Shown here: positions 1 through 64,000 of the stretch, one piece after another
Position numbering within the stretch: the stretch's first letter is position 1
How the letters are laid out: each line of letters opens with the position of its first letter
Source of the DNA: a virus
Length of the DNA: 64,000 bases
Reading direction: 5' to 3' (one strand)
IMG/VR virus record: IMGVR_UViG_3300042542_004122
Span: 1-64,000 of that record
Program-made: the position numbers and the translations under genes
Notes under the pieces: model-generated
Seen by the model: only the letters and a program-made list of their open reading frames with translations
The model's database searches: none
What the model was told of the DNA's origin: nothing

Positions 1-137
1 TGATCCGCAACACCAACACATTCTTTCACAATCAACTCGGCAAACTTTTGCATTGTTTCAGAACCCACATACCAATGGTATTTGTGGTCCCAACCTGCCC
101 CAGCCTGTTCAGCAAGTTGTTTAATTCTTTCGTTCAT
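1..137 (-). CDS. small 'MNERIK..FAELIV.EC' family protein, runs off the left edge
   Basis: Manual translation MNERIKQLAEQAGAGWDHKYHWYVGSETMQKFAELIVKECVGVAD; same motif as the neighbouring paralogs. Confidence 0.7.
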   Translation of the reverse strand, partial: MNERIKQLAEQAGAGWDHKYHWYVGSETMQKFAELIVKECVGVAD

Positions 138-267
138 TTAATACCTCTCTACATTCTATCAACAGATCTCTCACAGCAAGATGATTGGCAAATTCTGGAT
201 TAAACAATCCTCCATTGGATAAGTATTCCGTAATACTATCTGAAAGCTCTTTAATTCTTTCGTTCAT
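121..267 (-). CDS. small hypothetical protein (MNERIKELSDSITEYL...)
   Basis: Manual 48-aa ORF overlapping both neighbours; shares the MNERIK start. Confidence 0.55.
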   Translation of the reverse strand: MNERIKELSDSITEYLSNGGLFNPEFANHLAVRDLLIECREVLNERKN

Positions 268-505
268 CGCTCATTCCAAAATGAAGTTTCAGCGCATCTG
301 CAAACATTTCGCTGGGCTTATAGTTTAGATTGCCCGGATTACGCTGATCCAAACAAACTTTTACACATTCTTTCACAATCAACTCAGCATAAATTCGATT
401 GTATAGATAAAACCAATCTTCATCATAGGGAAATTCTTTTTCTGTGGCCAAATAATTTGCATGTTCGGCAAGTTCTGTAATTAGCTCATTCATCTTGTTC
501 ATCAC
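251..505 (-). CDS. 'AELIV.EC' family hypothetical protein
   Basis: ORF track; YAELIVKEC motif. Confidence 0.7.
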   Translation of the reverse strand: MMNKMNELITELAEHANYLATEKEFPYDEDWFYLYNRIYAELIVKECVKVCLDQRNPGNLNYKPSEMFADALKLHFGMSDERKN

Positions 506-765
506 TCAACTCCAAAATGCTGTTTGATATCGTCTCTAATTTGCCACAATGCATCGTGCGTCCATTCGGCTGCCATCTCGCCCACAGCACTATTGCCTAC
601 AGGAATGCGATATGTTTCGATCTTGTCAACACATTCCCTGACAATCAACTCAGCAAAGATTTGATTGAACAAATCTTCGCGCGAATAGCCAGTTAGTCGC
701 TTCTCGTACTCTTTATACGACAGCTCCTGCGCCTTGTCAACCAAGGCTGAAAAACGCTCATTCAT
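502..765 (-). CDS. 'FAELIV.EC' family hypothetical protein
   Basis: ORF track; N-terminus near-identical to 1918..2181. Confidence 0.75.
   Translation of the reverse strand: MNERFSALVDKAQELSYKEYEKRLTGYSREDLFNQIFAELIVRECVDKIETYRIPVGNSAVGEMAAEWTHDALWQIRDDIKQHFGVE
630..760. repeat. about 130-bp direct repeat, copy 1 (copy 2 at 2043..2173)
   Basis: Direct comparison; about 3 mismatches. Confidence 0.9.
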
Positions 766-982
766 CTTGTTTCACTTCCCATGCCCAATGTATAACGATC
801 CAATCCTGTATGCAATCATCAGAAGAATAAGTGGCATCTACGTGTTCTTTACCAAACTTCTCACACATTTCTCCATACCAATATTCATAATAATCTCTAC
901 GAATATCTTCTTCTGAAACGGTGACTACATATCCACCATCAGGATGATCTGGATCGTATTCGTTATATGAAAAGTATCTCAT
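758..982 (-). CDS. hypothetical protein
   Basis: ORF track, coupled to neighbours. Confidence 0.7.
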   Translation of the reverse strand: MRYFSYNEYDPDHPDGGYVVTVSEEDIRRDYYEYWYGEMCEKFGKEHVDATYSSDDCIQDWIVIHWAWEVKQDE

Positions 983-987
983 TTGAC

Positions 988-1446
988 TTATATCTTATAC
1001 CTTGCTTCATATTCATTGACAGAAGCCATTGTGCAATTGCGAATATCATTTTGAAAATTTTCCACTCCTCGCGCACTAAGATCGTATTGATTTAATGCAT
1101 AGGCCAGCCTAGATGAACCAAAATAAACACAACACCAACCACGATGTTCAATAATGACTGTATGTGTGGTGGTTGTTTTTGCTCCACCCATACCACCATA
1201 GCCTAGAGCAGTGCTACCCCAGCTTTGAGGAAACATATGAACTTTAACCTCATCTTCAATGGGTCTTCTTTTAGTTTTAGAAGCCACCATTGGTTCGGTT
1301 CTAGTTTTTATTGCATCTTCTTTTTCTTTTTGTGACAGCTTTTTCCAGGCATCCCAATCACGATTTAGGTATTCAATATCGGGCAAGTCGCGATACAGAG
1401 CAGCAGCTAAAGCTGAACTAAGAATGGCAATGGGATTGTCAGTCAT
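988..1446 (-). CDS. hypothetical phage protein (FPQSWGSTALGYGG motif)
   Basis: ORF track, 152 aa. Confidence 0.75.
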   Translation of the reverse strand: MTDNPIAILSSALAAALYRDLPDIEYLNRDWDAWKKLSQKEKEDAIKTRTEPMVASKTKRRPIEDEVKVHMFPQSWGSTALGYGGMGGAKTTTTHTVIIEHRGWCCVYFGSSRLAYALNQYDLSARGVENFQNDIRNCTMASVNEYEARYKI

Positions 1447-1451
1447 TTACT

Positions 1452-1685
1452 TTATCCTTTACGAAGATTGCCTTCTACAATTTCTTTGATGTCGGTCAAC
1501 GCTTGTTTAAGTCCATCCATATCATTATACCCCCAAGTTTCAGCATCTTTAAGTAAACATAAAATTGCTTCGTTTATTATTGTTTCTAATGAAGGACCCA
1601 TTCCATCTTCTGGATTCCTTCTATGATAGTCATAGATATCAAATGCCTGCTCAGTTAGCAATTCAATTAGTCGCTGCTTATTCAT
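1452..1685 (-). CDS. hypothetical protein
   Basis: ORF track. Confidence 0.65.
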   Translation of the reverse strand: MNKQRLIELLTEQAFDIYDYHRRNPEDGMGPSLETIINEAILCLLKDAETWGYNDMDGLKQALTDIKEIVEGNLRKG

Positions 1686-1921
1686 TATTCAACACCAAAC
1701 CTATTCTTAATGTTTTGGACGGCAACACTAACAGTCCATGCGATGTCCTCATTTTCAGAGTTTGTTACACCAATCATAGCAATCTCAGAGATACATTCCG
1801 TTAAGATTAGCTTGGCGAACTTCTCAGGATCAAAGTAAGTCACAAGATGGTCGCCACTCCACTCTGTAGGCTCTTTAACGAGACTTAGCTCATAAAATTC
1901 TTTAATTCGTAGACTCATCAC
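1685..1921 (-). CDS. 'FA.LI..EC...FGVE' family hypothetical protein
   Basis: ORF track; FAKLILTEC and C-terminal FGVE. Confidence 0.7.
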   Translation of the reverse strand: MMSLRIKEFYELSLVKEPTEWSGDHLVTYFDPEKFAKLILTECISEIAMIGVTNSENEDIAWTVSVAVQNIKNRFGVE

Positions 1922-2181
1922 TCAACTCCAAAATATTTTTTGATCATGGTAGCACAATACTTGCTTGTAGATTCAGCCAATCGTGCCTTAGCAGGGGTAA
2001 AGGAGTATTTGTATGATTCACCTTCCATTTCGCAAATATCGGCACATTCCCTGACAATCAATTCGGCAAAGATTTGATTGAATAAATCTTCGCGCGAATA
2101 GCCAGTTAGTCGCTTCTCGTACTCTTTATACGACAGCTCCTGCGCCTTGTCAACCAAGGCTGAAAAACGCTCACGCATCAT
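1918..2181 (-). CDS. 'FAELIV.EC' family hypothetical protein
   Basis: ORF track, start trimmed to MMRERF. Confidence 0.75.
   Translation of the reverse strand: MMRERFSALVDKAQELSYKEYEKRLTGYSREDLFNQIFAELIVRECADICEMEGESYKYSFTPAKARLAESTSKYCATMIKKYFGVE
2043..2173. repeat. about 130-bp direct repeat, copy 2
   Basis: Matches 630..760. Confidence 0.9.
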
Positions 2182-2357
2182 GCCCTCTATCAAATCCATA
2201 AAGAATCTGCGCTAGCTGCTCGTGGTTCATCTTCTCTTCAAGAATATTGAAACATAGATCCTTGAAAAACACATACATATTTGTATAGTGTTCCAGCTCT
2301 TGCTCTAGTTCCTCTTTTGAAATCTCAAAACTAGTCAAGTTTTGAGAAATAGCTACG

Positions 2358-2603
2358 TCAATCTTTTTCACTAATAACCTCCATAGCAATCCGACGGTAA
2401 GCCTCAAATGCGAGTCTTTCCATCCAACAAACAATGCTGCCGGTGTCAGTTGATTTGGTAATAGATTCTATAAGATCGTGTGCGATACTGCGGAGATGAC
2501 AATCTCCAATAGCACCGTCACGTTCAAACTGTTCGTAGTCACGAATAATTTGAAGAACAATATCTCTTTCGAGATTTGCAACATGGTCACGTAGTATACT
2601 CAT
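2358..2603 (-). CDS. hypothetical protein
   Basis: ORF track, AGGA SD upstream. Confidence 0.65.
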   Translation of the reverse strand: MSILRDHVANLERDIVLQIIRDYEQFERDGAIGDCHLRSIAHDLIESITKSTDTGSIVCWMERLAFEAYRRIAMEVISEKD

Positions 2604-2665
2604 TTTATTTCCTATTTAAGATTAGCCAAAGTAATACATTTATATTCATAGTTACATTATCGCAT

Positions 2666-2699
2666 AAAAAAAGGAGTTTTGCAAACGCAAAACTCCTTT
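2666..2699 (-). terminator. intrinsic terminator
   Basis: AAGGAGTTTTGC/GCAAAACTCCTT hairpin plus T-tract on the minus strand. Confidence 0.75.
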
Positions 2700-2720
2700 A
2701 ATAGGTGTAGATTGACTGTT

Positions 2721-3188
2721 TTATTTAGACCACTGTTCCCAGAGGTTTATCAGCGGTTTGTTTGTTTTCTTAGCATATCTAACGCAATTTCCGGTGCCGC
2801 CGGAAGTTCCGTCCCATAATGCTAGGACCATGTCGCACTGGTCCACCATCCACTCGTTTCTGGTCTGCATCTTCCAGCCTGCATATGCGCCACTACATAC
2901 AGTCTTTACGGTGGAGGTTTTAGTCATAATCTCTTTATATCTAATACGGCTCTTCTCAGGCCAGAGGTCTTCCTGGCCTTTGAAGGGAATAGCCGCGACT
3001 AGCGGTATCTGAAGATCAATAGCTGCTTGAGCAAGAGCCTGATCCCAACCGATCGCCATACCAGATATTACCTTTGTAGGTAGGTTATCAGAGAGCCAAT
3101 CAGTGGCGAGACTGACTAGCTTCTGATAGACATCGTCCCCGTATCCGCCTAGTTTATCGGGCCGATGTCCTGTCCCGGCTACAATCAT
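2721..3188 (-). CDS. YspA/DUF1273-like SLOG family protein
   Basis: GTGHRP, ISGMAIGWD, RNEWMVD, WDGTSGGT motifs. Confidence 0.85.
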   Translation of the reverse strand: MIVAGTGHRPDKLGGYGDDVYQKLVSLATDWLSDNLPTKVISGMAIGWDQALAQAAIDLQIPLVAAIPFKGQEDLWPEKSRIRYKEIMTKTSTVKTVCSGAYAGWKMQTRNEWMVDQCDMVLALWDGTSGGTGNCVRYAKKTNKPLINLWEQWSK

Positions 3189-3520
3189 CGAGTCTGGAAA
3201 GCCTCGATGAGTTCAGCAAGAGAGCCCTTTGTAGCACCCTCGATACCAGTAAGTTCCTTACCAGTGAGCTTGCTTAGCTCTAGAACTAGCTCCTTCTTAG
3301 AAGGGCCATCCTCGTCGTTCTTCTTGCTCTTATCAGGAGCTAGGTAAACTCCCTCGCGAACTAGCTTCGCCCTGACGCTCTTTAGCGTCTTACCCATCTC
3401 CTGGGCAATTTCCTCGAGACTGTCGTTACCGCGCTCTTGGTAGAGTGCAATTAGACGCTCAGTCTGTTCCTTAGTGTAGTTGATCTGCTTCTGTGTCATC
3501 TGTTTCCTCTCATTCATCAT
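3185..3520 (-). CDS. T5 A2-like helix-turn-helix DNA-binding protein
   Basis: NYTxEQT...EIA...SVRAKL..EGVY pattern resembles T5 A2/D5 repeats. Confidence 0.6.
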   Translation of the reverse strand: MMNERKQMTQKQINYTKEQTERLIALYQERGNDSLEEIAQEMGKTLKSVRAKLVREGVYLAPDKSKKNDEDGPSKKELVLELSKLTGKELTGIEGATKGSLAELIEAFQTR

Positions 3521-3679
3521 AGATACATATTACTATAATCCAGACTAGGAGGCAAGGTCAAAATGAAAGTGAGTTGTCTTTATAGTACCCATAGTTTAGC
3601 TTTCTACCAATCTCGAAACTCTCCGTAAAAGGCGTGCCTGTCTGCAACATCTTTTAGTGTAACGGATTTCAGAGAATTG

Positions 3680-3898
3680 TCAAGGGCCTACCCAGTCGGG
3701 TGCGGCGAACGGATCTGCGGCAATAGCGCCCTTTTTCAGTTCACGGACTTGAGTTTGGAGGCGAGAGATCTCCTTGCGTAGCTCACCAGCCGCAGCTATT
3801 TCGTCGTTTCTTGATCTCCGCAAGCGATCATTTTCAACGCGCAGACTTTGCACTTCTTTACGAAGATGATCCAATATCTCGTATATAGGATCACTCAT
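3680..3898 (-). CDS. coiled-coil hypothetical protein
   Basis: Start trimmed to MSDPIYE, coupled to the DUF551 gene. Confidence 0.6.
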   Translation of the reverse strand: MSDPIYEILDHLRKEVQSLRVENDRLRRSRNDEIAAAGELRKEISRLQTQVRELKKGAIAADPFAAPDWVGP

Positions 3899-4155
3899 GG
3901 CTTGGCTTCCTTGCATGGAGGTGGCGGCAGCGGCATCCAATGGGTCGGGTTGAAATGCATAACTAGGTCCATGACATCGTCGGCGTAGAGCGTCCACCAG
4001 AGAGCGGATTCGCTCCATGACGCGACCTGAACGAAAACCCCAGCAGTCTGCATATTTTCGGTCCAGTCGATCGGACGGCCATCAGCGTCGATTGCCCAGC
4101 AAAGCAGGATGTCTGTCCCATCCCGTGGAGCGGTTTCAATCGGTTGCCAATTCAT
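3895..4155 (-). CDS. DUF551-like protein
   Basis: WQPIETAPRDGT...PTHWMPLP. Confidence 0.85.
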   Translation of the reverse strand: MNWQPIETAPRDGTDILLCWAIDADGRPIDWTENMQTAGVFVQVASWSESALWWTLYADDVMDLVMHFNPTHWMPLPPPPCKEAKP

Positions 4156-4427
4156 GTTATTTCTCCAGCTTGTTCTATAAACTCTACTAAAATATCTCCG
4201 TGACAGGAAAGAGGTTTACACCAACAACCCAGTCTAAGACCTTTAAGTGATAGTAAGTCCTCTCTAGTTACTCTACCTTCTCGTATCTCTTGTTCAAGAT
4301 ACTCTCTATATTTAGAGATAACCTGACGTCTGGATAGATGACCTATAGGGTAAGGATTACCCCAACGGGTGGATCTATCTATCTTGACATCATAGACATC
4401 GGTTCGGATATTAACTACTCTAGTCAT
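4152..4427 (-). CDS. DUF4326 domain protein
   Basis: RxTRWGNPY...LGCWCKPLSCHGD. Confidence 0.85.
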   Translation of the reverse strand: MTRVVNIRTDVYDVKIDRSTRWGNPYPIGHLSRRQVISKYREYLEQEIREGRVTREDLLSLKGLRLGCWCKPLSCHGDILVEFIEQAGEIT

Positions 4428-4762
4428 TCATCCCAAGGTAGGAAATTATCATAGTCATTAAGGAATGCCTGACCAGCTATGGTTGCTTCTTCCTGAGAAG
4501 CGAATAGAGACTTGGAAATCTCTTCTCCATTTTCATAGAAAGTGACCTGCCAAGTGTCATGATCTATGAGTTCTAGTAAAAAATCTTTAGACATTACTTA
4601 CTGCTTTTCGCAGAAACTACTCCGCCTAATACAAGAGCAGCCGCCCAAGTAGTTATACTATACTCAATACCCAGAGTAAATAGGGTATTGAGGGACCAGA
4701 TTAGAAGTAGCGGCCCAGCTACAATAGCTAATACTATAAAAATTAATACTAATACTTTCATC

Positions 4763-5038
4763 TTAAACCTCTACAAACTTATTCATCTTGAACTCACCGC
4801 CATCTTCCCAGATAGCAGAACCCTCAGGACTGCCATGACTCATCCAAAACCTAACCATCTTGCAATGCTTATGTTCCGACTTGTCTTTCTGCATCCTGAA
4901 GCCGCGACAATTGCAACTCAGATAGTCTCGGCTCTTAGTATAGAGAATCTCATAGACTCCCTCAGGGGCCGCACTATCTTCAAAGTTGGCAATTTGAAAA
5001 CGGTTGTTCTGAATTTCTTTAATCAGATAAGTTGACAT
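4763..5038 (-). CDS. SWIM zinc-finger-like protein
   Basis: CNCRGF...HKHC. Confidence 0.6.
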   Translation of the reverse strand: MSTYLIKEIQNNRFQIANFEDSAAPEGVYEILYTKSRDYLSCNCRGFRMQKDKSEHKHCKMVRFWMSHGSPEGSAIWEDGGEFKMNKFVEV

Positions 5039-5173
5039 TCTTTTATTATACTAGGGATTAGTCTTGATTACTAGACATATTTCTATTTATCTTGTATAGA
5101 GTCTTGAAAAAAATATAAAACCCATATACAATTGCAAAGATTTCATCAACAAATGTACTATTTAGTAAAATAC

Positions 5174-5779
5174 TCAAATGTTGAATATATCTTTCCATCT
5201 TAATATCTTTCTTATCTCTTCACGAATTTCTTCAATATTTTCTGGATTATCAGATAATACGTGTTTAGTATCTTCTATAAATCCAAGATCTTCATACTCA
5301 AGGTCTAGTGAATATGAATATGGCAATTTTCTAAGATAGAAATCATTTCTCATTATTGCGGTTAAAGCATCTAGTAAAACTACTCGATCTATAGGTAGAT
5401 AATATTTTTCAGTAGTATCTCCTATATATTTAAAAAATTTTGATCTTTTTTGAGCTATATATAAACTAGAAATTTGTGCTACCTTATCTCTCCTACTTAA
5501 TCTTATTCTATAGCTATCCATGTCTAATAATTTTTCATACGGATTAAGATCATTTATTTGAATACCCATAAATTTAACTACATAGTTAGAGCTATTTTTA
5601 TAAGTTTTCATAAAATGTAATTTAAAGCTATTTATGCTGCCTATTGTAGAGTTAGTAAAAGGTTCTGAAAACACAGGTATTGAATATTTATTTCCTAGAT
5701 GATCTGCCAAAGCAGAAGACCCTGTTCTAAAATTAGCCAATATTACGATAGGAAAACGATCAACTTTGATATCTATCAC
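5174..5779 (-). CDS. sulfotransferase-like protein
   Basis: N-terminal RTGSS 5'-PSB-like motif, EPF, RRDKVAQISS. Confidence 0.6.
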   Translation of the reverse strand: MIDIKVDRFPIVILANFRTGSSALADHLGNKYSIPVFSEPFTNSTIGSINSFKLHFMKTYKNSSNYVVKFMGIQINDLNPYEKLLDMDSYRIRLSRRDKVAQISSLYIAQKRSKFFKYIGDTTEKYYLPIDRVVLLDALTAIMRNDFYLRKLPYSYSLDLEYEDLGFIEDTKHVLSDNPENIEEIREEIRKILRWKDIFNI

Positions 5780-6552
5780 AAACCCATTTCCTTTCTGATT
5801 TTAGTAGCACTAATACTAGTAATACTCTCATCAAAATGTTCTTGTTCTATCTTATATCCAACATCTCTACCATAAGTGATGTTAACAATATTGGGGACAG
5901 GATAGACGATATACCTATTATTATATAGGCTATCTAGATCTTTATAAATCCGTTCGGTAACTTCCTTGAGCAAGAAAGGATTTTTATCATCATGACAGTC
6001 TCTCACCATAATAGCAACCTGTCCAGTTTTTGCTATGGCTCTCTCAAAAAGAGCGCGGTGACCTTGATGCCAGGGCTGCCAGCGACCTAACATTTGAACA
6101 GTAGGTTTCTTCCAATCAAATGTAGGCTTATCGTTTTTTAAGATCTGTTCGGCCAAGAGAGGTGCCCATTTTTTAGCATCAAACTCTGATATTCTAAAAT
6201 CATAGTAACCTCTGCTGGGTTTTTCAAATATAGCATTAGTATCTTCAAATCTACCACTCTCTATAGTATCCATCCATATGACCCAGTCTGGACTGTATAT
6301 CTCTCTCATTGCTGAGAGAGGGCAGACAAAATCTGCTATCACATATGTAGTCTTAAAATCTCTAGCTAAATAGCTCATTCTCTGGGCTTGTCGTATTCTA
6401 CCAGCAGTAGAGAAGTCCCAGTCGTTAGAGTTCTTTCTAACCTCGTCTGCATTTAGCCAAGTGACACCGTATTTCGATAGTATATCTACAAGCTCTTTAG
6501 CTAAAGTAGTTTTACCAGAACCAGGGAGTCCCATTATTAATATTTTTTGCAT
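5776..6552 (-). CDS. adenylylsulfate kinase-like P-loop domain fused to an HxGH nucleotidyltransferase
   Basis: GLPGSGKTT, NADEVR, ADFVCP; C-terminal GRWQPWHQGH...ISATKIR. Confidence 0.8.
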   Translation of the reverse strand: MQKILIMGLPGSGKTTLAKELVDILSKYGVTWLNADEVRKNSNDWDFSTAGRIRQAQRMSYLARDFKTTYVIADFVCPLSAMREIYSPDWVIWMDTIESGRFEDTNAIFEKPSRGYYDFRISEFDAKKWAPLLAEQILKNDKPTFDWKKPTVQMLGRWQPWHQGHRALFERAIAKTGQVAIMVRDCHDDKNPFLLKEVTERIYKDLDSLYNNRYIVYPVPNIVNITYGRDVGYKIEQEHFDESITSISATKIRKEMGL

Positions 6553-6592
6553 ATAATTAATCCTAAGAAAAAAGGCAGGAGAGATCCTGCCT

Positions 6593-7072
6593 TTAGTGTG
6601 TTTGACGATAAAAACTGTGTCCGCCAATAGTTTCTATATATTCTATACGTCCAGTTTTAAGAGCGTGTTTGAACCAAGCTCTTGCACGTTTTGGAGTAAC
6701 ATTGTCAAAGTGGGTAGCACCTTGAGAAATGTCATTAGCATCTCCAGATAGAATTAGTCCTGCTATGGCTACACAGAATTCATATTCCATGCGGTCAAGC
6801 TTTCCTGCACTTCGTTGCTTCTTAGCGGTCCAAGAGAACTGCGGTTTCCCGTCTATCTTTTGATATACTATCTCACATGCTGATTTGTCTGCTTTCAACA
6901 TTCGATTGTATGTGACCAGGCCTACACGAAAGATACCTTCTGCAGGTTCTCCTCGAGATTCGTAATACATATTATCTGCCATACAACGAATGTCTTTAGC
7001 AGTAATATCCTTGCTTACGAAAGGTAAGGCTAAATAAGAAGCAATGATTGCTATTTTTAAGGTTTCAATCAT
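6593..7072 (-). CDS. SleB-like cell wall hydrolase (Hydrolase_2)
   Basis: YYESRGE, NR, QFSW, GATHF, IGGHSFY. Confidence 0.85.
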   Translation of the reverse strand: MIETLKIAIIASYLALPFVSKDITAKDIRCMADNMYYESRGEPAEGIFRVGLVTYNRMLKADKSACEIVYQKIDGKPQFSWTAKKQRSAGKLDRMEYEFCVAIAGLILSGDANDISQGATHFDNVTPKRARAWFKHALKTGRIEYIETIGGHSFYRQTH

Positions 7073-7129
7073 TACATCCTCACAAAAAATTAAAGGCTTA
7101 TCGAATGTAATAAGCCTTATTATTTATAG

Positions 7130-7158
7130 ATTATACTAAACTCAGAACTAGACAGCAA
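7130..7158 (-). promoter_or_regulatory. sigma70-type phage promoter TTGCTG-17-TATAAT
   Basis: Read directly on the minus strand. Confidence 0.7.
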
Positions 7159-7199
7159 GCATTAAATTTAATTAACTTGTTATTTTTTTATGGAAATAA

Positions 7200-7259
7200 G
7201 CGTTACTTTCGTGGTGCCACTCCGTGGCAGCGTTACTTTCGTGGTGCCGCTCCGCGGCA
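7200..7259. repeat. 2 x 30-bp tandem repeat with an internal hairpin
   Basis: GCGTTACTTTCGTGGTGCC(A/G)CTCCG(T/C)GGCA twice. Confidence 0.9.
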
Positions 7260-7477
7260 TCCAGCGACGTCATTTTACGGTCAAATCTATAAACGAGTTC
7301 TGACCTATTAATAGGTATAAAGATCTATTTGATATATCCGATATCCCTCACAAAGCAACAACCTATTAGTATATAGGTTATTCTCTATATTGTTCCATAT
7401 GGATCAATATGGGAGATACGTTAACTGCGTCTGTGCAATCTATCACATATATTTATAGCACAATTTAGGTCTAGAGT

Positions 7478-8080
7478 CTAGTCTGAGATTTTCATAAAAG
7501 CTACCGTTCCATACTGGTAGTAGCTCATCCAATGACGCATCTGATCGGAGTAGATGAGAGTGAACGCATCTATCGCCATCTTGGGCGTCTCTAAGGGAGA
7601 GTGAAAATCTCGAAAGCCTAAGCGCCAAGCCTCCGTATTCTCTTTCCAGACATAGTCATCACAAATCATAACCCCACATTTAAGTAGTAGAGGCCAGGAG
7701 AGTACTAGGTCTCGGAGAACACCTTGAGCTGAGTGATCTCCATCAATGTAGATGAGATCAAACTGCCGTTTAATCTGATTGAGATGCAAGAGTTGGCTCC
7801 AGCTATCTCCTTTGAGCTTCGTAACCTTGTGTTGGTATGGCTCTACATTCCGATCAAACTGTGCTTCTACACTCTTGAAGTCTGCACCTTCATGCTGTGC
7901 AGTCTCTCTCCAAAGATCAATACAGGTCATATCCTGTGGCCGGAGGTGTTCTAGCATCCAACGAGTGCTCATACCCTGATAAGATCCCACCTCTAGGATA
8001 GAGATAGGAGACTTACAGAGAGGAGCGATTTCGTGTTCAAAAAATGGAATATTCCTATTCCAGGCTGTCATGGTTTCCAT
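7478..8080 (-). CDS. class I SAM-dependent methyltransferase (Methyltransf_24-like)
   Basis: LEVGSYQGMST, IYIDGDH, DDY. Confidence 0.85.
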   Translation of the reverse strand: METMTAWNRNIPFFEHEIAPLCKSPISILEVGSYQGMSTRWMLEHLRPQDMTCIDLWRETAQHEGADFKSVEAQFDRNVEPYQHKVTKLKGDSWSQLLHLNQIKRQFDLIYIDGDHSAQGVLRDLVLSWPLLLKCGVMICDDYVWKENTEAWRLGFRDFHSPLETPKMAIDAFTLIYSDQMRHWMSYYQYGTVAFMKISD

Positions 8081-8081
8081 A

Positions 8082-8693
8082 TTAGTAAAGATACTTACGG
8101 CCCCTGCGGTAATAAGGGCTTACCTTAGTAGAGGGGCTAAGACGAATAAATTCGTGGATTTGAGTTAGCGTATTATGCGTAGGTTCATAGCCATAGTTGC
8201 AGTATTTAACAAGACGGCCTAGGATCTTATCAGAATGCTTGAGCTTGTTAATAGTTAAGGTCTTAGTGTAGACATCTGAGACGGTCCAAAACCCAAAGGT
8301 GAACTCGTCTTTGTCAGGAGTGTAAGCACCCTGAGTTACCGTGAAATCGAAACTCTGGATAACATCATTTTCGTCGACGTATATCTGTTCCATTATTTGG
8401 ACATCTATACCATTACCGTTAAAGGTGCGACTCCACTCAGTGTGGGCAACTTCTTTAAAACCTGAACTGATAAGAGCAGTTGCTAGCTCCGTCTTATCCT
8501 GTTGGGAAAAAGTATAGATATCAATGTCTCCATCAATATCCTTCTTACCTTCTAGGAGAGAGCGAACGGCTCCACCGGCTACACAGAAATTACCGACAAA
8601 AAGAAATACAGGAAGCTTCTTAAGAAGAGAATGCTGCCAATCATAGACATGAGGCAGTCTCTTAGCGATATCTTTTAGGTTAATTTTGATCAT
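8082..8693 (-). CDS. nucleotidyltransferase (CCA/polyA polymerase head-like)
   Basis: AGGAVR, DIDIY, FDFT motifs. Confidence 0.65.
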   Translation of the reverse strand: MIKINLKDIAKRLPHVYDWQHSLLKKLPVFLFVGNFCVAGGAVRSLLEGKKDIDGDIDIYTFSQQDKTELATALISSGFKEVAHTEWSRTFNGNGIDVQIMEQIYVDENDVIQSFDFTVTQGAYTPDKDEFTFGFWTVSDVYTKTLTINKLKHSDKILGRLVKYCNYGYEPTHNTLTQIHEFIRLSPSTKVSPYYRRGRKYLY

Positions 8694-8795
8694 AGGCTAT
8701 TATCTCATAGTAAAAGGCCCCAGTCTACAAAATTCTTAATGTAGACTAGAGCCTTCCTACGTGGGTAGCGATATAATGCAGTACGAAATACTGGA

Positions 8796-9473
8796 TTAAT
8801 CTTCACGCCGCTGACCCAGGAGTTGTAAGAGATGGATGAATATATTGATAAAGTCTAGGTAGAGCGTAAGAGCCCCGAAGATGCTGCTACGAGCCTGAGA
8901 ACTGAATCCATAGACTAATCCACTTGAGTAGTATTCTTCTGATAATCTTTGAGTATCATAGGCAGTAAGACCTGTGAAGATTAGGACTGCTAGTACAGAG
9001 ACGATCCAGCTAAGCATAGAAGAACCTAGGAACAGGTTGACTACGGATGCCACTACGATACCGATTAGGCCTATAAAGAGAAACCCTCCTAGAGAGGTTA
9101 AGTCCCTCTTAGTAGAGTATCCATAGAGGCTTGCTGCTGCGAAAACGCTAGTAGAGATTAAGAGCACTTGAACTATGCTGCCTAGGGTGAAGATTAAGAA
9201 GATTGAACTTAGGCTTAAACCCGTAGCGGTTGCATAGAGATAGAATACTAGGTGTGCAACTGTCTCAGACATCCTATCCATGAAATTTAAGGCTAAGACG
9301 AATGCTAGGGGTAGGAAAGCTAAGACGATATTAAAACTACCTAGTGTGGCTACCCAAGGAGCGGCTACCCAGGCGGTTAGCGCTGTAACTAGGAGCGCAG
9401 TGGTCATCTTGTTGTAGACGCCGATGAGATATGACCTAAGACCCTCATCTACGGTTTGTGTAATTGTATTCAT
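8796..9473 (-). CDS. Bax inhibitor-1/YccA family membrane protein
   Basis: Multiple TM segments, YGYSTKRDLT, TAYDTQ, LYLDFINIF. Confidence 0.9.
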   Translation of the reverse strand: MNTITQTVDEGLRSYLIGVYNKMTTALLVTALTAWVAAPWVATLGSFNIVLAFLPLAFVLALNFMDRMSETVAHLVFYLYATATGLSLSSIFLIFTLGSIVQVLLISTSVFAAASLYGYSTKRDLTSLGGFLFIGLIGIVVASVVNLFLGSSMLSWIVSVLAVLIFTGLTAYDTQRLSEEYYSSGLVYGFSSQARSSIFGALTLYLDFINIFIHLLQLLGQRRED

Positions 9474-9652
9474 TTTTCCCTCTAACGCGTAGAGTCCGGC
9501 AGCGTTAGCTACCAGACTCTTCATCCTCTCTAGACATGAGCTTATCAAGATCTTCTCGGCTGATCCAAAAGATTTGGCTGTCTACCTTGACTTGAGCATA
9601 ACTGTCGTCAATGTGAACAACTTGTCCTTTGTTGCCTTCTACCTTGATATCT

Positions 9653-9844
9653 TTAAAAATTTGCACGTTGGTAATACCTTAGCTTCTCTTTCTGATACTC
9701 ACTTAGGTTTTTATATCCCTGCATACGAAGATGCTGAGATACTTCCCACTCTGCGCGGGCCATTTTAGCTTCTGTAAAGGCTGCGTTAACCTTTACTAGT
9801 GTTGCCCAGATAGCCTTTGCTACTCTGGTTATATACTTATACAT
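9653..9844 (-). CDS. hypothetical protein
   Basis: ORF track, AGGAG SD. Confidence 0.6.
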   Translation of the reverse strand: MYKYITRVAKAIWATLVKVNAAFTEAKMARAEWEVSQHLRMQGYKNLSEYQKEKLRYYQRANF

Positions 9845-9859
9845 TATTACTCCTTTGTC

Positions 9860-10165
9860 TCACCTTTCGGCTGAGACTTTCTTCCTCAAGGGAATTACCT
9901 CGTGGCAATGTTCACGATATAGTCTAGGTAGATCCCTGGGACACTCGACGTCAGCTTTCCAAACTGGGGCTAGGCGCTTAGCTTTCAAGGCTGTTGCGAC
10001 TAGTCTACCCATTTCATACTGCATCTGACTAGAAAAATCTAAGAGGTCATATCCTTTAGCCCACGGGAGACCTAGATATGCGTGCTGGTAACCTATCTTA
10101 AAAGGGTAGTTACCTTTGAAATAATTTCGATCAGCTTTTACAAGCCTGACTTTACTGTTGAACAT
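9860..10165 (-). CDS. hypothetical protein
   Basis: ORF track, directly after a promoter. Confidence 0.65.
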   Translation of the reverse strand: MFNSKVRLVKADRNYFKGNYPFKIGYQHAYLGLPWAKGYDLLDFSSQMQYEMGRLVATALKAKRLAPVWKADVECPRDLPRLYREHCHEVIPLRKKVSAER

Positions 10166-10171
10166 TTTTAT

Positions 10172-10200
10172 ATTATATCTTTTTTAGGTATAATAAGCAA
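10172..10200 (-). promoter_or_regulatory. phage promoter TTGCTT-17-TATAAT
   Basis: Read directly. Confidence 0.7.
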
Positions 10201-10218
10201 GAACTATATAAAAACAAA

Positions 10219-10292
10219 TGGCGACCTTAGAGAGAATTGAACTCTCGACACCTGTTAGACAGACAGGGATTTTACCACTAAACTATAAGGCC
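10219..10292 (-). tRNA. tRNA-Asp(GTC)
   Basis: Cloverleaf, CCTGT-CTGTCTA-ACAGG anticodon arm, encoded CCA. Confidence 0.85.
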
Positions 10293-10293
10293 T

Positions 10294-10369
10294 TGGTGTC
10301 CCGAGTCAGACTCGAACTGACAGAAAACGATTTTTGAGAACGTCGCGTTTACCTTTTCGCCATCGGGAC
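10294..10369 (-). tRNA. tRNA-Leu(CAA), short variable loop
   Basis: Leu-type D arm, loop CTCAAAA, CCA. Confidence 0.8.
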
Positions 10370-10422
10370 ATAAAAAAGGGACGAGATTACTCTCGTCCCC
10401 TTAGTATGGACTGAGAATTATC

Positions 10423-10869
10423 TCAGAACTTTAGAGCAATACCAGCGGTAACGCTCTCTCTAAGATCGTTGTTATCAACGGAGTTGACCCTACGATAACG
10501 TAGATCTAGGTCTAGAGTCTTAGTTAGTTCGGTACGAACTCCAGCTCCTAGGACATAGAGAGGCTTACTATCTAGAGACTCTAGATCAGCCCCTAGACCT
10601 ACTAGAACATAGGGAGTAATCCCAGTTGTAGGAATAGTAGCCTGAGGCATTACATGACCGTAAAGGTTATGCACCTTGCTGTCGACACGATACTCATAAG
10701 CACCCTCTACACGAAGATTCTTATTTAGATCTGTTCCAACAGCTAGGCCTAGGGTATTTTCCCTAGCTCCCTCTACCTGAGTTCCTAGATTACCAGCAAC
10801 ATATACGTCACCAGCTAGGGCAGAACTTGCAGCTAGAGAAGCTACAAGCGCGATTACATACTTATTCAT
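10423..10869 (-). CDS. small outer-membrane beta-barrel protein
   Basis: Signal peptide, amphipathic strands, TPYVLVGLG, C-terminal Phe. Confidence 0.8.
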   Translation of the reverse strand: MNKYVIALVASLAASSALAGDVYVAGNLGTQVEGARENTLGLAVGTDLNKNLRVEGAYEYRVDSKVHNLYGHVMPQATIPTTGITPYVLVGLGADLESLDSKPLYVLGAGVRTELTKTLDLDLRYRRVNSVDNNDLRESVTAGIALKF

Positions 10870-10891
10870 TTATTTTTTCTTTCTCCTGATT

Positions 10892-10965
10892 TGGAAGCCC
10901 TGACCGGATTTGCACCGGCGTTGACGCCTTGAGAGGGCGTTATCCTAACTACTAGATGACAGGGC
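10892..10965 (-). tRNA. tRNA-Glu(CTC)
   Basis: ACGCC-CTCTCAA-GGCGT, CCA. Confidence 0.85.
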
Positions 10966-10970
10966 CGTTT

Positions 10971-11062
10971 TGGTGGAGGCTACTCGACTTGCACAAGTTG
11001 TCCGGACTACCCCTACTGTTTAAGGACGCCCGTTTTACAGACGGGTGTAGGGAATAGCCTCC
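10971..11062 (-). tRNA. atypical tRNA-Tyr(GTA)-like RNA with no D arm
   Basis: 7-bp acceptor GGAGGCT/AGCCTCC, A73, CCA; CCCGT-CTGTAAA-ACGGG; T arm present; no D hairpin. Confidence 0.65.
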
Positions 11063-11103
11063 ATGTTATTTACATTTTATCAAAAGCTTAACCATATAGC
11101 AAC

Positions 11104-11523
11104 TTATTTTTTATCTAAGTTAGACCAGTTAAGTATTTGATCTAAGGTCGTCGAGTATAAACCATATTTTGTTACTAGTTTATGAACTCTAGGGGCGATG
11201 GTATGTCTGAATAACATCTCCTCTTTGCGACTTTTTTCGACTAGAGAATAAGGTTTACCGGCAATATAAGCTCTCGCTAATTCCGTTGCGCGAGATTCAT
11301 TTCTGACATCCCATCTACGATGGGTTATCAACCCTAATCGTTTAATATGCAGACCATATAGTTCACGATGTTTTTTATATACTGTATCGGAATGAAGGTC
11401 TTCAGTTATTTGATGATAGACCTTATAGTGGTCGATCTGTTTTTTAAGCTTGCGCTCTTCTCGTTTAATAATGCTAGGCTCAAACGCAAGATGCTTAGCT
11501 TTAATTTTTAGTTCTATACTCAT
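11104..11523 (-). CDS. basic helical protein of unknown function, downstream of the amber leader
   Basis: ORF track, 139 aa, GAGGAG SD. Confidence 0.8.
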   Translation of the reverse strand: MSIELKIKAKHLAFEPSIIKREERKLKKQIDHYKVYHQITEDLHSDTVYKKHRELYGLHIKRLGLITHRRWDVRNESRATELARAYIAGKPYSLVEKSRKEEMLFRHTIAPRVHKLVTKYGLYSTTLDQILNWSNLDKK

Positions 11524-11525
11524 AG

Positions 11526-11568
11526 AATCTCCTCTTTTTTATAGTTTATAGTTGGAAAAGAGAAGATT
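11526..11568 (-). promoter_or_regulatory. SD-sequestering hairpin (translational attenuator)
   Basis: AAUCUUCUCUUUU pairs over 13 bp (one G-U) with AAAAGAGGAGAUU, which contains the SD. Confidence 0.75.
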
Positions 11569-11604
11569 AGGAGGCCCTCTGGCCTAGGCTGTCTGCTTAA
11601 ACAT
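11539..11604 (-). CDS. leader peptide MFKQTA(UAG)ARGPPNLLFSNYKL
   Basis: GAGGA SD, ATG at 11604, in-frame TAG at 11586-11584, RGPP, TAA at 11541-11539. Confidence 0.65.
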
Positions 11605-11617
11605 GTTTCCTCAAATT

Positions 11618-11691
11618 TGGTGCCTCTCAGGGGATTTGAACCCCTCTACTCCGTTTTAGAGACGGTCGCATAGCCACTCTGCCAGAGAGAC
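11618..11691 (-). tRNA. amber suppressor tRNA (anticodon CTA)
   Basis: Full cloverleaf; CCGT-CTCTAAA-ACGG; T arm AGGGG-TTCAAAT-CCCCT; A73, CCA. Confidence 0.85.
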
Positions 11692-11701
11692 GTATTTAAA
11701 T

Positions 11702-11777
11702 TGGCTCCCCCGGTTCGATTCGAACGAACGACATTCTGATTAACAGTCAGATGCAACTACCGCTGTGCTACAGGGGA
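11702..11777 (-). tRNA. tRNA-Asn(GTT)
   Basis: TCTGA-CTGTTAA-TCAGA, CCA. Confidence 0.9.
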
Positions 11778-11784
11778 ATATAAA

Positions 11785-11859
11785 TGGAGCGGACGATGGG
11801 GATCGAACCCACGACATACACGTTGGCAACGTGCAACTCTACCGCTGAGCTACGTCCGC
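11785..11859 (-). tRNA. tRNA-Gly(GCC)
   Basis: Cloverleaf, loop TTGCCAA, U73, CCA. Confidence 0.9.
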
Positions 11860-11860
11860 A

Positions 11861-12373
11861 TTAATTTTGTGGTAAAAGAGAAGTAGGAGGACCTAAAGTA
11901 GTCTGCCCCCACCTATCTGATGGCCACATAGGAAGAACTGTTTGAGGTTTAGACTTTGCTTTAATAAGCGCAGCCATTTCCTTATATCCATCCGCAGTAG
12001 GATGAATACCGTCCTTACCTAATTTAACTGTCTCAATTAGTGTATCACTAAACATTGTTGACAAAGATTGCACAACATAGTTAGCTTCCTTATTACAGAA
12101 TATATCATTACAAGGAGGATTAATCCAAATAATATTTGAAGATTTAATCTTATCTCGTACAGATAGAATTTGCAATAACTGTTCTTGTAGAGTTAACCCT
12201 TTATCATTTGTTCCTAGGCTAACTACTACAGTAGCAGCTTTTAGATCTACATGACCGAAGGTTTTACTCCAGTTAGAACTACTAATACCAACAACACTAT
12301 AATTTTTACATTCAGGATAAGCCATACTTATCCCTTTGGCAATACTATCGCCTAGAATAATGCATTCTAACAT
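11861..12373 (-). CDS. SGNH/GDSL hydrolase
   Basis: GDS, SLGTND, DGIHP; start trimmed to avoid the tRNA. Confidence 0.85.
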   Translation of the reverse strand: MLECIILGDSIAKGISMAYPECKNYSVVGISSSNWSKTFGHVDLKAATVVVSLGTNDKGLTLQEQLLQILSVRDKIKSSNIIWINPPCNDIFCNKEANYVVQSLSTMFSDTLIETVKLGKDGIHPTADGYKEMAALIKAKSKPQTVLPMWPSDRWGQTTLGPPTSLLPQN

Positions 12374-12376
12374 AAT

Positions 12377-12450
12377 TGGAGCGGAGTACGAGATTCGAAC
12401 TCGTTTAGCCAGCTTGGAAGGCTGGAGCACAACCTATATGCCAACTCCGC
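12377..12450 (-). tRNA. tRNA-Gly(TCC)
   Basis: CCAGC-CTTCCAA-GCTGG. Confidence 0.9.
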
Positions 12451-12500
12451 GTAATACGCTTAAATATGTAGTAAGATACCTACTACATATTTAAAAGTAT

Positions 12501-12574
12501 TGGCTGGGGAAGATGGATTCGAACCACCGTAGACGGTACCAAAGACCGCCGTCCTACCGCTAGACGATTCCCCA
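12501..12574 (-). tRNA. tRNA-Gln(TTG)
   Basis: Loop CTTTGGT, U1-A72, CCA. Confidence 0.9.
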
Positions 12575-12580
12575 ATAAAC

Positions 12581-12654
12581 TGGTTGACCTTTATGGACTC
12601 GAACCACAACTAGCCGGTTCAGAGCCGGATGTCCTACCATTAGACGAAAGGTCA
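12581..12654 (-). tRNA. tRNA-Gln(CTG)
   Basis: Loop CTCTGAA, CCA. Confidence 0.9.
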
Positions 12655-12802
12655 ATATAGCTAGCTATCACGTCTTAGCTAGCACTGTCAGTATTTCGAC
12701 TTGTCGCGACAAGTATCTGACTATTGACTGAAAAACCTTCTTTCTGGAAAATACAGCCCAACACTATGTTGGTCTCAATAATGAAAAATAAGGTTAGTCA
12801 GT

Positions 12803-12883
12803 CGGTATACACACAAGCGTGACTCCAACACGCATTTTCGAGTTAAAGGCTCGACGTCCTATGGTTAGACGACAGTGTGTATA
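12803..12883 (-). pseudogene. degenerate tRNA-like element (TTT anticodon in a Glu-type body)
   Basis: TCGAG-CCTTTAA-CTCGA arm, T-loop TTGGAGT, extended acceptor, ends CCG. Confidence 0.55.
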
Positions 12884-12884
12884 T

Positions 12885-12959
12885 TGGTGGACCCTAAGAG
12901 ATTTGAACTCTTAACCCCCGCCGTGCAAAGGCGATGCTCTCCCGTTGAGCTAAGGGCCC
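12885..12959 (-). tRNA. tRNA-Ala(TGC)
   Basis: G3-U70, loop TTTGCAC, CCA. Confidence 0.9.
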
Positions 12960-12968
12960 TTTATATTA

Positions 12969-13061
12969 GAACGATTCTGAGTAGAATAGGCCGGCTCAGA
13001 CTAGGCGCTAGATCCGCGCATACCGCGGTGGAGGTGGAGGTGGGTGGGTATGCGATCGTTC
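12969..13061 (-). ncRNA. candidate multibranch ncRNA with a C-rich (CACCUCC x2) loop
   Basis: Closing stem GAACGAT/ATCGTTC enclosing three hairpins. Confidence 0.5.
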
Positions 13062-13151
13062 AACTGTATTGCTGAACCTCACGTATCGGTTCGAATGTCT
13101 TCTAGAATTACGACTTTGGGCTTAAGGGCTAGTATCTAGATAGAACGTAGA

Positions 13152-13316
13152 TCAGTGCTGGAACTGAGGGCGGTGACGCACCAGGGTGCACTTGTAATGG
13201 ACGGGTCGAGACTCCTCTAGAGCGTAGACCTTATCGAGAAACAGCTGAGCCTCGGCGAGGCTATCAAACTTACGGAGCTGCTTCATATTCTTAATTGTAT
13301 CTGCAATCTTCATCAT
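13152..13316 (-). CDS. small hypothetical protein
   Basis: Manual 54-aa ORF MMKIADTIKN...QFQH directly after a promoter. Confidence 0.55.
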   Translation of the reverse strand: MMKIADTIKNMKQLRKFDSLAEAQLFLDKVYALEESRPVHYKCTLVRHRPQFQH

Positions 13317-13322
13317 GTATAC

Positions 13323-13351
13323 ATTATACGAAACTTTTGGGTAGATAGCAA
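13323..13351 (-). promoter_or_regulatory. phage promoter TTGCTA-17-TATAAT upstream of the first tRNA cluster
   Basis: Read directly. Confidence 0.75.
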
Positions 13352-13524
13352 ATTTATTGTTTAATTGTGCCGGACTGCTACTACACCGGCTTTCATCTCA
13401 TAGCCATTAATTTTCTTAGCGGGCCAAGGACGAAAACGTCTCCATTTAGGATTTTTTAGATCCTGCGTAGATGCGTAATATTCTTTAGGGAACTTTTTTA
13501 GTTGAATAACTGTTTCTTCGGTCA

Positions 13525-13752
13525 TTAGATTCCAATCACTTTATTAGCCATTTCTCTTGCCTTTTGGCGGTGTAGGCTTATATCACTGCCAAGATATACA
13601 TAATTAGACTTATGCATAGGCATAATCTGTTTACTACGAGCTTGCGCTTTTAAGCGAGCTTGATGTTCTCCGCAACTAAGACAAATAGTTATCCCGAGAG
13701 CAAATCTGCCCTCGGGATATTCATCTCCACAATCTTCGCAATATGCAATCAT
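13525..13752 (-). CDS. DksA/TraR-type C4 zinc-finger protein
   Basis: CEDCGDEYPEGR...CLSC. Confidence 0.65.
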   Translation of the reverse strand: MIAYCEDCGDEYPEGRFALGITICLSCGEHQARLKAQARSKQIMPMHKSNYVYLGSDISLHRQKAREMANKVIGI

Positions 13753-13792
13753 AAATATATTATAGTATATTTAAGACTAATCATCAAAAAGA

Positions 13793-13996
13793 TTACTTAA
13801 ATTTTTCGTATGAATAATCACTTACAGTCACATCGTAAGGTTTAGTGCTAACAACACCAACTTCTTCTGAGTGACCTATGGCTTTAAGGAAGTCGTTAAA
13901 CTTATCTACCATGTAACCAAGATTAGGAGATCTAAAAGATAAGGTGATTTCGTTGTCGTCATCGTCTGAATAGTTAAAATTAATTCTAGGGTTCAT
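13793..13996 (-). CDS. hypothetical protein
   Basis: ORF track. Confidence 0.6.
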   Translation of the reverse strand: MNPRINFNYSDDDDNEITLSFRSPNLGYMVDKFNDFLKAIGHSEEVGVVSTKPYDVTVSDYSYEKFK

Positions 13997-14274
13997 GGTA
14001 GCTCTTCTATAGTAGTAAAACCACTTCTCATTACTTGTTCATCGTTCCAATTCTTTAGATAATCATTATCTTCCTTAAAGAGCTTAATAGCATCTTTTTT
14101 AGAGATAACCCTAGAAGATGTTATAACATCTCCTAAGTGTTTTTGAGAAAATTCTTTTGCTTGTTCCATAGTTACAGTATCTTCTGCCCAAGAAGTTTTA
14201 CCTTCTGGTACTTCTACTAGATATCTCATGCGATGTTGAGATATTGTTTCAACAAGTATAAATTCAGTTTTCAT
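13993..14274 (-). CDS. hypothetical phage protein
   Basis: ORF track. Confidence 0.7.
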   Translation of the reverse strand: MKTEFILVETISQHRMRYLVEVPEGKTSWAEDTVTMEQAKEFSQKHLGDVITSSRVISKKDAIKLFKEDNDYLKNWNDEQVMRSGFTTIEELP

Positions 14275-14350
14275 ATAATAATGATATCAAAAAAATAAAC
14301 AGCTAGCTATTAAAAAATAGCTAGCTGTTGTATCAAGTGGTAATTAATTT

Positions 14351-15376
14351 TTACTTCATTGGTGTTAGTGTAAGAGCATTTTTACGCACAAGTTCTCTCT
14401 GTGTTTTCGTCAATGGCACTAGACCCTTTTTTTCAAGGTATCCATTCTCAGCCATGGAACGATCTGAAACATACTCAGCTATGAAATCTCTAATGCCAGG
14501 AATAACTTCAGCATGAGCATTCTTGACATAGACAAACAAGGAACGAGCGACTGGATATTTCTGTGTAGAGATATTTTCAAACTCTGGCTCTACCTCATCA
14601 ATCTTTAATCCAATAAGCTTGTCTACGTTTTCTTCCAAGAACGAGTATCCAAAGACTCCAATAATTAGATTGTTCTTGTTAGAAACCAGTCTCTGAACAA
14701 TTAGATTATCATTTTCACCCGCCTCAATGAATTTGCCATCTTCACGAATTGAAGAGCAGGCAGCTTGCTTCTGTCTTGCATCCTGCAGAGACTTGATTTC
14801 ATCGAAACTCTTGCAGCCATGATCCATTACCATTTCAACAAATGCATCGCGCGTCCCAGAAGTTGGAGGAGGACCCATGACTTCAATTGGAGCGTTTGGT
14901 AGTTTAGGATCAATCTCATTCCATTTCTGGTAGAAATTATTTACAAGCTTACCGTCCTTTGGCACCTGACGAGCCAAAGCAAGCCAAACGTGTTCGCGTG
15001 TCAAACTAAAAGGCTTTACATCCTTGCGAACCGCAAATACGATGCCATCATATCCAATCATTACTTCAGTAATGCTCGTTACACCATTTTTGGCGCAAAG
15101 TTCAATTTCTGATTTTGTGATCGGACGAGACGCATTTGAAATGTCTGGGTGTTGTGTTCCTATACCTGCACAAAACAGACGAAATCCACCACCCGTTCCA
15201 GTAGATTCTACAATAGGCGCCTTCAGACCTGATGTTCGACTGAAATTTTCAGCAACCGTTGTAGTAAATGGAAAAACTGTCGATGATCCAACAGCACGAA
15301 TTTGATCTCTTGCGTTTTGTGCATATGCCGTAGTACTAATTAATAAAATTGTAGTAGCTGTGATTAGTAATTTCAA
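14351..15376 (-). CDS. pstS: phosphate ABC transporter substrate-binding protein PstS
   Basis: Signal peptide, VGSSTVFPF, STGTGGG, GPPPTSGTRD. Confidence 0.9.
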   Translation of the reverse strand: MKLLITATTILLISTTAYAQNARDQIRAVGSSTVFPFTTTVAENFSRTSGLKAPIVESTGTGGGFRLFCAGIGTQHPDISNASRPITKSEIELCAKNGVTSITEVMIGYDGIVFAVRKDVKPFSLTREHVWLALARQVPKDGKLVNNFYQKWNEIDPKLPNAPIEVMGPPPTSGTRDAFVEMVMDHGCKSFDEIKSLQDARQKQAACSSIREDGKFIEAGENDNLIVQRLVSNKNNLIIGVFGYSFLEENVDKLIGLKIDEVEPEFENISTQKYPVARSLFVYVKNAHAEVIPGIRDFIAEYVSDRSMAENGYLEKKGLVPLTKTQRELVRKNALTLTPMK

Positions 15377-15401
15377 TGTAATCTCCTTCTTAAGATAATG
15401 T

Positions 15402-15435
15402 ATTATAGCATAAAATTATTACAGGAATATTACAA
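15402..15435 (-). promoter_or_regulatory. pho box plus -10 element upstream of pstS
   Basis: TTGTAAT-ATTC-CTGTAAT, 10 nt spacer, then TATAAT. Confidence 0.7.
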
Positions 15436-15601
15436 ATTGAGATTTTAACTAGGATATCTATCCATTTCTTCTAGCAAAATTATTGCTTCTTGTTTAGTTA
15501 TATTAAATTCTCGCATGACCATTTCCAAAAAATCAGGTCTGCCTTGCACGAGATCGTAGTCTAGCTGTCTCCATGCTTGGTGCATCAATCTAACTCTGTC
15601 T

Positions 15602-15853
15602 TCAGCCGACATAACTATTACCTAAAGAGTTTAGAATAGACCTAAGTTTATCATGCTCTTTGCAAAGAGTCTCTAGATCTATATAGCTTCCATCTTCTAA
15701 ACAATAAGCATACTTTATCTGATATCTAAGCTGCCCTATTTGTTTTTCGAGAAATTCTATCTCTCCTACTACATTTTCTAAGGACTGTTGGCTATCGCGA
15801 ATAGCAATTGCTAATTCAGTAATTCTATTTTTTAGGGTAGCTTCTCTTATCAT
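15602..15853 (-). CDS. coiled-coil hypothetical protein
   Basis: ORF track. Confidence 0.6.
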   Translation of the reverse strand: MIREATLKNRITELAIAIRDSQQSLENVVGEIEFLEKQIGQLRYQIKYAYCLEDGSYIDLETLCKEHDKLRSILNSLGNSYVG

Positions 15854-16377
15854 AGTTCGCTCATTGCTAACTTGGTAAAATCAGTGGCCTGCTTGCAAAA
15901 CTCTTCCCTGAGAGGCTCTTGATCTGGCAGAGTAGAGTTAAGAAATTGCTTGCGTATCTTTCTATAAATGGTTTTAAAAATCTCACCATGAGGAGTGTCC
16001 CTAAAGTAATTAACCTTATACAGATAGAACTGACTAGCATGGGCTATCTCGTGACACAGAATCATCTTTAGACCGTCCATCTTGTTATCTGTAAAAAATC
16101 CACCGATATCAGGATCTTTATCAAATGACTTATACTCATGAACTCTATATGCTTTTACAGATGAGTAACTACTGCCGTATCGCTGCATAGCGATATTAAT
16201 ACCAGGGCCAGAAGAATACATTCCGCCTCGAGAAGTAACTCGATGTGGAGACCAATCAAATTCAACCTTAGTCAGTTTAAATCCTTTCCAGACTCCGCCC
16301 TGAGAAATAGTCCAATCCTCAATATCTTTGATATACTGACGAGCTTTATCTTCACAAACTATCTTTAGCATAGACAC
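15850..16377 (-). CDS. SprT-like zinc metalloprotease
   Basis: HEIAH and PHGEIF. Confidence 0.65.
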   Translation of the reverse strand: MSMLKIVCEDKARQYIKDIEDWTISQGGVWKGFKLTKVEFDWSPHRVTSRGGMYSSGPGINIAMQRYGSSYSSVKAYRVHEYKSFDKDPDIGGFFTDNKMDGLKMILCHEIAHASQFYLYKVNYFRDTPHGEIFKTIYRKIRKQFLNSTLPDQEPLREEFCKQATDFTKLAMSEL

Positions 16378-16413
16378 ATTATCTCACATACAGAGTAATT
16401 TAGCAAGTTAAAA

Positions 16414-16731
16414 CTAAATACTAAAAGACTTCCCACACCCACATCCAGCTTTTTGATTCGGGTTTTTAAGTTTCAAACCGCTGCTTCCAATAGTCTGTTC
16501 GTAATCTAACTCTGTCCCAGCTACATATAGTAAACTCATACTGTCTACAAAAAACTTACAAGTTAAAAGATCTATCTCAAAGTCATCAGGTTCTGCACTA
16601 TCTACAAATTCATAGTTATACACAAAACCAGAACATCCTCCGCCCTTGACTTCTAATTTAACCGCCTGCTTATTGTTTTCTTTGCATAGATACCTAATAT
16701 AATCTCTAGCGATGGGAGTTAAGCTAAACAT
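16414..16731 (-). CDS. iscA: A-type Fe-S carrier (IscA/HesB family)
   Basis: GGGCSG, CGCGKSF. Confidence 0.9.
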   Translation of the reverse strand: MFSLTPIARDYIRYLCKENNKQAVKLEVKGGGCSGFVYNYEFVDSAEPDDFEIDLLTCKFFVDSMSLLYVAGTELDYEQTIGSSGLKLKNPNQKAGCGCGKSFSI

Positions 16732-18217
16732 TTTGTTTTTTGTAAATTGTATTGCCTACTACCAACACATCTATGTCTGTTGATTTAAATAAGTTCATGG
16801 CATTCTCAATCCAGCCTGCTATAGGTTTTCCTGCTTCGTTAAGGCTTGTGTTTAATAATAAAGGGCACCCCGATAGTTCATGGAAAACTTCTAACAATTT
16901 TCTAAAAGCATAGTCAAACGATTCATTGACAGTTTGAGCGCGACAAGTTCCGTCGACATGAGTTATAGCTTGTAAATTATCTTTTTGTGTTGTGCCTAGA
17001 TAAAGCATATACGGATTTTCAAAATCTAGATCAAAATATTCTTTGCCATACTCTTGCAAAACACTAGCTCCAAAAGGTCTGTAGTACTCTCTATTTTTAA
17101 CCCTATTAATTATATCTTTTCCATTTTTAATTCTTGGGTCCATTAGTATAGATCTGTGCCCTAATGCTCGTGGACCTATCTCACCATGTCCTTGATACCA
17201 TGCAACAATTTTACCTTCATTTAAAAATTTAGCTGTTTGATATATGGTATCAATAGTAGGTTGGCTATGTGGAGACTGATCAGACTGCATGAATGGATAT
17301 CTAGACATATTAAACTTAGGTAAATTTTTTGATTGTCTAAATAGTTCAAGTGTTCCAAAAGTTAATCCCTCATCGCTGCAATGTGGATATATTATGAGAT
17401 TGGGGTATTTTTTCTTTAACAACGTATTCCAAACAACATTTTGTGCTACTCCACCTGAATAGCCTATTCTCTCATGCGGTTTGAAATGTTTTTCAAAAAA
17501 TTCTAGTAGTAATTCGCCTATTCTAAAATGAATAGTGTGAGCAATATCTAATTTTTGTTGCAGAGGTAATGTTCTATCAACAAAATATAAATGATCGTCA
17601 GATGCAACTGTCCATTTCCAAGGTCTGTCTTTACGCATACCTTTAACTGCAGTGCTAGTATAGTTCATGTTGTACTTTAAAAGATTTTCATAATGTTTCA
17701 AATTTAATCTACCATAACTTTGCCAACCCATAAGTTTACCCGCAAGATCAAGGCCATGACCTTCAATATCTAAATAATTTGCTATTATCCCCAAACCGTC
17801 GCCAAAACTTACGCCAGAATTAGAGGTAAGTATTTGGCTTATAATTTTATCATCTCTAAAAATGCTACACCAAAGATCAGCGTTATCCCCTAATCCATCA
17901 ACTACTACATGAGCATCTATTTTTTCTTTTTCTAATATCTCTACACTATATGCATGCTTTCTATGATGCCCTTGATACTTTTGATGTTCTGAGTAGCTAA
18001 TATCTAAAAAGTTACCATTATATTTATTTTTACAATAAACAGCAATAAAATCTTGAATTTGAAATTCAACAGCGGACTTGCCAGTAATATAAAATCCAAA
18101 ATGTTTATTTTGTAAAAGCCTTTCAAATTTTAAATAGCCTACTTTAGTATTAAAATAAGCTATGGAAGCATCATGATAAGGATGTGATGCTACTATGCTT
18201 AACATAATTTCTTGCAC
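16724..18217 (-). CDS. NodU/CmcH-family carbamoyltransferase
   Basis: HDAS, GKLMG, SGGVAQN, GPRALGHRS, RPFG, HVDGTCR, NTSLN. Confidence 0.9.
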   Translation of the reverse strand: MQEIMLSIVASHPYHDASIAYFNTKVGYLKFERLLQNKHFGFYITGKSAVEFQIQDFIAVYCKNKYNGNFLDISYSEHQKYQGHHRKHAYSVEILEKEKIDAHVVVDGLGDNADLWCSIFRDDKIISQILTSNSGVSFGDGLGIIANYLDIEGHGLDLAGKLMGWQSYGRLNLKHYENLLKYNMNYTSTAVKGMRKDRPWKWTVASDDHLYFVDRTLPLQQKLDIAHTIHFRIGELLLEFFEKHFKPHERIGYSGGVAQNVVWNTLLKKKYPNLIIYPHCSDEGLTFGTLELFRQSKNLPKFNMSRYPFMQSDQSPHSQPTIDTIYQTAKFLNEGKIVAWYQGHGEIGPRALGHRSILMDPRIKNGKDIINRVKNREYYRPFGASVLQEYGKEYFDLDFENPYMLYLGTTQKDNLQAITHVDGTCRAQTVNESFDYAFRKLLEVFHELSGCPLLLNTSLNEAGKPIAGWIENAMNLFKSTDIDVLVVGNTIYKKQNV

Positions 18218-19148
18218 AACTTAGCAATCGATTCTGAATACGAGATTCTGAGTATAAAGCTCTTAGGTGTTTACTATACTTTAGATCGTCTATCAATCTT
18301 TTCAACATTTTCAATTGAGTATTTTTATTAATTTCAGATGTTAATCCTATATATTTTAAAAAGGTATTAATGTCTGAAAGTTCTTCTTCTTTATTGATTA
18401 GTGCTAAAAACTCTCTATGAAAACCAAAAACACTGATTTCACATTTGGTAGTATAAGTATTTAGTAATTCATATAATAGCCTGTAATTTTTATCAATCCA
18501 GAATTTTTTCCAAAATGTTCTATATTGTACTTTTAGTTCTATTTCATTAATAAAATTATCTGGTAAAAGATATGAGTAGAATAAAAATTCGCAAGGTTTA
18601 TCTTGATTAAGAAGAACATCAATCGCTTCTTCTATGTTTTCAATTTTATCTAGATACTTTTTTTGAACATAAAAAGGCGTATGAGGTGTTAGAAAATAGT
18701 CTAATGATTTTTTTTTAAAGTAGTTACTGTAATCATCTACACATTTTTTTGATGGAAAAATATCATGTGCATGTATAGGGCTAATATTACCTGAGCCAAT
18801 AGTATTTTTCCAATTTGAATAGCTACTATTTCTAATAAAAAAATTCAATGGACCTAGAAGGAGGTAATCACCATCTATAAACTGAGAAACAAGTATTTTA
18901 ATTCCCTGATGTCTAAACCATCCATTCTTATAAGAATTTACCTTTGCAAAATCTTTGACACTTAAAACTTTTACAGAATTTTTGTCTTTATAATATTTCT
19001 CAATTAAAACATTCCACTTTTCAAAATCTGTATATTCATTAATAATTATCCAATGAACATACGAATCTATAAATTTGGATATTGATTCTAGTTGAAGTTC
19101 AAAAACTTCAAAATCACGGTCACAAACAATAGTAACTATATTCAACAT
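18171..19148 (-). CDS. GT-A-like hypothetical protein (possibly DUF6492-like)
   Basis: N-terminal VTIVCDRD, GWFRHQ.IK; AT-rich. Confidence 0.5.
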   Translation of the reverse strand: MLNIVTIVCDRDFEVFELQLESISKFIDSYVHWIIINEYTDFEKWNVLIEKYYKDKNSVKVLSVKDFAKVNSYKNGWFRHQGIKILVSQFIDGDYLLLGPLNFFIRNSSYSNWKNTIGSGNISPIHAHDIFPSKKCVDDYSNYFKKKSLDYFLTPHTPFYVQKKYLDKIENIEEAIDVLLNQDKPCEFLFYSYLLPDNFINEIELKVQYRTFWKKFWIDKNYRLLYELLNTYTTKCEISVFGFHREFLALINKEEELSDINTFLKYIGLTSEINKNTQLKMLKRLIDDLKYSKHLRALYSESRIQNRLLSCARNYVKHSSITSLS

Positions 19149-19151
19149 TCA

Positions 19152-19802
19152 TCAATCTTTAAGAGTATTAAAACTATCATCCATAACAAACTCAGTCATA
19201 TAACTATCGTCTGTATACATCTTATCTTTATTTTCTACAGAATATATTGTAAGATCAATCTCATAACCTGGATTACTAGTTATAGGATCTTTCACCCAGG
19301 CATTGTCATGCCAGATAATTCTATTATTAGGATAAATGTAGTAGTTGCCCTCGTCCATTTGGAATAGGTGGCCGCACTTATGTTCTGGAGTTTCAGAGAA
19401 GTTAGTATCTAATATTGCTCTATTTTCAAAAGACCAATCGAGAGTGAACAAATATATACCTTCTCTCTTATCTCCTGTTGGGGATATAAGTTTAGCTCTT
19501 AGTCTATTTAGTCTTGCTCTAACTTGCACATCTATATAAGGACTAAAACAATCCCAATATATATGCTCATTCAATGCTCTAACTGGAGCATCTTGCTTCC
19601 AACAAAAGGCTGTTATAGGTCTACGAGTCCAATTTACTCCATTTTCTAAAAATGCTTCAAATAGAGGAACTCTATTCTCAATAGAAGCTACTGAGTGCAT
19701 ATTGCAAGGAGTATACTCCCCGTGACCTTTACGGTGATTAAACAGATATTCATTCCTAATATAACAAGGTATAGTAGGTATATTATGATTTAAATAAGAC
19801 AT
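19152..19802 (-). CDS. hypothetical protein
   Basis: ORF track, 216 aa. Confidence 0.75.
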   Translation of the reverse strand: MSYLNHNIPTIPCYIRNEYLFNHRKGHGEYTPCNMHSVASIENRVPLFEAFLENGVNWTRRPITAFCWKQDAPVRALNEHIYWDCFSPYIDVQVRARLNRLRAKLISPTGDKREGIYLFTLDWSFENRAILDTNFSETPEHKCGHLFQMDEGNYYIYPNNRIIWHDNAWVKDPITSNPGYEIDLTIYSVENKDKMYTDDSYMTEFVMDDSFNTLKD

Positions 19803-20242
19803 TATTCACACCAAGATTTTTTTTCCTCTCCATAATACTCTCTAGCTAGTCCAGCTGCAATTAAAGATTTAGCTAAGTTTACATCGCCAACCATTACATC
19901 GGCATTAATTCTTCCACCAAATTTATCCCATTTAACTTTGCTAAAAGTAATAGTGGTATTATTAGCCTTTGCAGTCTCTATTAGTTTTTTGGTGTGCTCA
20001 GTAGCTTTGACAGCTAGTGCAGCCTCAGAAGGGCACTTGGCTCTTCCACCTTTTTCTGGCGTATCTACTCCTAGAACTCTTACTTTAAGTCCTAATTCAG
20101 GAGGTAGTCTCATAGAGGCTACATCAATCTCTAAAGTATCTCCATCTACAACTCTTAAAACTTTCCAGTCATATGATTTTGTCTGTGCAAATGCAGTTGT
20201 TGCAATAAGAACAAATGCAGTAGATAATAATAACTTTTTCAT
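19802..20242 (-). CDS. secreted thermonuclease (SNase family)
   Basis: Signal peptide, VVDGDT, GVDTPE, DKFGGR. Confidence 0.9.
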   Translation of the reverse strand: MKKLLLSTAFVLIATTAFAQTKSYDWKVLRVVDGDTLEIDVASMRLPPELGLKVRVLGVDTPEKGGRAKCPSEAALAVKATEHTKKLIETAKANNTTITFSKVKWDKFGGRINADVMVGDVNLAKSLIAAGLAREYYGEEKKSWCE

Positions 20243-20615
20243 GATTTACCTAATTTTCCTTTTTTCTTTTCTCCAGTTTCTCTAGAGATAAGACCTCTGG
20301 CTTTTAATCTAGCCTCTGCTGTAGCTCCGACTGATTCGCCTCTTTTATACTTAGATAACATTTTATCCAAGTGAGATTTCATCTTTTTTCCCTGAAATCG
20401 AAGTGCCATAGATATCCTTTTTGGAGCTGTGTAAGTTGTAAGCAGATATATAATCGTAGAACTCGTCTAAGATTTTTAACTTTTTAGCACGTTGTTCACA
20501 GTTATATGGAAATTTTAAATGAAGACCGTTACAAACTACGCAGCGCATAGTTAAAGCTTATCGTAGTAAGGTCCAGTAGTCAATAATAAAAAAACCGGGA
20601 TTTCTCCCGGTTTAA

Positions 20616-20972
20616 TTAGACTCCAAGTCCTCTATATTCTTCTTTTACTCGTATATTATCAGTTTCTAACTCTCGTCGCAAAACCTCTATAGCTTTCCAA
20701 GGATCACAATTACCGCAAGTAAAGATGTCTATACTAGCGTAATTAAGTTCTGGAAACGTGTGCCAAGAAGCGTGGCTTTCTGCTAAGAGAATTACTCCGC
20801 TGCATCCTTGCGGAGAGAACTGATGATCGTGCACATGGATAATAGTTGCCCCTGTCGCATTACAGGCCATGAGCATTGCATTTAACACATTCTCTCTAGT
20901 TAGAGCCGGAGAGTCAAACACCTCAATTAAGAGGTGTTTGCCTACGTAGTTTGTAGGATGAGAAAAACTCAT
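20616..20972 (-). CDS. speD: S-adenosylmethionine decarboxylase proenzyme
   Basis: FSPQG, LAESHASWHTFPE, DIFTCG. Confidence 0.9.
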   Translation of the reverse strand: MSFSHPTNYVGKHLLIEVFDSPALTRENVLNAMLMACNATGATIIHVHDHQFSPQGCSGVILLAESHASWHTFPELNYASIDIFTCGNCDPWKAIEVLRRELETDNIRVKEEYRGLGV

Positions 20973-20973
20973 C

Positions 20974-21342
20974 TTAGCAAGCCTGGCGAATGGTAAAGTC
21001 CCACTTTGCGTTCTGTGGCTCAAACCACTCACGGAAGTGAGCGACTACAGCCTCATTGTCGAACGGCTTGCAAGAAAAGATATCTAGATATCCATCGCCT
21101 GACTCATTGCACAGATGGGCAGTAATGCTTGAGGTTTCGATTGGCTGAAGTAGTGTGATACCGCATAGATCAGGGCGATCCTTTGGACCACAATCTTCAA
21201 TCCAAGGAGTGCCCATTGACTTCATGCCAATGAGTTTAAGTAGTGATTCGTTATATTGAAGAACATACGGAATGCTCTTGATTTTTTCGATGACGCAAGC
21301 GCGTGCATCAATACGTAGGTGATATCCCCAGTAGTTTGACAT
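20974..21342 (-). CDS. divergent AdoMetDC-family pyruvoyl decarboxylase
   Basis: WGYH, IETSSITAH, YLDIFSCKPF. Confidence 0.8.
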   Translation of the reverse strand: MSNYWGYHLRIDARACVIEKIKSIPYVLQYNESLLKLIGMKSMGTPWIEDCGPKDRPDLCGITLLQPIETSSITAHLCNESGDGYLDIFSCKPFDNEAVVAHFREWFEPQNAKWDFTIRQAC

Positions 21343-21519
21343 AGTGGTTCCTTTCATCAAATATTTAAATAAGATGAAGAAGCCCACTCTTCCATTCTTA
21401 ATCTAGGGCTATCAGGCAGGTTTAGCTTAGCAAACTGCCAAAATGTAATATATAATACAACTTTCTTAAGTGTTGGGCAAATATAAAATGCCAGCATTTG
21501 TTTAATGCTGGCATTTAAT

Positions 21520-21591
21520 TGGTGGCTTGACCTGGAATCGCACCAGAATGGCAGACTTATGAGATCCGCTCGGTTAACTAAACCTCAAGCC
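21520..21591 (-). tRNA. atypical tRNA(CAT), Met or Ile2, with a shrunken D arm
   Basis: GGCTTGA/TCAAGCC acceptor, loop CTCATAA, CCA. Confidence 0.65.
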
Positions 21592-21597
21592 TTGCAT

Positions 21598-22173
21598 TTA
21601 TAGCGTAGGACCGCCGACGGGGCGATTACATTCGCATAGTTGATCAGTAAGGAGTGCATCTAGAATACGTAGGGTCTCATCAGCACTACGTCCTACGTTT
21701 AGGTTATTCACCGAAACGTGCTGAATAACATCGCTAGGATCTACGATAAAAGTTGCACGGAGTGCAACACCAGAGGTAGTATCAAGAACTCCTAGCTGAT
21801 AGGCTAGGCCTGTAATCTCGACATCTTCTACAGGATCTACAAATCCTTCTCGAAGAGTATCGGCAAACATCCAAGAATTAGTCTTCTTTAGATCGGGATG
21901 TGCGTTTCTCCATGCTAGCTTGCAGAACTCATTATCGGTTGATCCGATAAGAAGAACTGTATCTCGGTCTTCAAAATCCTTATTTAGCTTATCATAAGCT
22001 ACAATCTCAGTAGGGCATACAAAGGTAAAGTCTTTAGGATAAAATACTATTACTTTCCACTTACCCGGAAAACTAGTCTCATCAATATGCTCAAAAGCAT
22101 CCTCACCCTCTAATACTCCTGGCTTAACGCCTTTAATATTAAATGATTCTAGCTTATCTCCAACGGTTTTCAT
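21598..22173 (-). CDS. ahpC: 2-Cys peroxiredoxin AhpC
   Basis: FYPKDFTFVCPTE, RATFIVDP. Confidence 0.92.
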   Translation of the reverse strand: MKTVGDKLESFNIKGVKPGVLEGEDAFEHIDETSFPGKWKVIVFYPKDFTFVCPTEIVAYDKLNKDFEDRDTVLLIGSTDNEFCKLAWRNAHPDLKKTNSWMFADTLREGFVDPVEDVEITGLAYQLGVLDTTSGVALRATFIVDPSDVIQHVSVNNLNVGRSADETLRILDALLTDQLCECNRPVGGPTL

Positions 22174-22646
22174 TTCTTCTCACTTTCTTCTTTCAAAACA
22201 TACTGTTGCATTTTATTGTGTGGTATTCCTGCAACATGAATACCAGGGGAACGTTGTCCCTTGCCGCTTTCATCAAAATAGTTTTTAAACTGTATATTGT
22301 ACGGTCTAAAATCTACATTGGCGGTTTTATACGCTCCAATAGTCATAACTTCTATTGGAGACGGATATAGTTTATCGTAAGCAGCTTTAACTACTTTCAT
22401 TACAGATTCAGCTCCTTTGCTGAAACCGTAAAGATAGTAGCATTTTTCATCTTCGACTATAGACATAGCAATATCTAAGTCTTCATGATAAAGTGTTATA
22501 GGATACAATCCTCGTAATTTAGCATAATCTTCAAAAGCTGCCTGATCAAATTGGCCTTTTAAACCACGAAAACCTATGATAACACAGTCGTTAGCATAGG
22601 TTTGTAGAGGCCATATAGTTAGTATGGTTGCGATTAGTTTTTTCAT
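22170..22646 (-). CDS. secreted alpha/beta-hydrolase-like protein
   Basis: Signal peptide, GFSKG elbow. Confidence 0.55.
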   Translation of the reverse strand: MKKLIATILTIWPLQTYANDCVIIGFRGLKGQFDQAAFEDYAKLRGLYPITLYHEDLDIAMSIVEDEKCYYLYGFSKGAESVMKVVKAAYDKLYPSPIEVMTIGAYKTANVDFRPYNIQFKNYFDESGKGQRSPGIHVAGIPHNKMQQYVLKEESEKK

Positions 22647-22876
22647 TTTAAAATTTGGTGTGGGCTATGCACAAGAGCGTTGCATCTTGCCATGATCTCT
22701 TTTCCAATCCCCCACACAGACTAGAACGTTCTGTCATCTCTATAAACCTTCACCAACCGACAGCTCAGAGTGTGAATTTGTTGAGAAATTTTACATAGCC
22801 TCTTCAACAGGCTCTCCTCTAGCAGTCTTCATTGACTGACGTTACGTATCGTGTCAATCCATCGTCTACTAGAAAC

Positions 22877-22953
22877 TGGCGCCTCTGGCAGGAGTCGAAC
22901 CCACAACCGCTCGGGTAGAAACCGATTGCTCTATCCAATTGAGCTACAAAGGC
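22877..22953 (-). tRNA. tRNA-Arg(TCT)
   Basis: Loop TTTCTAC, CCA. Confidence 0.9.
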
Positions 22954-23007
22954 ATTTAACTTTATGATTAATAATATCAAGTTTAGAGATAACTTGCAAC
23001 TAAAAAA

Positions 23008-23081
23008 TGGCACCGGCACAAGGACTTGAACCCTGACAAACAGATTTGGAGGCTGTCGTGCTACCATTACACTATGCCGAT
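23008..23081 (-). tRNA. tRNA-Trp(CCA)
   Basis: Loop CTCCAAA, G73, CCA. Confidence 0.85.
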
Positions 23082-23085
23082 AATT

Positions 23086-23171
23086 TGGTGCCCGCAGCCA
23101 GACTTGAACTGGCACGCCTCTAAAGGCTACGGATTTTAAGTCCGTTGCGTCTGCCATTCCGCCATGCGGGC
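23086..23171 (-). tRNA. tRNA-Leu(TAA)
   Basis: Loop CTTAAAA, long variable arm. Confidence 0.9.
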
Positions 23172-23176
23172 AATAT

Positions 23177-23252
23177 TGGTAGCCGTAGAAGGAGTTGCAC
23201 CTACAACATCTCACTAATCAGGTGAGCGCTCTGCTAATTGAGCTATACGGCT
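23177..23252 (-). tRNA. tRNA-Ile(GAT)
   Basis: CTCAC-CTGATTA-GTGAG. Confidence 0.88.
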
Positions 23253-23257
23253 ACAAT

Positions 23258-23351
23258 TGGTAGTCCCACCAGGATTCGAACCTGGACTGCTCTCTAATCT
23301 GGAGACAATGCCGAATATAAGTCGGGTGTTCTACCGTTAAACTATGGGACC
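23258..23351 (-). tRNA. tRNA-Ile(TAT) with a long variable arm
   Basis: CCGA-CTTATAT-TCGG, about 22-nt variable hairpin, CCA. Confidence 0.8.
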
Positions 23352-23360
23352 ATAAAAATA

Positions 23361-23436
23361 TGGAGGGCCCCGTCGGAGTCGAACCGACAACCTACAACTT
23401 AAAAGGATGCTGCTCTGCCAATTGAGCTAGGGGCCC
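23361..23436 (-). tRNA. tRNA-Lys(TTT)
   Basis: Loop CTTTTAA. Confidence 0.88.
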
Positions 23437-23588
23437 TGATGTTACTGACAGCATTATCACATCCTAAGTAGGTTCTAAATACTCGGTTTTATCTACATCA
23501 TACTCTCGGGTCATATAGCGTACGCAACTGAATCGTGCCTTATATGGCTTGCAATAGTAGACCGGGCATACCGAAACCGGTAAAAAAA

Positions 23589-23663
23589 TGGTGGGCCGTG
23601 ACGGGATTGAACCGCCGACATTCGCCGTGTAAAGACGCTGCTCTGCCGCTGAGCTAACAGCCC
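23589..23663 (-). tRNA. tRNA-Val(TAC)
   Basis: Loop TTTACAC. Confidence 0.9.
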
Positions 23664-23738
23664 ATAAAAGCCCCTGCCGGCCCGTGAGTTTCTTTCGTGG
23701 GCAGGAACGGTATGTTTTATATCAAAAACATACAAAAC

Positions 23739-23814
23739 TGGTAGAGCGTAGGGGATTCGAACCCCTGTTAACGGATTGAAAGCCCGCGATCCTAGGCCGC
23801 TAGACGAACGCTCC
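23739..23814 (-). tRNA. tRNA-Glu(TTC)
   Basis: Loop CTTTCAA, Glu-type D arm. Confidence 0.88.
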
Positions 23815-23819
23815 TCAAT

Positions 23820-23894
23820 TGGTTGCAGAGACAGGACTTGCACCTGTGGCCTTCTGGGTATGAGCCAGACGAGCTGCTTCTGCTCCACTCTGCG
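23820..23894 (-). tRNA. initiator tRNA-fMet(CAT)
   Basis: C1:A72 mismatch, loop CTCATAC. Confidence 0.85.
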
Positions 23895-23903
23895 TTATGA
23901 TAC

Positions 23904-24009
23904 TTGATTGTGTGCATTTTTATGAGAATCGAACTCACTCAACTCCGAACGCGGCAGAGCTATTTACCATTATATCGGCGTGGCCTTTGCCTTCCATGCA
24001 CACAATCAA
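23904..24009 (-). ncRNA. tRNA-like RNA closed by a 14-bp terminal stem
   Basis: TTGATTGTGTGCAT/ATGCACACAATCAA enclosing a TTCGATT T arm and an anticodon-like arm. Confidence 0.55.
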
Positions 24010-24159
24010 ATATCATTGATACTTGTTTCCCGAATTTTACTCTCTGCGTTGTCGCCGCAGATCCTTCATCCGACAATGTTTTTCAAAACATCAACTTATA
24101 TATAATACTAAAACTTAGAGCATCTAGCAATATAAAAATGCAATTTTATACTCTAGACG

Positions 24160-24205
24160 CAAAAAATGCGATAATCTAGGTTACCCTAAACTATCGCATT
24201 TTTGT
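24160..24205 (-). terminator. intrinsic terminator at the end of the large ncRNA
   Basis: AAAAATGCGATA...TATCGCATTTTTT hairpin. Confidence 0.75.
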
Positions 24206-25052
24206 AGGAAAGCTGAGATTACACTTTCTATATTAGCACTTCAAGAGGTACCCTCTATTTGCAGTAGAGGTTTTCTTGACATCCACCAGATGCCTGCTAA
24301 GGTCACCCAGTATACCAACAGTATCGCCTTTTAAAGTCTGGCAGTAGACTTGACGTTATACGCTACTCTATATTATACCGTCCGCTGACCTTGCGAGCCA
24401 TTAAGCCTTGCGAGCTACGAATTTTTTAATATAAACTGATTTCACCTTGCGGGTTACATCAGACCAAGTTCTCTTTCGAGCTTGGTATTAGATACCTTTC
24501 ACATATAACCGAGGCAGACTTTGCTTTTTTAAAACATTGACTGGATTTGAACCAGCGTCCGTTTGCTTCCAACGCAAATGCTCATCCACTGAGCTACAAT
24601 AATAACCTACTGCGATGTGCTGCCTCGTTGCTCCGTATGGTTTTGACATACAAAATACAACACACCACGTATCTTTCGCGACGCGCGCTACTCGATCGTA
24701 TTTTGCGACGATGTATAAGCATTTATAGCTTATCCACTACCGCTGATACTGCAAAAATGCCTTTAGTTGCTTAAACTTCAGACAGAGATGCTACCCTTTG
24801 TTCTACCAACTGCTAGATTGGTGTTGTAGTGAAGTCGGCACCACCCGTTACATTCCAATAACTTAGGTTCCCCTTTCGGGCCTATAAGCTATCGTTTTCT
24901 CACTACACCTAGTTCATTGTTACCTCCGTTGCCGAAGGCTAGGAACTGGGCTTGCTTAAGTGGGCCACTCGGAGAGTGGTGCGGTTATGTAGGGATTACC
25001 GCTTTTATCACATTACTGTGACTATCCTTATGGGGCTTAAGCGCCCCAACTC
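24205..25052 (-). ncRNA. probable GOLLD RNA (about 850 nt) with an embedded tRNA-like domain
   Basis: No convincing ORF, own promoter and terminator, dense hairpins with GCAA/GAAA tetraloops, inside a phage tRNA array. Confidence 0.7.
24533..24603 (-). tRNA. tRNA-like domain (TGG anticodon, no CCA) inside the large ncRNA
   Basis: TAGCTCAGTGGATGAGC D arm, TTTGC-GTTGGAA-GCAAA, CTGG-TTCAAAT-CCAG; weak acceptor. Confidence 0.7.
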
Positions 25053-25250
25053 ATTATTTATCTATAATATCAAACTTTTAAGTAACTACCAACTAAAAAA
25101 TGACTTTTCTTTGTCGGTCCTCTTTAAGAGTTTTATTTTGTAGGAGAGGAGGTTTTACCTGTCTCTCCGCTTCAGTTTTTATATATTACTAAACTTTTTA
25201 GCGTTGAGCAATATAAAAATAAAAGAATTTGGTATAGTGCTATTTTTAAA

Positions 25251-25328
25251 TGGTCCGGGTAGCAGGATTTGAACCTACGACCCCTCCGCCCCAAACGGAG
25301 TGCTCTAGCCAGACTGAGCTATACCCGG
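25251..25328 (-). tRNA. tRNA-Pro(TGG)
   Basis: CTCCG-TTTGGGG-CGGAG. Confidence 0.9.
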
Positions 25329-25338
25329 TTAAATTATG

Positions 25339-25414
25339 TGGAGGACTCGACAGGAGTTGCACCTGCATATTACCGATTTGCAGTCGGCTGCCTAACTATT
25401 CGAACCACGAGTCC
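25339..25414 (-). tRNA. tRNA-Cys(GCA)
   Basis: Loop CTGCAAA, U73. Confidence 0.85.
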
Positions 25415-25416
25415 GT

Positions 25417-25491
25417 TGGGGTGACTACTCGGATTTGAGCCGAGTCTGACAGAATCACAATCTGTAGTGCTGCCATTACACTATAGCCACC
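25417..25491 (-). tRNA. tRNA-His(GTG)
   Basis: Loop TTGTGAT, G-1/C73. Confidence 0.88.
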
Positions 25492-25496
25492 ATAAC

Positions 25497-25572
25497 TGGT
25501 GCCCCAGACAAGACTTGCACTTGTTTCCTTACCCTTACCAAGGGTCTGTTCAGCTATATGAACTTCAGGGGC
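25497..25572 (-). tRNA. tRNA-Thr(GGT)
   Basis: Loop TTGGTAA. Confidence 0.85.
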
Positions 25573-25578
25573 GTAATA

Positions 25579-25654
25579 TGGTAGGTTGTCTCTGAATCGA
25601 ACAGAGTTCCTTCGCTCTTCAGGCGAATGTGTGCACCAGCTTCACCAACAACCC
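25579..25654 (-). tRNA. tRNA-Phe(GAA)
   Basis: TTCGC-CTGAAGA-GCGAA. Confidence 0.85.
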
Positions 25655-25655
25655 A

Positions 25656-25732
25656 TGGAGTACCTAGTAGGACTTAAACCCACAACCTCTCAGTTCGTAG
25701 CCGAGTGCTCTGTTCAATTGAGCTATAGGTAC
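25656..25732 (-). tRNA. tRNA-Arg(ACG)
   Basis: Loop CTACGAA. Confidence 0.88.
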
Positions 25733-25738
25733 AAGAAA

Positions 25739-25815
25739 TGGTAGACCTCTTCGGACTTGAACCGAAAACCCTCAGTTTAAGAGACTGATGCTCTAACCAA
25801 TTGAGCTAGAGGTCC
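25739..25815 (-). tRNA. tRNA-Lys(CTT)
   Basis: TCAGT-CTCTTAA-ACTGA. Confidence 0.9.
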
Positions 25816-25818
25816 ATA

Positions 25819-25907
25819 TGGCGGAGAGCCGGAAGTACGATTTCCATCCCTTTGCAGGCACCCTCAGTTTAGCAAACTGTGCTAGCTCCCCGCTAGTTGG
25901 CCTCTCC
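25819..25907 (-). tRNA. tRNA-Ser(GCT), atypical D and T loops
   Basis: Loop TTGCTAA, long variable arm, G73, CCA. Confidence 0.75.
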
Positions 25908-26102
25908 AGAAATTTGTTTATAATGATGTAAACAGTATTTACGATGCTTATAGTGAATATGAGCATCATCAAAACAGTTATGAAAAGCACAAAGCTCTAG
26001 CTTGTTTTTAAACACAGCTAGAGCGTGCCCAGCGGCGTCAGCGTCTAGTTGGGTCATCCAATCTACAAACGCGCGGCGAGCATCCTGCAATTCATCATTC
26101 AT
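25893..26102 (-). CDS. small Cys/His-rich hypothetical protein
   Basis: ORF track, follows a promoter; its end overlaps the tRNA-Ser 5' end. Confidence 0.5.
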   Translation of the reverse strand: MNDELQDARRAFVDWMTQLDADAAGHALAVFKNKLELCAFHNCFDDAHIHYKHRKYCLHHYKQISGEAN

Positions 26103-26151
26103 ATAGATATCTTACTACAGAAATAAGTATTAAGCAAGATAAAAATGAAAT

Positions 26152-26241
26152 TGGCGGAGTGATGGCGGAATCGAACCCCTGGCCCGTAGGCTCCAACCGC
26201 TTTCAAGGCGGTGCTAGTATCCCCGACTAGACATGCACTCC
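26152..26241 (-). tRNA. tRNA-Ser(TGA), atypical D arm
   Basis: ACCGC-CTTGAAA-GCGGT, long variable arm. Confidence 0.8.
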
Positions 26242-26374
26242 AAATTCTTTGTAGTTAACCCATTTGAGATATAGGTGATGGCACACGGGACATTCTGTTG
26301 GTCCCGCATAATCTTGCCACTCTGTGGCACAACGCATACATCTAAAATGGGCTATTTGGCGATTCATTGTAAAT

Positions 26375-26458
26375 TGGTGCGACTAGAGGGATTTGCACCC
26401 CCACCTCTCTCGAGACTAGTTCCTAAGACTAGCGCGTCTGCTGTTTCGCCATAGTCGC
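26375..26458 (-). tRNA. tRNA-Leu(TAG)
   Basis: CTAGT-CTTAGGA-ACTAG. Confidence 0.9.
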
Positions 26459-26464
26459 ATTATC

Positions 26465-26539
26465 TGGTGCCCACAGAGAGGATTGAACTCCCGACCTTCG
26501 GTTTACAAAACCGCTGCACTACCGCTGTGCTATATGGGC
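26465..26539 (-). tRNA. tRNA-Thr(TGT)
   Basis: Loop TTTGTAA. Confidence 0.9.
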
Positions 26540-26594
26540 TCGTTTAATTGTTTTTAGATTATAAGATATTTTTTAGCAAATACCAATAAAAAAA

Positions 26595-27119
26595 TTAATG
26601 TTCCCACTCATACCAGGCAACTGATAGAGCTACAGTCGCAGTAGCTCCGGAGTGTTCAACACTTACCATATAATTAGAGTTAGGAGCTAAGATATATTCA
26701 GGAACTCCGTCATTTTGAAGATCCCCAGAATCTGCTTTACCGAAATTATAGTGAGTAGTTAGTAGAGTTCCATTAGCACTAGCTACTGCCCCAGAATATG
26801 TAAAAGCGCGATTTGTTGTAATCTCTTCTGGGTGTCTATTAGCACATATTACCGCTGTGCCAGTTCCCTCGGATGTTAAGGTAGGATTTTCAAATATTTT
26901 TAATATTAAAGTTCCACTAGAGTTGTAACTAATAATTTTTCTAAGATGAACCGTAGTAGCATTAGTTCTTATTAATACATTGCTAATTGCAGTTCCTACA
27001 GAACCGTAATCTACGTCTGTAACAAAAGTTTTTCCTTGGTGAACCATTTGGTGCTCAATAGTTCTATAAACCTGAATAGGCTCTAGAGAGCGTTCATAAG
27101 AATTAGTTCTTACCACCAT
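26595..27119 (-). CDS. beta-rich hypothetical protein
   Basis: ORF track, start trimmed to MVVRT. Confidence 0.7.
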   Translation of the reverse strand: MVVRTNSYERSLEPIQVYRTIEHQMVHQGKTFVTDVDYGSVGTAISNVLIRTNATTVHLRKIISYNSSGTLILKIFENPTLTSEGTGTAVICANRHPEEITTNRAFTYSGAVASANGTLLTTHYNFGKADSGDLQNDGVPEYILAPNSNYMVSVEHSGATATVALSVAWYEWEH

Positions 27120-27282
27120 CTTTTTTTCTCCATAACAGCTCAAGCATTATTTCTAGCTTTTGCTGTTCGCTATACTGAGTCCAATTTTGTATCTCAGTTA
27201 TAGTTCTACGACATCCTACGCATGTATTAGTTTTATAAGAGATCTTACAAACCTTAATGCAAGGTGTTAGTATTTTTTTCAT
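27103..27282 (-). CDS. DUF1289-like Cys-rich protein
   Basis: Manual ORF: TPCIKVC...CVGCRRTITEIQNW. Confidence 0.8.
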   Translation of the reverse strand: MKKILTPCIKVCKISYKTNTCVGCRRTITEIQNWTQYSEQQKLEIMLELLWRKKDGGKN

Positions 27283-27517
27283 TACGATTCATAACTTGCT
27301 TAACTCCGTTAATAAACTCTTCAGCCCAACGATTTCTAAAATCTTTCGGACCGCTATTTATAATACTAGAGCAACAAGCTATGTGTGCAGCTAATAAGGC
27401 AGCAACTATGTAGTGAGAATCCTCTAAAGATTCAGAGGCGACCCTTGTTGCGGCCGCCTCTGTCATGCTTTGATATAGATCATCTCTTAGTTTTAAGAAC
27501 TTATCAAAGTTTTCCAT
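27254..27517 (-). CDS. hypothetical protein
   Basis: ORF track. Confidence 0.65.
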   Translation of the reverse strand: MENFDKFLKLRDDLYQSMTEAAATRVASESLEDSHYIVAALLAAHIACCSSIINSGPKDFRNRWAEEFINGVKQVMNRNEKNTNTLH

Positions 27518-27953
27518 CTTTTAACAATTCACCCATCCTACCACGTTTCATGGCTTCCTGCACTCTTTTAAATTCAGATAGACGAGGATTCCACTTATTA
27601 AGTAGTAAGTCAATTTTATCAGTTTTTACAGCTTGAATAGCAGCTGCTCTTTGTAGACCAGCTTCTCCATACTGATTAAGTAATTGGGCTGCTCTAGACT
27701 CTACGTCGTTATCTTTAAGATATTTGTCGCGTAATACTTTTTCTTGAGCATTTTGTGGTCTATCAATGATCCTAGTTCTCCAGCGAAGACTTTGAAAAAG
27801 AGAATCAAGTCTATCATACTCTGACCTATCTTTTCTAGCAAGTAGTTTATACTTCCTAGAAACAGGTCGCGCACTAACTTTAGGACCAGTCTTCTTAGTA
27901 GATACTGCTTGTGTCTGTTTTTGATTTTTATTTTTTGCCATGTATAACTCCAA
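27504..27953 (-). CDS. basic hypothetical protein
   Basis: ORF track. Confidence 0.7.
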   Translation of the reverse strand: MELYMAKNKNQKQTQAVSTKKTGPKVSARPVSRKYKLLARKDRSEYDRLDSLFQSLRWRTRIIDRPQNAQEKVLRDKYLKDNDVESRAAQLLNQYGEAGLQRAAAIQAVKTDKIDLLLNKWNPRLSEFKRVQEAMKRGRMGELLKDGKL

Positions 27954-28182
27954 TAGTAGCTATACTATCAAATAAGACAGATACAAGCAAGTATTATTAT
28001 AGTTATTTTTGTTGTAATGCTCTAAGACTTTCAGTTGAAGTAACTGATATGAGTGTAGTATCTGTTTCATATAAGGCGTGACATTTAAAACAAGATATTA
28101 ACTCAGCAGACTCATCAGAACGTTTCCAATCTATGTTCTCATTACCACATTTAATACAGAAAGTCTTAAAGATACAAATCAC

Positions 28183-28473
28183 TCAGTCTTCTTTAGCTAT
28201 CTTAGCAGTTTTTTCTTGAGTGCGACCAAAGGCTGAGATACCTAATACTGCGCCCATAGCTAGGTGAAATAGTCCACCTTCTGCTAGAGTTAAACTTTTC
28301 CACACTGTGTGCGGTATTTTAGTTACAGCAGATAAAATACCAAAAAATACAGGAGCTAACATAAAATCAAATAAACATATTGCCATGTAACTCCAACCCA
28401 TGGCCGGTCTCCAGTATTTTTGAACCCAACTCTCAGGTGGTTTTACCTCTTTAGGTTCTGTATCATCGCTCAT
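28183..28473 (-). CDS. holin-like membrane protein
   Basis: WRPAMGW, TM segments, GRTQEK tail; end of the lysis cassette. Confidence 0.7.
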   Translation of the reverse strand: MSDDTEPKEVKPPESWVQKYWRPAMGWSYMAICLFDFMLAPVFFGILSAVTKIPHTVWKSLTLAEGGLFHLAMGAVLGISAFGRTQEKTAKIAKED

Positions 28474-28482
28474 CTCTTTCCT

Positions 28483-28734
28483 TTAAGAAGCTGCCTGAGC
28501 TATTGCTATTAAGGCTTTTACTGCTTCTTCAATTTTTGCTTGAGTCTCTAACTCATCTGCAAATTTAGCTAAGTTTTTTTGAGAGATTAAGTCTCTTAAT
28601 AGTTCTTCATGTTCTTCTTTAGAAATTAATCCTTCTTCAAACTCTCTATGATATTTAATAGCTTTATTAGCACAACTAATAACGGCAAAATCTGTGTGCC
28701 TAGATAGATTAGTTAATTCGGATATTGGGTTCAT
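28483..28734 (-). CDS. hypothetical protein
   Basis: ORF track. Confidence 0.65.
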   Translation of the reverse strand: MNPISELTNLSRHTDFAVISCANKAIKYHREFEEGLISKEEHEELLRDLISQKNLAKFADELETQAKIEEAVKALIAIAQAAS

Positions 28735-29120
28735 CTAGATCTCCTATTCATACTTTGTTGCATTGTTTCTGTAGATTCCATGATGGTTTCCAGTTTTTCT
28801 TCGCAATAAGTTTTAGATACTCTAGATACAGTAAGATATCTATTATGCATAGGTTCTACTATATTAAAAAGTTCTTTGCTCATATTATATGTAGGGTTGT
28901 TATTAGGTAGATGTTCAGAATAGTGAACTAAAGTGAGACTAAGTTCTGTCATCTGTTGAGTTTTATCTCTCATATACGACATATCGTCACAATGTTTACG
29001 AGAAAGCTGACTGATAGTTCTAATTTGAGTTACATATGAATATTCAACAGAATCAAATTTAGCAGTAAATATACAACTACTGAGAAGGAGTGTTAGAGGT
29101 ATCAGACTTAATTTCTTCAT
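28731..29120 (-). CDS. lipoprotein
   Basis: MKK...LLSSC lipobox. Confidence 0.7.
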   Translation of the reverse strand: MKKLSLIPLTLLLSSCIFTAKFDSVEYSYVTQIRTISQLSRKHCDDMSYMRDKTQQMTELSLTLVHYSEHLPNNNPTYNMSKELFNIVEPMHNRYLTVSRVSKTYCEEKLETIMESTETMQQSMNRRSR

Positions 29121-29484
29121 TAGAAGTAACCTTCCTATAATATACAATTATTTCTTTCTGTTGATTGATGTAACGTCGTATCTCTTCTAAATTTAAAGCC
29201 ATAGTTTCATAGTCTTTAACGCTAAAAGCTATAAATACAAAGTCATCACCGTATTTTTTCTTCCATTGTTTTAAGAAGTCATCTATATTTTCACTAGTAA
29301 CTACTTTGAATTCTACATCTTCTAATTTTACAGCTCTAACAGCAGCCGGCTGCATTACAGGAACTTTAACAGGTTCCGCAGATATCTCTATCTTTTTTTC
29401 TCTAGAAAAACAGCCAGATAATAAAACAAGGCTACTTACTAGTAGTATCTTGTTCAATCTGCCTAAAGGTTCTCTTAGTTCCAT
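29077..29484 (-). CDS. o-spanin-like lipoprotein
   Basis: LLSGC lipobox, overlaps the i-spanin, downstream of the endolysin. Confidence 0.7.
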   Translation of the reverse strand: MELREPLGRLNKILLVSSLVLLSGCFSREKKIEISAEPVKVPVMQPAAVRAVKLEDVEFKVVTSENIDDFLKQWKKKYGDDFVFIAFSVKDYETMALNLEEIRRYINQQKEIIVYYRKVTSNEEIKSDTSNTPSQ

Positions 29485-29812
29485 TATTAATCTTTTTTTC
29501 TGCTTCAGAAGGTCTATCTTTCAAAATCTTTTCTAGATTGTGTTTTTTTAAAAGATTAGACAACTTAGCTTTATCTTCTTCTACCTTAGATAGATTAGAT
29601 TGTAATTCATTAGCAAGTTTTGCTTGTCTAGCAAAATCTTCTTTCATAGCTTCTATAGTTTTCTTCTGTATCTCTACAGCTACTTCTAATTTAGCTACGT
29701 TCTCTTGTAAAATTTGAATAGTATTTTGACTATCTACATAGTAAATATAAAAGGCACTAGATACGGTAACAAGAGCTATTGCTAAACCTAGCGATATTTT
29801 TCCGCCTATCAT
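29432..29812 (-). CDS. i-spanin-like protein
   Basis: N-terminal TM plus coiled coil, after the endolysin. Confidence 0.7.
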   Translation of the reverse strand: MIGGKISLGLAIALVTVSSAFYIYYVDSQNTIQILQENVAKLEVAVEIQKKTIEAMKEDFARQAKLANELQSNLSKVEEDKAKLSNLLKKHNLEKILKDRPSEAEKKINNGTKRTFRQIEQDTTSK

Positions 29813-30276
29813 TATGCAATTAATCCTGGTTTATATACTGTCTTTCCATTTTCTTTCATAGCGGTCATAACTTTCTTCTGATTATCACCTTCTACATAAG
29901 ATACATGGACCCAGCCACTATCTGGTATTCCTGGGGTATAGAATTCTAAAATTAACTGTCTAAATTCTAGGTTATTTCTAATCCATTCTGCTAATTCTGC
30001 ATTAGCTATTCCGGGTATTTCAATGTCGGCAGCTTGGCCTTGGCAGTGATCTGAGGTCTTTGATCCGCCTACAGCCGCGTTAACTTCTGGATGGCGAAAC
30101 CCAGAGTTAACTTTTACACCCTTGCCAAAAGCATCCCTGATAGGCTGAAGAACATTTTCACAAAGAGCCTTTAGGTTTTCAATCTCTCTTTCTCCAGGGG
30201 TATTATCAAGTCCGTGTCTAAGGGCTGTTTCGCTCTTAACCATTTCTGATAGAGAAAAGTTTTTTGTAAGCTGCAT
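29812..30276 (-). CDS. endolysin, peptidase M15A family
   Basis: NSGFR, SDHCQGQAAD, WVHVS. Confidence 0.9.
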   Translation of the reverse strand: MQLTKNFSLSEMVKSETALRHGLDNTPGEREIENLKALCENVLQPIRDAFGKGVKVNSGFRHPEVNAAVGGSKTSDHCQGQAADIEIPGIANAELAEWIRNNLEFRQLILEFYTPGIPDSGWVHVSYVEGDNQKKVMTAMKENGKTVYKPGLIA

Positions 30277-30453
30277 ATGAACTCCTTTTTAATTATTGGT
30301 AGTTTATCAAAACTTTTTTTACTAGTCAAACCAAAATCTTCCAAGTTACCTATGCAACATTAATTTTTTAGATTTACATAAGCACAGAAAAGTATTCTTT
30401 TACTATTTGTGGTATTTTTAAAAAAGTGTATAATATCTATAAAGGAGCACGTC

Positions 30454-30738
30454 ATGGAAGCAGAATTCTTTAAACTGGTTGCAGAGGTAGGATTTCCTAT
30501 AGCATCATCTATAGCTGGTGGTTACTTTGTATTTCTTACTCTCAAATTCATTCTCGCAGGGGTTCAAAGCTCTGTAAAAGGTTTAAGTGGAATTATTGTT
30601 GCACTTGATAACAGAGTTAAAACAATGAACCACGATATTATCAGAATTGATGCACTAATATCTACAGCTCTAGGAGTAAAACCAGATACAGATAGAATTG
30701 CAAGAGCGGACGGTAAAAACGACGCTAGAAAGGACTAA
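30454..30738 (+). CDS. small membrane/coiled-coil protein A
   Basis: AGGAG SD; GFPIA, TM segment, LDNRV..MNHDIIRI. Confidence 0.75.
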   Translation: MEAEFFKLVAEVGFPIASSIAGGYFVFLTLKFILAGVQSSVKGLSGIIVALDNRVKTMNHDIIRIDALISTALGVKPDTDRIARADGKNDARKD

Positions 30739-30924
30739 GGTGTTTTACTTAGGTTATAATATACAAATATCAAATAGCTCTCTAGTATTAGACGAAGAGT
30801 TAGTTTTAATGCCCAATCAAAATAATAGTAGGATACAACAAACTTTACCTTGGAAAGAAGGTGATAAATTTGAATTAACAGTAATTCAGGGTAATACTGT
30901 ATTTAAAAAAGTGAAGGATTAACT

Positions 30925-31167
30925 ATGGATATGGTTCAACTTATTAATAAATATGGATTTCCCATTGTTGCTGCAGGCGGTATGGGTTACCTTATTTTTT
31001 ACGTTTGGAAATGGGCAACGGCAGAAATTAAACCTGTTCTATCAGAAGCTAATACTGTATTGATAGCATTAATAGATCGTGTCAGAATGTTAGATAACGA
31101 TTTAATAAGACTTAATCAAAAGATTAACATAGTATTAATGCTAAAGGAAAGGAATGAAAAGCCGTAA
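30925..31167 (+). CDS. small membrane/coiled-coil protein B (paralog of A)
   Basis: GFPIV, TM segment, LIDRV..LDNDLIRL. Confidence 0.75.
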   Translation: MDMVQLINKYGFPIVAAGGMGYLIFYVWKWATAEIKPVLSEANTVLIALIDRVRMLDNDLIRLNQKINIVLMLKERNEKP

Positions 31168-33046
31168 ATTATTTAAATTATTAACAACTGCAAGCTTATT
31201 AATATCAGCAATCGCTTTTTCACAAACTCTTCCTTCAGGATATGTTGGAACAGTTACTAACAATACGCCAAATACCTGGGAAACCTATTCATATTCTTTT
31301 ACACCAAATATCTCAGGAACAAACTATGTCGGTTTTGCGTTCAGACAAGATCCTGCATTCTGGACATTCGACAACGTGTCGTTAACAGAATCAGGATCTA
31401 CCGTAAATCTATTGACAAACGGAGCATTCACAACTGGTGGTGCAATCAACATCACCACAAGTAATGGACCAGGAACAATTCAAGCACCAACAAATTGGGG
31501 TGTGTGGTATCAAAACGGCACGTATCCAGCAGCTGCTGGCACTTGGAACGACATCGGAGGATCTCACGGCGGTGTTTGGTATGATGGAGCCGTCGGAACA
31601 TTTGACGGTATCTATCAAGGAATTAGCCTACTAGCAGGCACAACATATACGATTACATTTGAAGTGTCTGGTAATCATGTAAGCAATGGTAGTTCTGTAC
31701 AGCTTGGCATTTATGCTGGTCCATGTGCTGACACAACGATTGCTGTTGCGTCATGTACAATACCAAGCTCAGCTGGATTCACAACATTAGCAACACCAGC
31801 AGAAGGTGCATCTGCAGGCAATCCTACACCAACTATTGTAAGTCAAGTTGCTGGAACACCAATCGTTTCAGAATCATCAAGCCGCGGCACTACGACAACT
31901 ACTGTGTCAAACACAAGAGGAACAACAGCTTATGTTCCTACAACTACATTCACAGGCACAAGACAAGACCCAACGCTCACGGTAAATCGCAACATCACTA
32001 CAGTTGCAACAACACCGATCACCACAGTAACAACGCACACAACACCTATCACAGTAGTAACAAGCACAACACCAACTACAATTCAAACATGGAGTGACGG
32101 ATCTATTACGACTGTAAACGGAACAGCAACGACCTCAACGACAGTTGTCAATGAAATATTAACCGGGACTTCTGTGGCTAATGAAGTAGTCACCACACAA
32201 GATAATCAACTTTTCACTACTAGAATTGATCAGTTAGCAAAACTTGACAAAATTAGCACTCTTCAAAATGAAAATTCACTAGCTGATCCATTGGCAAGAA
32301 ATAAAGTATTTGGTAATAAGATCATAACAAGGGGTCCTGTAAACAAGGATTCTCAAGCTTATATTACAGGATACTCTCTTCGTTCTGGCACCAAAGACAC
32401 ATATAGCTACACGACAAATGTTTTTGGTATTGGGTATGAACAAAAACATAATGATTCATTATTATTTGGCATTCAATTAAATGGTGCGGTTACAGATCTA
32501 AGCGGTGATGCGTCTTCTGGAGAACTAAAGAAGTATTCATTTGACATATTTGCTTTAAAAGTAGAAGATGATTGGATACTAAAAACAAATTTTGGTGTAG
32601 CATACAATGAGTTTGAAACATCACATTTCATGCGCGGTCTAAACTTACTGAACACAGCTTCTACAAAAGGCTATGATACTTGGTTTGTAAATAGACTTTA
32701 TACGCCAGATAACTACGGATTTAGACCATTTGCAGGTTTAAAGTTTGAATACGATTATAGAGACAGTGTATTTGAAACTGGCCCAAATCTTACGGCAGTA
32801 AGACATGCTGGTAGAAGTGACTTTGAAGTTACTGGTCACGGCGGTATTAGATTTGAACAAGACATCATTCAAGATATGACTGGTGTTATAGAGGGCATGA
32901 TTGAAACCAGTAAAGCAAAATCAGCTTTTGCTGGATTCTCTTATGCTATAGACGAAAATTCTTCTATTAAGCTAAAGTATGCAATACAAGAGAAAGAAGA
33001 TGTGGTAAATAACATTATTGGAGCACAGATAAGAATAATGTTCTAA
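31154..33046 (+). CDS. autotransporter-like outer-membrane protein
   Basis: Signal peptide, lectin-like domain, Thr-rich stalk, C-terminal barrel ending in Phe. Confidence 0.75.
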   Translation: MKSRKLFKLLTTASLLISAIAFSQTLPSGYVGTVTNNTPNTWETYSYSFTPNISGTNYVGFAFRQDPAFWTFDNVSLTESGSTVNLLTNGAFTTGGAINITTSNGPGTIQAPTNWGVWYQNGTYPAAAGTWNDIGGSHGGVWYDGAVGTFDGIYQGISLLAGTTYTITFEVSGNHVSNGSSVQLGIYAGPCADTTIAVASCTIPSSAGFTTLATPAEGASAGNPTPTIVSQVAGTPIVSESSSRGTTTTTVSNTRGTTAYVPTTTFTGTRQDPTLTVNRNITTVATTPITTVTTHTTPITVVTSTTPTTIQTWSDGSITTVNGTATTSTTVVNEILTGTSVANEVVTTQDNQLFTTRIDQLAKLDKISTLQNENSLADPLARNKVFGNKIITRGPVNKDSQAYITGYSLRSGTKDTYSYTTNVFGIGYEQKHNDSLLFGIQLNGAVTDLSGDASSGELKKYSFDIFALKVEDDWILKTNFGVAYNEFETSHFMRGLNLLNTASTKGYDTWFVNRLYTPDNYGFRPFAGLKFEYDYRDSVFETGPNLTAVRHAGRSDFEVTGHGGIRFEQDIIQDMTGVIEGMIETSKAKSAFAGFSYAIDENSSIKLKYAIQEKEDVVNNIIGAQIRIMF

Positions 33047-33061
33047 TTAGAAAGGTATTTA

Positions 33062-33502
33062 GTGATAAATAAAAATGTATTTTTATTCGTTATATTAATG
33101 CTGAGTTACTCCGCTAAAGCTAGTGAATTAAATTTTAAATTTAAAAATCCGGCTTTTAGCGGAGTTAACTATTCTAGCCACGTATTTGCAATTGAACAAC
33201 TGGAAGAGCAAAGAAAACAAAAAATAAAAGATGAACAAGAAAAAATTAGAAAAGAGTTAGAAAGTAAACTTGAACAGAGTAATCTTCAGAAGTTTTTAAG
33301 AAATGTTGAAGCTAGAATATACGCTCAAATATCTAAAGATGTTGTCGATAAGATGTTCGACGGCACCGGATCGTCATCGGGAACCGTTGTAATAGGAGGA
33401 GCTAGCGTAAGTTTTAACAATGACGGCTCTAACATTACATTAAATGTAGTAGACGATAAAGGTAATACTACTGTTATAACTATACCTCTAGGGGCTTTTT
33501 AA
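33062..33502 (+). CDS. csgF: curli assembly protein CsgF-like
   Basis: Signal peptide, then SELNFKFKNPAFSG; TTVITIP C-terminus. Confidence 0.85.
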   Translation: MINKNVFLFVILMLSYSAKASELNFKFKNPAFSGVNYSSHVFAIEQLEEQRKQKIKDEQEKIRKELESKLEQSNLQKFLRNVEARIYAQISKDVVDKMFDGTGSSSGTVVIGGASVSFNNDGSNITLNVVDDKGNTTVITIPLGAF

Positions 33503-34275
33503 TGAAAAAGATTTGCTTAGTAGGTTTTTTATTGTTAACAGCATGTATACCTCCTAATGTAGAAGAGCCTATATCAATAAATGAATCTGTAGTTAAAAAA
33601 CTAACTATAGTTAATAGTCCTTTATCTACAGAAGCTCCTTTTTATATAGCAGTATATCAATTTTCAGATAAAACAGGACAGAGACGTCCAAGCGAAGTAG
33701 TAGCTCATCTAAGTAGTGCTGTTACGCAGGGAGCCGAAACTTGGCTTATAAAAGCACTTCAAGATGCTGGTAACGGTAGCTGGTTTAAAGTTGTAGAAAG
33801 AGTAGGGTTAGAAAACCTAACTAGAGAAAGACAATTAATCAGGCAAACCAGAGAACAATACGAAGGTAAGGATGCTAAGCCACTAAGACCTTTAGTATTC
33901 GCATCTCTTATATTAGAAGGTGGAATTATAGGATATGACGTAAATACGATAAGCGGTGGAATAGGAGCGAGATATTTAGGTATAGGTTCTTCAACACAAT
34001 ATAGACAGGATCAAGTAACTATAGTAATGAGACTAATTAGTGTTCAAACAGGAGAAGTGCTGCTTAACGTAGCTACAAGTAAAACCATACTTAGCTCTGC
34101 TGTAGGTATAGATGTTTTTAAATTTGTAGATGCAGGAACTCGAGCCGTAGAAATAGAAACTGGTTTAGCTACAAATGAGCCTGTAAACTATGCTGTCAGA
34201 GCAGCGATTGAAGCTGGAGTAGTAGAACTAATTCAAGAAGGTGCAAGAAAGGGGCTTTGGAGAATGTCAGAATGA
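33502..34275 (+). CDS. csgG: curli secretion channel CsgG
   Basis: Lipobox LTAC, AVYQFSDKTGQR, SSAVTQG, VVERVGLENLTRERQLIR. Confidence 0.92.
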   Translation: MKKICLVGFLLLTACIPPNVEEPISINESVVKKLTIVNSPLSTEAPFYIAVYQFSDKTGQRRPSEVVAHLSSAVTQGAETWLIKALQDAGNGSWFKVVERVGLENLTRERQLIRQTREQYEGKDAKPLRPLVFASLILEGGIIGYDVNTISGGIGARYLGIGSSTQYRQDQVTIVMRLISVQTGEVLLNVATSKTILSSAVGIDVFKFVDAGTRAVEIETGLATNEPVNYAVRAAIEAGVVELIQEGARKGLWRMSE

Positions 34276-34925
34276 AAAAATTATATACTATTTTAATGAT
34301 CTTATTAAGCACTCATGCTTATGGACAAAGTAACGTTCTATATATAGAACAATCAGGCGCTGGATTCTCAGGTTCTATTACTCAAGATGGAGCAACTAAT
34401 ATAATTGGAACTTCTAGTAGTCCTTCGATAATTAACGGTACTACCAATACTATTAGTGTCAATCAAATTGGAAATAGTAACTCTTTAGATTTTGCAGTTT
34501 ATGGAGATACAAATACGATATCTATTACAAAAACAGGCGATTCCAATTCAGTTACTCTTGAAATAGGCAGTAACGGACAAGATAGTAGCACTAATGAATA
34601 TACCCTAGACATTACTGGTAGTAGTAATACTATAGAATCTACTATAACTGGCGGTATAAATACTGTAGGTATAACAATTTTCGGAGACAGTAATAGTATT
34701 ACTAATACTATATCTAGTGGTAATACAGAACTTACTCTTACCGTAACAGGTAGCACAAATATTATAACAACTAATCAATCAGGAGCTGGAGCACATAGAA
34801 TAATACATGACCATACAGGAGATACTGGAACTTTTAGTTTTAGCCAGAGTGGAACCAATGCAAAAATTATCAATATTATTACTAACGGTAATAATCAGTC
34901 AGTTACTGTATCTCAAACAGACTGA
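34272..34925 (+). CDS. curlin-repeat-like secreted protein
   Basis: Signal peptide, YIEQSG, repeated x-Q/T-G-x-x-N units rich in S/T/N/G. Confidence 0.75.
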   Translation: MKKLYTILMILLSTHAYGQSNVLYIEQSGAGFSGSITQDGATNIIGTSSSPSIINGTTNTISVNQIGNSNSLDFAVYGDTNTISITKTGDSNSVTLEIGSNGQDSSTNEYTLDITGSSNTIESTITGGINTVGITIFGDSNSITNTISSGNTELTLTVTGSTNIITTNQSGAGAHRIIHDHTGDTGTFSFSQSGTNAKIINIITNGNNQSVTVSQTD

Positions 34926-35907
34926 AGCAAGAATAGGAGATGTAACAGAGCTTAACGGACAGGCGTCTGTTACAAGAAATAAAAAAGAACAACCTATAGG
35001 CATTCGAGACGGTATCGAATCTATGGACACTATCTCTACTAAAAATTCAAAGGTTAGGATAGATTTTATTGACAAAACCCACGTTAGTGTAACTGAGCAT
35101 AGTGACTTAGAAATAGATGAGTATGTTTTTGATCCTTCTAGAGATTTAGCAAAATTATCTATGAAAGTATCTTCTGGCACTGTACAATATGCAAGCGGAC
35201 TTTTAGCAAAAAAAGTAGGAGCTGTAGATGTTAGAACTCCTACTGCTTCTATAGCAGTTAGAGGTACAGAATTTTCTATGAGTGTCAATGAGTTAGGTAA
35301 AAGTTTGATTATGCTTTTACCTAACCAAGATGGAAGCACAGGAGAAATTACCGTTAGCACAGACGTTGCAAGCGTTATTCTAAATAGAAGTTATCAAGCT
35401 ACTATAGTGACTAGCAGCTCTAGTCCGCCTTCAAATCCACTTATTCTTAATATGTTAGGCAGAGTAATAAATAATGATTTACTGCTGTCCATGCCGAAAT
35501 CTGTAGAAACAGTTTCTAATGTCGAAAAAGAACAAGGTCCATTGGATTTTGACCTTAAATTTGTAGACGTAAATATGCTGGATAAAGATCCTCTTAAATT
35601 TGAAGAACTGAATGTAGACCTGCTAAAGTCTGATTTTTTCAATACTAGATTAAACAATATAGATTCAATTTTTGATAATTTTAGTGAACGAGATGGTCAA
35701 GTGACTGGATATAATCCAACTACACAAATTAATACAGTAGTAGAAGACACTACCGTATTAACCCAAAGATTAGATATTTCTATATTTTCTGTAAAAGTTA
35801 ATAAAGATTATGGATTAAAAATCGAATACAATGGCGATGGTATCTCTGCTGCGTTTGTAGCTGGAAATATGCAATCCAACAGTATTTTAAAGGTTAAGCA
35901 AAAATGA
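34858..35907 (+). CDS. FecR-domain periplasmic protein
   Basis: Signal peptide MQKLSILL; D.ISTKNS, VRTPTASIAVRGTEF. Confidence 0.85.
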   Translation: MQKLSILLLTVIISQLLYLKQTEARIGDVTELNGQASVTRNKKEQPIGIRDGIESMDTISTKNSKVRIDFIDKTHVSVTEHSDLEIDEYVFDPSRDLAKLSMKVSSGTVQYASGLLAKKVGAVDVRTPTASIAVRGTEFSMSVNELGKSLIMLLPNQDGSTGEITVSTDVASVILNRSYQATIVTSSSSPPSNPLILNMLGRVINNDLLLSMPKSVETVSNVEKEQGPLDFDLKFVDVNMLDKDPLKFEELNVDLLKSDFFNTRLNNIDSIFDNFSERDGQVTGYNPTTQINTVVEDTTVLTQRLDISIFSVKVNKDYGLKIEYNGDGISAAFVAGNMQSNSILKVKQK

Positions 35908-37958
35908 AAAAAGTAATCATTACTTTACTAACAATCGCAATAGGTATCGGTATAAAGATATACGAGCCTAATATAGTAGAAATTTTAAAACTCAAAGGAT
36001 TTGATCAGTTATTAACTTTAAATGATACTAAAACTAGTGAAACAGCCGTAATAATAGAAATTGATGAGCCTACAATAGAGCAACAAGGTCAATGGCCTTG
36101 GCCAAGAGATTTAATAGCAGATGGTATTAAAAAAGCTGTAGATCATGGAGCTGAGATTGTAGTTCTATATCCGCTTTTTGCAGAAAAAGATAGATTTAAT
36201 AAAGATGAAATACTTAAAGAGGTTATAACAAATAGTAAGGTCATAGGAACGCAATCTGCTTCTTTAAAAGGGAAAGGAGATCTAGTAACTAGAGGTTTTG
36301 CTATCGTAGGAAATACAGAAGAACAATGGTTTTATAGGTATCAAAACGGAATAGGTAGTATTTCTGAAATATCTAAAACAGCTCAAGGTATGGGTATGAT
36401 TACTACAGTCCCAGAACTAGATGGAGTAACTAGAAAAATACCTTTAGTGTTAATGGTTGGTGATAAGTTCTATCCTTCTTTACCTTTAGAAATAGCAAGA
36501 GTAATACATGGGGCTAAAAATTATAGAGCAAAAGTTACTGAGGCGGGATTATCTAGCATATATATCAATAAGAATTTTTCCATAGAACCAGATAAGCGCG
36601 GAGAGTTATGGATAGATTGGTCTTGGACCTGGCCTATTAAAAGTTGGAAAGAGGAATCTTGGGGAGACTTGACAGGTAAAATAGCTATTTTAGCTATAAA
36701 CGTAGAGGGAATTACTAATACTATTGCAACCCCTGCAGGCACTAAACTAGGTCATGAAGTTAGTTTAGCTGCATGGGAAACTCTATGGAACGATAATAAA
36801 ATAACTAGACCTTATTGGGCAGATTTAACTGAGCTTTTATTTTTCTGTCTGTTGATAGCAGTCAGTGCTCTCGTTGCTGATAAAGGAAATAAATTACTCG
36901 TAGGAGTATGGGGAGTAGTTATACTACTAGTTCCATTTAGTATAAGTTACTACGTCTTTAATCAATATCAATATTTAACTGATTGGACATTTAGTTTAGT
37001 ATTTGGAACACTGTTCTATGGATATGTCGTGTATTCTAGATTTGTTAAAGAGTTTAAACTAAAGCAACAAATCAAGAAACAATTCCAATCTTATCTTTCA
37101 AAGGCTCTTGTGGAAAAACTCCAGAAGAATCCAGAGCTATTAAAGCTTGGCGGAGATAGCAGAGAGCTGTCAATCATGTTCACAGACGTTCGTGGGTTTA
37201 CCTCTATCAGCGAACACTATGGTGAGAATGTTCAAGGATTAACCCAAATCATGAATCGCTATATGACAGCGATGACTGCAAAAATTCTTGAGAATGAAGG
37301 AACGCTTGATAAGTATATTGGCGATGCACAGATGGCATTTTGGAATGCGCCGCTTGATGACAAGCAGCACGCCAAGAATGCAGTTAAAACAGCTTTAAGT
37401 ATGTTAGGAGATTTAGATGAATTCAACAGAAGTATTGCGGCTGAAGGCGTCCCTCCTTTCGGCATGGGCCTTGGTATCAATACCGGTATGGTTGTTGTTG
37501 GAAATATGGGCAGCGATCAACGTTTCGATTATACTTGCCTCGGTGATGCTGTCAATCTTGCTAGTCGTCTCGAAGGACAAAGCAAACCGTATGGAGTCAA
37601 ATTAGTCATTGGTTCAAAGACAGCAGAGTATGTTTCAGATGAATATTTTATATTAGAACTGGACACTATTGCGGTAAAAGGTAAAAAACAAGGAGTTAAT
37701 ATCTATACTGTTTTAGGCACTAATAAAGAGATAGATGATTTAGGTTTTTCTTATGCAAGAAAAGATCATAACGATATGTTAGATTATTATAGAAATAAAA
37801 ACTTCACTAGTGCTACCGTATTGTGCGAAAGATTAACGAAAGCATTTAAAGGCGATATGAAATCATACTACGAAATGATGATGGATCGTTGTCGTGAGTA
37901 TACAAAAACCCCGCCACCAGCTAACTGGGACGGGGTTTACAGAGCTACTAGTAAATAG
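35904..37958 (+). CDS. CHASE2-domain class III adenylate cyclase
   Basis: GQWPWPR, ELDGVTR, 3 TM segments, FTDVRGFT, DKYIGDA, GDAVNLASRLEG. Confidence 0.92.
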   Translation: MKKVIITLLTIAIGIGIKIYEPNIVEILKLKGFDQLLTLNDTKTSETAVIIEIDEPTIEQQGQWPWPRDLIADGIKKAVDHGAEIVVLYPLFAEKDRFNKDEILKEVITNSKVIGTQSASLKGKGDLVTRGFAIVGNTEEQWFYRYQNGIGSISEISKTAQGMGMITTVPELDGVTRKIPLVLMVGDKFYPSLPLEIARVIHGAKNYRAKVTEAGLSSIYINKNFSIEPDKRGELWIDWSWTWPIKSWKEESWGDLTGKIAILAINVEGITNTIATPAGTKLGHEVSLAAWETLWNDNKITRPYWADLTELLFFCLLIAVSALVADKGNKLLVGVWGVVILLVPFSISYYVFNQYQYLTDWTFSLVFGTLFYGYVVYSRFVKEFKLKQQIKKQFQSYLSKALVEKLQKNPELLKLGGDSRELSIMFTDVRGFTSISEHYGENVQGLTQIMNRYMTAMTAKILENEGTLDKYIGDAQMAFWNAPLDDKQHAKNAVKTALSMLGDLDEFNRSIAAEGVPPFGMGLGINTGMVVVGNMGSDQRFDYTCLGDAVNLASRLEGQSKPYGVKLVIGSKTAEYVSDEYFILELDTIAVKGKKQGVNIYTVLGTNKEIDDLGFSYARKDHNDMLDYYRNKNFTSATVLCERLTKAFKGDMKSYYEMMMDRCREYTKTPPPANWDGVYRATSK

Positions 37959-37963
37959 TAGAG

Positions 37964-38212
37964 TTATTTTTTCTTTGCAGTTCTAGCTTTTTTAGCTAAA
38001 TCAGCATCTGCTGTGTAATAAGTTTTACCTTTGGTAATAAAGCTATTAACTCTAGCATATGCCCATTGCTCTCTTGTAGCACCTGGACGGTGACCTGTTG
38101 CCCAAGCAGCAGCACCTCTACGATATACCTGCTCTAAAATACTTTTAGGTATTTTAGATTCTTTAGCTTTACCAGCTAAGCCTTTATCTTGTGGTTTATT
38201 TTTTAGCGCCAT
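37964..38212 (-). CDS. small basic protein (possibly DUF5824-like)
   Basis: VYRRGAAAW.TGHRPG...QWAYARVNSF. Confidence 0.7.
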   Translation of the reverse strand: MALKNKPQDKGLAGKAKESKIPKSILEQVYRRGAAAWATGHRPGATREQWAYARVNSFITKGKTYYTADADLAKKARTAKKK

Positions 38213-38438
38213 TTTTCTTACCGTAGCGTTTTTGATATGCCAAAGTATATTTACTTGGCTTAGTCTCAACGCCCTCATCTGTTTTAAAAGGTTGATAAGA
38301 GTAATTACCAGATCTAGCTTGCTCTCGTCTAGCAACTACTTCCTTAGCTCTCTCTTTTCTTGACTGACCTTTAAGGGATCCAAGATATCTTTTAATAACT
38401 CTTTTACCGTCTACAGTTTCAGCAGGAACTTTCTTCAT
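38196..38438 (-). CDS. small basic hypothetical protein
   Basis: ORF track. Confidence 0.65.
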   Translation of the reverse strand: MKKVPAETVDGKRVIKRYLGSLKGQSRKERAKEVVARREQARSGNYSYQPFKTDEGVETKPSKYTLAYQKRYGKKNGAKK

Positions 38439-38604
38439 TTTTTCTTCTTACGACGAACAGGTTTATAAGAACCTGTAAGAGTCTGTGCAGCCATATCTTT
38501 ATCGTAGGTAGCAATATTATATTTACTGACATTAGTTGTTGGAGTTATTTCGCCTACACCTAAACTTTTGTCTACCGAAGACATACGAGGTTTTTTTGTT
38601 TTTT

Positions 38605-38952
38605 TCATTTCTTTCTCGGATTACTTAGTTTAGAGCCACCAGATCCGGCCCATAACACTTTTCTAGCCCAATAGTTAGGAGAGAATTTATCGTCTTTAGT
38701 TAGTTGTCCGCTCTTATCTCTAATTCCTGCACTACGAGTTAGATAATTCTTTCTAGCATCTGGGCTGTAGTTATGTCCATAGCCTTTTTGACCAAAATGA
38801 ACTACTTTAACTTCATCCCCTTTTTTGGCTAATACCATACGTTTTTTATCTTCTTTAGTAGAAGAACGAGGTTTATTAAACCCAGGAAAGACGGTGCCTC
38901 TATATTCTATTTTACCGTCTCCAAGTCTTTTTACGTCTTTAGATGATGCCAT
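38605..38952 (-). CDS. small basic protein (possibly DUF5754-like)
   Basis: VHFGQKGY...SPNYWARKVLW. Confidence 0.65.
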   Translation of the reverse strand: MASSKDVKRLGDGKIEYRGTVFPGFNKPRSSTKEDKKRMVLAKKGDEVKVVHFGQKGYGHNYSPDARKNYLTRSAGIRDKSGQLTKDDKFSPNYWARKVLWAGSGGSKLSNPRKK

Positions 38953-39110
38953 TTTATCCTCCGGGGATTTATAGCTATAATAGCTTTTTATTACTAGAAT
39001 TGTCTACTGTAAAAATATAAGATACTGTATTGGAACTAACTGATGATGCAGTAGGAAAAGTATTGCTGACATGAGCTAGATTATTTTTTAGTATAGTTTC
39101 TATAGAATAT

Positions 39111-39323
39111 TTACCCATTTCTATAAATTATTCTACCTCTATGTAAGTCGTAAGGACTTACTTCTACCTTCACGCTATCCCCTACAGATATTCTGATATT
39201 GTTCTTTCTAATTTTTCCATTAACGTAAGCTAGTAAGATATTCCCATTTACTTCTACTTTAAAATTTGCATTAGGTAATGCTTCTAGCACTTTACCGTCT
39301 ATTTCTATTAATTCTTTAGACAT
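39111..39323 (-). CDS. infA: translation initiation factor IF-1
   Basis: [38 protein letters not shown]. Confidence 0.93.
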
Positions 39324-39492
39324 ATTTATTGTATATACTTTTAAAAGTCTCCCATTGTTTTTGGCTGAGCTGTGGATATTTACTTTGATAAACTACAAGA
39401 CTTTTAATAAATGCTCTTTGAGGATCAGTTAAAGGTTTTTGTAGTAATTCTTCTTGTTGTTGTTTAGATATTCTACGAGTTTTCATTAGTCT

Positions 39493-40236
39493 TTATAAAC
39501 TAACCTGTAATTTTTCGTATTGATTAATTCTATATTTTAACTCAGGGATGAAAGGTAAAGTTTGTGATTCAAATACTTGAACATCTGCGTTTTCCACAGT
39601 AATTAAAACAACTATTTTTTGTAAGTTTGTTTTAAAAATTTCATTGTGAGCGTAAGCATATGCTGTGCACTGTATAAAATAATCTTTAATATCTTTTATC
39701 TGTTTTTTCTTTTTAGATGTTTTAAAGTCTATTACTGCCGGAATTTTATTCCACTCTCCAAACATATCAACTCGTCCAGCATATCTCAAATGCTTAGACC
39801 AAACAGGTATTTCTTGTGCCCAAACATTAGTTACGCCTTTTTGTGTAGCCTGTATGAGATTAGTAATCATTTTCTGAGTAGTAATTTCTTCATTTAAAAT
39901 ATCAGTTGCCCAAGAGTTAGATCCATCCCAATATCTTTCTAGATATTTGTGCACTATCTCTCCACGATCCGTAGCAGCTTTAGATACACGCGCTGCCTCT
40001 TCTTCTCCTACTTTATCTTTCCAGCGTTGCAACCAGATATTATTAGCCGTTTTTCCTAAAATAGTAGTGACGCTAGGAAAACTACCATCAGGTGTTTTAT
40101 ATAGCCTGCCTTTTTCGGTAGTTTCTGCTGTTACCTCTTTGCATACGGAATAATCAAAATTTGTCAATTTGGTTACCAAACACGTCCCATCCAGGTCTTT
40201 GCGTTCTTGCAAACATTTCCAGATATGGGCCATCAA
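39493..40236 (-). CDS. PD-(D/E)XK (Cas4-like) exonuclease; true start probably near 40166
   Basis: PSVTTIL, RG..VH, AGRVD, IDFKTS, Q..AY. Confidence 0.85.
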   Translation of the reverse strand: MMAHIWKCLQERKDLDGTCLVTKLTNFDYSVCKEVTAETTEKGRLYKTPDGSFPSVTTILGKTANNIWLQRWKDKVGEEEAARVSKAATDRGEIVHKYLERYWDGSNSWATDILNEEITTQKMITNLIQATQKGVTNVWAQEIPVWSKHLRYAGRVDMFGEWNKIPAVIDFKTSKKKKQIKDIKDYFIQCTAYAYAHNEIFKTNLQKIVVLITVENADVQVFESQTLPFIPELKYRINQYEKLQVSL

Positions 40237-40753
40237 ATAGTCTTTCTATTCTGTCATAGGCTTCGTCAGGTTTTCTACTATGCTCACGTTGTTGAGATAT
40301 GATTACTTGTCTAACACCTTTATCTTTACGCTCTAAAGTTTTACCTCGTCTACCGAGTAGACATAGCTCTGCGTTAGCTCTAGTGTAATATCCTAGATTC
40401 ATGCGTATATCTTTATCTACATCTAAGGCTTTAAGATTGGCTGTTTTATTAGTTTTTACCCAAGTAAATGCACAGGTTTTATATTCAAATCCCCACGCTT
40501 TCATTACTTCGAAACTTTTGTCCAAGATAGGAAAAGTTACCCACATAAATAAGATTGAGTTAGGAGCCGCAATCTTCTTAATCGGTAAATTTTTAATATC
40601 TTCCAAAGTCATAACCTTATAATCTGGACTTCTATCTCCACCAGCTTCTGAGTAGGTTTCAAATGTCCAAGGTGGATCGGCGTAAATAACCGAATACCGT
40701 TTATCTGTATTAAATATGTCTATATTCACTATTACCTCAAAGACATTAACCAT
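40154..40753 (-). CDS. MT-A70 family N6-adenine methyltransferase (likely GTG start at 40729)
   Basis: IYADPPW, FTWVK, HSRKP, EMFAR. Confidence 0.9.
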   Translation of the reverse strand: MVNVFEVIVNIDIFNTDKRYSVIYADPPWTFETYSEAGGDRSPDYKVMTLEDIKNLPIKKIAAPNSILFMWVTFPILDKSFEVMKAWGFEYKTCAFTWVKTNKTANLKALDVDKDIRMNLGYYTRANAELCLLGRRGKTLERKDKGVRQVIISQQREHSRKPDEAYDRIERLFDGPYLEMFARTQRPGWDVFGNQIDKF

Positions 40754-40786
40754 AGGACTATAAATCCCATGGCTAATATTATTATA

Positions 40787-41056
40787 CTAATCATCTTCAT
40801 CTACCATCTCACTACCAGATAGCATCATATGTTTCACTGATTCAATGCCACCTATAGCCAAGATAATATCAAATTCTCCTGCTATTATGGAAAATATTTT
40901 ATTATCAGATCCCATACCCACAGCAACTATACCGGATAATTTACCTTGGTCTATAAGGTTATGTATCTCGCCTACAATTTTTAGCATCATTTCTTTGGGA
41001 GATGTGGTTCCGTCTTTTTTACTTTTTAGGTCTTGAAAATTAATAATATTATCCAT
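40787..41056 (-). CDS. hypothetical protein
   Basis: ORF track. Confidence 0.65.
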   Translation of the reverse strand: MDNIINFQDLKSKKDGTTSPKEMMLKIVGEIHNLIDQGKLSGIVAVGMGSDNKIFSIIAGEFDIILAIGGIESVKHMMLSGSEMVDEDD

Positions 41057-41489
41057 TATAACAACACTCGCTTGCTAAAGTATCTACTTCTTCATTTTCT
41101 GGTATGCCAGAATGGGCAGGAACCCATTTCCATTCTATAGATATATGAGAAGATAGAAGATCTAGCTCTTTCCAAAGGTCTTGATTTTTTACAGGCTTAC
41201 GGTTAGCAGTTTTCCAACCATTCTTTTTCCAAGAGTGAATCCACTCTGTTATACCCTTTTTAAGGTATTGGCTATCAGTATTAACCTCTATAGTATCTAT
41301 TTCGAGTGTTACGTTTTTAATACCTTCTATAGCTGCTCGTAGTTCCATCCTATTATTTGTAGTATTAGACTCGCGACCTATTACTATCTTAGGATCTTTA
41401 TCCAAGTAGTAAATTTTAGCCGCAAACCCTCCAGGACCGGGGTTACCTTTACAGGCTCCGTCACAAAATATTATAGCTCTATTAGTCAT
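41049..41489 (-). CDS. rnhA: ribonuclease HI
   Basis: DGACKGNPGPGG, TTNNRMEL, TDSQY, KNQDLW. Confidence 0.93.
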   Translation of the reverse strand: MTNRAIIFCDGACKGNPGPGGFAAKIYYLDKDPKIVIGRESNTTNNRMELRAAIEGIKNVTLEIDTIEVNTDSQYLKKGITEWIHSWKKNGWKTANRKPVKNQDLWKELDLLSSHISIEWKWVPAHSGIPENEEVDTLASECCYNG

Positions 41490-41576
41490 CAAAGATACTC
41501 CAAACGGCGTGAGATACTGCAGCAAAAAGCCCAATTAAGAATGCTAAAAAAGCAATAGAGAAAATTAATCCTAATA

Positions 41577-42140
41577 CTAGTTCCATGCTATTTTAATCTC
41601 GGCTTTCCATGCAGGTAGATAATCAACCCAGGAAGGGTGATATACAGTAACAGGAAATAATTTTCTTAGCTCTATCAACTGTTCGTGAGTAGGATGCCAA
41701 GGTTTTGTATTTGGTTTCCACTTACCTACAGGCAGATGATCTGATTTAAGATAGTTACAAGTTGGACACGCTGCAACTACATTTAGCCAATCGTCTTTGC
41801 CGCCTTTTGACAGAGGCATAACGTGGTCTCTAGTAACAGTTTCCATTGAAAGTTTAGTATTGCAGTAAGCACAATGACCCCGGTCTCTATAAAGCAAAGA
41901 GCTTTTAGTTAGCACAGGTTTTTGCGTCCTTTTAACATATTCTTTGCGAATAATTATAGAAGGCCAATTTAACTTGATGTTTGGATTTGGAGTCTTAATA
42001 GGAGTGCCATAATCAGATACTACCGAACAGGTATCGGCAAAAAGTCTTATAACCGCCTGTTTAGCACTAATTACGTGAAGTGGTAGTACACTTATAGGAG
42101 TGTAGTCCGCATTAAGAACTAATGTTTTGAATTCTGTCAT
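41577..42140 (-). CDS. HNH endonuclease
   Basis: LVLNADY, RD...CAYC, DHVMP, NVVAACPTCN. Confidence 0.9.
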   Translation of the reverse strand: MTEFKTLVLNADYTPISVLPLHVISAKQAVIRLFADTCSVVSDYGTPIKTPNPNIKLNWPSIIIRKEYVKRTQKPVLTKSSLLYRDRGHCAYCNTKLSMETVTRDHVMPLSKGGKDDWLNVVAACPTCNYLKSDHLPVGKWKPNTKPWHPTHEQLIELRKLFPVTVYHPSWVDYLPAWKAEIKIAWN

Positions 42141-42177
42141 TTTTTCTATCTTATACTATTTTAGAGTATGGGTCAAA

Positions 42178-42208
42178 TAAAAACAGAGGGAGATTACTCT
42201 CCCTCTGT
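42178..42208 (-). terminator. intrinsic terminator after hsp20
   Basis: ACAGAGGGAG/CTCCCTCTGT plus T-tract. Confidence 0.75.
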
Positions 42209-42253
42209 CGTTAACCGAGCCAGTCCAGCTCTTCTTCTGTGTATGGCCACATT

Positions 42254-42646
42254 TTACTTAATTGGAAGCTTGGTTACTTTCTCTGGATTACGAGAGAAGG
42301 TAATCTTTAGCATACCATCCTTAAGCGTGACTTCATCAACTAGAAATACTGGTGAAATTGGGAATACTGTCTTAAAGGCCTTTTTAGTTAGCCCCTGATG
42401 GACCCAACGTAGGGAATTTTCTGGATAAGCTGAAGAAGGCTGAGCTTCTACAGTTAGCCTACCGTCTACGTATTCAACTGATAGGTCATCTTTGTTATAT
42501 CCAGCAACTGCCATCTCTAAGATGTAGTTACCAGTCTTATCTTCCTTATATAGATTATAAGGTAAGAAGGTTTTGGCCGAAGCTAGGTAGTCAAGCTGAC
42601 CAAAAAGTGCGTCTTCAATTTGACGAATAATATCAAGTGTAGTCAT
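42254..42646 (-). CDS. small heat-shock protein (IbpA/Hsp20)
   Basis: PYNL, EMAVAGY, LKDGMLKI. Confidence 0.9.
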   Translation of the reverse strand: MTTLDIIRQIEDALFGQLDYLASAKTFLPYNLYKEDKTGNYILEMAVAGYNKDDLSVEYVDGRLTVEAQPSSAYPENSLRWVHQGLTKKAFKTVFPISPVFLVDEVTLKDGMLKITFSRNPEKVTKLPIK

Positions 42647-42654
42647 GTTTTTTT

Positions 42655-42700
42655 ATCTCCTTAAAAGCAAGATTTTATACGTCCCAAATGGCAACGTATA
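42655..42700 (-). promoter_or_regulatory. ROSE-like RNA thermometer
   Basis: AUCUUGCU-UUUA-AGGAGAU hairpin with a bulged G opposite the SD, preceded by a second hairpin. Confidence 0.65.
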
Positions 42701-42742
42701 GATATATGTTAAGCTATCTTATGGGTAACTAGCAAATAAAAA

Positions 42743-43015
42743 TTATTCGCAAAGTTCTACAAGAGACAAGATAGCTTCGTTTTTCTCTTCTAGCTCATCT
42801 TTGTTACGCTTAAATACCGCAACAGCAGTTGCACGAGTAAGACCTGACGCAAGTCCATACTCTGTCTTGAGATACGACTGTATATCTTTGATTACATCTC
42901 TAGATGATTCAATGAGCACTAGCTGATCTACTATCTGGTTAATCTTAACCTTAAAGTCTTGTGGATCAAGGGCCTTAGGTTCTGGCTTCTTTTTCTTTTC
43001 TGTATTCTCAGTCAT
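42743..43015 (-). CDS. T4 DsbA-like dsDNA-binding protein (tentative)
   Basis: Helical pattern IKDI...K.EYGL. Confidence 0.5.
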   Translation of the reverse strand: MTENTEKKKKPEPKALDPQDFKVKINQIVDQLVLIESSRDVIKDIQSYLKTEYGLASGLTRATAVAVFKRNKDELEEKNEAILSLVELCE

Positions 43016-43358
43016 TTTTTATAATTTTAAATCCTTTTCTTGTTTCTTTAGGCGGACGTCTGATTACTCGCTCCGCTTCTAGCTTGGTTAGGATAGTATT
43101 AAATACTATCTTAGCATTTTGTAAAGGCTCAACATCTCTAACGTCGTGTAAGGCCTTTATGACCATATGTTGAGCTGTAGTGATATTTGCACTACCAATT
43201 TTACTTAGCCCATCTTCTCTTGGAGAAACTAGTTCCCAAGTAAAACACTCATAGATAGCTTGCCCGTCGTTTTCAATTACATCAACAGGTTCTGATATCA
43301 GAAGCTCTTTGACAAGAGGTAGTAGCTTATCTATTATTGTTGAATGGCTGGAGACCAC
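43008..43358 (-). CDS. hypothetical protein
   Basis: ORF track. Confidence 0.65.
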   Translation of the reverse strand: MVSSHSTIIDKLLPLVKELLISEPVDVIENDGQAIYECFTWELVSPREDGLSKIGSANITTAQHMVIKALHDVRDVEPLQNAKIVFNTILTKLEAERVIRRPPKETRKGFKIIKND

Positions 43359-44167
43359 CAGGTTGTTCTTCCATCATCCAGATTGATTTTTTCTACTGGA
43401 TTTCCGTATGGGTCTTGTTTTTGGCTATAGACCATAACTCCTAGTCTAGCTTTCATCATCTCATCTGGCTTACTAGGAAATTGGATGTATGTGCCATGAT
43501 TAGCGTATAGATCGCTATAGTTTCGTATGGTAGCGCCGCCCATCTCATAACTATTTCTGAGCACTTGTTTGACACTGTGATACAATCTTGAAAGTTCATC
43601 TTCGTTACAGTCCTTTACTTTTTTAGATGGATTAAGTTTTGCTAAAAATAGGCTTTCGCTTTTATAGATATTACCTACTCCGGCAATGGCTTTTTGTTCC
43701 ATTAGGAAGCTAACTAATGTCTTAGCTTGATTTCTTTTACATATTTCTAGCCATATAGATAAACTAGGAGGATTATTTAACATATCTGGCCCTAGTTCTT
43801 GTAACTTCTTATTCAGTTCTTTTTCTGAAAAGATTATTTTGAGAGTACCAAAATTACGCATATCGCAATAGAATACGCTAGTACCATCACTGAAATTGAA
43901 TCTAACTCGAGCATATTTATTTGGCTCCGTTTTATAGCTACCAGTCATGCCTAAAGTAGAAAATATCCAGCTAGATTCTAGTGTCCACCAGATAAATTTA
44001 CCGTGACATTGAACTGATTTAACCTGCTCAGATTTAAACTTATCTAAACCTACAATAGGAGATTTAGTGTATCTACCTGATACAGGGCTAATTATTTCTA
44101 AAGTTTTTCTTTGAACTACAGAATTAAGTTGTGTAGTTACATGAAGTACTTCAGGACCTTCTGGCAC
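43334..44167 (-). CDS. Fpg/Nei-family DNA glycosylase
   Basis: N-terminal PEGPEV, GKF, LGMTG, AGVGNIYKSE, GRTTWW. Confidence 0.92.
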   Translation of the reverse strand: MPEGPEVLHVTTQLNSVVQRKTLEIISPVSGRYTKSPIVGLDKFKSEQVKSVQCHGKFIWWTLESSWIFSTLGMTGSYKTEPNKYARVRFNFSDGTSVFYCDMRNFGTLKIIFSEKELNKKLQELGPDMLNNPPSLSIWLEICKRNQAKTLVSFLMEQKAIAGVGNIYKSESLFLAKLNPSKKVKDCNEDELSRLYHSVKQVLRNSYEMGGATIRNYSDLYANHGTYIQFPSKPDEMMKARLGVMVYSQKQDPYGNPVEKINLDDGRTTWWSPAIQQ

Positions 44168-44444
44168 TTTTTTTACCTTTCTTTTTATTTAAAAGATCTA
44201 CTTTATGTTTAGCGTAATCTAATTCGCTTAGAGTTTGACAGATTGCATTAACTGTCTTTAAAAACTCTATGTAGTTAATACCAGAATCCTGATGAAAAGC
44301 TATAGTCATAAAATGAGTTTGAGTATAGTAATCTTTTCTTTTATAGAAATGAACAAATCCATTGTCATCTCTAATCCAAGTATATCTACTATCTACGTGT
44401 TTTACATCAGAAGCAATCTTATCGAAGTTATAAGGCTCAGTCAT
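44151..44444 (-). CDS. hypothetical protein
   Basis: ORF track. Confidence 0.6.
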   Translation of the reverse strand: MTEPYNFDKIASDVKHVDSRYTWIRDDNGFVHFYKRKDYYTQTHFMTIAFHQDSGINYIEFLKTVNAICQTLSELDYAKHKVDLLNKKKGKKSARRS

Positions 44445-44492
44445 TTTTTTCTACTGAGTAATTTATAGCTGAAAATTAACCATTTTACCAGT

Positions 44493-44813
44493 TCAATTTA
44501 CTGGATTCTGGAGCGCAAGATATTCACTAAGAGACAATTCAAAATTAAGAGGCTGCGGTCTAGTTGGTACTACATCTACACCCCAGAAATCTTCTTGATA
44601 CTCTTTGTTGTAATAATAGCTACTTTCAATAGAATTAAGTGTATCGCAAGCGCGTTTAACTGCTCTATTATAATTTGCTACATCAATAGGATTAACAGCC
44701 CTTGAACGAGCGCTATCAAACCATTTCATAGCCTCATTAGGATTCCAACGGCACATATTAGCTGCATCATTAACTAGACGAGCAAATGGCATATCAAGTC
44801 CGATAATTCTCAT
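44493..44813 (-). CDS. hypothetical protein
   Basis: ORF track. Confidence 0.6.
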   Translation of the reverse strand: MRIIGLDMPFARLVNDAANMCRWNPNEAMKWFDSARSRAVNPIDVANYNRAVKRACDTLNSIESSYYYNKEYQEDFWGVDVVPTRPQPLNFELSLSEYLALQNPVN

Positions 44814-45013
44814 TATTTAGTTTCCTTCATTTTCTTTAAGAGTTTTTGTTCTTTTTTCTTTAGATAGTCCATATATACCCTTTTAATAAACAGGGCTCCA
44901 ACAAACTCTCCAGACTGTTGTTTAATAAGTTCATACTCATCTAATACTTGAGTTTGACCGTGAACATCGGCCATAGTTTTAAAAAATTGTTTACCTTCTG
45001 TATAATAGCTCAT
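44813..45013 (-). CDS. hypothetical protein
   Basis: ORF track, after a promoter. Confidence 0.6.
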   Translation of the reverse strand: MSYYTEGKQFFKTMADVHGQTQVLDEYELIKQQSGEFVGALFIKRVYMDYLKKKEQKLLKKMKETK

Positions 45014-45019
45014 TCTATT

Positions 45020-45115
45020 ATTATAGAGTGTTTTTTAGTCTTTAGCAATAAAAAAATAAGAGATAATGGTCAAATAAAGAAATTATTTGACATTTTAAAC
45101 TATTATGTTATAGTA
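45020..45115. promoter_or_regulatory. divergent promoter pair at the strand switch
   Basis: Minus-strand TTGCTA-17-TATAAT (45020-45048); plus-strand TTGACA...TATAGT (about 45087-45114). Confidence 0.7.
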
Positions 45116-45286
45116 ATTTAATGTATGCAACCCCTCAGGAACTAAAAGCCCAGGTTAGGGATCTTAGGTCAGAAATCATAGCCGTATCTAAAGAGTTAGG
45201 CGGAGAGATTCAATACTTAAATCATCGTATTAATGAACTCCATTCTATAATAGAAGCCCAGGCGGAGGCAATTAGGAAATTGAATA

Positions 45287-45562
45287 ATGTATAATAAGTT
45301 GTACGGATTCTATCACAACGATACTCTTTTAGAGTATTTGAATGCTAGATTCAGCGAGTTATCTGCTGTTACAAAAAATCTTGAGTATATTACCTTAGAT
45401 GAAACATCTGATAAAGCTCAACTATGGGGTGTTAACGTATTTCCTACGATAATACTTAGTAAGCATGATCTTATGGGACCAATTTTACAAGGCGCATACC
45501 CAGGACATACATTATTACAGTGGTTGCAAAAGTATAACGTAGAAGTGAGTAAAGATAATTAA
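45287..45562 (+). CDS. thioredoxin-fold protein without CxxC
   Basis: WGVNVFPTII cis-Pro loop. Confidence 0.5.
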   Translation: MYNKLYGFYHNDTLLEYLNARFSELSAVTKNLEYITLDETSDKAQLWGVNVFPTIILSKHDLMGPILQGAYPGHTLLQWLQKYNVEVSKDN

Positions 45563-45831
45563 TGAAACTATTTGTTAAACATAACGACGTAACCAAAGCG
45601 TATAAGATTTTAACTAAAAAATTAAACGATGAAGGTATTTTTAAGACTTTAAAATCTAAGGAACATTATCTTAGTAAGAGTCAGAAAATACGTGCTAAAA
45701 AGAAAATAGCCCTATCTAGGTTCAGAAAAGAACAGAAAAAGAAAAGAATGATAGAGGCTAGGCAAGAAGAGAAGTTTTTACTTTACTCTAAAAAATCAGG
45801 TAACTTTCAGCAGCCTAGAAGATACTCTTAA
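45562..45831 (+). CDS. rpsU: ribosomal protein bS21
   Basis: V.HNDV.KAYKIL.KKL..EGIF..LK.KEHY..KS. Confidence 0.8.
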   Translation: MKLFVKHNDVTKAYKILTKKLNDEGIFKTLKSKEHYLSKSQKIRAKKKIALSRFRKEQKKKRMIEARQEEKFLLYSKKSGNFQQPRRYS

Positions 45832-45875
45832 AAATACAAGTTGTCTCATACTTATATATTTCATATAATACATAT

Positions 45876-46139
45876 ATGAAAGCATATAAAGGAAAGTTTA
45901 CAAAAAAAGACGGATCTGAGCGAAAAATGGTTTTTGCAAAGATCCTAGACATTACTAAAGTTAATGACGAGTTTATCGCAGCAAAGATCGTAGGAGATGG
46001 TAGATCCAGAAACTATGGACCCGGACAAGAACTTGTTTGGGATTTAGAGGCTGATGATTTTAGAATATTTAACTGGGAAAAAGCCGTAGAAATAGAAGAA
46101 ATAACTATTTCTAAAAGTATTTTTGAAGGAGTTAAATGA
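45876..46139 (+). CDS. WYL-like/SH3 beta-barrel protein
   Basis: FTKKDGSERKM...VWDLEA.DFR.F. Confidence 0.65.
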   Translation: MKAYKGKFTKKDGSERKMVFAKILDITKVNDEFIAAKIVGDGRSRNYGPGQELVWDLEADDFRIFNWEKAVEIEEITISKSIFEGVK

Positions 46140-46451
46140 CTGACGTCGATATTGTTTTAGCACAAGCAAGAAGATTATATCATCATTATACTAATTTAGA
46201 ATCTCCTAATAGACAATTCTCTAGAGTAGCTGATGATTTTGGTTCGATAGTAGAAAATTTAGAATACATTCAATCAAAATTACATAGTGTTTCAACTAAA
46301 ACATAACTACTTTAAAGGTCAAGTCGTAGAATTTAGTTATAATTACTGGTCCATCTATAATGAGGCTGGTAAGCTAATTCTGACTACTAAAGATAAAAAA
46401 TATGCTGAGGCTAAATTGCAACAACTAAATAAGGCTTTAGCAGACAAGATC

Positions 46452-46717
46452 TCGTTGATAGCAGCGAAATAAGCATACTGGACACGGGGGCAGTGCCCGT
46501 CATCTCCACCATAAATATGTCGATTAGTAAACATTGACATATTTATAATGGGGATGAATTAGGATCGACAGGTGTGTAAAGGTTGAAGTAGAGATAGGTG
46601 CGCGAGCGACCTCTAATCGCAAGAAATCAATAAATGCTAACGATAATAGCATCGAAGAGATCCGCCTAGCGGCATAACTTCTGCGGTATGGGCTCCACCG
46701 TATTACCCAACGGGCCT
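46452..46717 (+). ncRNA. ssrA: two-piece (permuted) tmRNA, tag ANDNSIEEIRLAA
   Basis: Acceptor piece ending CATCTCCACCA (46511), intervening hairpin, GGGGATGAA..GGATCGAC (46550), tag ORF 46636-46677. Confidence 0.92.
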
Positions 46718-46739
46718 ATTCCTTTTAGAAAGATTTTTA

Positions 46740-47450
46740 ATGTTTATTTATTGGAGAGTATGCGAATTACAAAAATCTATTAGCTACGTTAATAGATGGA
46801 AAAACTATAACAAAACAGACATCTTAAAAAGATGCTGGTTATCAGTTCAGAGTAGCGTATCTCCAGACGATCAAATCTATCTAATAGAAGATAATGTAAC
46901 CCATGAGACTTTAACTTGGTTAAGAGAGACGTGCAAAGCAAAGCTAAGTATCATACACGTACCAGAACATGCATGGGAATATCATCAACATACAGTAACC
47001 TTGATAGATACGCTAGAATCCTCTGTTAAACAGTATGAGCAAGATGTTCATCTTATTTTAGAAGATGATTATCTGTTTACTCCAAACGGATTAAATACTT
47101 TTAAGTTGTCCGCTGAAAATTGGAATCAAGGATTTATAGCTCCTTACGACTATATTGATAGATATAAAGAAATAAAACCCACTCAAGTTCTTTTAGGCCC
47201 AGATAGACATTGGCGTACAGTAGATAGTATTACTATGACTGTAGCAGCCAAAGGTTTTATCTGGGTTAAGTATTTAAAAGACTTAAAAGATGCAGCTCCT
47301 ACCAGCAATGATAAAGTCTTCGATAAGATTTTATCTGAAGTGCCATGTATCTCTCCAATGCCTTCTTTATGCAGTCATCTTACCGAACATCATAATAGTC
47401 CTTACATGGATATAGAAAATATCTGGAAATATTACGAGAACAATCTATGA
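46740..47450 (+). CDS. GT-A fold glycosyltransferase-like protein
   Basis: ILEDDYLF DxD-like motif. Confidence 0.65.
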   Translation: MFIYWRVCELQKSISYVNRWKNYNKTDILKRCWLSVQSSVSPDDQIYLIEDNVTHETLTWLRETCKAKLSIIHVPEHAWEYHQHTVTLIDTLESSVKQYEQDVHLILEDDYLFTPNGLNTFKLSAENWNQGFIAPYDYIDRYKEIKPTQVLLGPDRHWRTVDSITMTVAAKGFIWVKYLKDLKDAAPTSNDKVFDKILSEVPCISPMPSLCSHLTEHHNSPYMDIENIWKYYENNL

Positions 47451-48451
47451 AGATATATATAACAGGAATAGCAGGATTTTTAGGCAGTCACTTAGCTAAG
47501 AGATTTTTAATGAAAGGCCACAAGGTATCTGGATGTGATACCCTTATAGGTGGTTATTTAGATAATTGTCCGCAACCAGCAGATTTTAAACAGATAGATA
47601 TTTTAAACTATGAAGCTCTTGTAGAGCATATGAAAGATTCAGACATAGTTATTCACACTGCTGCTCTTGCTTATGAGGGTCTATCTGTATTTAGTCCTAA
47701 ACTTGTTACAGAGAACATCTACGCAGGAACTATGAGTGTTGCTACAGCAGCTATAGCTTCTAAAGCTAAACTATTATTGAACTGTAGTTCAATGGCTAGG
47801 TATGGTTTAATAGAAACTCCGTTTACAGAAAAGTCTGTATGCAATCCTATTGATCCATATGGGTTAGCTAAGTATCAAGCCGAACAAGCTATCAATTTAC
47901 TTAGTGATATTCATGGCATTAAAGTAGTTCATGTGGTTCCTCATAATATAATAGGAACTCATCAAAAATATGATGATCCGTATAGAAATGTAGTGTCTAT
48001 CTTTATTAATTCGTTGCTGCAAAGCAATAAGCTCATTATATATGGAGACGGATTACAGAAAAGAAGTTTCAGTCCTGTTGTAGATTGTATAAATGCGATT
48101 ATTAGAATAATCGAAAAAGAAGATATTCCAAATAAAGAAATCTTTAATATAGGACCCGAGGGCAACGAGATTACTATTAAAGACTTAGCCTATAAAGTAG
48201 CACATCTATGTGGTATTTATCCAAGTATTCAATACCTTGCTGATAGACCGCAAGAAGTAAAAAACGCATGGTGTAGTAGTGAAAAAGCTAGAATAGAGCT
48301 AAACTATGCGCCCAACACAAGTATGAACGATACCATTCAAGAAATGGTATCATGGATTCGCGGAAAGGGCGCTAAACCTTTCGATTACAAACTACCTTTA
48401 GAGATTATAAACGAGAAAACACCTAGGACATGGGTAGAAAAACTATATTAA
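47447..48451 (+). CDS. NAD-dependent nucleotide-sugar epimerase/dehydratase
   Basis: TGIAGFLG, SSMARYG, YGLAK. Confidence 0.92.
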   Translation: MKIYITGIAGFLGSHLAKRFLMKGHKVSGCDTLIGGYLDNCPQPADFKQIDILNYEALVEHMKDSDIVIHTAALAYEGLSVFSPKLVTENIYAGTMSVATAAIASKAKLLLNCSSMARYGLIETPFTEKSVCNPIDPYGLAKYQAEQAINLLSDIHGIKVVHVVPHNIIGTHQKYDDPYRNVVSIFINSLLQSNKLIIYGDGLQKRSFSPVVDCINAIIRIIEKEDIPNKEIFNIGPEGNEITIKDLAYKVAHLCGIYPSIQYLADRPQEVKNAWCSSEKARIELNYAPNTSMNDTIQEMVSWIRGKGAKPFDYKLPLEIINEKTPRTWVEKLY

Positions 48452-49398
48452 TATTCAACTCCCAAGCAACGGGAGATTGTCTAATAGGCACTCATGCCGC
48501 TAGGTTTATAAAACAGGCGTATCCAGATTCTCATATAATTTTTTGTGTAAGACAGAATTTGACACTTACTACAGCTGAAAATAATAAAAACGGTATCTTT
48601 GAAGTTTTAGAAATATTGGAACTTCAAGAACATATAGATGACGTTGGTTTTATTGATTTTCAAGGTAATGTTAATACTAAAAATAATTCTCTTACCAGTT
48701 CTCCAGATATTATATATCAACAACACGGATGGTTTTCTGATTTAGGCGTCGTAAAAAGCGCACTTACTGAGATAGCAGAAGAAATTGGTTGGAATAATAT
48801 TCACACAGAAACTAAGTTCTCCGTTGGAGAAGAAGCACACAAATACAGTCAATTTACTGTAGCTACTGCTGGTCCTCTAGATTGGAATAGAAAACTAAAT
48901 AAAAATCTAGACTACGGCAAAATATTTAATTACTTAAGGTCTCTAATACCTGACGTGCGTATAATACCGCTTGGTAGAGATGTTAGTGATTCTAGCTATT
49001 TAACCTCTCTTAGAGAGTTGAATAAATGTCATATGTATTTAGGACCTATGGGTTCTATGACAGCTATGGCAGCAGGTCTAGGAATAGATACTATAAATAT
49101 ATGTAGTGTTTTTCCACCTACATTTGATTCTCCAGAGTTTTATCATAGCGGAAATCATCACAGCGTAACTGCAAAAGAAGATAAACATTGCGGAACTTAT
49201 GCATGTATTAAACCTGCCTTTTATAAAAAAGAATATAGTAAGACCAAGATAGGTAATCCAGAAACTGAATATCCTTTTTGGACTAACACTTGTGGATACC
49301 GAGAAGATAAAAAATCTTGTGTAATAAATATAACAGAAGACGATATTATAGAAAAGATTGATAAATGGTTCAAACAGTTACATTCGAAGATCAAATAG
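48430..49398 (+). CDS. GT9 (heptosyltransferase)-like glycosyltransferase
   Basis: TGDCL...IKQAYPDSHI, GSMTAMAAGLG. Confidence 0.65.
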   Translation: MGRKTILIFNSQATGDCLIGTHAARFIKQAYPDSHIIFCVRQNLTLTTAENNKNGIFEVLEILELQEHIDDVGFIDFQGNVNTKNNSLTSSPDIIYQQHGWFSDLGVVKSALTEIAEEIGWNNIHTETKFSVGEEAHKYSQFTVATAGPLDWNRKLNKNLDYGKIFNYLRSLIPDVRIIPLGRDVSDSSYLTSLRELNKCHMYLGPMGSMTAMAAGLGIDTINICSVFPPTFDSPEFYHSGNHHSVTAKEDKHCGTYACIKPAFYKKEYSKTKIGNPETEYPFWTNTCGYREDKKSCVINITEDDIIEKIDKWFKQLHSKIK

Positions 49399-49874
49399 TT
49401 CCAGAGTATATTACAAAAGGTAATCATACCAGATTCATAGAGCCTTTAGCTTTAGAAGTATGTAAAGGTCACGGGTTAGATATAGGTTGTAATAGAGTAG
49501 AGTGGGCCTTAAAAGGCGCAGTGCCTATAGATCCAGTCATAGATCCTAATAGCCATGCGCTCTCATTACCTTTAAGATATGGCGGATGGAATTATATTTA
49601 TAGTTCACATTGTCTAGAGCATATTCCTGACTACATGGAAGTCTTACGTTTTTGGACTGCATGCCTAGCTCCGAAAGGAACTCTATTTTTATATTTACCA
49701 CATCCAGATTGTAAATATTGGAGACCTTGGAAAATGCCTACTCGTAAACATTTACATCAGTTCTACCCAGAACAAATTCATGACGTTTTAAGCAGTCTTG
49801 GATATAAAAACATATTTGTAAGTGGTAGAGATTTGGCTTTTAGTTTTGCAGCATTTGGAGAAAAAAGTGAATAA
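49365..49874 (+). CDS. class I SAM methyltransferase
   Basis: GLDIGC, YSSHCLEH, LYLPH. Confidence 0.85.
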   Translation: MVQTVTFEDQIVPEYITKGNHTRFIEPLALEVCKGHGLDIGCNRVEWALKGAVPIDPVIDPNSHALSLPLRYGGWNYIYSSHCLEHIPDYMEVLRFWTACLAPKGTLFLYLPHPDCKYWRPWKMPTRKHLHQFYPEQIHDVLSSLGYKNIFVSGRDLAFSFAAFGEKSE

Positions 49875-50619
49875 GGTATCTATTATAACTCCATATCTTT
49901 TTGAAGAAGAAATCAGCCACCTTAAACAAGCATCTGTTTTCTTAGATGCCGAGTTTATTTTCGAAGAAGATACTGCCAGAATAGGCTGCGATCTCATGTA
50001 TCAAAAATTATGGAAAAAGGCAAATCCTAATGACGTAATTATTTTACACTCTGATATGGATTTTTACAATGGTATTGAAAACTGGTTTAATGACTTATTA
50101 AAGTATGTTAATAAATACCCAGAAGCAGGAATGTTTGGTTGTAAACTACTATACCCTTTAAAAAATAAGAATAACCAACCACTTATTCAATGTGCTGGTG
50201 GAAAATTTTTAGAGGACGGCGCTCCAGATCATTTTGGTTCTGGTATAGATGTATTTTCTCAAAAAACATTTAAAGACGTTGAACCTGATTTAGGTCAATA
50301 TGATTACGTTAGGGAAGTAGCTTGGACTACTTTTGGTGGGATATACATTCGCAGACAGCTATTAGATCAAGTCGGAGATTTTGATCCTAGCTTTGAGTGG
50401 ACATATAAAAGAGACGTTGATTATTGTTTGATGGCTAGAGATAAAGGTTGGAAGATATACCAGGTGCCTGTCCCTCTATACCATTTTGAAAGTAAAGATG
50501 TAAAGAGAATTAGGACTCAATCAAATGCAGATGCTGAGACTAGAAATATGCAAAGGCTATTAAACAAATGGAAAGGTTCAGAGTTGTATAAAACTCTCGA
50601 CATTAAAATTAATGACTAA
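49867..50619 (+). CDS. GT2 glycosyltransferase
   Basis: LHSD, GCKLLYP, DVDYCL. Confidence 0.85.
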   Translation: MNKVSIITPYLFEEEISHLKQASVFLDAEFIFEEDTARIGCDLMYQKLWKKANPNDVIILHSDMDFYNGIENWFNDLLKYVNKYPEAGMFGCKLLYPLKNKNNQPLIQCAGGKFLEDGAPDHFGSGIDVFSQKTFKDVEPDLGQYDYVREVAWTTFGGIYIRRQLLDQVGDFDPSFEWTYKRDVDYCLMARDKGWKIYQVPVPLYHFESKDVKRIRTQSNADAETRNMQRLLNKWKGSELYKTLDIKIND

Positions 50620-50872
50620 GTATATTAAAAAAGAAGAATTTGAAAAAACACTAGAAACTACTATTGGCAAGTCTAATAAACAAGAGTCAATAATACTAGA
50701 AGCATATACTGGTTGGTTATGTGGATGGGTGCTGGCTATTTTTTCTATAGCATTCCTCTTAGCATTCGTATTATTATGCATATTACCTTTAGTTTTAGTC
50801 TTTGGACCAATTATATTACTAGAGTTATGGATTACAGGAGCACTTACCCGTGAACGAAGAAAAAACAAATAA
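50612..50872 (+). CDS. membrane protein
   Basis: Long hydrophobic segment. Confidence 0.6.
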   Translation: MTKYIKKEEFEKTLETTIGKSNKQESIILEAYTGWLCGWVLAIFSIAFLLAFVLLCILPLVLVFGPIILLELWITGALTRERRKNK

Positions 50873-51599
50873 ATTAATAGAATTAGCTACTAAGTCATAC
50901 GAAAACTCCCAGAGAAATCTTTCAAAAATTGCTAATGACTGGAGAGTAATGGATCAATACTCAGTGTCTTCAAAGAAATTTAAAAATCTTTTAAGCAATC
51001 TGTGTAGCCTAGAAAATTGTTGTTATCTTGAATTAGGATGTTTTAGAGGCGGTACTTTAACCGCTGCACTAATGCAAAATAAACTTTTAGCAGCTTATGC
51101 AGTAGATAACTTTACCTATAACCCGTTAGGCCAACATAAAGATCCAGAAACAGGAAAGATATCTTCTTATAACCCTGACGGATGGCCTAATGTTAAATTG
51201 AACCTAATTGAAAATCTGGAAAAACTAAGTCTAGATAAATCAGTAAAAGTATTTATGGGAGACTGGGATAAAATATCTCCTACATTTATTAAACATAAGC
51301 TTAACATTATACATTTAGATATACCACATAAAACTAACGATATTTTAAATTTTTATGATAATAAGTTTGATGATGTATTTATATTAGTCGTAACTAACTA
51401 TAACGAAAGAGAAATAAGAGAAGACGTAGACAAGTATATCTCTGATAAAAAATATGAGGTAAAGCACAAAATAACCACATACAGTGCTTCTAATGCAGAC
51501 ACCGAAGGATGGTGGAATGGCGTAAGCGTTATGGTAATTCAAAAACAAAATGAGGTTTTAAATGAGAAAAAAGTCAGTAATCAGCCTAATCAGTTATGA
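50850..51599 (+). CDS. methyltransferase-like protein
   Basis: YLELGCFRGGT, AVDNF, WWNG. Confidence 0.75.
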   Translation: MNEEKTNKLIELATKSYENSQRNLSKIANDWRVMDQYSVSSKKFKNLLSNLCSLENCCYLELGCFRGGTLTAALMQNKLLAAYAVDNFTYNPLGQHKDPETGKISSYNPDGWPNVKLNLIENLEKLSLDKSVKVFMGDWDKISPTFIKHKLNIIHLDIPHKTNDILNFYDNKFDDVFILVVTNYNEREIREDVDKYISDKKYEVKHKITTYSASNADTEGWWNGVSVMVIQKQNEVLNEKKVSNQPNQL

Positions 51600-52383
51600 T
51601 GCGGAATATCTTCCAGATAGTATTCTCAGCTACTATGACTATGTAGATGAAATTGTCCTTGGATTAGACGAGGATAGGATTACCTGGAGCGGTAATAAAT
51701 TCTCTTTTGACGAAGCAAAACTATATTCAGCGTTAAAAGCAATAGACGTAGATAATAAAATTTCTATAATAGAGCATAACTTTCATCACAGTAAAGTAGC
51801 ATTAGAAAACGATAACTTTGAAAGAAATTATTTAAAATCTCAATGCACTAATGATTGGATTTTTAGTGTTGATGCAGATGAGACTCTGTTGAATTCTAAA
51901 GACTTTTTCTTGAAATTCTTACCGCTGGTTGAGAGATATAACAATAGTGTTGATCTGTTGTTTACATGGTTTTTACCTTATAAAGAATTTGACGATTCAT
52001 ATTTAGTTATTGCTAACGAAGACAATACTTGGTTTAGAGGTGATACACAAGGGTTTGTAACACATAAAAATAACGAATATACCTATTGTAGATGGACTAA
52101 TAACAGAAAACACCTGCGCACTCCTCTAGCAGTTTTACACTGGAGTTTCTGTAGAAAAGAAACTAAGCTAGATCAGAAATTAAATAATTTTGGACATAGC
52201 GATAAAACTGCAAAAGATCCTTTCTTTCATAATTGGAAATTGGTAAATCTAGATAACTATACACAGTTAAGAAATTTTAAAACTAGTGGATATGGTGCTA
52301 ACCAATGGGAGAAGCTAGTCAGGGTTCCTAAAAAAGAATTTCTAAATATTGCAAATCAAGAAGCTAGAAGAGTGTACACATGA
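51562..52383 (+). CDS. GT2-like glycosyltransferase
   Basis: VDEIV, WIFSVDADE. Confidence 0.75.
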   Translation: MRKKSVISLISYDAEYLPDSILSYYDYVDEIVLGLDEDRITWSGNKFSFDEAKLYSALKAIDVDNKISIIEHNFHHSKVALENDNFERNYLKSQCTNDWIFSVDADETLLNSKDFFLKFLPLVERYNNSVDLLFTWFLPYKEFDDSYLVIANEDNTWFRGDTQGFVTHKNNEYTYCRWTNNRKHLRTPLAVLHWSFCRKETKLDQKLNNFGHSDKTAKDPFFHNWKLVNLDNYTQLRNFKTSGYGANQWEKLVRVPKKEFLNIANQEARRVYT

Positions 52384-53549
52384 AAGTAGAAATTGTAGGT
52401 AAATTTTTTGATAATCATAGCTTATCTATTATTAATAGATATATTGCTATTGAACTAGATAAGCTTAGTGAAACTAACGAAGTTGAAGTATGTATTACTC
52501 CAATAGATAAGTTAGATCCTTCTTTTAAAGTAGACAAAAAATTCTTAAAAAGACTAACTGAATTATCTAAAGATAGAAACCCAGATAAAAAGGTAGATAT
52601 TCAAATTAGACATACTTATCCTCCTATGTGGGTGTGGCCTAATAACCCAGAGACTAAGGTTATTTATATTCAACCATGGGAGTTCTCTAGAGTTCCTTTT
52701 GAATGGCAGTATAAGTTTGAAACCTTTGCAGACCATGTGATAGTTCCTAGCACTTGGGTTAGAGATAGATACTTAGAAGGTGGAATAAATCCTAGCAAGA
52801 TAACTGTAATTCCTAATGGGTATAACCCAGAAGTCTTTAATAAAGAAGGCGCTTTAACTTCTTTATTCGATAATAAAAAGTTTACTTTCACGTTTGTTGG
52901 GTGTGGACAGTTTAGAAAAGGTATTGATGTTTTAATAGACACCTTTAAAGAAGTATTTGTAAAAGCTGATGCTGTAAGATTGTTTATTAAAGACTCTCCG
53001 CAGATATACGGAAATAATAATCTTCTACATGAACTCACAAGAATACAATACTATAAGAGCTGTGCCGAAATAATACTCAATGATGACTCTTTATCAGAAG
53101 AGGAAATGGCTCAAATCTATCGTTCTACAGATGTATTAGTGCATCCATATAGAGGAGAAGGTTTTGGTATGCATGTGCAGGAAGCTATGGCTTGCGGAGC
53201 ATTTCCATTGATTACAGGCGGAGGTCCTACAGATGATTTCGTTAATGAAGAGTGTGGCCTGAGAATAAACTCTAGCAAGAGATTAGTTAATTTTAATGAT
53301 GAAAAGATATTTGCTACTAAACCCGGAGACAGCTTAACTAACATGGGCAGCCATGGATGGGTTTTAGAACCAGACGCTACAGATCTTAGAAATAAAATGC
53401 AGTATCTATATTACCATCAGGAAAAAGATAGCATATTATCGAAAGTTAATAACGCTAAGCTGTTTACATGGGAATCTGTGGCAAAAAATTATTTCCAGAC
53501 ATTAGCACACATAGTATTAGACACAAGAAAACCAACTAGAATAAAATAG
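52380..53549 (+). CDS. GT4 (GT-B) glycosyltransferase
   Basis: IPNG, RKGIDVL, GEGFGM...EAMACG. Confidence 0.9.
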   Translation: MKVEIVGKFFDNHSLSIINRYIAIELDKLSETNEVEVCITPIDKLDPSFKVDKKFLKRLTELSKDRNPDKKVDIQIRHTYPPMWVWPNNPETKVIYIQPWEFSRVPFEWQYKFETFADHVIVPSTWVRDRYLEGGINPSKITVIPNGYNPEVFNKEGALTSLFDNKKFTFTFVGCGQFRKGIDVLIDTFKEVFVKADAVRLFIKDSPQIYGNNNLLHELTRIQYYKSCAEIILNDDSLSEEEMAQIYRSTDVLVHPYRGEGFGMHVQEAMACGAFPLITGGGPTDDFVNEECGLRINSSKRLVNFNDEKIFATKPGDSLTNMGSHGWVLEPDATDLRNKMQYLYYHQEKDSILSKVNNAKLFTWESVAKNYFQTLAHIVLDTRKPTRIK

Positions 53550-53601
53550 TTGCTTGCTTACTACTACACAATAGTGTTATTATTCTTTTAAAGGTAAAAA
53601 A

Positions 53602-53877
53602 GTGTATTATGACGATTTAGATTTTGGCATAGCTTATATGAAATCTGACTATAGCGGTGTCAAAGTCACCATGAATTCTTTTAGAGACAGAACATATATT
53701 CATATTAGAGAATATTTATTCGACCCAGATGAAGAAGTATGGTTTCCAACTAAAAAAGGATATGCTTTAAATGCAAATGAAGTAGATACTGTTATTCACT
53801 TGTTAACTAAAGCTAGTAAAAAACTAAGTGCTGATTATAAACCAGATGATCAGTTAGAATTTAATTTTGAGGAGTAA
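53602..53877 (+). CDS. PC4-like ssDNA-binding protein
   Basis: FRDRTYIHIREY...WFPTKKG. Confidence 0.8.
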   Translation: MYYDDLDFGIAYMKSDYSGVKVTMNSFRDRTYIHIREYLFDPDEEVWFPTKKGYALNANEVDTVIHLLTKASKKLSADYKPDDQLEFNFEE

Positions 53878-53879
53878 TA

Positions 53880-54203
53880 ATGAGTACAAAAGCCTGGTCC
53901 GATGAAGAAGAAGCAAAGTTAAAAGACCTATATTTAACTAAAACACAAGACATAGAAGAGATTGCACAAGAGTTTCCGCATAAAGGATATAGAAGTATTA
54001 TCTCTAAACTAGTTCAGTTAAAGATTTATCAAAAGCCAGAAGAGGCTCAGCCTGATAAAACAAAAACAGTTAAGTTGATGTTGCGAGATCTCGAAACTAT
54101 GTTAGACATAGAGATAGAAGGCACTAATCTTAACAAAAAAGAAAATCTAAAAAATCTAGTAGAATCTGTAACTAGACTTTATACTTTAGCAAACGATAAA
54201 TGA
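53880..54203 (+). CDS. T5 D3-like DNA-binding protein
   Basis: WSDEEE...EIA...RSIISKL; position matches T5. Confidence 0.6.
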   Translation: MSTKAWSDEEEAKLKDLYLTKTQDIEEIAQEFPHKGYRSIISKLVQLKIYQKPEEAQPDKTKTVKLMLRDLETMLDIEIEGTNLNKKENLKNLVESVTRLYTLANDK

Positions 54204-54772
54204 TTATAGGAATTAGCGGTAAGCTATACAGCGGCAAAGACACCCTAGCTTCTTGCCTTTTGCATGAGTTTGACGACTATGGTGTTACTTTTATGCAAAA
54301 ATCTTTTGCCTTTAAGCTCAAGAAAATGGGCGCATACTTAACAAATACTCCAGAAATTTGGTGGTTTACTCAAGAAGGTAAGCAACATTATTTACCTAAA
54401 TGGGACATGACCATAGGAGAATTTCAACAAAAACTAGGAACAGAAGCCATGCGAGATAATATTCATCCAGACGGATGGGTAATAGCGTTAATGTCTGAAT
54501 ACTCATCTTTTGATAACTGGATAATTACAGATGTTAGATTCCCTAACGAAGCAGAAGCAATAAAAAAAGAAGGTGGAATCCTTATTAGGATAGATGGTGA
54601 CCCTTCTGACGGAAGAAAAAACTCTAAAAGAGATCTAAATCATCCAAGTGAAACATTGCTAGATAACTACGATGGTTTTGATTATAAGATACTTAATGTG
54701 CCTCCTATTGAAATGCTACAGAAGCAAGCACATACTATTGCTTTTAACTTGCTAAGATCTAGAATTTATTAA
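54200..54772 (+). CDS. deoxynucleoside monophosphate kinase
   Basis: GKLYSGKDT, QKLGTE, ITDVRFPNE, HPSE. Confidence 0.9.
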   Translation: MIIGISGKLYSGKDTLASCLLHEFDDYGVTFMQKSFAFKLKKMGAYLTNTPEIWWFTQEGKQHYLPKWDMTIGEFQQKLGTEAMRDNIHPDGWVIALMSEYSSFDNWIITDVRFPNEAEAIKKEGGILIRIDGDPSDGRKNSKRDLNHPSETLLDNYDGFDYKILNVPPIEMLQKQAHTIAFNLLRSRIY

Positions 54773-54784
54773 TATAATATAAGA

Positions 54785-56533
54785 ATGAATTACCAAGAGC
54801 TAAAAGAGCTTGTAAAAAAGCACTGTCATCTTTATTACGATGTGAATCGTCCAGAGATATCAGACCAAGAGTTTGATCGTCTATATGACACTCTAGAAGC
54901 CTTTGAAGATGCCCAGGGATGGGCAGATTATGATTCTCCTACCAAAAAAGTAGGGGGAACCAGTGGTAAGGTAAAACATAAATATAAGTTATTCTCGCTT
55001 AGGAAAGTCTATGACCAGGAAGATATTAACCCATCTTTCAAAATCAAGACCCCTAAGGTTGATGGTGCTAATATTTCTATCATCTATGTAGATGGCAAGA
55101 TGGTTCTTGCTATGACTAGAGGTGATGGTGAGTTCGGAGAAGACGTAACTCATCTGGTTAAACATATTCAAAATGTCCCTGCAACCGTAAAATCAACCCA
55201 TAAGGAATTGGTTATTAACGGAGAGTGCGTAACAGATAATGAGGTTACTAATTTTCGTAACTATGTGTCTGGCGCTCTAGGTCTAGACTCAGCAGAAGAG
55301 TTTAAAACCAGAAACATTAAATTCATAGCCCATGATTGGCTAGGTGTAGATATTGACTATACAGCACGAATGAGTGTTGTAAAAGCAATGGGATTTAATA
55401 CCGTATTTGATACGGAATTCTGTTCTAAATATCCGCACGATGGAGAGGTATACCGACTTGATTCTTATAAAGAAAGTGTCGAGCTAGGTTGGACCTCTAA
55501 ATATCCTAGGTTTTCAGTAGCCCTTAAACCTAGAGGTCTTCTTACGGCTATTGCCGAACTACAGAATGTAGTTTGGGTAGTAGGACGTACAGGCTCCGTA
55601 AATCCAGTAGGTATTGTTTCTCCAATCACTCTGGATGGTGCTGTCATTACTAGAGTAACTCTTCATAATATTGGTATTATCGAAGAGCACAAACTAGCTC
55701 TAGGAGACATCATTGAGATCGAAAGGGCGGGGGGAGTTATTCCTAAGTTCCTAAAAGTAATTGATAGAACTAATACTAACTCAAAAATTACAGCCCGTCA
55801 CGCAGAAGAGCAGTTAGGTATTAAAACGTATAGAAACGGACCTAAGCTTTTTTGTGAAGATCACGAAGATCTAAGTGCCCCTAAAGCCTTAGAGCACTTT
55901 ATCAAAATTATGGGTATCAAAGGGCTAGGTCCATCTAGTGTTAAAAAGATGGAACTTACTCACCCACTAGATCTCTACAAAGATCAAAAGTGGGCTGCCT
56001 TAGGCGCTAACGGCCCCAAGATTAAGGCAGAAATTGATAAGAGTAAAAACAAACCTTACTATATTGTCCTAGCAGCTCTAGGAATACCGCAGGTAGGGCT
56101 AACAGCTGCTAACAGTATTGTAAGTAAAATTCCGAGGTTTGATAGGCTGAGGGATATCGAGACAGTAAAAGTTGATGGAGTAGCGGAAAAGACTATCAAT
56201 AGTATTCTCAGCTGGTTAGACGTCAACGAGGAGTGGGTATCAGAGCTCCCACTAAATCTGTCTCAGGACCTTACTACGGAAGCTATCACGGCTCCAATAA
56301 AGAAGGATAAAAAGATCTGCATAACAGGTAAATTCGATCTAACTCGAGAAGAGTTAACTGAGATTTTATCTGGCTATGGTTACGATGTTAAGACATCCGT
56401 AACACGCGATCTCTATGCTCTTATTAGCGGTGGAGATTCCACTTCTAGTAAGTTCAAAAAAGCTGAACAGTACGGTATTACTATCATAGATTTTTGGACT
56501 AATAAAGAAAAGATTTTAACTGGTCAATTCTAA
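54785..56533 (+). CDS. ligA: NAD-dependent DNA ligase
   Basis: YY..ISD.EFD, KVDG, TRGDG, VGRTG, TLHN, HhH, BRCT. Confidence 0.93.
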   Translation: MNYQELKELVKKHCHLYYDVNRPEISDQEFDRLYDTLEAFEDAQGWADYDSPTKKVGGTSGKVKHKYKLFSLRKVYDQEDINPSFKIKTPKVDGANISIIYVDGKMVLAMTRGDGEFGEDVTHLVKHIQNVPATVKSTHKELVINGECVTDNEVTNFRNYVSGALGLDSAEEFKTRNIKFIAHDWLGVDIDYTARMSVVKAMGFNTVFDTEFCSKYPHDGEVYRLDSYKESVELGWTSKYPRFSVALKPRGLLTAIAELQNVVWVVGRTGSVNPVGIVSPITLDGAVITRVTLHNIGIIEEHKLALGDIIEIERAGGVIPKFLKVIDRTNTNSKITARHAEEQLGIKTYRNGPKLFCEDHEDLSAPKALEHFIKIMGIKGLGPSSVKKMELTHPLDLYKDQKWAALGANGPKIKAEIDKSKNKPYYIVLAALGIPQVGLTAANSIVSKIPRFDRLRDIETVKVDGVAEKTINSILSWLDVNEEWVSELPLNLSQDLTTEAITAPIKKDKKICITGKFDLTREELTEILSGYGYDVKTSVTRDLYALISGGDSTSSKFKKAEQYGITIIDFWTNKEKILTGQF

Positions 56534-56585
56534 TTTAACAAAAATTCTAAAACTACCAATTAAGAAAATTGTTTACACTTTAATC

Positions 56586-56614
56586 TTGCTTAGCTCTTAG
56601 ATCGCTGATATAAT
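56586..56614 (+). promoter_or_regulatory. phage promoter TTGCTT-17-TATAAT
   Basis: Read directly. Confidence 0.75.
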
Positions 56615-56676
56615 CTGAACATAATCAATCGGGAAACATCTGATTGAAAACAAAATAAAGAGGAAAATTAAAAACA

Positions 56677-57354
56677 ATGTCAAAGTTTGAATACACTGAT
56701 GAGATGGTTGCTCGTATGCAGTCACTCTGCGCAGGTGGAGTAACTGAGGAAGTTGTAGAGTCAATCTGCACTGAGTTCGAGTTCCCACGCCGTTCAGTAA
56801 CCGCCAAGCTACGTAAGCTAGGTTACGACGTGCCAAAGAAGCCCGGCGCAGCTCCTATCTTCTCTCCTGAGGAGACTGAGGCACTAAAGCAGTTCCTAGT
56901 CGCTCATAGCGGACAGCACACTGCAGAAGAGATCGCTGCTAAGTTTGGTAATGGCAACTTCAATGCTCGCCAGATCAACGGTAAGGCTCTCTCACTAGAG
57001 ATGACTCAGCACATCAAGCCAGCCGAGAAGAAGGTAGCTCCAAAGAGCTATTCAGTCGAGGAAGAGGCTCTTGTTCGTAAGATGGTTGAGGAGGGTGCAT
57101 ATCTCGAGGATATCGCTGCTCGCCTAAACAAGCCAGTCAACTCTGTTCGTGGTAAGCTTCTATCAATGGAGCTAAAGGCCCCACAGCGTGACAAGAAGGC
57201 TACAAAGACTGACCCATATGAGGGTATCGAGGATATGGCCGACAAGACCGTAGCCGAGATCGCAGCTCACTTCGGCAAGACTGAGCGTGGTGTTCGCACC
57301 GTTCTCACTCGTCGTAAGATGGCTTGCGCTGATTACCAGCCAAAGGCTGAGTAA
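56677..57354 (+). CDS. T5 D5-like repeated-HTH DNA-binding protein
   Basis: Repeated EIA...SV.xKL units; follows the ligase as in T5. Confidence 0.8.
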   Translation: MSKFEYTDEMVARMQSLCAGGVTEEVVESICTEFEFPRRSVTAKLRKLGYDVPKKPGAAPIFSPEETEALKQFLVAHSGQHTAEEIAAKFGNGNFNARQINGKALSLEMTQHIKPAEKKVAPKSYSVEEEALVRKMVEEGAYLEDIAARLNKPVNSVRGKLLSMELKAPQRDKKATKTDPYEGIEDMADKTVAEIAAHFGKTERGVRTVLTRRKMACADYQPKAE

Positions 57355-57377
57355 TAACTCAAGTAAATTGAGGGGAA

Positions 57378-57412
57378 GAAGCGGTAGGTGTAACTCACCT
57401 GCCGCTTTTTTA
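57378..57412 (+). terminator. intrinsic terminator
   Basis: AGCGGTAGGTG/CACCTGCCGCT plus T-tract. Confidence 0.8.
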
Positions 57413-57420
57413 TTGGTGAA

Positions 57421-57738
57421 ATGGAAAAAGATTTAGAACCTTTTGAATTATTTAATGTGCCAGAAAGCACGTTAAACTATATATTATCACTTCCTGAAGA
57501 AGAAAAAACAGGCTACTTTCATTCCATAATCTCCAGATATTACGAAGATAAAGAATTAAGTAGTGAAAAATATAAAGAACTTCAGATAGCCTATAGAGCA
57601 AGTTTTATGCTAGAAAAAATATATCGAAACAATAAAGCCCTAAGAGATGGCTTTCGACCGGTGTATTCTAAGACGGGCTTAATTAGAGATTTGACTAATG
57701 ATTTATATTTTATAGCTGAAAACCTACACGTTCATTAA
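57421..57738 (+). CDS. hypothetical protein
   Basis: ORF track. Confidence 0.65.
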   Translation: MEKDLEPFELFNVPESTLNYILSLPEEEKTGYFHSIISRYYEDKELSSEKYKELQIAYRASFMLEKIYRNNKALRDGFRPVYSKTGLIRDLTNDLYFIAENLHVH

Positions 57739-57781
57739 AGTTTAAGCTAGTTAAATTGTTTGAAAAACGATAATATATAGT

Positions 57782-58789
57782 ATGACTAACTTACAAGGAT
57801 ATTGGCTCAAAGAAGAGCCAACATACAGACTTGCAACTTGTTGTATGTTTGATAAACCGCCTTTAGATAAAATGAATATGGGCACGACTACAAAAACTAG
57901 TGCTCTTTCTAATTATCGAAAGGCTTTAGATAAAGCCGTTTACAACGCAAATAAACTTTTAGAACAGATTAAATTTCTATCTTCTCAGCCCAAAGAGCTT
58001 AGATATTGGAGAATTAGTTCTGAACTATTCCCTTGTTATACGGTAAAGGAGATACATCCATATTATGGAGAAATTACAGAAACACTTAAAGATATTCTGG
58101 GACGTGCTGGTGAACTCGCCATTTCTAGCGGGATTCGCCTTTCTAGCCATCCTGGTCAGTATACTGTCCTTGGTTCAAACCGTGCTGACGTGGTTACAAA
58201 CTCTATAGAAGACCTGCATTATCACGCACAGATATTTAAGTGGATGAATATACCAGCAAAAGAAGCTATTATCAACATCCATTTACAAGGTCTCTACGGA
58301 GGTAAACACTCAGACGGTATTAGTAGATTTGCTACCAATTACAGATACTTAGATGACTATACACAAAAAGCATTGACAGTCGAAAACGAAGACAAACCTA
58401 ATGGTTATGATATTGAGCACACACTAGAGCTAGCCAGTATCATACCTATTAGATGTATGCTAGACGTACATCATTACTACTGTCATCGTAAGGGTGAAGA
58501 GTATATTACTCATACGCATCCGTACTTTAAAGAATTCTTAAAAACCTGGTATCCAATTCGCCCAGCTATGCATAAAAGCCAGAGTAAAATTGGATCATCT
58601 AGAATGAATGAACATTCAGACGAGTTTCACGATGAATTCTTTGCTAGCCTAGCAGTGCCTATGTTAGAGTATACAGACATAGAGTGTGAGCTTAAAAACA
58701 AATGGACAGGTGTTCAAAACTTTTACAACTATGTAAAAGAAGAAGAACAAATGGCCGGAGAAAATCTAAGCCTAAAAACAGTAAATTAA
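57782..58789 (+). CDS. uvsE: UV-damage endonuclease UvsE
   Basis: RISSELFP, RLSSHPGQY, VENED, LDVHH, H.D, E.K. Confidence 0.9.
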   Translation: MTNLQGYWLKEEPTYRLATCCMFDKPPLDKMNMGTTTKTSALSNYRKALDKAVYNANKLLEQIKFLSSQPKELRYWRISSELFPCYTVKEIHPYYGEITETLKDILGRAGELAISSGIRLSSHPGQYTVLGSNRADVVTNSIEDLHYHAQIFKWMNIPAKEAIINIHLQGLYGGKHSDGISRFATNYRYLDDYTQKALTVENEDKPNGYDIEHTLELASIIPIRCMLDVHHYYCHRKGEEYITHTHPYFKEFLKTWYPIRPAMHKSQSKIGSSRMNEHSDEFHDEFFASLAVPMLEYTDIECELKNKWTGVQNFYNYVKEEEQMAGENLSLKTVN

Positions 58790-58882
58790 TTCAATACATT
58801 TCTACATATTAATGCGTTAGTTTCAATTCAAGTTGACTAACGCATTTTTATTTGCTAGAATCTATTGATATAAGGATTAAAC

Positions 58883-59647
58883 ATGGCAGTAAAAAAAGAA
58901 ATACCTGAGTCTAAAATTCGACAGGTTATCTGGATGCTCAAGGCAGGTAAAACTAAAAAGGCCTGCTGCGAACATCTTGGTATTGCGTATAATACCAAGA
59001 GACTAGATACTATTATCACAGAATTCAAAGAAGGTCTTGAAAGAGAAGAACGCCTTAAGAAAGAAATTCGCTCTAAACCTATTGATGAGGCAACAAAAAA
59101 ATCAATTATAGGTTCATACCTAAAAGGAGAAAGTACTTCTTCTATTGCAGAAAGTCTATATCTAACTCCTCAGAAAATTAAACAAGTTCTTATCGAAGGT
59201 AACGTACCTATTAGAGCACGCTCAAAAAGAGGCGAGGCTAATGTAGACCATGTTATTCAAGACCTAGATAAAAAGTTCGTCAAGGGTGAAAAAGTATTTG
59301 TTGCAAAAAATAACAGTTTTGCTATAGTAAAAGAAATATACGACGAAGAGTATTTAGAGAGATTCGACAATGCTCATCTAAAGTCGGTAGAATTACATTC
59401 TTGGGCTAAGTTAGCTCCTGACCAAGAGCCTGTAGAGGGTATTCATTATGAATCATACTACATCCTTGATGACGGTAGTCAGTGGAAAAGATTCGCTGCC
59501 CAGAATTTTATTAACAGAGTCACAAAAATAATCGAAGAAACAGGAAGAGAAACTTATCTAGTATATCATATCGGTGATTATTCATATTTCGCCGAATACT
59601 ATAGAAGAGATCTCTTTCCTATAGCAGGGAGTAACCCAGTTGCTTGA
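58883..59647 (+). CDS. T5 D2-like protein
   Basis: TKKACCEHLGIAYNT N-terminus resembles T5 D2. Confidence 0.65.
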   Translation: MAVKKEIPESKIRQVIWMLKAGKTKKACCEHLGIAYNTKRLDTIITEFKEGLEREERLKKEIRSKPIDEATKKSIIGSYLKGESTSSIAESLYLTPQKIKQVLIEGNVPIRARSKRGEANVDHVIQDLDKKFVKGEKVFVAKNNSFAIVKEIYDEEYLERFDNAHLKSVELHSWAKLAPDQEPVEGIHYESYYILDDGSQWKRFAAQNFINRVTKIIEETGRETYLVYHIGDYSYFAEYYRRDLFPIAGSNPVA

Positions 59648-61010
59648 TCTACAAAAACTAACTCTAGGTAGGCTTTTGGCTACTAGAGATAACGATTTCT
59701 ATTCAAAACTTATGCCGGAATATTTCTCTGGCATGAGTCTTGTGCTATTTGATAAGATTAAAAACTTCTATAAGGCTAATCTTAGACTGCCTAGCATAGA
59801 AGAATTACTAATTGTACATAAAGATGTTGCTTTACAAGACTATATTGATACTCAGATTCTATCTGATACTAATAAGTACGAAACTATTGCTAATGCATTT
59901 CTAGTAGGTCAGTTACAAGATCATTATGTAAGAGAAGATACTATCAGATTTCTAGACAAGTTTATGGATGATTTTGAAAACTATGAAAAAGTAGAAATCA
60001 TTGATAAACTGCAAGAACACGTTTTACAACTTAATAAAGCGTCTCCATCAGTAGATGAACTATTTGATGTAGGAGAATTAGAATTCTTTCCTAAAGGAGA
60101 CGACTTTACCCTATATCCATCAGGTCTTAGTACTGAATATGATTCAGTTAATGGAGGATTTGCTCTTCAGGAACTAGTCCTTCTAGGCGGTCGTAGAGGT
60201 AGTGGAAAATCTATTATAAGTTTGAATTGCGCCTTTAATCGTTTCAAACAAGGCGCTACTGTAGCTTTCTTTACCATTGAAATGAGATACAAAGAGGTAT
60301 ACGATCGACTTCTATCTATAATTAGTGAAGTTCCATTTCTGGATATCTATAGAAACGAACTAAAAGAAGATCAAAAGTTAAGAATACTTCAAGCTAAGGT
60401 AAATACTTTTTATCAGCCAGAACCAGAGCTTTTAAAGCTAGTAGATGAAACTACTAGAACTAAAGACTTTGATAGGTTTGAACTAGAGATGAAAAATCGA
60501 AAGTTTCCTATGAAAGATAATAGGTTCTTTCTGATAGACGATGAAAGCTTGAATCTTTCTAGAATAGATCACTATTGTAATCTATTCAGTAGTAAATATC
60601 CTAACTTTAATATGGCTGTAGTTGACTACATCAACATCATTAAGATACCAGATCAAAAAGACTGGAAATCTCAGATCGTATTGTCAGACAGCTTGAAATC
60701 TGTAGCAAGAAAGTATAATATAACAGTGCTTTCTCCTTTCCAGATTGATTCTTCTGGAGAAGCGCGATTTGCAAAAGGTATCTTAGATTTCGCAGACAGA
60801 GCTTTTAGCTTCATGCCTGTAGATCAGGAAAAAGATCCTAATAAACTGAAAATGTTAACCTCTAAGATAAGAAATGGTAAAACGATTAACTTTGAAGTAT
60901 TCATGAACTGGCCTTGTGTTAAGATTGACCCAAGCCAGAGTAAAGTAATTAATGAACAGCTTCTACCCGGTGAGAGATACGGATCAGAAGAATCATCAAA
61001 GGATTTATAA
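59640..61010 (+). CDS. DnaB-like replicative helicase (T5 D6-like)
   Basis: GRRGSGKS, FTIEM, VDYIN, KIRNG. Confidence 0.9.
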   Translation: MLDLQKLTLGRLLATRDNDFYSKLMPEYFSGMSLVLFDKIKNFYKANLRLPSIEELLIVHKDVALQDYIDTQILSDTNKYETIANAFLVGQLQDHYVREDTIRFLDKFMDDFENYEKVEIIDKLQEHVLQLNKASPSVDELFDVGELEFFPKGDDFTLYPSGLSTEYDSVNGGFALQELVLLGGRRGSGKSIISLNCAFNRFKQGATVAFFTIEMRYKEVYDRLLSIISEVPFLDIYRNELKEDQKLRILQAKVNTFYQPEPELLKLVDETTRTKDFDRFELEMKNRKFPMKDNRFFLIDDESLNLSRIDHYCNLFSSKYPNFNMAVVDYINIIKIPDQKDWKSQIVLSDSLKSVARKYNITVLSPFQIDSSGEARFAKGILDFADRAFSFMPVDQEKDPNKLKMLTSKIRNGKTINFEVFMNWPCVKIDPSQSKVINEQLLPGERYGSEESSKDL

Positions 61011-61015
61011 AATAA

Positions 61016-61873
61016 ATGGATCTTATAACTATATTAGAAGATAGAGGAATTCCTTTTAAGAAAACAAATAATCCTTCTACTATCTTAATTAAATGCACTT
61101 CTGGTTTACACGAAGATAGAGATCCTTCACTAAGCTATAACTTAGACAAAAATGTATTTAAATGTTGGAGTTGTGACTTTAAAGGCGGAGGATCTAAGTT
61201 TTTGCAATCTATAGGAATTGTAACTAGAGTTCCCATAGAAACTAAGCAAAGATTTAAAATTCAAAAGCTTAAACAGAAAGTTACGTCTTTTATTGAAAAA
61301 GACAATCTAAAGTTACCTAATAACAGGACAGAAGTAGATTTTCCGTTTAAAGGAATATCTGAAGAAGTATTGCAAGAATTTGGAACATTCCTAACTCACG
61401 AGATGGGAATGGAAGATTATATTTGCATACCAGTCTATCAATTTGGTAGACTAAGATTTATAGAAGGTCGATTAAGACTTACTAGTAGTAAAAAACCGAA
61501 ATACTTTCGTAGACCTATGGGAGCCTCTGTTACACAGATACTATTCCCATTAGATAAAATAGAACAAACAAAAGAAATTATATTAGTAGAAGGTATATTC
61601 GATATGTTAAATATGTGGCAGCACGGATTTAGAAATGTTCTATGTATATTTGGGACTCAAAATTTTGGTCCTAAAAAAGTAGAACTTCTAGATCAAATAG
61701 GAATTACTAAAGTTCATCTTCTAATGGATGGAGATTCTGCTGGTATAAGAGCTGCTGCTAGTATTCAAAAACTACTAGAACTAAATAACATAGAAGTAAG
61801 AAATATAAGCTTACCTCCAGGAAGAGATCCCGGAGATCTATCAAAATATGAATTGGAACAAGCAATAAAATGA
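61016..61873 (+). CDS. DNA primase
   Basis: C..H.D..PS..C..C zinc domain; TOPRIM VEGIFD, DGDSAG. Confidence 0.92.
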   Translation: MDLITILEDRGIPFKKTNNPSTILIKCTSGLHEDRDPSLSYNLDKNVFKCWSCDFKGGGSKFLQSIGIVTRVPIETKQRFKIQKLKQKVTSFIEKDNLKLPNNRTEVDFPFKGISEEVLQEFGTFLTHEMGMEDYICIPVYQFGRLRFIEGRLRLTSSKKPKYFRRPMGASVTQILFPLDKIEQTKEIILVEGIFDMLNMWQHGFRNVLCIFGTQNFGPKKVELLDQIGITKVHLLMDGDSAGIRAAASIQKLLELNNIEVRNISLPPGRDPGDLSKYELEQAIK

Positions 61874-64000
61874 CAAAACTAGCTTTCGTATGTGCGTCTG
61901 TCGCCGATACAACTTTAGACTCATGGCTTAAAGAACTAGCACCCACATCCCTACATTCTAAGTATGATATTAAGTACCTATGCTCATCTCCTAAGGATAA
62001 GATCCTTAAGAAAGATGTAGATCTCGAAATGACAGTACTAGATACATATCCTTATATTGTACCTGTAGGTGCCGAAGCTCTTAAGCATGTATGTGGTATG
62101 ACTGGAATAACTAAATACAATGGAACCATTGTAAAAGATAAGTATATTCCATTGATGCACCCTAATATCATATCTGTTAAACCACAGAGTAGAGATGATA
62201 TTGTTAAAGCCCTATCTACTATTTCTCAAATCGTAGATGGTAAATATAACGTAGTCGTAAATGATAAGACCCATCTGTATATAGATAATGAGGAATCATA
62301 TAATCAATATATGTCTTCTAGCTTTATAGATGCTAAAGAAGTAGTATGCGATATCGAAACTACAGGTCTATCTTTTATGGACAATGACATAATCGGGGTT
62401 GCTTTTAGTACTAAACCTCACGAAGGTGTATTTATATCTATTGATATAATTCTAAAGCATAAAGAAGAAATTAAAAATCTACTTAAAACTAAAAAGGTAA
62501 TATTCCATAACGGCAAATTCGATCAACAGTTCTTGAACTATCAACTAGGTTGGGAGTTTCCTGACTTTGAGGATACCATGCTTCTTCACTATTGCTTAGA
62601 AGAAGCCGTAGGCACGCATGGACTTAAGCCTCTAGCTATGAAATATACCGATCTAGGCGACTATGAGCGCGAACTAGACGAATATAAAAAAGCTTTTTGT
62701 AGAAAAAGCAAGCTCAAGCTCGAAGATTTTAATTATGGAATGTTACCCTTAGACATCCTAGCTCCTTATGCTTGTAAGGATGCGGATGCTTCTTTTCAAC
62801 TATACCTAAAATTCAAACCTCTTGTTGATAAGAATCCAAAATTTAAAAGTCTCTATGAGACAATTCTCCTACCTGCTAGTAAATCACTAATGGTTCTAGA
62901 GAGAAACGGAGGCCCTATTGATGTATCCTTCGCCCAAACTCTTGTAGATAACTACAAAGTAGAAATTGATAAAACTCTAAAAGAGATTTATCAAGATGAA
63001 GCTGTTGCTAGATTTGAGCGTATATATGAAAAAACGTTCAATCCCAATAGCACTATGCAACTTAGAGAACTTTTCTTTACTATTCTAAGATTAGAGCCAG
63101 TAAAGAAAACAGATTCCGGCGCTTGGTCAACAGATAAGGAAGTTCTAGAAGAACTAGATCATCCTCTATCTAATCTAATACTAGATCTTCGTAAAAAGAA
63201 AAAGATCCAAGATACATACCTTGAAGGTATTATTAGCGGATTAAGCTCTGATAAAAGACTACGTAGTGGTTTCAATATTCATGGAACTACCAGCGGACGT
63301 CTATCTAGCTCTGGAGTAATTAATTATCAAAATATTCCTCGAGACAATAAGGACATCAAAAAGATGTTTAAAGCCCGAGAGGGTTATAAGATAGTTCAGG
63401 GAGACTTGAAGACTGCGGAAGTGTATTACGCAGCAGTTCTCAGTAATGACGAATTCTTACAGAAAGCGTTCGTAGAAAAACTAGACTTCCACTCTTACAT
63501 TGCTAAACAGATTTTCAATTTGCCGTGCAAGGTAGAAGAAGTTAAAAAACTATATCCAGATAATAGACAGTGGGCAAAAGCAATTACATTCGGTATCATG
63601 TATCAAGCAGGGCCGGGTAAAATTGCAGAAACTGCTAACGTTACCTATCAAGAAGCTAAAATGTTTATTAATAAATACTTTAGAGAAGCTAGTAATCTAA
63701 AGATATGGATTGATCATGCCAATGATTTCATTGCAAGCAATGCCTATATCTATAGCTTCTTCGGCAGAAAGCGCCGACTTCCAGAGAGTAAATCTCCAAA
63801 TAGAGGCGTAGCAGGTCACGCAATTAGGTCTGGGGTTAACTTCTTAGTACAGAGTGTAGCGTCTGACATTAATCTTCTAGGTCTTGTAGATGCTATGAAA
63901 TGGATACAAGATAACAACTATCAGAAAGAGATCATACCTTTTACCGTTGTTCACGACTCTATAGTCGCGGAAGTAAGAGAAGATCTAGTTGATACCTGGG
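61870..64000 (+). CDS. polA: family A DNA polymerase (T5-like), runs off the right edge
   Basis: Manual reading: CDIETTG exonuclease motif, GTTSGRLSS, RQWAKAITFGIMY, VHDS. Confidence 0.92.
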   Translation, partial: MTKLAFVCASVADTTLDSWLKELAPTSLHSKYDIKYLCSSPKDKILKKDVDLEMTVLDTYPYIVPVGAEALKHVCGMTGITKYNGTIVKDKYIPLMHPNIISVKPQSRDDIVKALSTISQIVDGKYNVVVNDKTHLYIDNEESYNQYMSSSFIDAKEVVCDIETTGLSFMDNDIIGVAFSTKPHEGVFISIDIILKHKEEIKNLLKTKKVIFHNGKFDQQFLNYQLGWEFPDFEDTMLLHYCLEEAVGTHGLKPLAMKYTDLGDYERELDEYKKAFCRKSKLKLEDFNYGMLPLDILAPYACKDADASFQLYLKFKPLVDKNPKFKSLYETILLPASKSLMVLERNGGPIDVSFAQTLVDNYKVEIDKTLKEIYQDEAVARFERIYEKTFNPNSTMQLRELFFTILRLEPVKKTDSGAWSTDKEVLEELDHPLSNLILDLRKKKKIQDTYLEGIISGLSSDKRLRSGFNIHGTTSGRLSSSGVINYQNIPRDNKDIKKMFKAREGYKIVQGDLKTAEVYYAAVLSNDEFLQKAFVEKLDFHSYIAKQIFNLPCKVEEVKKLYPDNRQWAKAITFGIMYQAGPGKIAETANVTYQEAKMFINKYFREASNLKIWIDHANDFIASNAYIYSFFGRKRRLPESKSPNRGVAGHAIRSGVNFLVQSVASDINLLGLVDAMKWIQDNNYQKEIIPFTVVHDSIVAEVREDLVDTW

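Follow-up and report, generated by a model that had tools for sequence, protein, structure and literature searches.

A cassette in the virus record IMGVR_UViG_3300042542_004122 is probably a switch that turns translation ON when the phage's own suppressor tRNA reads through a stop codon. It was found in the window, the whole 64,000-nt stretch of DNA that was analysed, and its parts follow one another on the minus strand: a tRNA with anticodon CUA, a short leader ORF with an in-frame TAG, a Pro-Pro motif beyond that stop, a hairpin that takes up the SD of the next gene, and that gene, which encodes a basic protein of 139 aa. The original prediction had named a tRNA(CUA), a uORF, an in-frame TAG, RGPP, 13-bp arms, an SD and a 139-aa ORF, and every one of these lies where it had been placed:

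11618-11691, minus strand: suppressor tRNA, anticodon CUA (ARAGORN; Rfam RF00005, 48.8 bits at 11621-11691)
11608-11612, minus strand: GAGGA, SD of the leader uORF (read from sequence)
11587-11604, minus strand: first part of the leader, ATG TTT AAG CAG ACA GCC (MFKQTA; read from sequence)
11584-11586, minus strand: in-frame TAG, the putative gating stop, next base G (read from sequence)
11569-11583, minus strand: post-TAG codons GCC AGA GGG CCT CCT (A-R-G-P-P; read from sequence)
11556-11568, minus strand: 5′ arm of the hairpin (anti-SD), AAUCUUCUCUUUU, directly 3′ of the Pro-Pro codons (MFE folds)
11539-11555, minus strand: hairpin loop, whose last three bases are the TAA of the extended leader frame and abut the 3′ arm
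11526-11538, minus strand: 3′ arm, AAAAGAGGAGAUU, with the SD of the 139-aa gene inside it (sequence and folds)
11104-11523, minus strand: putatively gated gene, 139 aa, basic, all-helical (ORF; AF2 pLDDT 91.5)

The source of the cassette is a lake phage. The leader ATG (11604-11602, minus strand) lies 13 nt past the tRNA. Past the TAG, the leader frame reads ARGPPNLLFSNYKL; it has no stop after the RGPP codons (11569-11580, minus strand) and is closed by a TAA at 11541-11539 (minus strand), 15 nt ahead of the main ATG.

Conservation of the leader

A word-index search identified 222 relatives of the 139-aa protein among 229 candidates scored. The original prediction had proposed that their leaders be searched for an in-frame TAG, RGPP, a hairpin that hides the SD and a tRNA(CUA) close by, and this check was positive (87/89 for a stop followed by Pro-Pro, 58/59 for the hairpin and 71/80 for the tRNA). 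The leaders follow a common grammar of an SD, a start, 0-9 codons, an in-frame stop, 2-6 codons, Pro-Pro and usually a further stop. This grammar was kept in 87 of 89 distinct 240-nt upstream regions, and in 59 of 63 distinct leaders of an earlier set, counts drawn from the closer relatives within the protein family. For distant members, three single-protein scans returned 1, 0 and 0 loci. The two upstream regions in which the grammar was missing are L080, which has no leader, and L180, where a TGA is followed by RAPP in the +1 frame. As a chance control, the detector of TAG...PP leaders was run on the 169 ORFs of the 72-kb record that reach 60 aa, and found such a leader before 3 of them, the cassette itself being one.

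In the 87 conserved leaders, the gating stop is TAG in 86 cases and TGA in one, and Pro-Pro follows within nine codons. A basic residue stands one or two places ahead of the prolines in 82/87: R, K or H immediately before them in 72, and R-x-PP in 10 more. A stop lies directly 3′ of the Pro-Pro codons in 76/87. The RGPP singled out by the original prediction is present in the record and its Pro-Pro part is conserved, but RGPP itself is found in only 3 of the 87 distinct leaders and RAPP in one (L022); the commonest form is (R/K/H)-Pro-Pro-stop. Arginine is coded as CGA, CGC, CGT or AGA, and the third positions of the proline codons vary; the Pro-Pro motif appears to be constrained at the peptide level.

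Each of the 59 distinct leaders examined has an SD-like motif and an in-frame start ahead of the stop. Six codons is the commonest length of the first part (37/59), whose sequence is unconserved; eight leaders consist of a bare start-stop. The base after the gating stop was A in 44, G in 12, C in 3 and T in none of these leaders, so that a purine, which appears to be a suppressible context, follows in 56/59. Elongated leader forms stop beside or over the main start, with stop-to-ATG distances of 15, 18, 28 and -4 nt. The cassette is conserved down to ~40% protein identity and occurs in one cyanophage and one roseophage, and the module seems to travel as a unit. Cultured carriers are Synechococcus phage BUCT-ZZ01, whose record gives S. 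elongatus PCC 7942 as host, and Bacteriophage DSS3_MAL1.

The SD-hiding hairpin and its distance from the stop

The two arms, AAUCUUCUCUUUU and AAAAGAGGAGAUU, form 13 bp with one G:U, and the hairpin is present in the MFE fold of 11500-11620. This 121-nt fold alone is unexceptional (z = -1.64; 15 of 200 shuffles were as stable), while the shorter stretch that begins at the Pro codons and ends at the ATG folds at -11.7 kcal/mol with z = -4.94. Across the family, the position of the arms shifts relative to the anchors, and for this reason RNAalifold detected no structure when given 46 leaders aligned with MAFFT. The alignment fold was replaced by per-sequence folds and by a duplex test of own-locus versus cross-locus arms. 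In the per-sequence folds, the downstream SD was paired with the arm adjoining the Pro-Pro codons in 58 of 59 leaders, with a mean z of -3.4 and z < -2 in 52/59. Arms from the same locus pair at -13.8 kcal/mol versus -8.0 for arms of different loci, and none of 5000 permutations reached the observed pairing energy.

Family-wide, the arm begins 13-24 nt (median 19) downstream of the readthrough stop, counted from its first base, and -2 to +9 nt (median 5) from the second Pro codon. Judged by these distances, the arm is likely out of reach for a ribosome terminating at the leader stop and underneath a ribosome held at the second proline. The original prediction had made this distinction from a single leader, and the spacing it relied on holds throughout the family.

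A similar string near 11880 had made CCTCCTA..TTCTCTTTT a candidate for a repeated intergenic motif. This candidate was dropped because the 19-nt string over the Pro-Pro codons and the 5′ arm has a single copy in the window, even with up to 3 mismatches allowed.

The suppressor tRNA and its linkage to the leader

The tRNA(CUA) of the record has G1-C72, A73, an encoded CCA and a short variable loop; its D arm resembles that of tRNA-Leu, alongside the A73 and the short variable loop. ARAGORN reports any CUA anticodon as 'tRNA-Pyl'; the general tRNA model matched over the full length with 48.8 bits. We collected 73 related copies, 52 of them distinct (51 CUA and one UCA). G1 is common to these copies and A73 is found in most. 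Their anticodon loop is mostly CUCUAAA, and UUCAAAA in the UCA copy. In one subgroup, the tRNAs have odd CCCUAA-type anticodon loops.

A first scan found tRNA(CUA) in 23 of 23 loci, and in 22 of these the tRNA shares the leader's strand, with its end 94-129 nt upstream. In a second scan, 71 of 80 loci had a same-strand tRNA(CUA), which lay 94-129 nt upstream in 58. Some leader-bearing contigs showed no tRNA(CUA) in the searchable sequence, and at several loci the suppressor was the only tRNA within the stretch fetched. The phages with the cassette also have a tmRNA gene of their own.

Three contigs (L103, L144 and L145) combine a tRNA(UCA) 108 nt upstream with the leader ML-TGA-VYAPP-TAA. Their nearest relatives, at 62% protein identity, have TAG leaders, and for three of these five relatives the flanks that were fetched include a tRNA(CUA). 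One lineage changed its anticodon and its leader stop together, from CUA/TAG to UCA/TGA; the three contigs are one phage, and the switch counts as a single evolutionary event.

No visible recoding of TAG

We looked for other uses of the suppressor. The 72-kb record is 84.0% coding under code 11 and 86.0% when TAG is read as sense; of its 111 ORFs, 14 end in TAG, and no TAG recoding was visible in it. One candidate at 40154-41095, with three in-frame TAGs upstream of a methyltransferase-like part, was without support. G006, a complete relative of 170.8 kb, is 91.2% coding under code 11 versus 93.8% with TAG as sense. Of its 13 in-frame TAG candidates, one lies inside called genes, and the gene downstream of it starts independently; the pair at 95907-96695 had no PHROG family. 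No TAG recoding was visible in G006, which has a single occurrence of the leader grammar and a single suppressor tRNA. None was visible in DSS3_MAL1 either, where the split-gene test is uninformative because 60% GC yields long shadow ORFs. The remark in the original prediction that no other gene was seen to need UAG readthrough fits what was visible in the record and in G006. The suppressor may exist for the leader cassette: the lack of visible recoding, its being sometimes the sole tRNA fetched, and the single occurrence of the grammar in a complete genome all fit this idea, and none of the three proves it.

The 139-aa protein

The family of the 139-aa protein is large, with 2622 representative clusters at E ≤ 0.001, and wholly uncharacterized. 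No Pfam or PHROG family matched the protein, Foldseek against the PDB gave nothing at E ≤ 0.001, and the ESM Atlas held no usable match. VIA-align wide reached a best Z of 8.0, with all matches being generic helical hairpins. A search for longer forms identified one 333-aa protein with PF00867, which is probably a gene-calling fusion. A modelled complex of the 139-aa protein with E. coli RF1 scored 0.00, which speaks neither for nor against binding. A Pth2-like gene was considered as the gated one and rejected: the record gave no match to PF01981 or PF01195, five large relatives gave none to PF01981, and in this lineage the leader precedes the 139-aa gene instead. In an RNA-library contig of a variant strain, 9 of 13 differences fall at third codon positions of the 139-aa gene; such contigs attest presence only, not transcription, and uncovered parts in run X20 carry no meaning.

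A model of the switch and its alternatives

From this anatomy we infer the following course of readthrough, stalling and hairpin opening, and with it the direction in which the gene is regulated. At rest, the hairpin would lock the SD of the 139-aa gene, while ribosomes initiate on the SD-led leader. Where RF1 wins at the UAG, the ribosome would leave 13-24 nt ahead of the hairpin and the gene would stay off. Where charged tRNA(CUA) wins, the ribosome would proceed a few codons to the basic-Pro-Pro motif and dwell there, through slow termination at Pro-Pro-stop or through an elongation arrest of the RGPP/RAPP type. The footprint of the held ribosome would then cover the 5′ arm, leaving the SD free and the 139-aa gene translated. 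In the form found in the record, a ribosome escaping the RGPP arrest would melt the hairpin anyway and terminate at the TAA. As there is no stop after RGPP and the escaping ribosome would still melt the hairpin, readthrough would mean ON with or without a strong stall. The output would read the ratio of working suppressor tRNA to UAG termination. Leader conservation, arm covariation, tRNA linkage and the joint change to UCA/TGA support this reading, which the original prediction had put forward from one sequence.

Most leaders end in (R/K/H)PP-stop, whereas arrest is demonstrated for RAPP/RGPP. C-terminal prolines perturb termination according to Hayes 2002, as cited in PMC12856214.

It is possible, if rather less likely, that the same ON architecture senses the state of the host, either RF1 activity or charging by the host synthetase and amino-acid supply, with the tRNA as a constant probe. 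The cassette would then be an attenuator-like sensor of translation capacity and not a check on the tRNA. The tRNA and the leader are 13-30 nt apart, and in the window the gap contains no promoter-like site. The two are probably co-produced, in which case the tRNA would serve badly as an independent signal. A purine as the base next to the TAG would set the competition between tRNA and RF1, and a module that moves as a unit, sometimes with the sole tRNA in the fetched stretch, also suits such a sensor. Set against this, the sequence does not tell host-state sensing apart from sensing of tRNA amount.

A more far-reaching version of the suppressor-driven switch, which we consider doubtful, is a self-contained code-state circuit. 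The suppressor tRNA would be a signal and not a decoder of phage genes, and the 139-aa protein, for example as an antagonist of RF1 or as a factor for rescue or quality control, would act back on termination or on readthrough ribosomes, so that the phage sets and locks its level of UAG readthrough. Such a circuit would give the orphan suppressor tRNAs a function and could be a stepping stone to stop-codon reassignment.

Short stop-ended minigenes can regulate by themselves, and the bare start-stop leaders (8/59) might suggest that regulation comes from UAG termination at the MFKQTA-stop minigene, with Pro-Pro-stop as a readthrough backstop and the tRNA unrelated. This is improbable. Between a ribosome at the UAG and the arm there remain 13-24 nt, a backstop needs no conserved basic-Pro-Pro peptide (82/87), and both the tRNA linkage (71/80) and the joint change from CUA/TAG to UCA/TGA would be coincidences. 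We find it improbable, too, that readthrough turns the gene down, with arrest at Pro-Pro leading to mRNA cleavage or queueing and so to negative feedback on suppression. Stalled ribosomes can trigger mRNA cleavage and tmRNA action, and these phages encode tmRNA, but the resting fold already sequesters the SD (58/59) and leaves little for a further OFF signal, the arm lies at just the place that a held ribosome would melt, and the elongated leaders ending at the main start (15, 18, 28 and -4 nt) have a layout of positive coupling. Finally, a chance pattern or a now functionless fossil of a once-recoded genome would agree with a phage that is not recoded today and with the unremarkable 121-nt fold of the record, but is contradicted by the comparative data, namely 87/89 leaders against 3/169 background ORFs, covarying arms, synonymous variation inside the motif and conservation to ~40% protein identity.

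Relation to known systems

In ermC/cat attenuation, a ribosome that pauses on the 5′ arm while translating an SD-led minigene opens an SD-hiding hairpin. The phage cassette resembles it in that a minigene with its own SD precedes a hairpin in which the SD of the next gene is taken up. The trigger of ermC/cat is a ribosome-bound antibiotic, whereas that of the phage cassette would be the outcome of tRNA versus release factor at a stop codon. The phage sequence calls for no ligand; its conserved in-frame stop and linked tRNA point elsewhere. In prfB (RF2), an early in-frame UGA senses termination efficiency, escape is by a +1 frameshift, and the release factor itself is regulated. The phage leader shares the early in-frame stop as a putative sensor of termination efficiency; unlike in prfB, the means of escape would be a dedicated suppressor tRNA, and the gene encodes a small unrelated protein.

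Suppressor tRNAs occur in many standard-code phages, where they are not known to have a purpose, and we know of no earlier natural case of expression gated by stop suppression through a ribosome-arrest leader. The cassette offers these orphan suppressor tRNAs a concrete and conserved target, a leader that would be readable solely by that tRNA. If our reading is correct, it is the first known natural suppression-gated arrest leader, a natural in vivo reporter of readthrough and a counterpart to what synthetic biologists built by hand in 2011, and it puts Pro-Pro arrest motifs to a use other than protein secretion.

The closest relatives in peptide sequence are the RAPP/RGPP-type arrest peptides ApdA, ApdP and ApcA, together with SecM, which has RAGP (PMC12992588, PMC10951233, PMC7897499). 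These share with the phage cassette a small upstream ORF with an Arg-(Ala/Gly)-Pro-Pro end, at which a held ribosome would unmask the next SD. The phage cassette differs in four respects. A ribosome would have to pass an in-frame stop by readthrough before it comes to the motif. The first part of the leader, 1-10 codons long, includes no secretion or membrane segment by which the arrest could be pulled free. Its regulated gene, with no Pfam or PHROG family, lies outside protein-localization pathways, and most of its leaders have (R/K/H)PP-stop rather than RAPP/RGPP.

Liu, Qi, Yanofsky and Arkin (2011) placed a TAG in a leader peptide and made downstream expression dependent on an amber suppressor tRNA, as described in the review PMC6412442. 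Their switch is synthetic, uses the tna leader and acts through Rho-dependent transcription termination, whereas the phage cassette is natural, would act on SD access and brings its own tRNA. Phages with reassigned stop codons are reported to have suppressor tRNAs and in-frame TAG in many genes (10.1101/2021.08.26.457843, PMC11210395). Like those phages, the ones with the cassette encode a tRNA(CUA) in a standard-code host; unlike them, they show no visible recoding in the 72-kb record, in DSS3_MAL1 (where the test is uninformative) or in G006. A full-text literature search, with subscription journals and supplements outside its coverage, returned no description of the cassette. BUCT-ZZ01 and DSS3_MAL1 are in culture, which opens the cassette to testing now.

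Organisation of the cassette

The original prediction combined a suppressor tRNA, a uORF leader, a hairpin and a 139-aa ORF, all of which are present on the minus strand exactly as it described.

Features of the cassette (window coordinates)
11618-11691, minus strand: tRNA(CUA)
ATG at 11604, minus strand: SD-led uORF, 13 nt after the tRNA(CUA), encoding MFKQTA, TAG (11586-11584), ARGPPNLLFSNYKL, TAA
11568-11556 with 11538-11526, minus strand: 13-bp hairpin that buries the SD of the 139-aa ORF
11523-11104, minus strand: 139-aa ORF

The first paired base of the hairpin lies 18 nt from the first base of the gating stop and 3 nt from that of the second Pro codon. No promoter-like site was found in the window between the tRNA(CUA) and the leader. 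In one RNA-library contig (run X20, depth 16.1), 11134 is fused to 11634, with six bases shared at the joint. The 499 bases omitted (11135-11633) comprise almost all of the 139-aa gene, the leader and the 3′ portion of the suppressor tRNA. This contig, the only one of its kind, represents a natural variant lacking the cassette.

Linkage of the tRNA, leader and gene

A word-index search returned 222 relatives of the 139-aa protein, and an exhaustive profile search 2622 representative clusters (E ≤ 0.001). The suppressor tRNA was expected to recur near homologous genes, and the first scan found it at all of its 23 viral loci. In 22 of these it ends on the same strand, 94-129 nt before the gene; in the other, L002, it lies ~360 nt downstream and the leader is nonetheless in place. 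Among the best 80 of 145 relatives from a second, profile-based scan, 71 had a same-strand tRNA(CUA) within the 1.5-kb flanks, 58 had it at 94-129 nt, and in 13 it was the sole tRNA of the fetched stretch. Since the remaining tRNAs vary between loci, the tRNA, leader and gene travel as a unit.

A subgroup of these tRNAs, just upstream of the leader in L083, L086, L098, L218 and L261, has anticodon loops that are rich in C and lack U33 (CCCUAA, CCCCUAA or a loop of eight bases); ARAGORN labels these tRNAs 'tRNA-?(Arg|Pyl)' or Arg(CCU). The leader TAG comes right after the start codon in L083, L098 and L218, and is preceded by two codons in L086 and three in L261.

Conservation of the leader

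An SD and start codon, 0-9 further codons, TAG, 2-6 codons and Pro-Pro were found in 59 of 63 distinct upstream regions (from 79). A wider set of 163 loci yielded 89 different 240-nt regions, of which 87 carried this grammar, with TAG as the gating stop in 86 and TGA in one; this tally excludes 13 loci whose N-terminus fell outside the search pattern and whose leaders were read singly where upstream sequence existed. The same detector found the pattern before only three of 169 ORFs in the record, the cassette itself being one of the three. The in-frame TAG and Pro-Pro of the original prediction are shared by nearly all of the distinct homologous leaders. Pro-Pro is immediately followed by a stop in 76 of the 87 leaders.

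Conservation acts on the peptide rather than the RNA. The first part of the leader varies freely (MEKLSA, MKDFRL, MFKQTA and others), Arg is encoded by CGA, CGC, CGT or AGA, and the third position of the Pro codons is variable. The residue directly preceding Pro-Pro is R, K or H in 72/87 leaders, and a further 10 have R-x-PP. An SD-like motif and in-frame start were present in all 59 leaders of the first set, where 37 have the stop as their seventh codon and in eight it immediately follows the start. In these 59, TAG is followed by A in 44 cases, by G in 12, by C in three and never by T. A purine at this position favours suppression, according to classical context studies.

Hairpin geometry and proposed mechanism

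Minimum free energy folds paired at least six of 11 SD-window bases with the arm beside the Pro codons in 58/59 distinct leaders (mean z of −3.4; below −2 in 52/59), so the predicted SD-hiding hairpin also recurs. Stem sequences diverge widely, and arms from the same locus pair at a mean of −13.8 kcal/mol vs −8.0 (sd 2.8) for arms combined across loci. None of 5000 permutations attained the own-pair mean, and restricting the test to 47 distinct SD arms gave the same outcome. No consensus fold emerged from the leader alignment, since the position of the arms shifts with respect to the anchors.

Across the leaders, the first paired base lies at a median distance of 19 nt (range 13-24) when measured from the gating stop and 5 nt (range −2 to 9) when measured from the second Pro codon, counting from the first base of each codon. 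A ribosome holds ~11-15 nt downstream of its P-site codon unpaired. With this reach, a ribosome terminating at UAG would not disturb the hairpin, and a ribosome halted at Pro-Pro would sit on the 5′ arm. Strong comparative evidence supports the original interpretation of a gene kept off by termination and opened by readthrough, and we regard a readthrough-driven ON switch as probable. Such a switch may sense tRNA amount, charging or RF1.

Among natural systems, RAPP/RGPP arrest peptides and ermC-type attenuators come closest; among designs, an engineered UAG-in-tna-leader switch does (PMC6412442). RAPP and RGPP cause robust arrest refractory to EF-P, according to PMC12992588, in whose text the words phage, suppressor and stop codon do not occur. 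No description of this cassette was found in the literature searched.

Variant leaders

Eleven of the 87 leaders, including that of the window, are elongated, with no stop right after Pro-Pro. In these the frame closes beside the main start or overlaps it, with 15, 18, 28 or −4 nt from stop to ATG, and readthrough alone, without strong arrest, should still activate the gene in these forms. In L040, an ORF of 65 codons precedes the TAG. The L073 group and L210 have a conserved ORF of ~95 codons between M-S-(L)-stop and PP-stop (L073:1150-1500, with the early stop M-S-L-TAG; ~300 nt upstream of the gene in L210). As no start codon occurs within this ORF close to its beginning, it may encode a second protein needing the suppressor, made only through readthrough.

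In L103, both partners have changed: a tRNA with anticodon UCA lies 108 nt upstream of a leader reading ATG TTG TGA ... GCG CCA CCT TAA. Metagenome contigs L144 and L145 repeat this arrangement, which makes an assembly error unlikely. The nearest relatives of L103 (62% protein identity) have TAG leaders throughout, and for three of the five the fetched flanks contained a tRNA(CUA). The change of anticodon and stop in L103, L144 and L145 is one event in one phage.

Two loci are exceptions. The leader is absent from L080. L180 (450-600) has MRLNF-TGA followed by RAPP in the +1 frame without its own start codon, and no tRNA within 600 nt; this variant could depend on a frameshift or on quadruplet decoding, or the leader could have decayed.

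Other uses of the suppressor

Coding density of the record rises from 84.0% under code 11 to 86.0% with TAG as sense, and is comparable with TAA as sense (85.8%; TGA, 83.5%). TAG ends 14 of its 111 ORFs. Its single in-frame TAG candidate (40154-41095, minus strand), for which readthrough was unsupported, is a methyltransferase-like ORF (DPPW motif by eye) behind an in-frame 89-codon ORF ending in TAG; this frame contains three TAGs in total. In G006, a complete relative of 170,832 bp with one suppressor among 33 tRNAs, density is 91.2% vs 93.8% with TAG as sense. Only one of its 13 in-frame TAG candidates falls in called genes, and the gene downstream of it has its own start 21 nt past the TAG.

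Since neither these genomes nor Bacteriophage DSS3_MAL1 gave a recoding signal, and TAG, 1-5 codons, PP and a stop occur once in G006, at the cassette, the data are consistent with a suppressor that may exist for the cassette, as originally guessed. Readthrough of ordinary TAG-ending genes could matter too.

Cultured phages and the gated protein

Two cultured phages carry the cassette. In Synechococcus phage BUCT-ZZ01 (Kyanoviridae), tRNA(CUA) and the gene accompany the leader MGGDAS-TAG-INLKPP-TAA. In DSS3_MAL1 the leader is MKS-TAG-IRPPP-TGA; the gene is present too, as is a tRNA that the annotation labels 'tRNA-Pyl'. Both gated genes are annotated as hypothetical. The cassette is also found on a 156-kb contig from the bin of a Robiginitomaculum MAG. 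The homologue in phage NCTB is distant (E = 5 × 10−4) and lacks the grammar. AlphaFold gave a confident all-helical model of the 139-aa protein (32 relatives, pLDDT 91.5), which matched no known fold or family in fold and family searches. A Pth2-like gene does not take its place behind the leader in this lineage.

The large annotated translation and tRNA toolkit of DSS3_MAL1, a roseophage (L181-L183), includes >40 tRNAs, tmRNA, peptidyl-tRNA hydrolase, CCA-adding enzyme, tRNA-His guanylyltransferase and RNA ligase.

Source record and its other RNAs

The window covers the first 64 kb of a virus record of 72,161 bp (37% GC; CheckV completeness 67%) that recurs in lake and river metagenomes. The record encodes phage replication genes (NAD ligase, DnaB-like helicase), 28 tRNA genes, a permuted tmRNA and a GOLLD RNA.

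Other RNA features (window coordinates)
24210-24668, minus strand: GOLLD RNA (Rfam RF02032, 205.3 bits, full length)
46419-46768, plus strand: permuted (alpha-type) tmRNA, tag peptide ANDNSIEEIRLAA
25500-25572, minus strand: tRNA (Rfam, 43 bits), absent from the ARAGORN list
10971-11062, minus strand: tRNA-Tyr-like sequence directly 3′ of the 139-aa gene

A tRNA-Pro(UGG)-like fold lies inside the GOLLD RNA (24532-24603). BUCT-ZZ01 and DSS3_MAL1 also have a tmRNA, within the tRNA-rich region that holds their cassettes. Ordinary tRNA-Tyr and tRNA-Ser were not called in the window, and the tRNA-Tyr-like sequence was called neither by ARAGORN nor by Rfam at gathering score. It has an acceptor stem, GUA anticodon arm, T arm and CCA, lacks a normal D arm and has a long variable region; a promoter-like site lies nearby at 11102-11074.

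Follow-up and report, generated by a model that had tools for sequence, protein, structure and literature searches.

Here we report that a 64,000-nucleotide stretch of an IMG/VR virus record (called the window below) carries, at about 25176 to 24213 on the minus strand, a gene that encodes a GOLLD RNA (RF02032); the phage is an uncultured one from fresh water and distantly T5-like. As a whole, the locus is best explained as a GOLLD gene whose abundant RNA holds a tethered, tRNA-shaped module, a reading to which we give a probability of roughly 70%. Few RNAs of bacteria and phages that lack a known function are as large as GOLLD, and the structures of their cages have raised the question of what those cages contain.

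Identity of the GOLLD gene and its genome

The initial annotation of this DNA proposed a GOLLD-like giant non-coding RNA at 24160-25090 and suggested a comparison with the GOLLD and ROOL covariance models, a comparison that upheld the first family and gave the second (ROOL, RF03087) no row among the 32 gathering-level Rfam matches in the window. With cmscan, the Rfam GOLLD model matched 24210-24668 (-) at 205.3 bits (E 1.5e-56), where the gathering score is 150, and all 416 model positions (1-416) are covered; the identical match came from a search of the source record and from an E-value scan of 23880-25260. When Rfam 15 was run against the entire window at gathering thresholds, GOLLD was the best of the 32 matches; when other families were admitted at E values up to 1 over 23880-25260, they gave two chance-level rows only (the LDH1 5'UTR at 21.3 bits and a tmRNA end at 8.9 bits). 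As had been stated, there is no convincing open reading frame in 24160-25090, the longest being 75 aa. The cut-off is also exceeded by the GOLLDs of 13 of the 13 relatives that were checked, from the 20 aligned among the matches listed (159.5-226 bits), and by those of the roseophages MD18 and DSS3_MAL1 (169.6 and 160.5 bits).

The source record has 72,161 bases, is about 67% complete and has a G+C content of 37%. It carries DNA polymerase A, a primase, a helicase, an NAD ligase and an exonuclease, together with auxiliary genes for a PstS-like protein, a carbamoyltransferase, a peroxiredoxin and a CHASE2-cyclase, and its DNA polymerase is nearest to those of T5-like phages, at 38-40% identity. 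ARAGORN finds 28 tRNAs, all on the minus strand, and a permuted tmRNA in the window, and the GOLLD sits inside an island of 19 of the tRNAs at 22877-26539. In a blastn search against cultured phages, the sole matches to the region were the two roseophages, with 18% of the query covered. RlaP, which adjoins the GOLLD in both roseophages, is absent from the record, itself about 67% complete. Two further candidates in the genome were rejected: a phage CCA-adding enzyme able to mature the embedded tRNA, for which PF01743 reached a sub-threshold 16 bits (cut-off 23) at 8241-8582, where the open reading frame has no Pfam match at E 0.01; and recoding of TAG, suggested by a tRNA(CUA) at 11618-11691, since, among the 59 open reading frames that reach 120 aa or more, 9 end in TAG, and reading through it would lengthen them by only 3-37 codons.

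Layout of the locus and structure of the 5' domain

Table 1. Features of the GOLLD locus, positions in the window
Feature	Coordinates	Strand	Basis or remarks
Canonical free tRNA-Pro(UGG)	25251-25328		CCA encoded
Promoter-like site P1, TTGCTC-17-TAATAT	25183-25211	-	motif scan; RNA contigs reach 25158-25194
Promoter-like site P2, TTGGTA-17-TATTAT with TG	25064-25092	-	motif scan; RNA contigs run through
5' leader	25047-25176	-	in RNA contigs; ends reach 25126-25194
Conserved GOLLD core	25046-24210	-	837 nt
GOLLD 5' domain, structured, outside the Rfam model	24669-25046	-	covariation in alignment A1
GNRA-type hairpin CCCGAAAGGG	24880-24871	-	sequence read
Hairpin opening the Rfam GOLLD model	24610-24668	-	model positions 1-62
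Conserved GUAGGUU junction after the model-start hairpin	24610-24604	-	alignments
Embedded tRNA-shaped module in the variable linker	24532-24603	-	ARAGORN and Rfam tRNA model
GOLLD conserved 3' domain core, AAAAAGCAAAGUCU ... GUGUAAUCUCAGCUU	24210-24531	-	model positions about 130-416
GNRA-type hairpin CTCGAAAGAG	24480-24471	-	sequence read
GNRA-type hairpin CCCGCAAGG	24453-24445	-	sequence read
GNRA-type hairpins CTCGCAAGG	24414-24406 and 24397-24389	-	sequence read
Intrinsic terminator hairpin, 19 bp and U-run	24160-24203	-	folding against shuffles
RNA contig, run X15	24185-25161		986 nt, depth 194
RNA contig, run X16	24219-25194		976 nt, depth 549
RNA contig, run X17	24213-25158		964 nt, depth 270
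RNA contig, run X20	24214-24696		506 nt, depth 836
RNA contig, run X20	24698-25126		453 nt, depth 1029

The features of the locus are collected in Table 1, in which the GNRA-type hairpins of the initial annotation all reappear with their sequences, at 24389-24480 and 24871-24880. The size of about 850 nt given there is too small for the RNA, which by contigs measures about 950-965 nt; the conserved core has 837 nt.

Since the Rfam GOLLD model is limited to the 3' domain, the remainder of the RNA was read from relatives, which were gathered by two exact-word scans of IMG/VR that returned at least 119 stretches each and at least 237 loci in all, a sample biased to one clade. GOLLDs were located in these loci by nhmmer, with one profile built on the hairpin and another on the 3' core (the latter, anchor B, spans 24528-24212 in the window), and at least 93 loci have a 3'-core match while at least 83 have both anchors. 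Among the matches listed, 79 full 3' domains fell into 65 clusters at 97% identity, and alignment A1, 455 nt long and ending at the hairpin, joins the window to 20 of these 65 dereplicated relatives, chosen from the window's own subclade for having enough upstream sequence.

A structured, covarying GOLLD 5' domain is present upstream of the modelled 3' domain. For the 21 sequences RNAalifold gives 122 pairs, 78 of them compensatory, and 97.7% of the cells are paired, compared with 81.5% in shuffles; the five observed measures were reached by none of 500 shuffles, and when the partner was slid by 1-3 columns only 37-45% remained paired. The window matches this consensus except for a missing helix 9. 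Upstream of the domain it has a 5' leader (25047-25176) without counterpart in the 20 aligned relatives, among the matches listed, whose promoters adjoin their first hairpins.

The promoter that the initial annotation placed at about 25062-25092 exists as a site, at 25092-25064, but the RNA contigs begin farther upstream, reaching 25126, 25158, 25161 and 25194 in four metatranscriptome runs. Because the contigs extend 5' of P2, some or all of the RNA must begin before that site, and the longer transcript probably starts at P1, with a start site that we infer to be at about 25176. The motif TTGnnn ... AGTTT ... TAwnAT, of which both sites are copies, occurs five times in the window, always on the minus strand, where 0.44 copies are expected in shuffles. 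At the other end, the terminator hairpin was correctly foreseen at about 24160-24205: it folds at -25.9 kcal/mol (z -6.24), which none of 200 shuffles equalled. On the 3' side the contigs of three runs stop at 24213, 24214 and 24219 and those of the fourth at 24185, and loose ends bounded by (Illumina) adapter lie at 24213 (X17), 24214 (X20), 25126 (X20) and 25161 (X15). Taken as hints and not as mapped termini, the contig ends make the RNA finish where the GOLLD model finishes, about 45 nt short of the terminator U-run.

GOLLD RNA in environmental metatranscriptomes

A word index places the stretch in 20 of the 24 listed runs, of which 14 are DNA (lake, drinking-water and freshwater metagenomes) and six are metatranscriptomes from six studies; the contigs of four of the six RNA runs, from four studies, were compared with positions 19000-31000. 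The existence of a transcript, on which the initial annotation had made its proposal depend, is established by RNA contigs in these public libraries. In three runs the GOLLD forms one contig of 964-986 nt and in X20 two abutting contigs, and each differs from the window at 0-4 positions. The contigs of X16, X17 and X20 keep the UGG anticodon, since every differing letter is accounted for elsewhere.

Depth is one mean per contig, in runs that were picked because they contain the stretch, and the comparison is among RNA runs alone. On this scale the flanking protein-coding parts have contig depths of 0-7 in the same runs, which is not evidence that the flanks are silent, and where the window carries tRNAs (22681-22837) short contigs have depths of 11-89, well under those of the GOLLD; six flank contigs in X20, identical to the window, lie at 2.9-7. 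Carried-over DNA would give even depth, so the signal is from RNA. Both borders of the tRNA are bridged by a contig in four of four RNA runs, by far more than 31 letters, in libraries that capture mature tRNAs poorly and contigs in which a processed fraction is invisible, so that the bridging says nothing of the processed share. Within these bounds it is shown that a GOLLD RNA of about 950 nt, its ends and amounts approximate, is abundant in natural metatranscriptomes with its embedded tRNA retained. The same RNA samples also hold related GOLLDs whose embedded tRNAs are different, as is shown by short contigs that match 24485-24531 and then continue into T-arms of another sequence (loose ends 24529-24533).

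The embedded tRNA of the window

An internal tRNA fold with a UGG anticodon had been noted at about 24533-24603, and both ARAGORN and the Rfam tRNA model (52.7 bits) call a tRNA-Pro(UGG) at 24532-24603, with the anticodon at 24571-24569. Its place in the variable linker, given for the family in the initial annotation, is confirmed by the alignment to the GOLLD model, in which it lies within positions about 63-130. The fold keeps U33, its elbow is intact, the anticodon stem pairs 5/5 and closes on a loop of 7 nt, and its score falls within the range of the free tRNAs (42.5-68.1 bits with the Rfam tRNA model). Its acceptor is as weak as described: the AU-rich stem pairs at 6 of 7 positions, with one G-C pair and a U2.U71 mismatch, and in place of CCA the letters UAA follow U73. 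Among the window's free tRNAs, CCA is encoded in 27 of 27 and the acceptor stem is 7/7 in 26 of 27.

The normal tRNA-Pro(UGG) reported at 25251 is indeed canonical, with C1-G72, A73, G37, U32, a 7/7 acceptor stem and an encoded CCA, where the embedded copy has A1-U72, U73, A37, G32, a 6/7 stem and no CCA. G37, C1-G72 and A73 are identity features of bacterial tRNA-Pro, and the embedded tRNA lacks this set. Judged by these letters and by the comparison with relatives below, the embedded tRNA is on balance probably not a second tRNA-Pro gene and would instead be a tethered tRNA-shaped module inherited with the GOLLD.

The same evidence bears on another explanation, which we consider unlikely: that the embedded tRNA is a working gene for which the GOLLD also serves as precursor or store. 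RNase P and a 3' nuclease would then cut the tRNA out, it would receive CCA and decode, and anticodon switching would adapt the phage's tRNA supply. Since the module is a good tRNA (52.7 bits, U33, intact elbow), decoding after release is conceivable, and in other systems phage tRNAs that lack CCA can undergo maturation. Yet the window copy would duplicate a canonical tRNA-Pro(UGG) without the tRNA-Pro identity set, and the RNA contigs bridge it in all four runs. Storage of this kind has been proposed as 'inhibited storage', according to the available text of a review (PMC12990946), whereas a mycobacterial GOLLD pseudo-tRNA, as far as the available text of another paper tells (PMC6582537), gave no tRNA signal.

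One other IMG/VR contig (L092), the closest strain, shares a 20-letter word of the 3' core with the window, and it is identical to the window at 884 of 888 positions (99.5%) over leader, 5' domain, tRNA and 3' core. Its four differences are a GAAA to GCAA change in a loop, two changes in helices, and a change of the anticodon from UGG to UGA; four changes placed at random would touch the three bases of the anticodon at least once with a chance of about 1.3%. That two strains so alike should read UGG and UGA counts against a working tRNA, and the 5-nt variable loop of the embedded body is unlike that of a class II tRNA-Ser.

Embedded tRNAs across the sampled relatives

In most of the at least 83 loci with both anchors the linker is 74-82 nt long. 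ARAGORN finds a tRNA in it in 68 of 83 both-anchor loci and, among the matches listed, in 54 of 65 clusters, and the Rfam tRNA model, which scores 47.9-65.7 bits in ten relatives, adds at least one more tRNA-bearing linker (L079). These embedded tRNAs were compared with the 674 free tRNAs of the relatives, in 627 of which the T-arm motif was found, features being anchored on the T-arm; all counts from this comparison are among the matches listed. The T-arm motif is present in 54 of 54 embedded tRNAs (free, 627 of 674) and the T stem is 5/5 in 51 of 54 (free, 602 of 627). At the acceptor end, a 7/7 stem is found in 5 of 54 embedded and 541 of 627 free tRNAs, the mean number of acceptor G-C pairs is 1.19 against 4.31, and CCA is encoded in 3 of 54 against 579 of 627. 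The embedded tRNAs also keep the D-loop GG (53/54), a 5/5 anticodon stem (51/54), U33 (51/54) and a 7-nt anticodon loop (49/54), in a set that ARAGORN, whose detection favours canonical loops, biases in that direction. The shape is kept across GOLLDs with 3' domains only about 70% identical.

By global identity, the nearest tRNA is another embedded one in 53 of 54 cases among the matches listed; it comes from a different GOLLD and often has another anticodon. The 54 carry at least 19 anticodon calls, among the matches listed, the commonest being CUU, UCU, GUU and UUU; the set includes CUA, UCA and AUG, and five loops are not of 7 nt, with 8-nt loops among them. Together these comparisons are evidence that the linker tRNAs form a separate lineage, one that holds on to the tRNA shape, has a weak acceptor end, mostly lacks CCA and has a labile anticodon.

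How labile the anticodon is can be gauged from pairs of similar tRNAs, which are phylogenetically non-independent. In pairs at least 90% identical outside the anticodon, the anticodon differs in 10 of 23 embedded and in 0 of 162 free pairs; between 85 and 90%, under the same non-independence, it differs in 15 of 23 and 9 of 188, the free changes listed there being mostly at the wobble position. The comparison shows that anticodons turn over much more rapidly in embedded than in free tRNAs, with the tRNA shape preserved, a pattern that fits diversifying selection or neutrality alike.

For a working tRNA, these data cut both ways. The cloverleafs are good, in the window and in the ten scored relatives, and the decoding loop is mostly of regular form; Lys, Asn, Arg, Ile and Thr aminoacyl-tRNA synthetases use the anticodon for identity, and many lineages show anticodon changes that move in one step from one such synthetase to another. 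On the other hand, the full acceptor stem and CCA that most free tRNAs share are rare in the embedded ones, and the anticodons include AUG, 8-nt loops, and Ser and Leu on short-arm bodies. The embedded tRNAs with Leu or Ser anticodons measure 71-75 nt in four of four cases among the matches listed, and free tRNAs with Leu, Ser or Tyr anticodons measure at least 79 nt in 84 of 105 cases and are short in 21 of 105, so that the short free ones weaken this class II argument. Nor does the module fill a gap in the tRNA set, an idea that we rejected: among the matches listed, in loci that are themselves partial and so leave the non-redundant cases uncertain, the same anticodon is already free in 7 of the 14 with at least 15 free tRNAs, and three more of the 14 have odd loops.

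A further possibility is that the tRNA is a decaying relic without a role, a gene caught in a linker that tolerates it and subject to neutral drift. The anticodon does seem as changeable as the N of a tetraloop, the L092 differences taking in one of each, and 11 of 65 relatives (among the matches listed) have lost or degraded the module, their linkers being 39-63 nt long or their D and T loops degenerate. This loss means that the module is not essential to the GOLLD. We nevertheless find a relic improbable, given that the tRNA shape is retained between diverged 3' domains, that the linker is held so close in length, and that the T-arm, T stem, D-loop GG and anticodon stem are intact in nearly all of the cases that ARAGORN detected among the matches listed.

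How a tethered tRNA shape may act

The joint pattern of a kept T-arm, D-loop GG and anticodon stem, a weak CCA-less acceptor and a labile anticodon suggests a role that is based on shape while the module remains tethered. By homology with solved structures, 12-14 GOLLD copies would assemble into a closed, RNA-only cage. The variable linker, and with it the tRNA module, would by the same homology face the interior of the cage, tethered at both ends. The module would then act through its shape (the elbow and the anticodon arm) while attached to the scaffold and not as a released decoder; on such a scheme the T-arm, D-loop GG and anticodon stem would be kept, the acceptor could be weak, and the anticodon would be free to change. 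Candidate partners of a caged tRNA shape would be the ribosome and tRNA-processing or tRNA-cutting proteins.

A more pointed version of shape-based action, for which we hold out little hope, would make the caged module a decoy or sponge for host factors that recognise the anticodon stem-loop, with the anticodon loop under diversifying selection. If it were true, each particle would present 12-14 tethered tRNA mimics that cannot be cleaved at their ends and would absorb anticodon nucleases or tRNA-modifying enzymes, and the rapid turnover of anticodons (Lys, Arg, Asn, Thr, Leu and Pro/Ser among them) would follow changes in what these factors recognise. Docking of the anticodon within the RNA itself was tried and rejected: in the alignment of the hairpin and 3' domain, the best column paired with 24 of 49 anticodons, and shuffled anticodons gave a mean of 23.9 and a maximum of 25.

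Relation to known systems

Solved GOLLD cages comprise the env-38 14-mer (9MEE) and the Streptococcus agalactiae 12-mer (9L0R), as given in the available text of the review (PMC12990946), so that cages have been seen in these members, while the window's member would form one by homology. In the available text of Kretsch et al., the GOLLD linker points into the cage, and ribosomes and linked tRNAs are named as possible cage contents. The window RNA resembles GOLLD RF02032 in its full-length model match, conserved 3' domain, less conserved structured 5' domain, tRNA-bearing variable linker, phage tRNA island and size of more than 800 nt. It differs in a 3' domain that, L092 excepted, is at most about 72% identical to those of the relatives among the matches listed, in lacking helix 9 of A1, in its extra 5' leader of about 120 nt and in its two tandem promoter-like sites. 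ROOL is likewise a large ornate phage RNA near tRNA islands and forms cages with a disordered interior linker (Kretsch et al., available text), but its sequence and fold are unrelated to those of the window RNA and it has no gathering-level match in the window.

Contrary to what the initial annotation had implied, an embedded tRNA is not new in itself, and GOLLD-embedded tRNAs are already described in the available texts of PMC12990946, Kretsch et al. and PMC6582537. A tRNA-Phe lies in the Mycolicibacterium GOLLD linker J13/15 (Morgado 2020, as cited in the available text of PMC12990946), and the pseudo-tRNA of the Mycobacterium aubagnense GOLLD has no separate Northern signal in the available text of PMC6582537. 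On what these texts give, the mycobacterial GOLLDs share with the window a tRNA-like gene within the linker and differ in host phylum, in anticodon and in the kind of evidence for retention, which is a Northern blot there and environmental RNA contigs here. Closer in arrangement are Phaeobacter phage MD18 (MT270409) and DSS3_MAL1 (MN602268), in whose records the GOLLD is unannotated and which have a tRNA in the same linker with the same flanking motifs. Their embedded tRNA reads UCU (Arg) and the window's UGG; a permuted tmRNA follows their GOLLD directly, whereas the window's tmRNA is 22 kb away; and they are marine roseophages of about 149 kb, unlike the freshwater phage of the window.

The GOLLD assignment is well supported and an ordinary one, to which the lability of the anticodon and the RNA evidence make a modest addition: in the literature searched, which included few subscription journals, we found no paper on anticodon lability, on a separate lineage of embedded tRNAs or on environmental GOLLD expression. 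The locus is a natural example of a full-length GOLLD RNA that is abundant, with its tRNA, in environmental RNA, and MD18 and DSS3_MAL1 are cultured, tractable phages with the same arrangement. With these findings in hand, bench experiments can decide whether the tRNA is 'covalently linked cargo' or a 'stored tRNA'.

A structured segment and a repeated promoter-like motif near GOLLD

Downstream of the giant RNA GOLLD, a 156-nt segment has a predicted fold of -65.2 kcal/mol (z -5.04), a four-way junction with a 21-bp closing stem and a T-arm-like hairpin. The only Rfam match there is an 8.9-bit match to a tmRNA end, and ARAGORN made no call on the segment (23899-24054, minus strand). In the related strain L168, whose GOLLD is 99.5% identical, an unrelated stretch of 122 nt lies exactly in place of the segment, and no notable fold was found in this replacement. 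The segment has a promoter-like site of its own (24130-24102, minus strand), and the motif TTGnnn ... AGTTT ... TAwnAT occurs five times in the window, against 0.44 copies expected from shuffles, with its copies sitting in front of tRNA clusters and of GOLLD.

Coordinates of features in the window and in two cultured roseophages
Feature	Position	Strand	Remark
tRNA with CUA (amber-reading) anticodon	11618-11691	-	first tRNA cluster of the window
Auxiliary genes	14351-15376, 16724-18217, 21598-22173, 35904-37958		
Promoter-like motif copies	7130-7158, 13323-13351, 24102-24130, 25064-25092, 25183-25211	- (all)	motif scan
156-nt structured segment	23899-24054, within 23895-24100	-	between GOLLD terminator and tRNA-Met
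Permuted (two-piece) tmRNA, phage-borne	46419-46768	+	tmRNA_permuted, 123.9 bits
Unannotated GOLLD, MT270409 (L002)	3010-3477		cultured roseophage; Rfam 169.6 bits
Unannotated GOLLD, MN602268 (L003)	3013-3476		cultured roseophage; Rfam 160.5 bits

tRNAs and auxiliary genes

Among the related IMG/VR loci, the GOLLDs of L087 and L121 are at least 97% identical and differ in the anticodon loops of their embedded tRNAs (an 8-nt loop versus UUU). In a group with L064, L067 and L070, near-identical tRNA bodies carry the anticodons AUG, UAG, UAU or CUU. Within the tRNA array of another related phage (L069, 5559-5751) lies a group I intron match of 52.7 bits (cut-off 50).

The window also encodes an amber-reading tRNA. 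The 59 window ORFs of at least 120 aa show no sign of TAG recoding, since TAG ends nine of them and read-through extends these by only 3-37 codons. The auxiliary genes, a set that is unusual in a T5-like phage, specify a phosphate-binding protein resembling PstS, a carbamoyltransferase and a peroxiredoxin (AhpC/TSA), together with a CHASE2-adenylate/guanylate cyclase whose gene is adjoined by one for a FecR-domain protein.

Permuted tmRNA and GOLLD in cultured roseophages

The tag peptide of the window's permuted tmRNA is ANDNSIEEIRLAA. In the roseophages MD18 (MT270409) and DSS3_MAL1 (MN602268) a permuted tmRNA lies directly 3' of GOLLD, whereas that of the window is at 46419-46768. Both roseophage GOLLDs contain an embedded tRNA, annotated in the records simply as tRNA-Arg, and in both genomes a gene with an RlaP domain (RNA-repair nucleotidyltransferase) follows about 1.3-1.4 kb downstream of GOLLD. 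These two phages would serve as tractable models.
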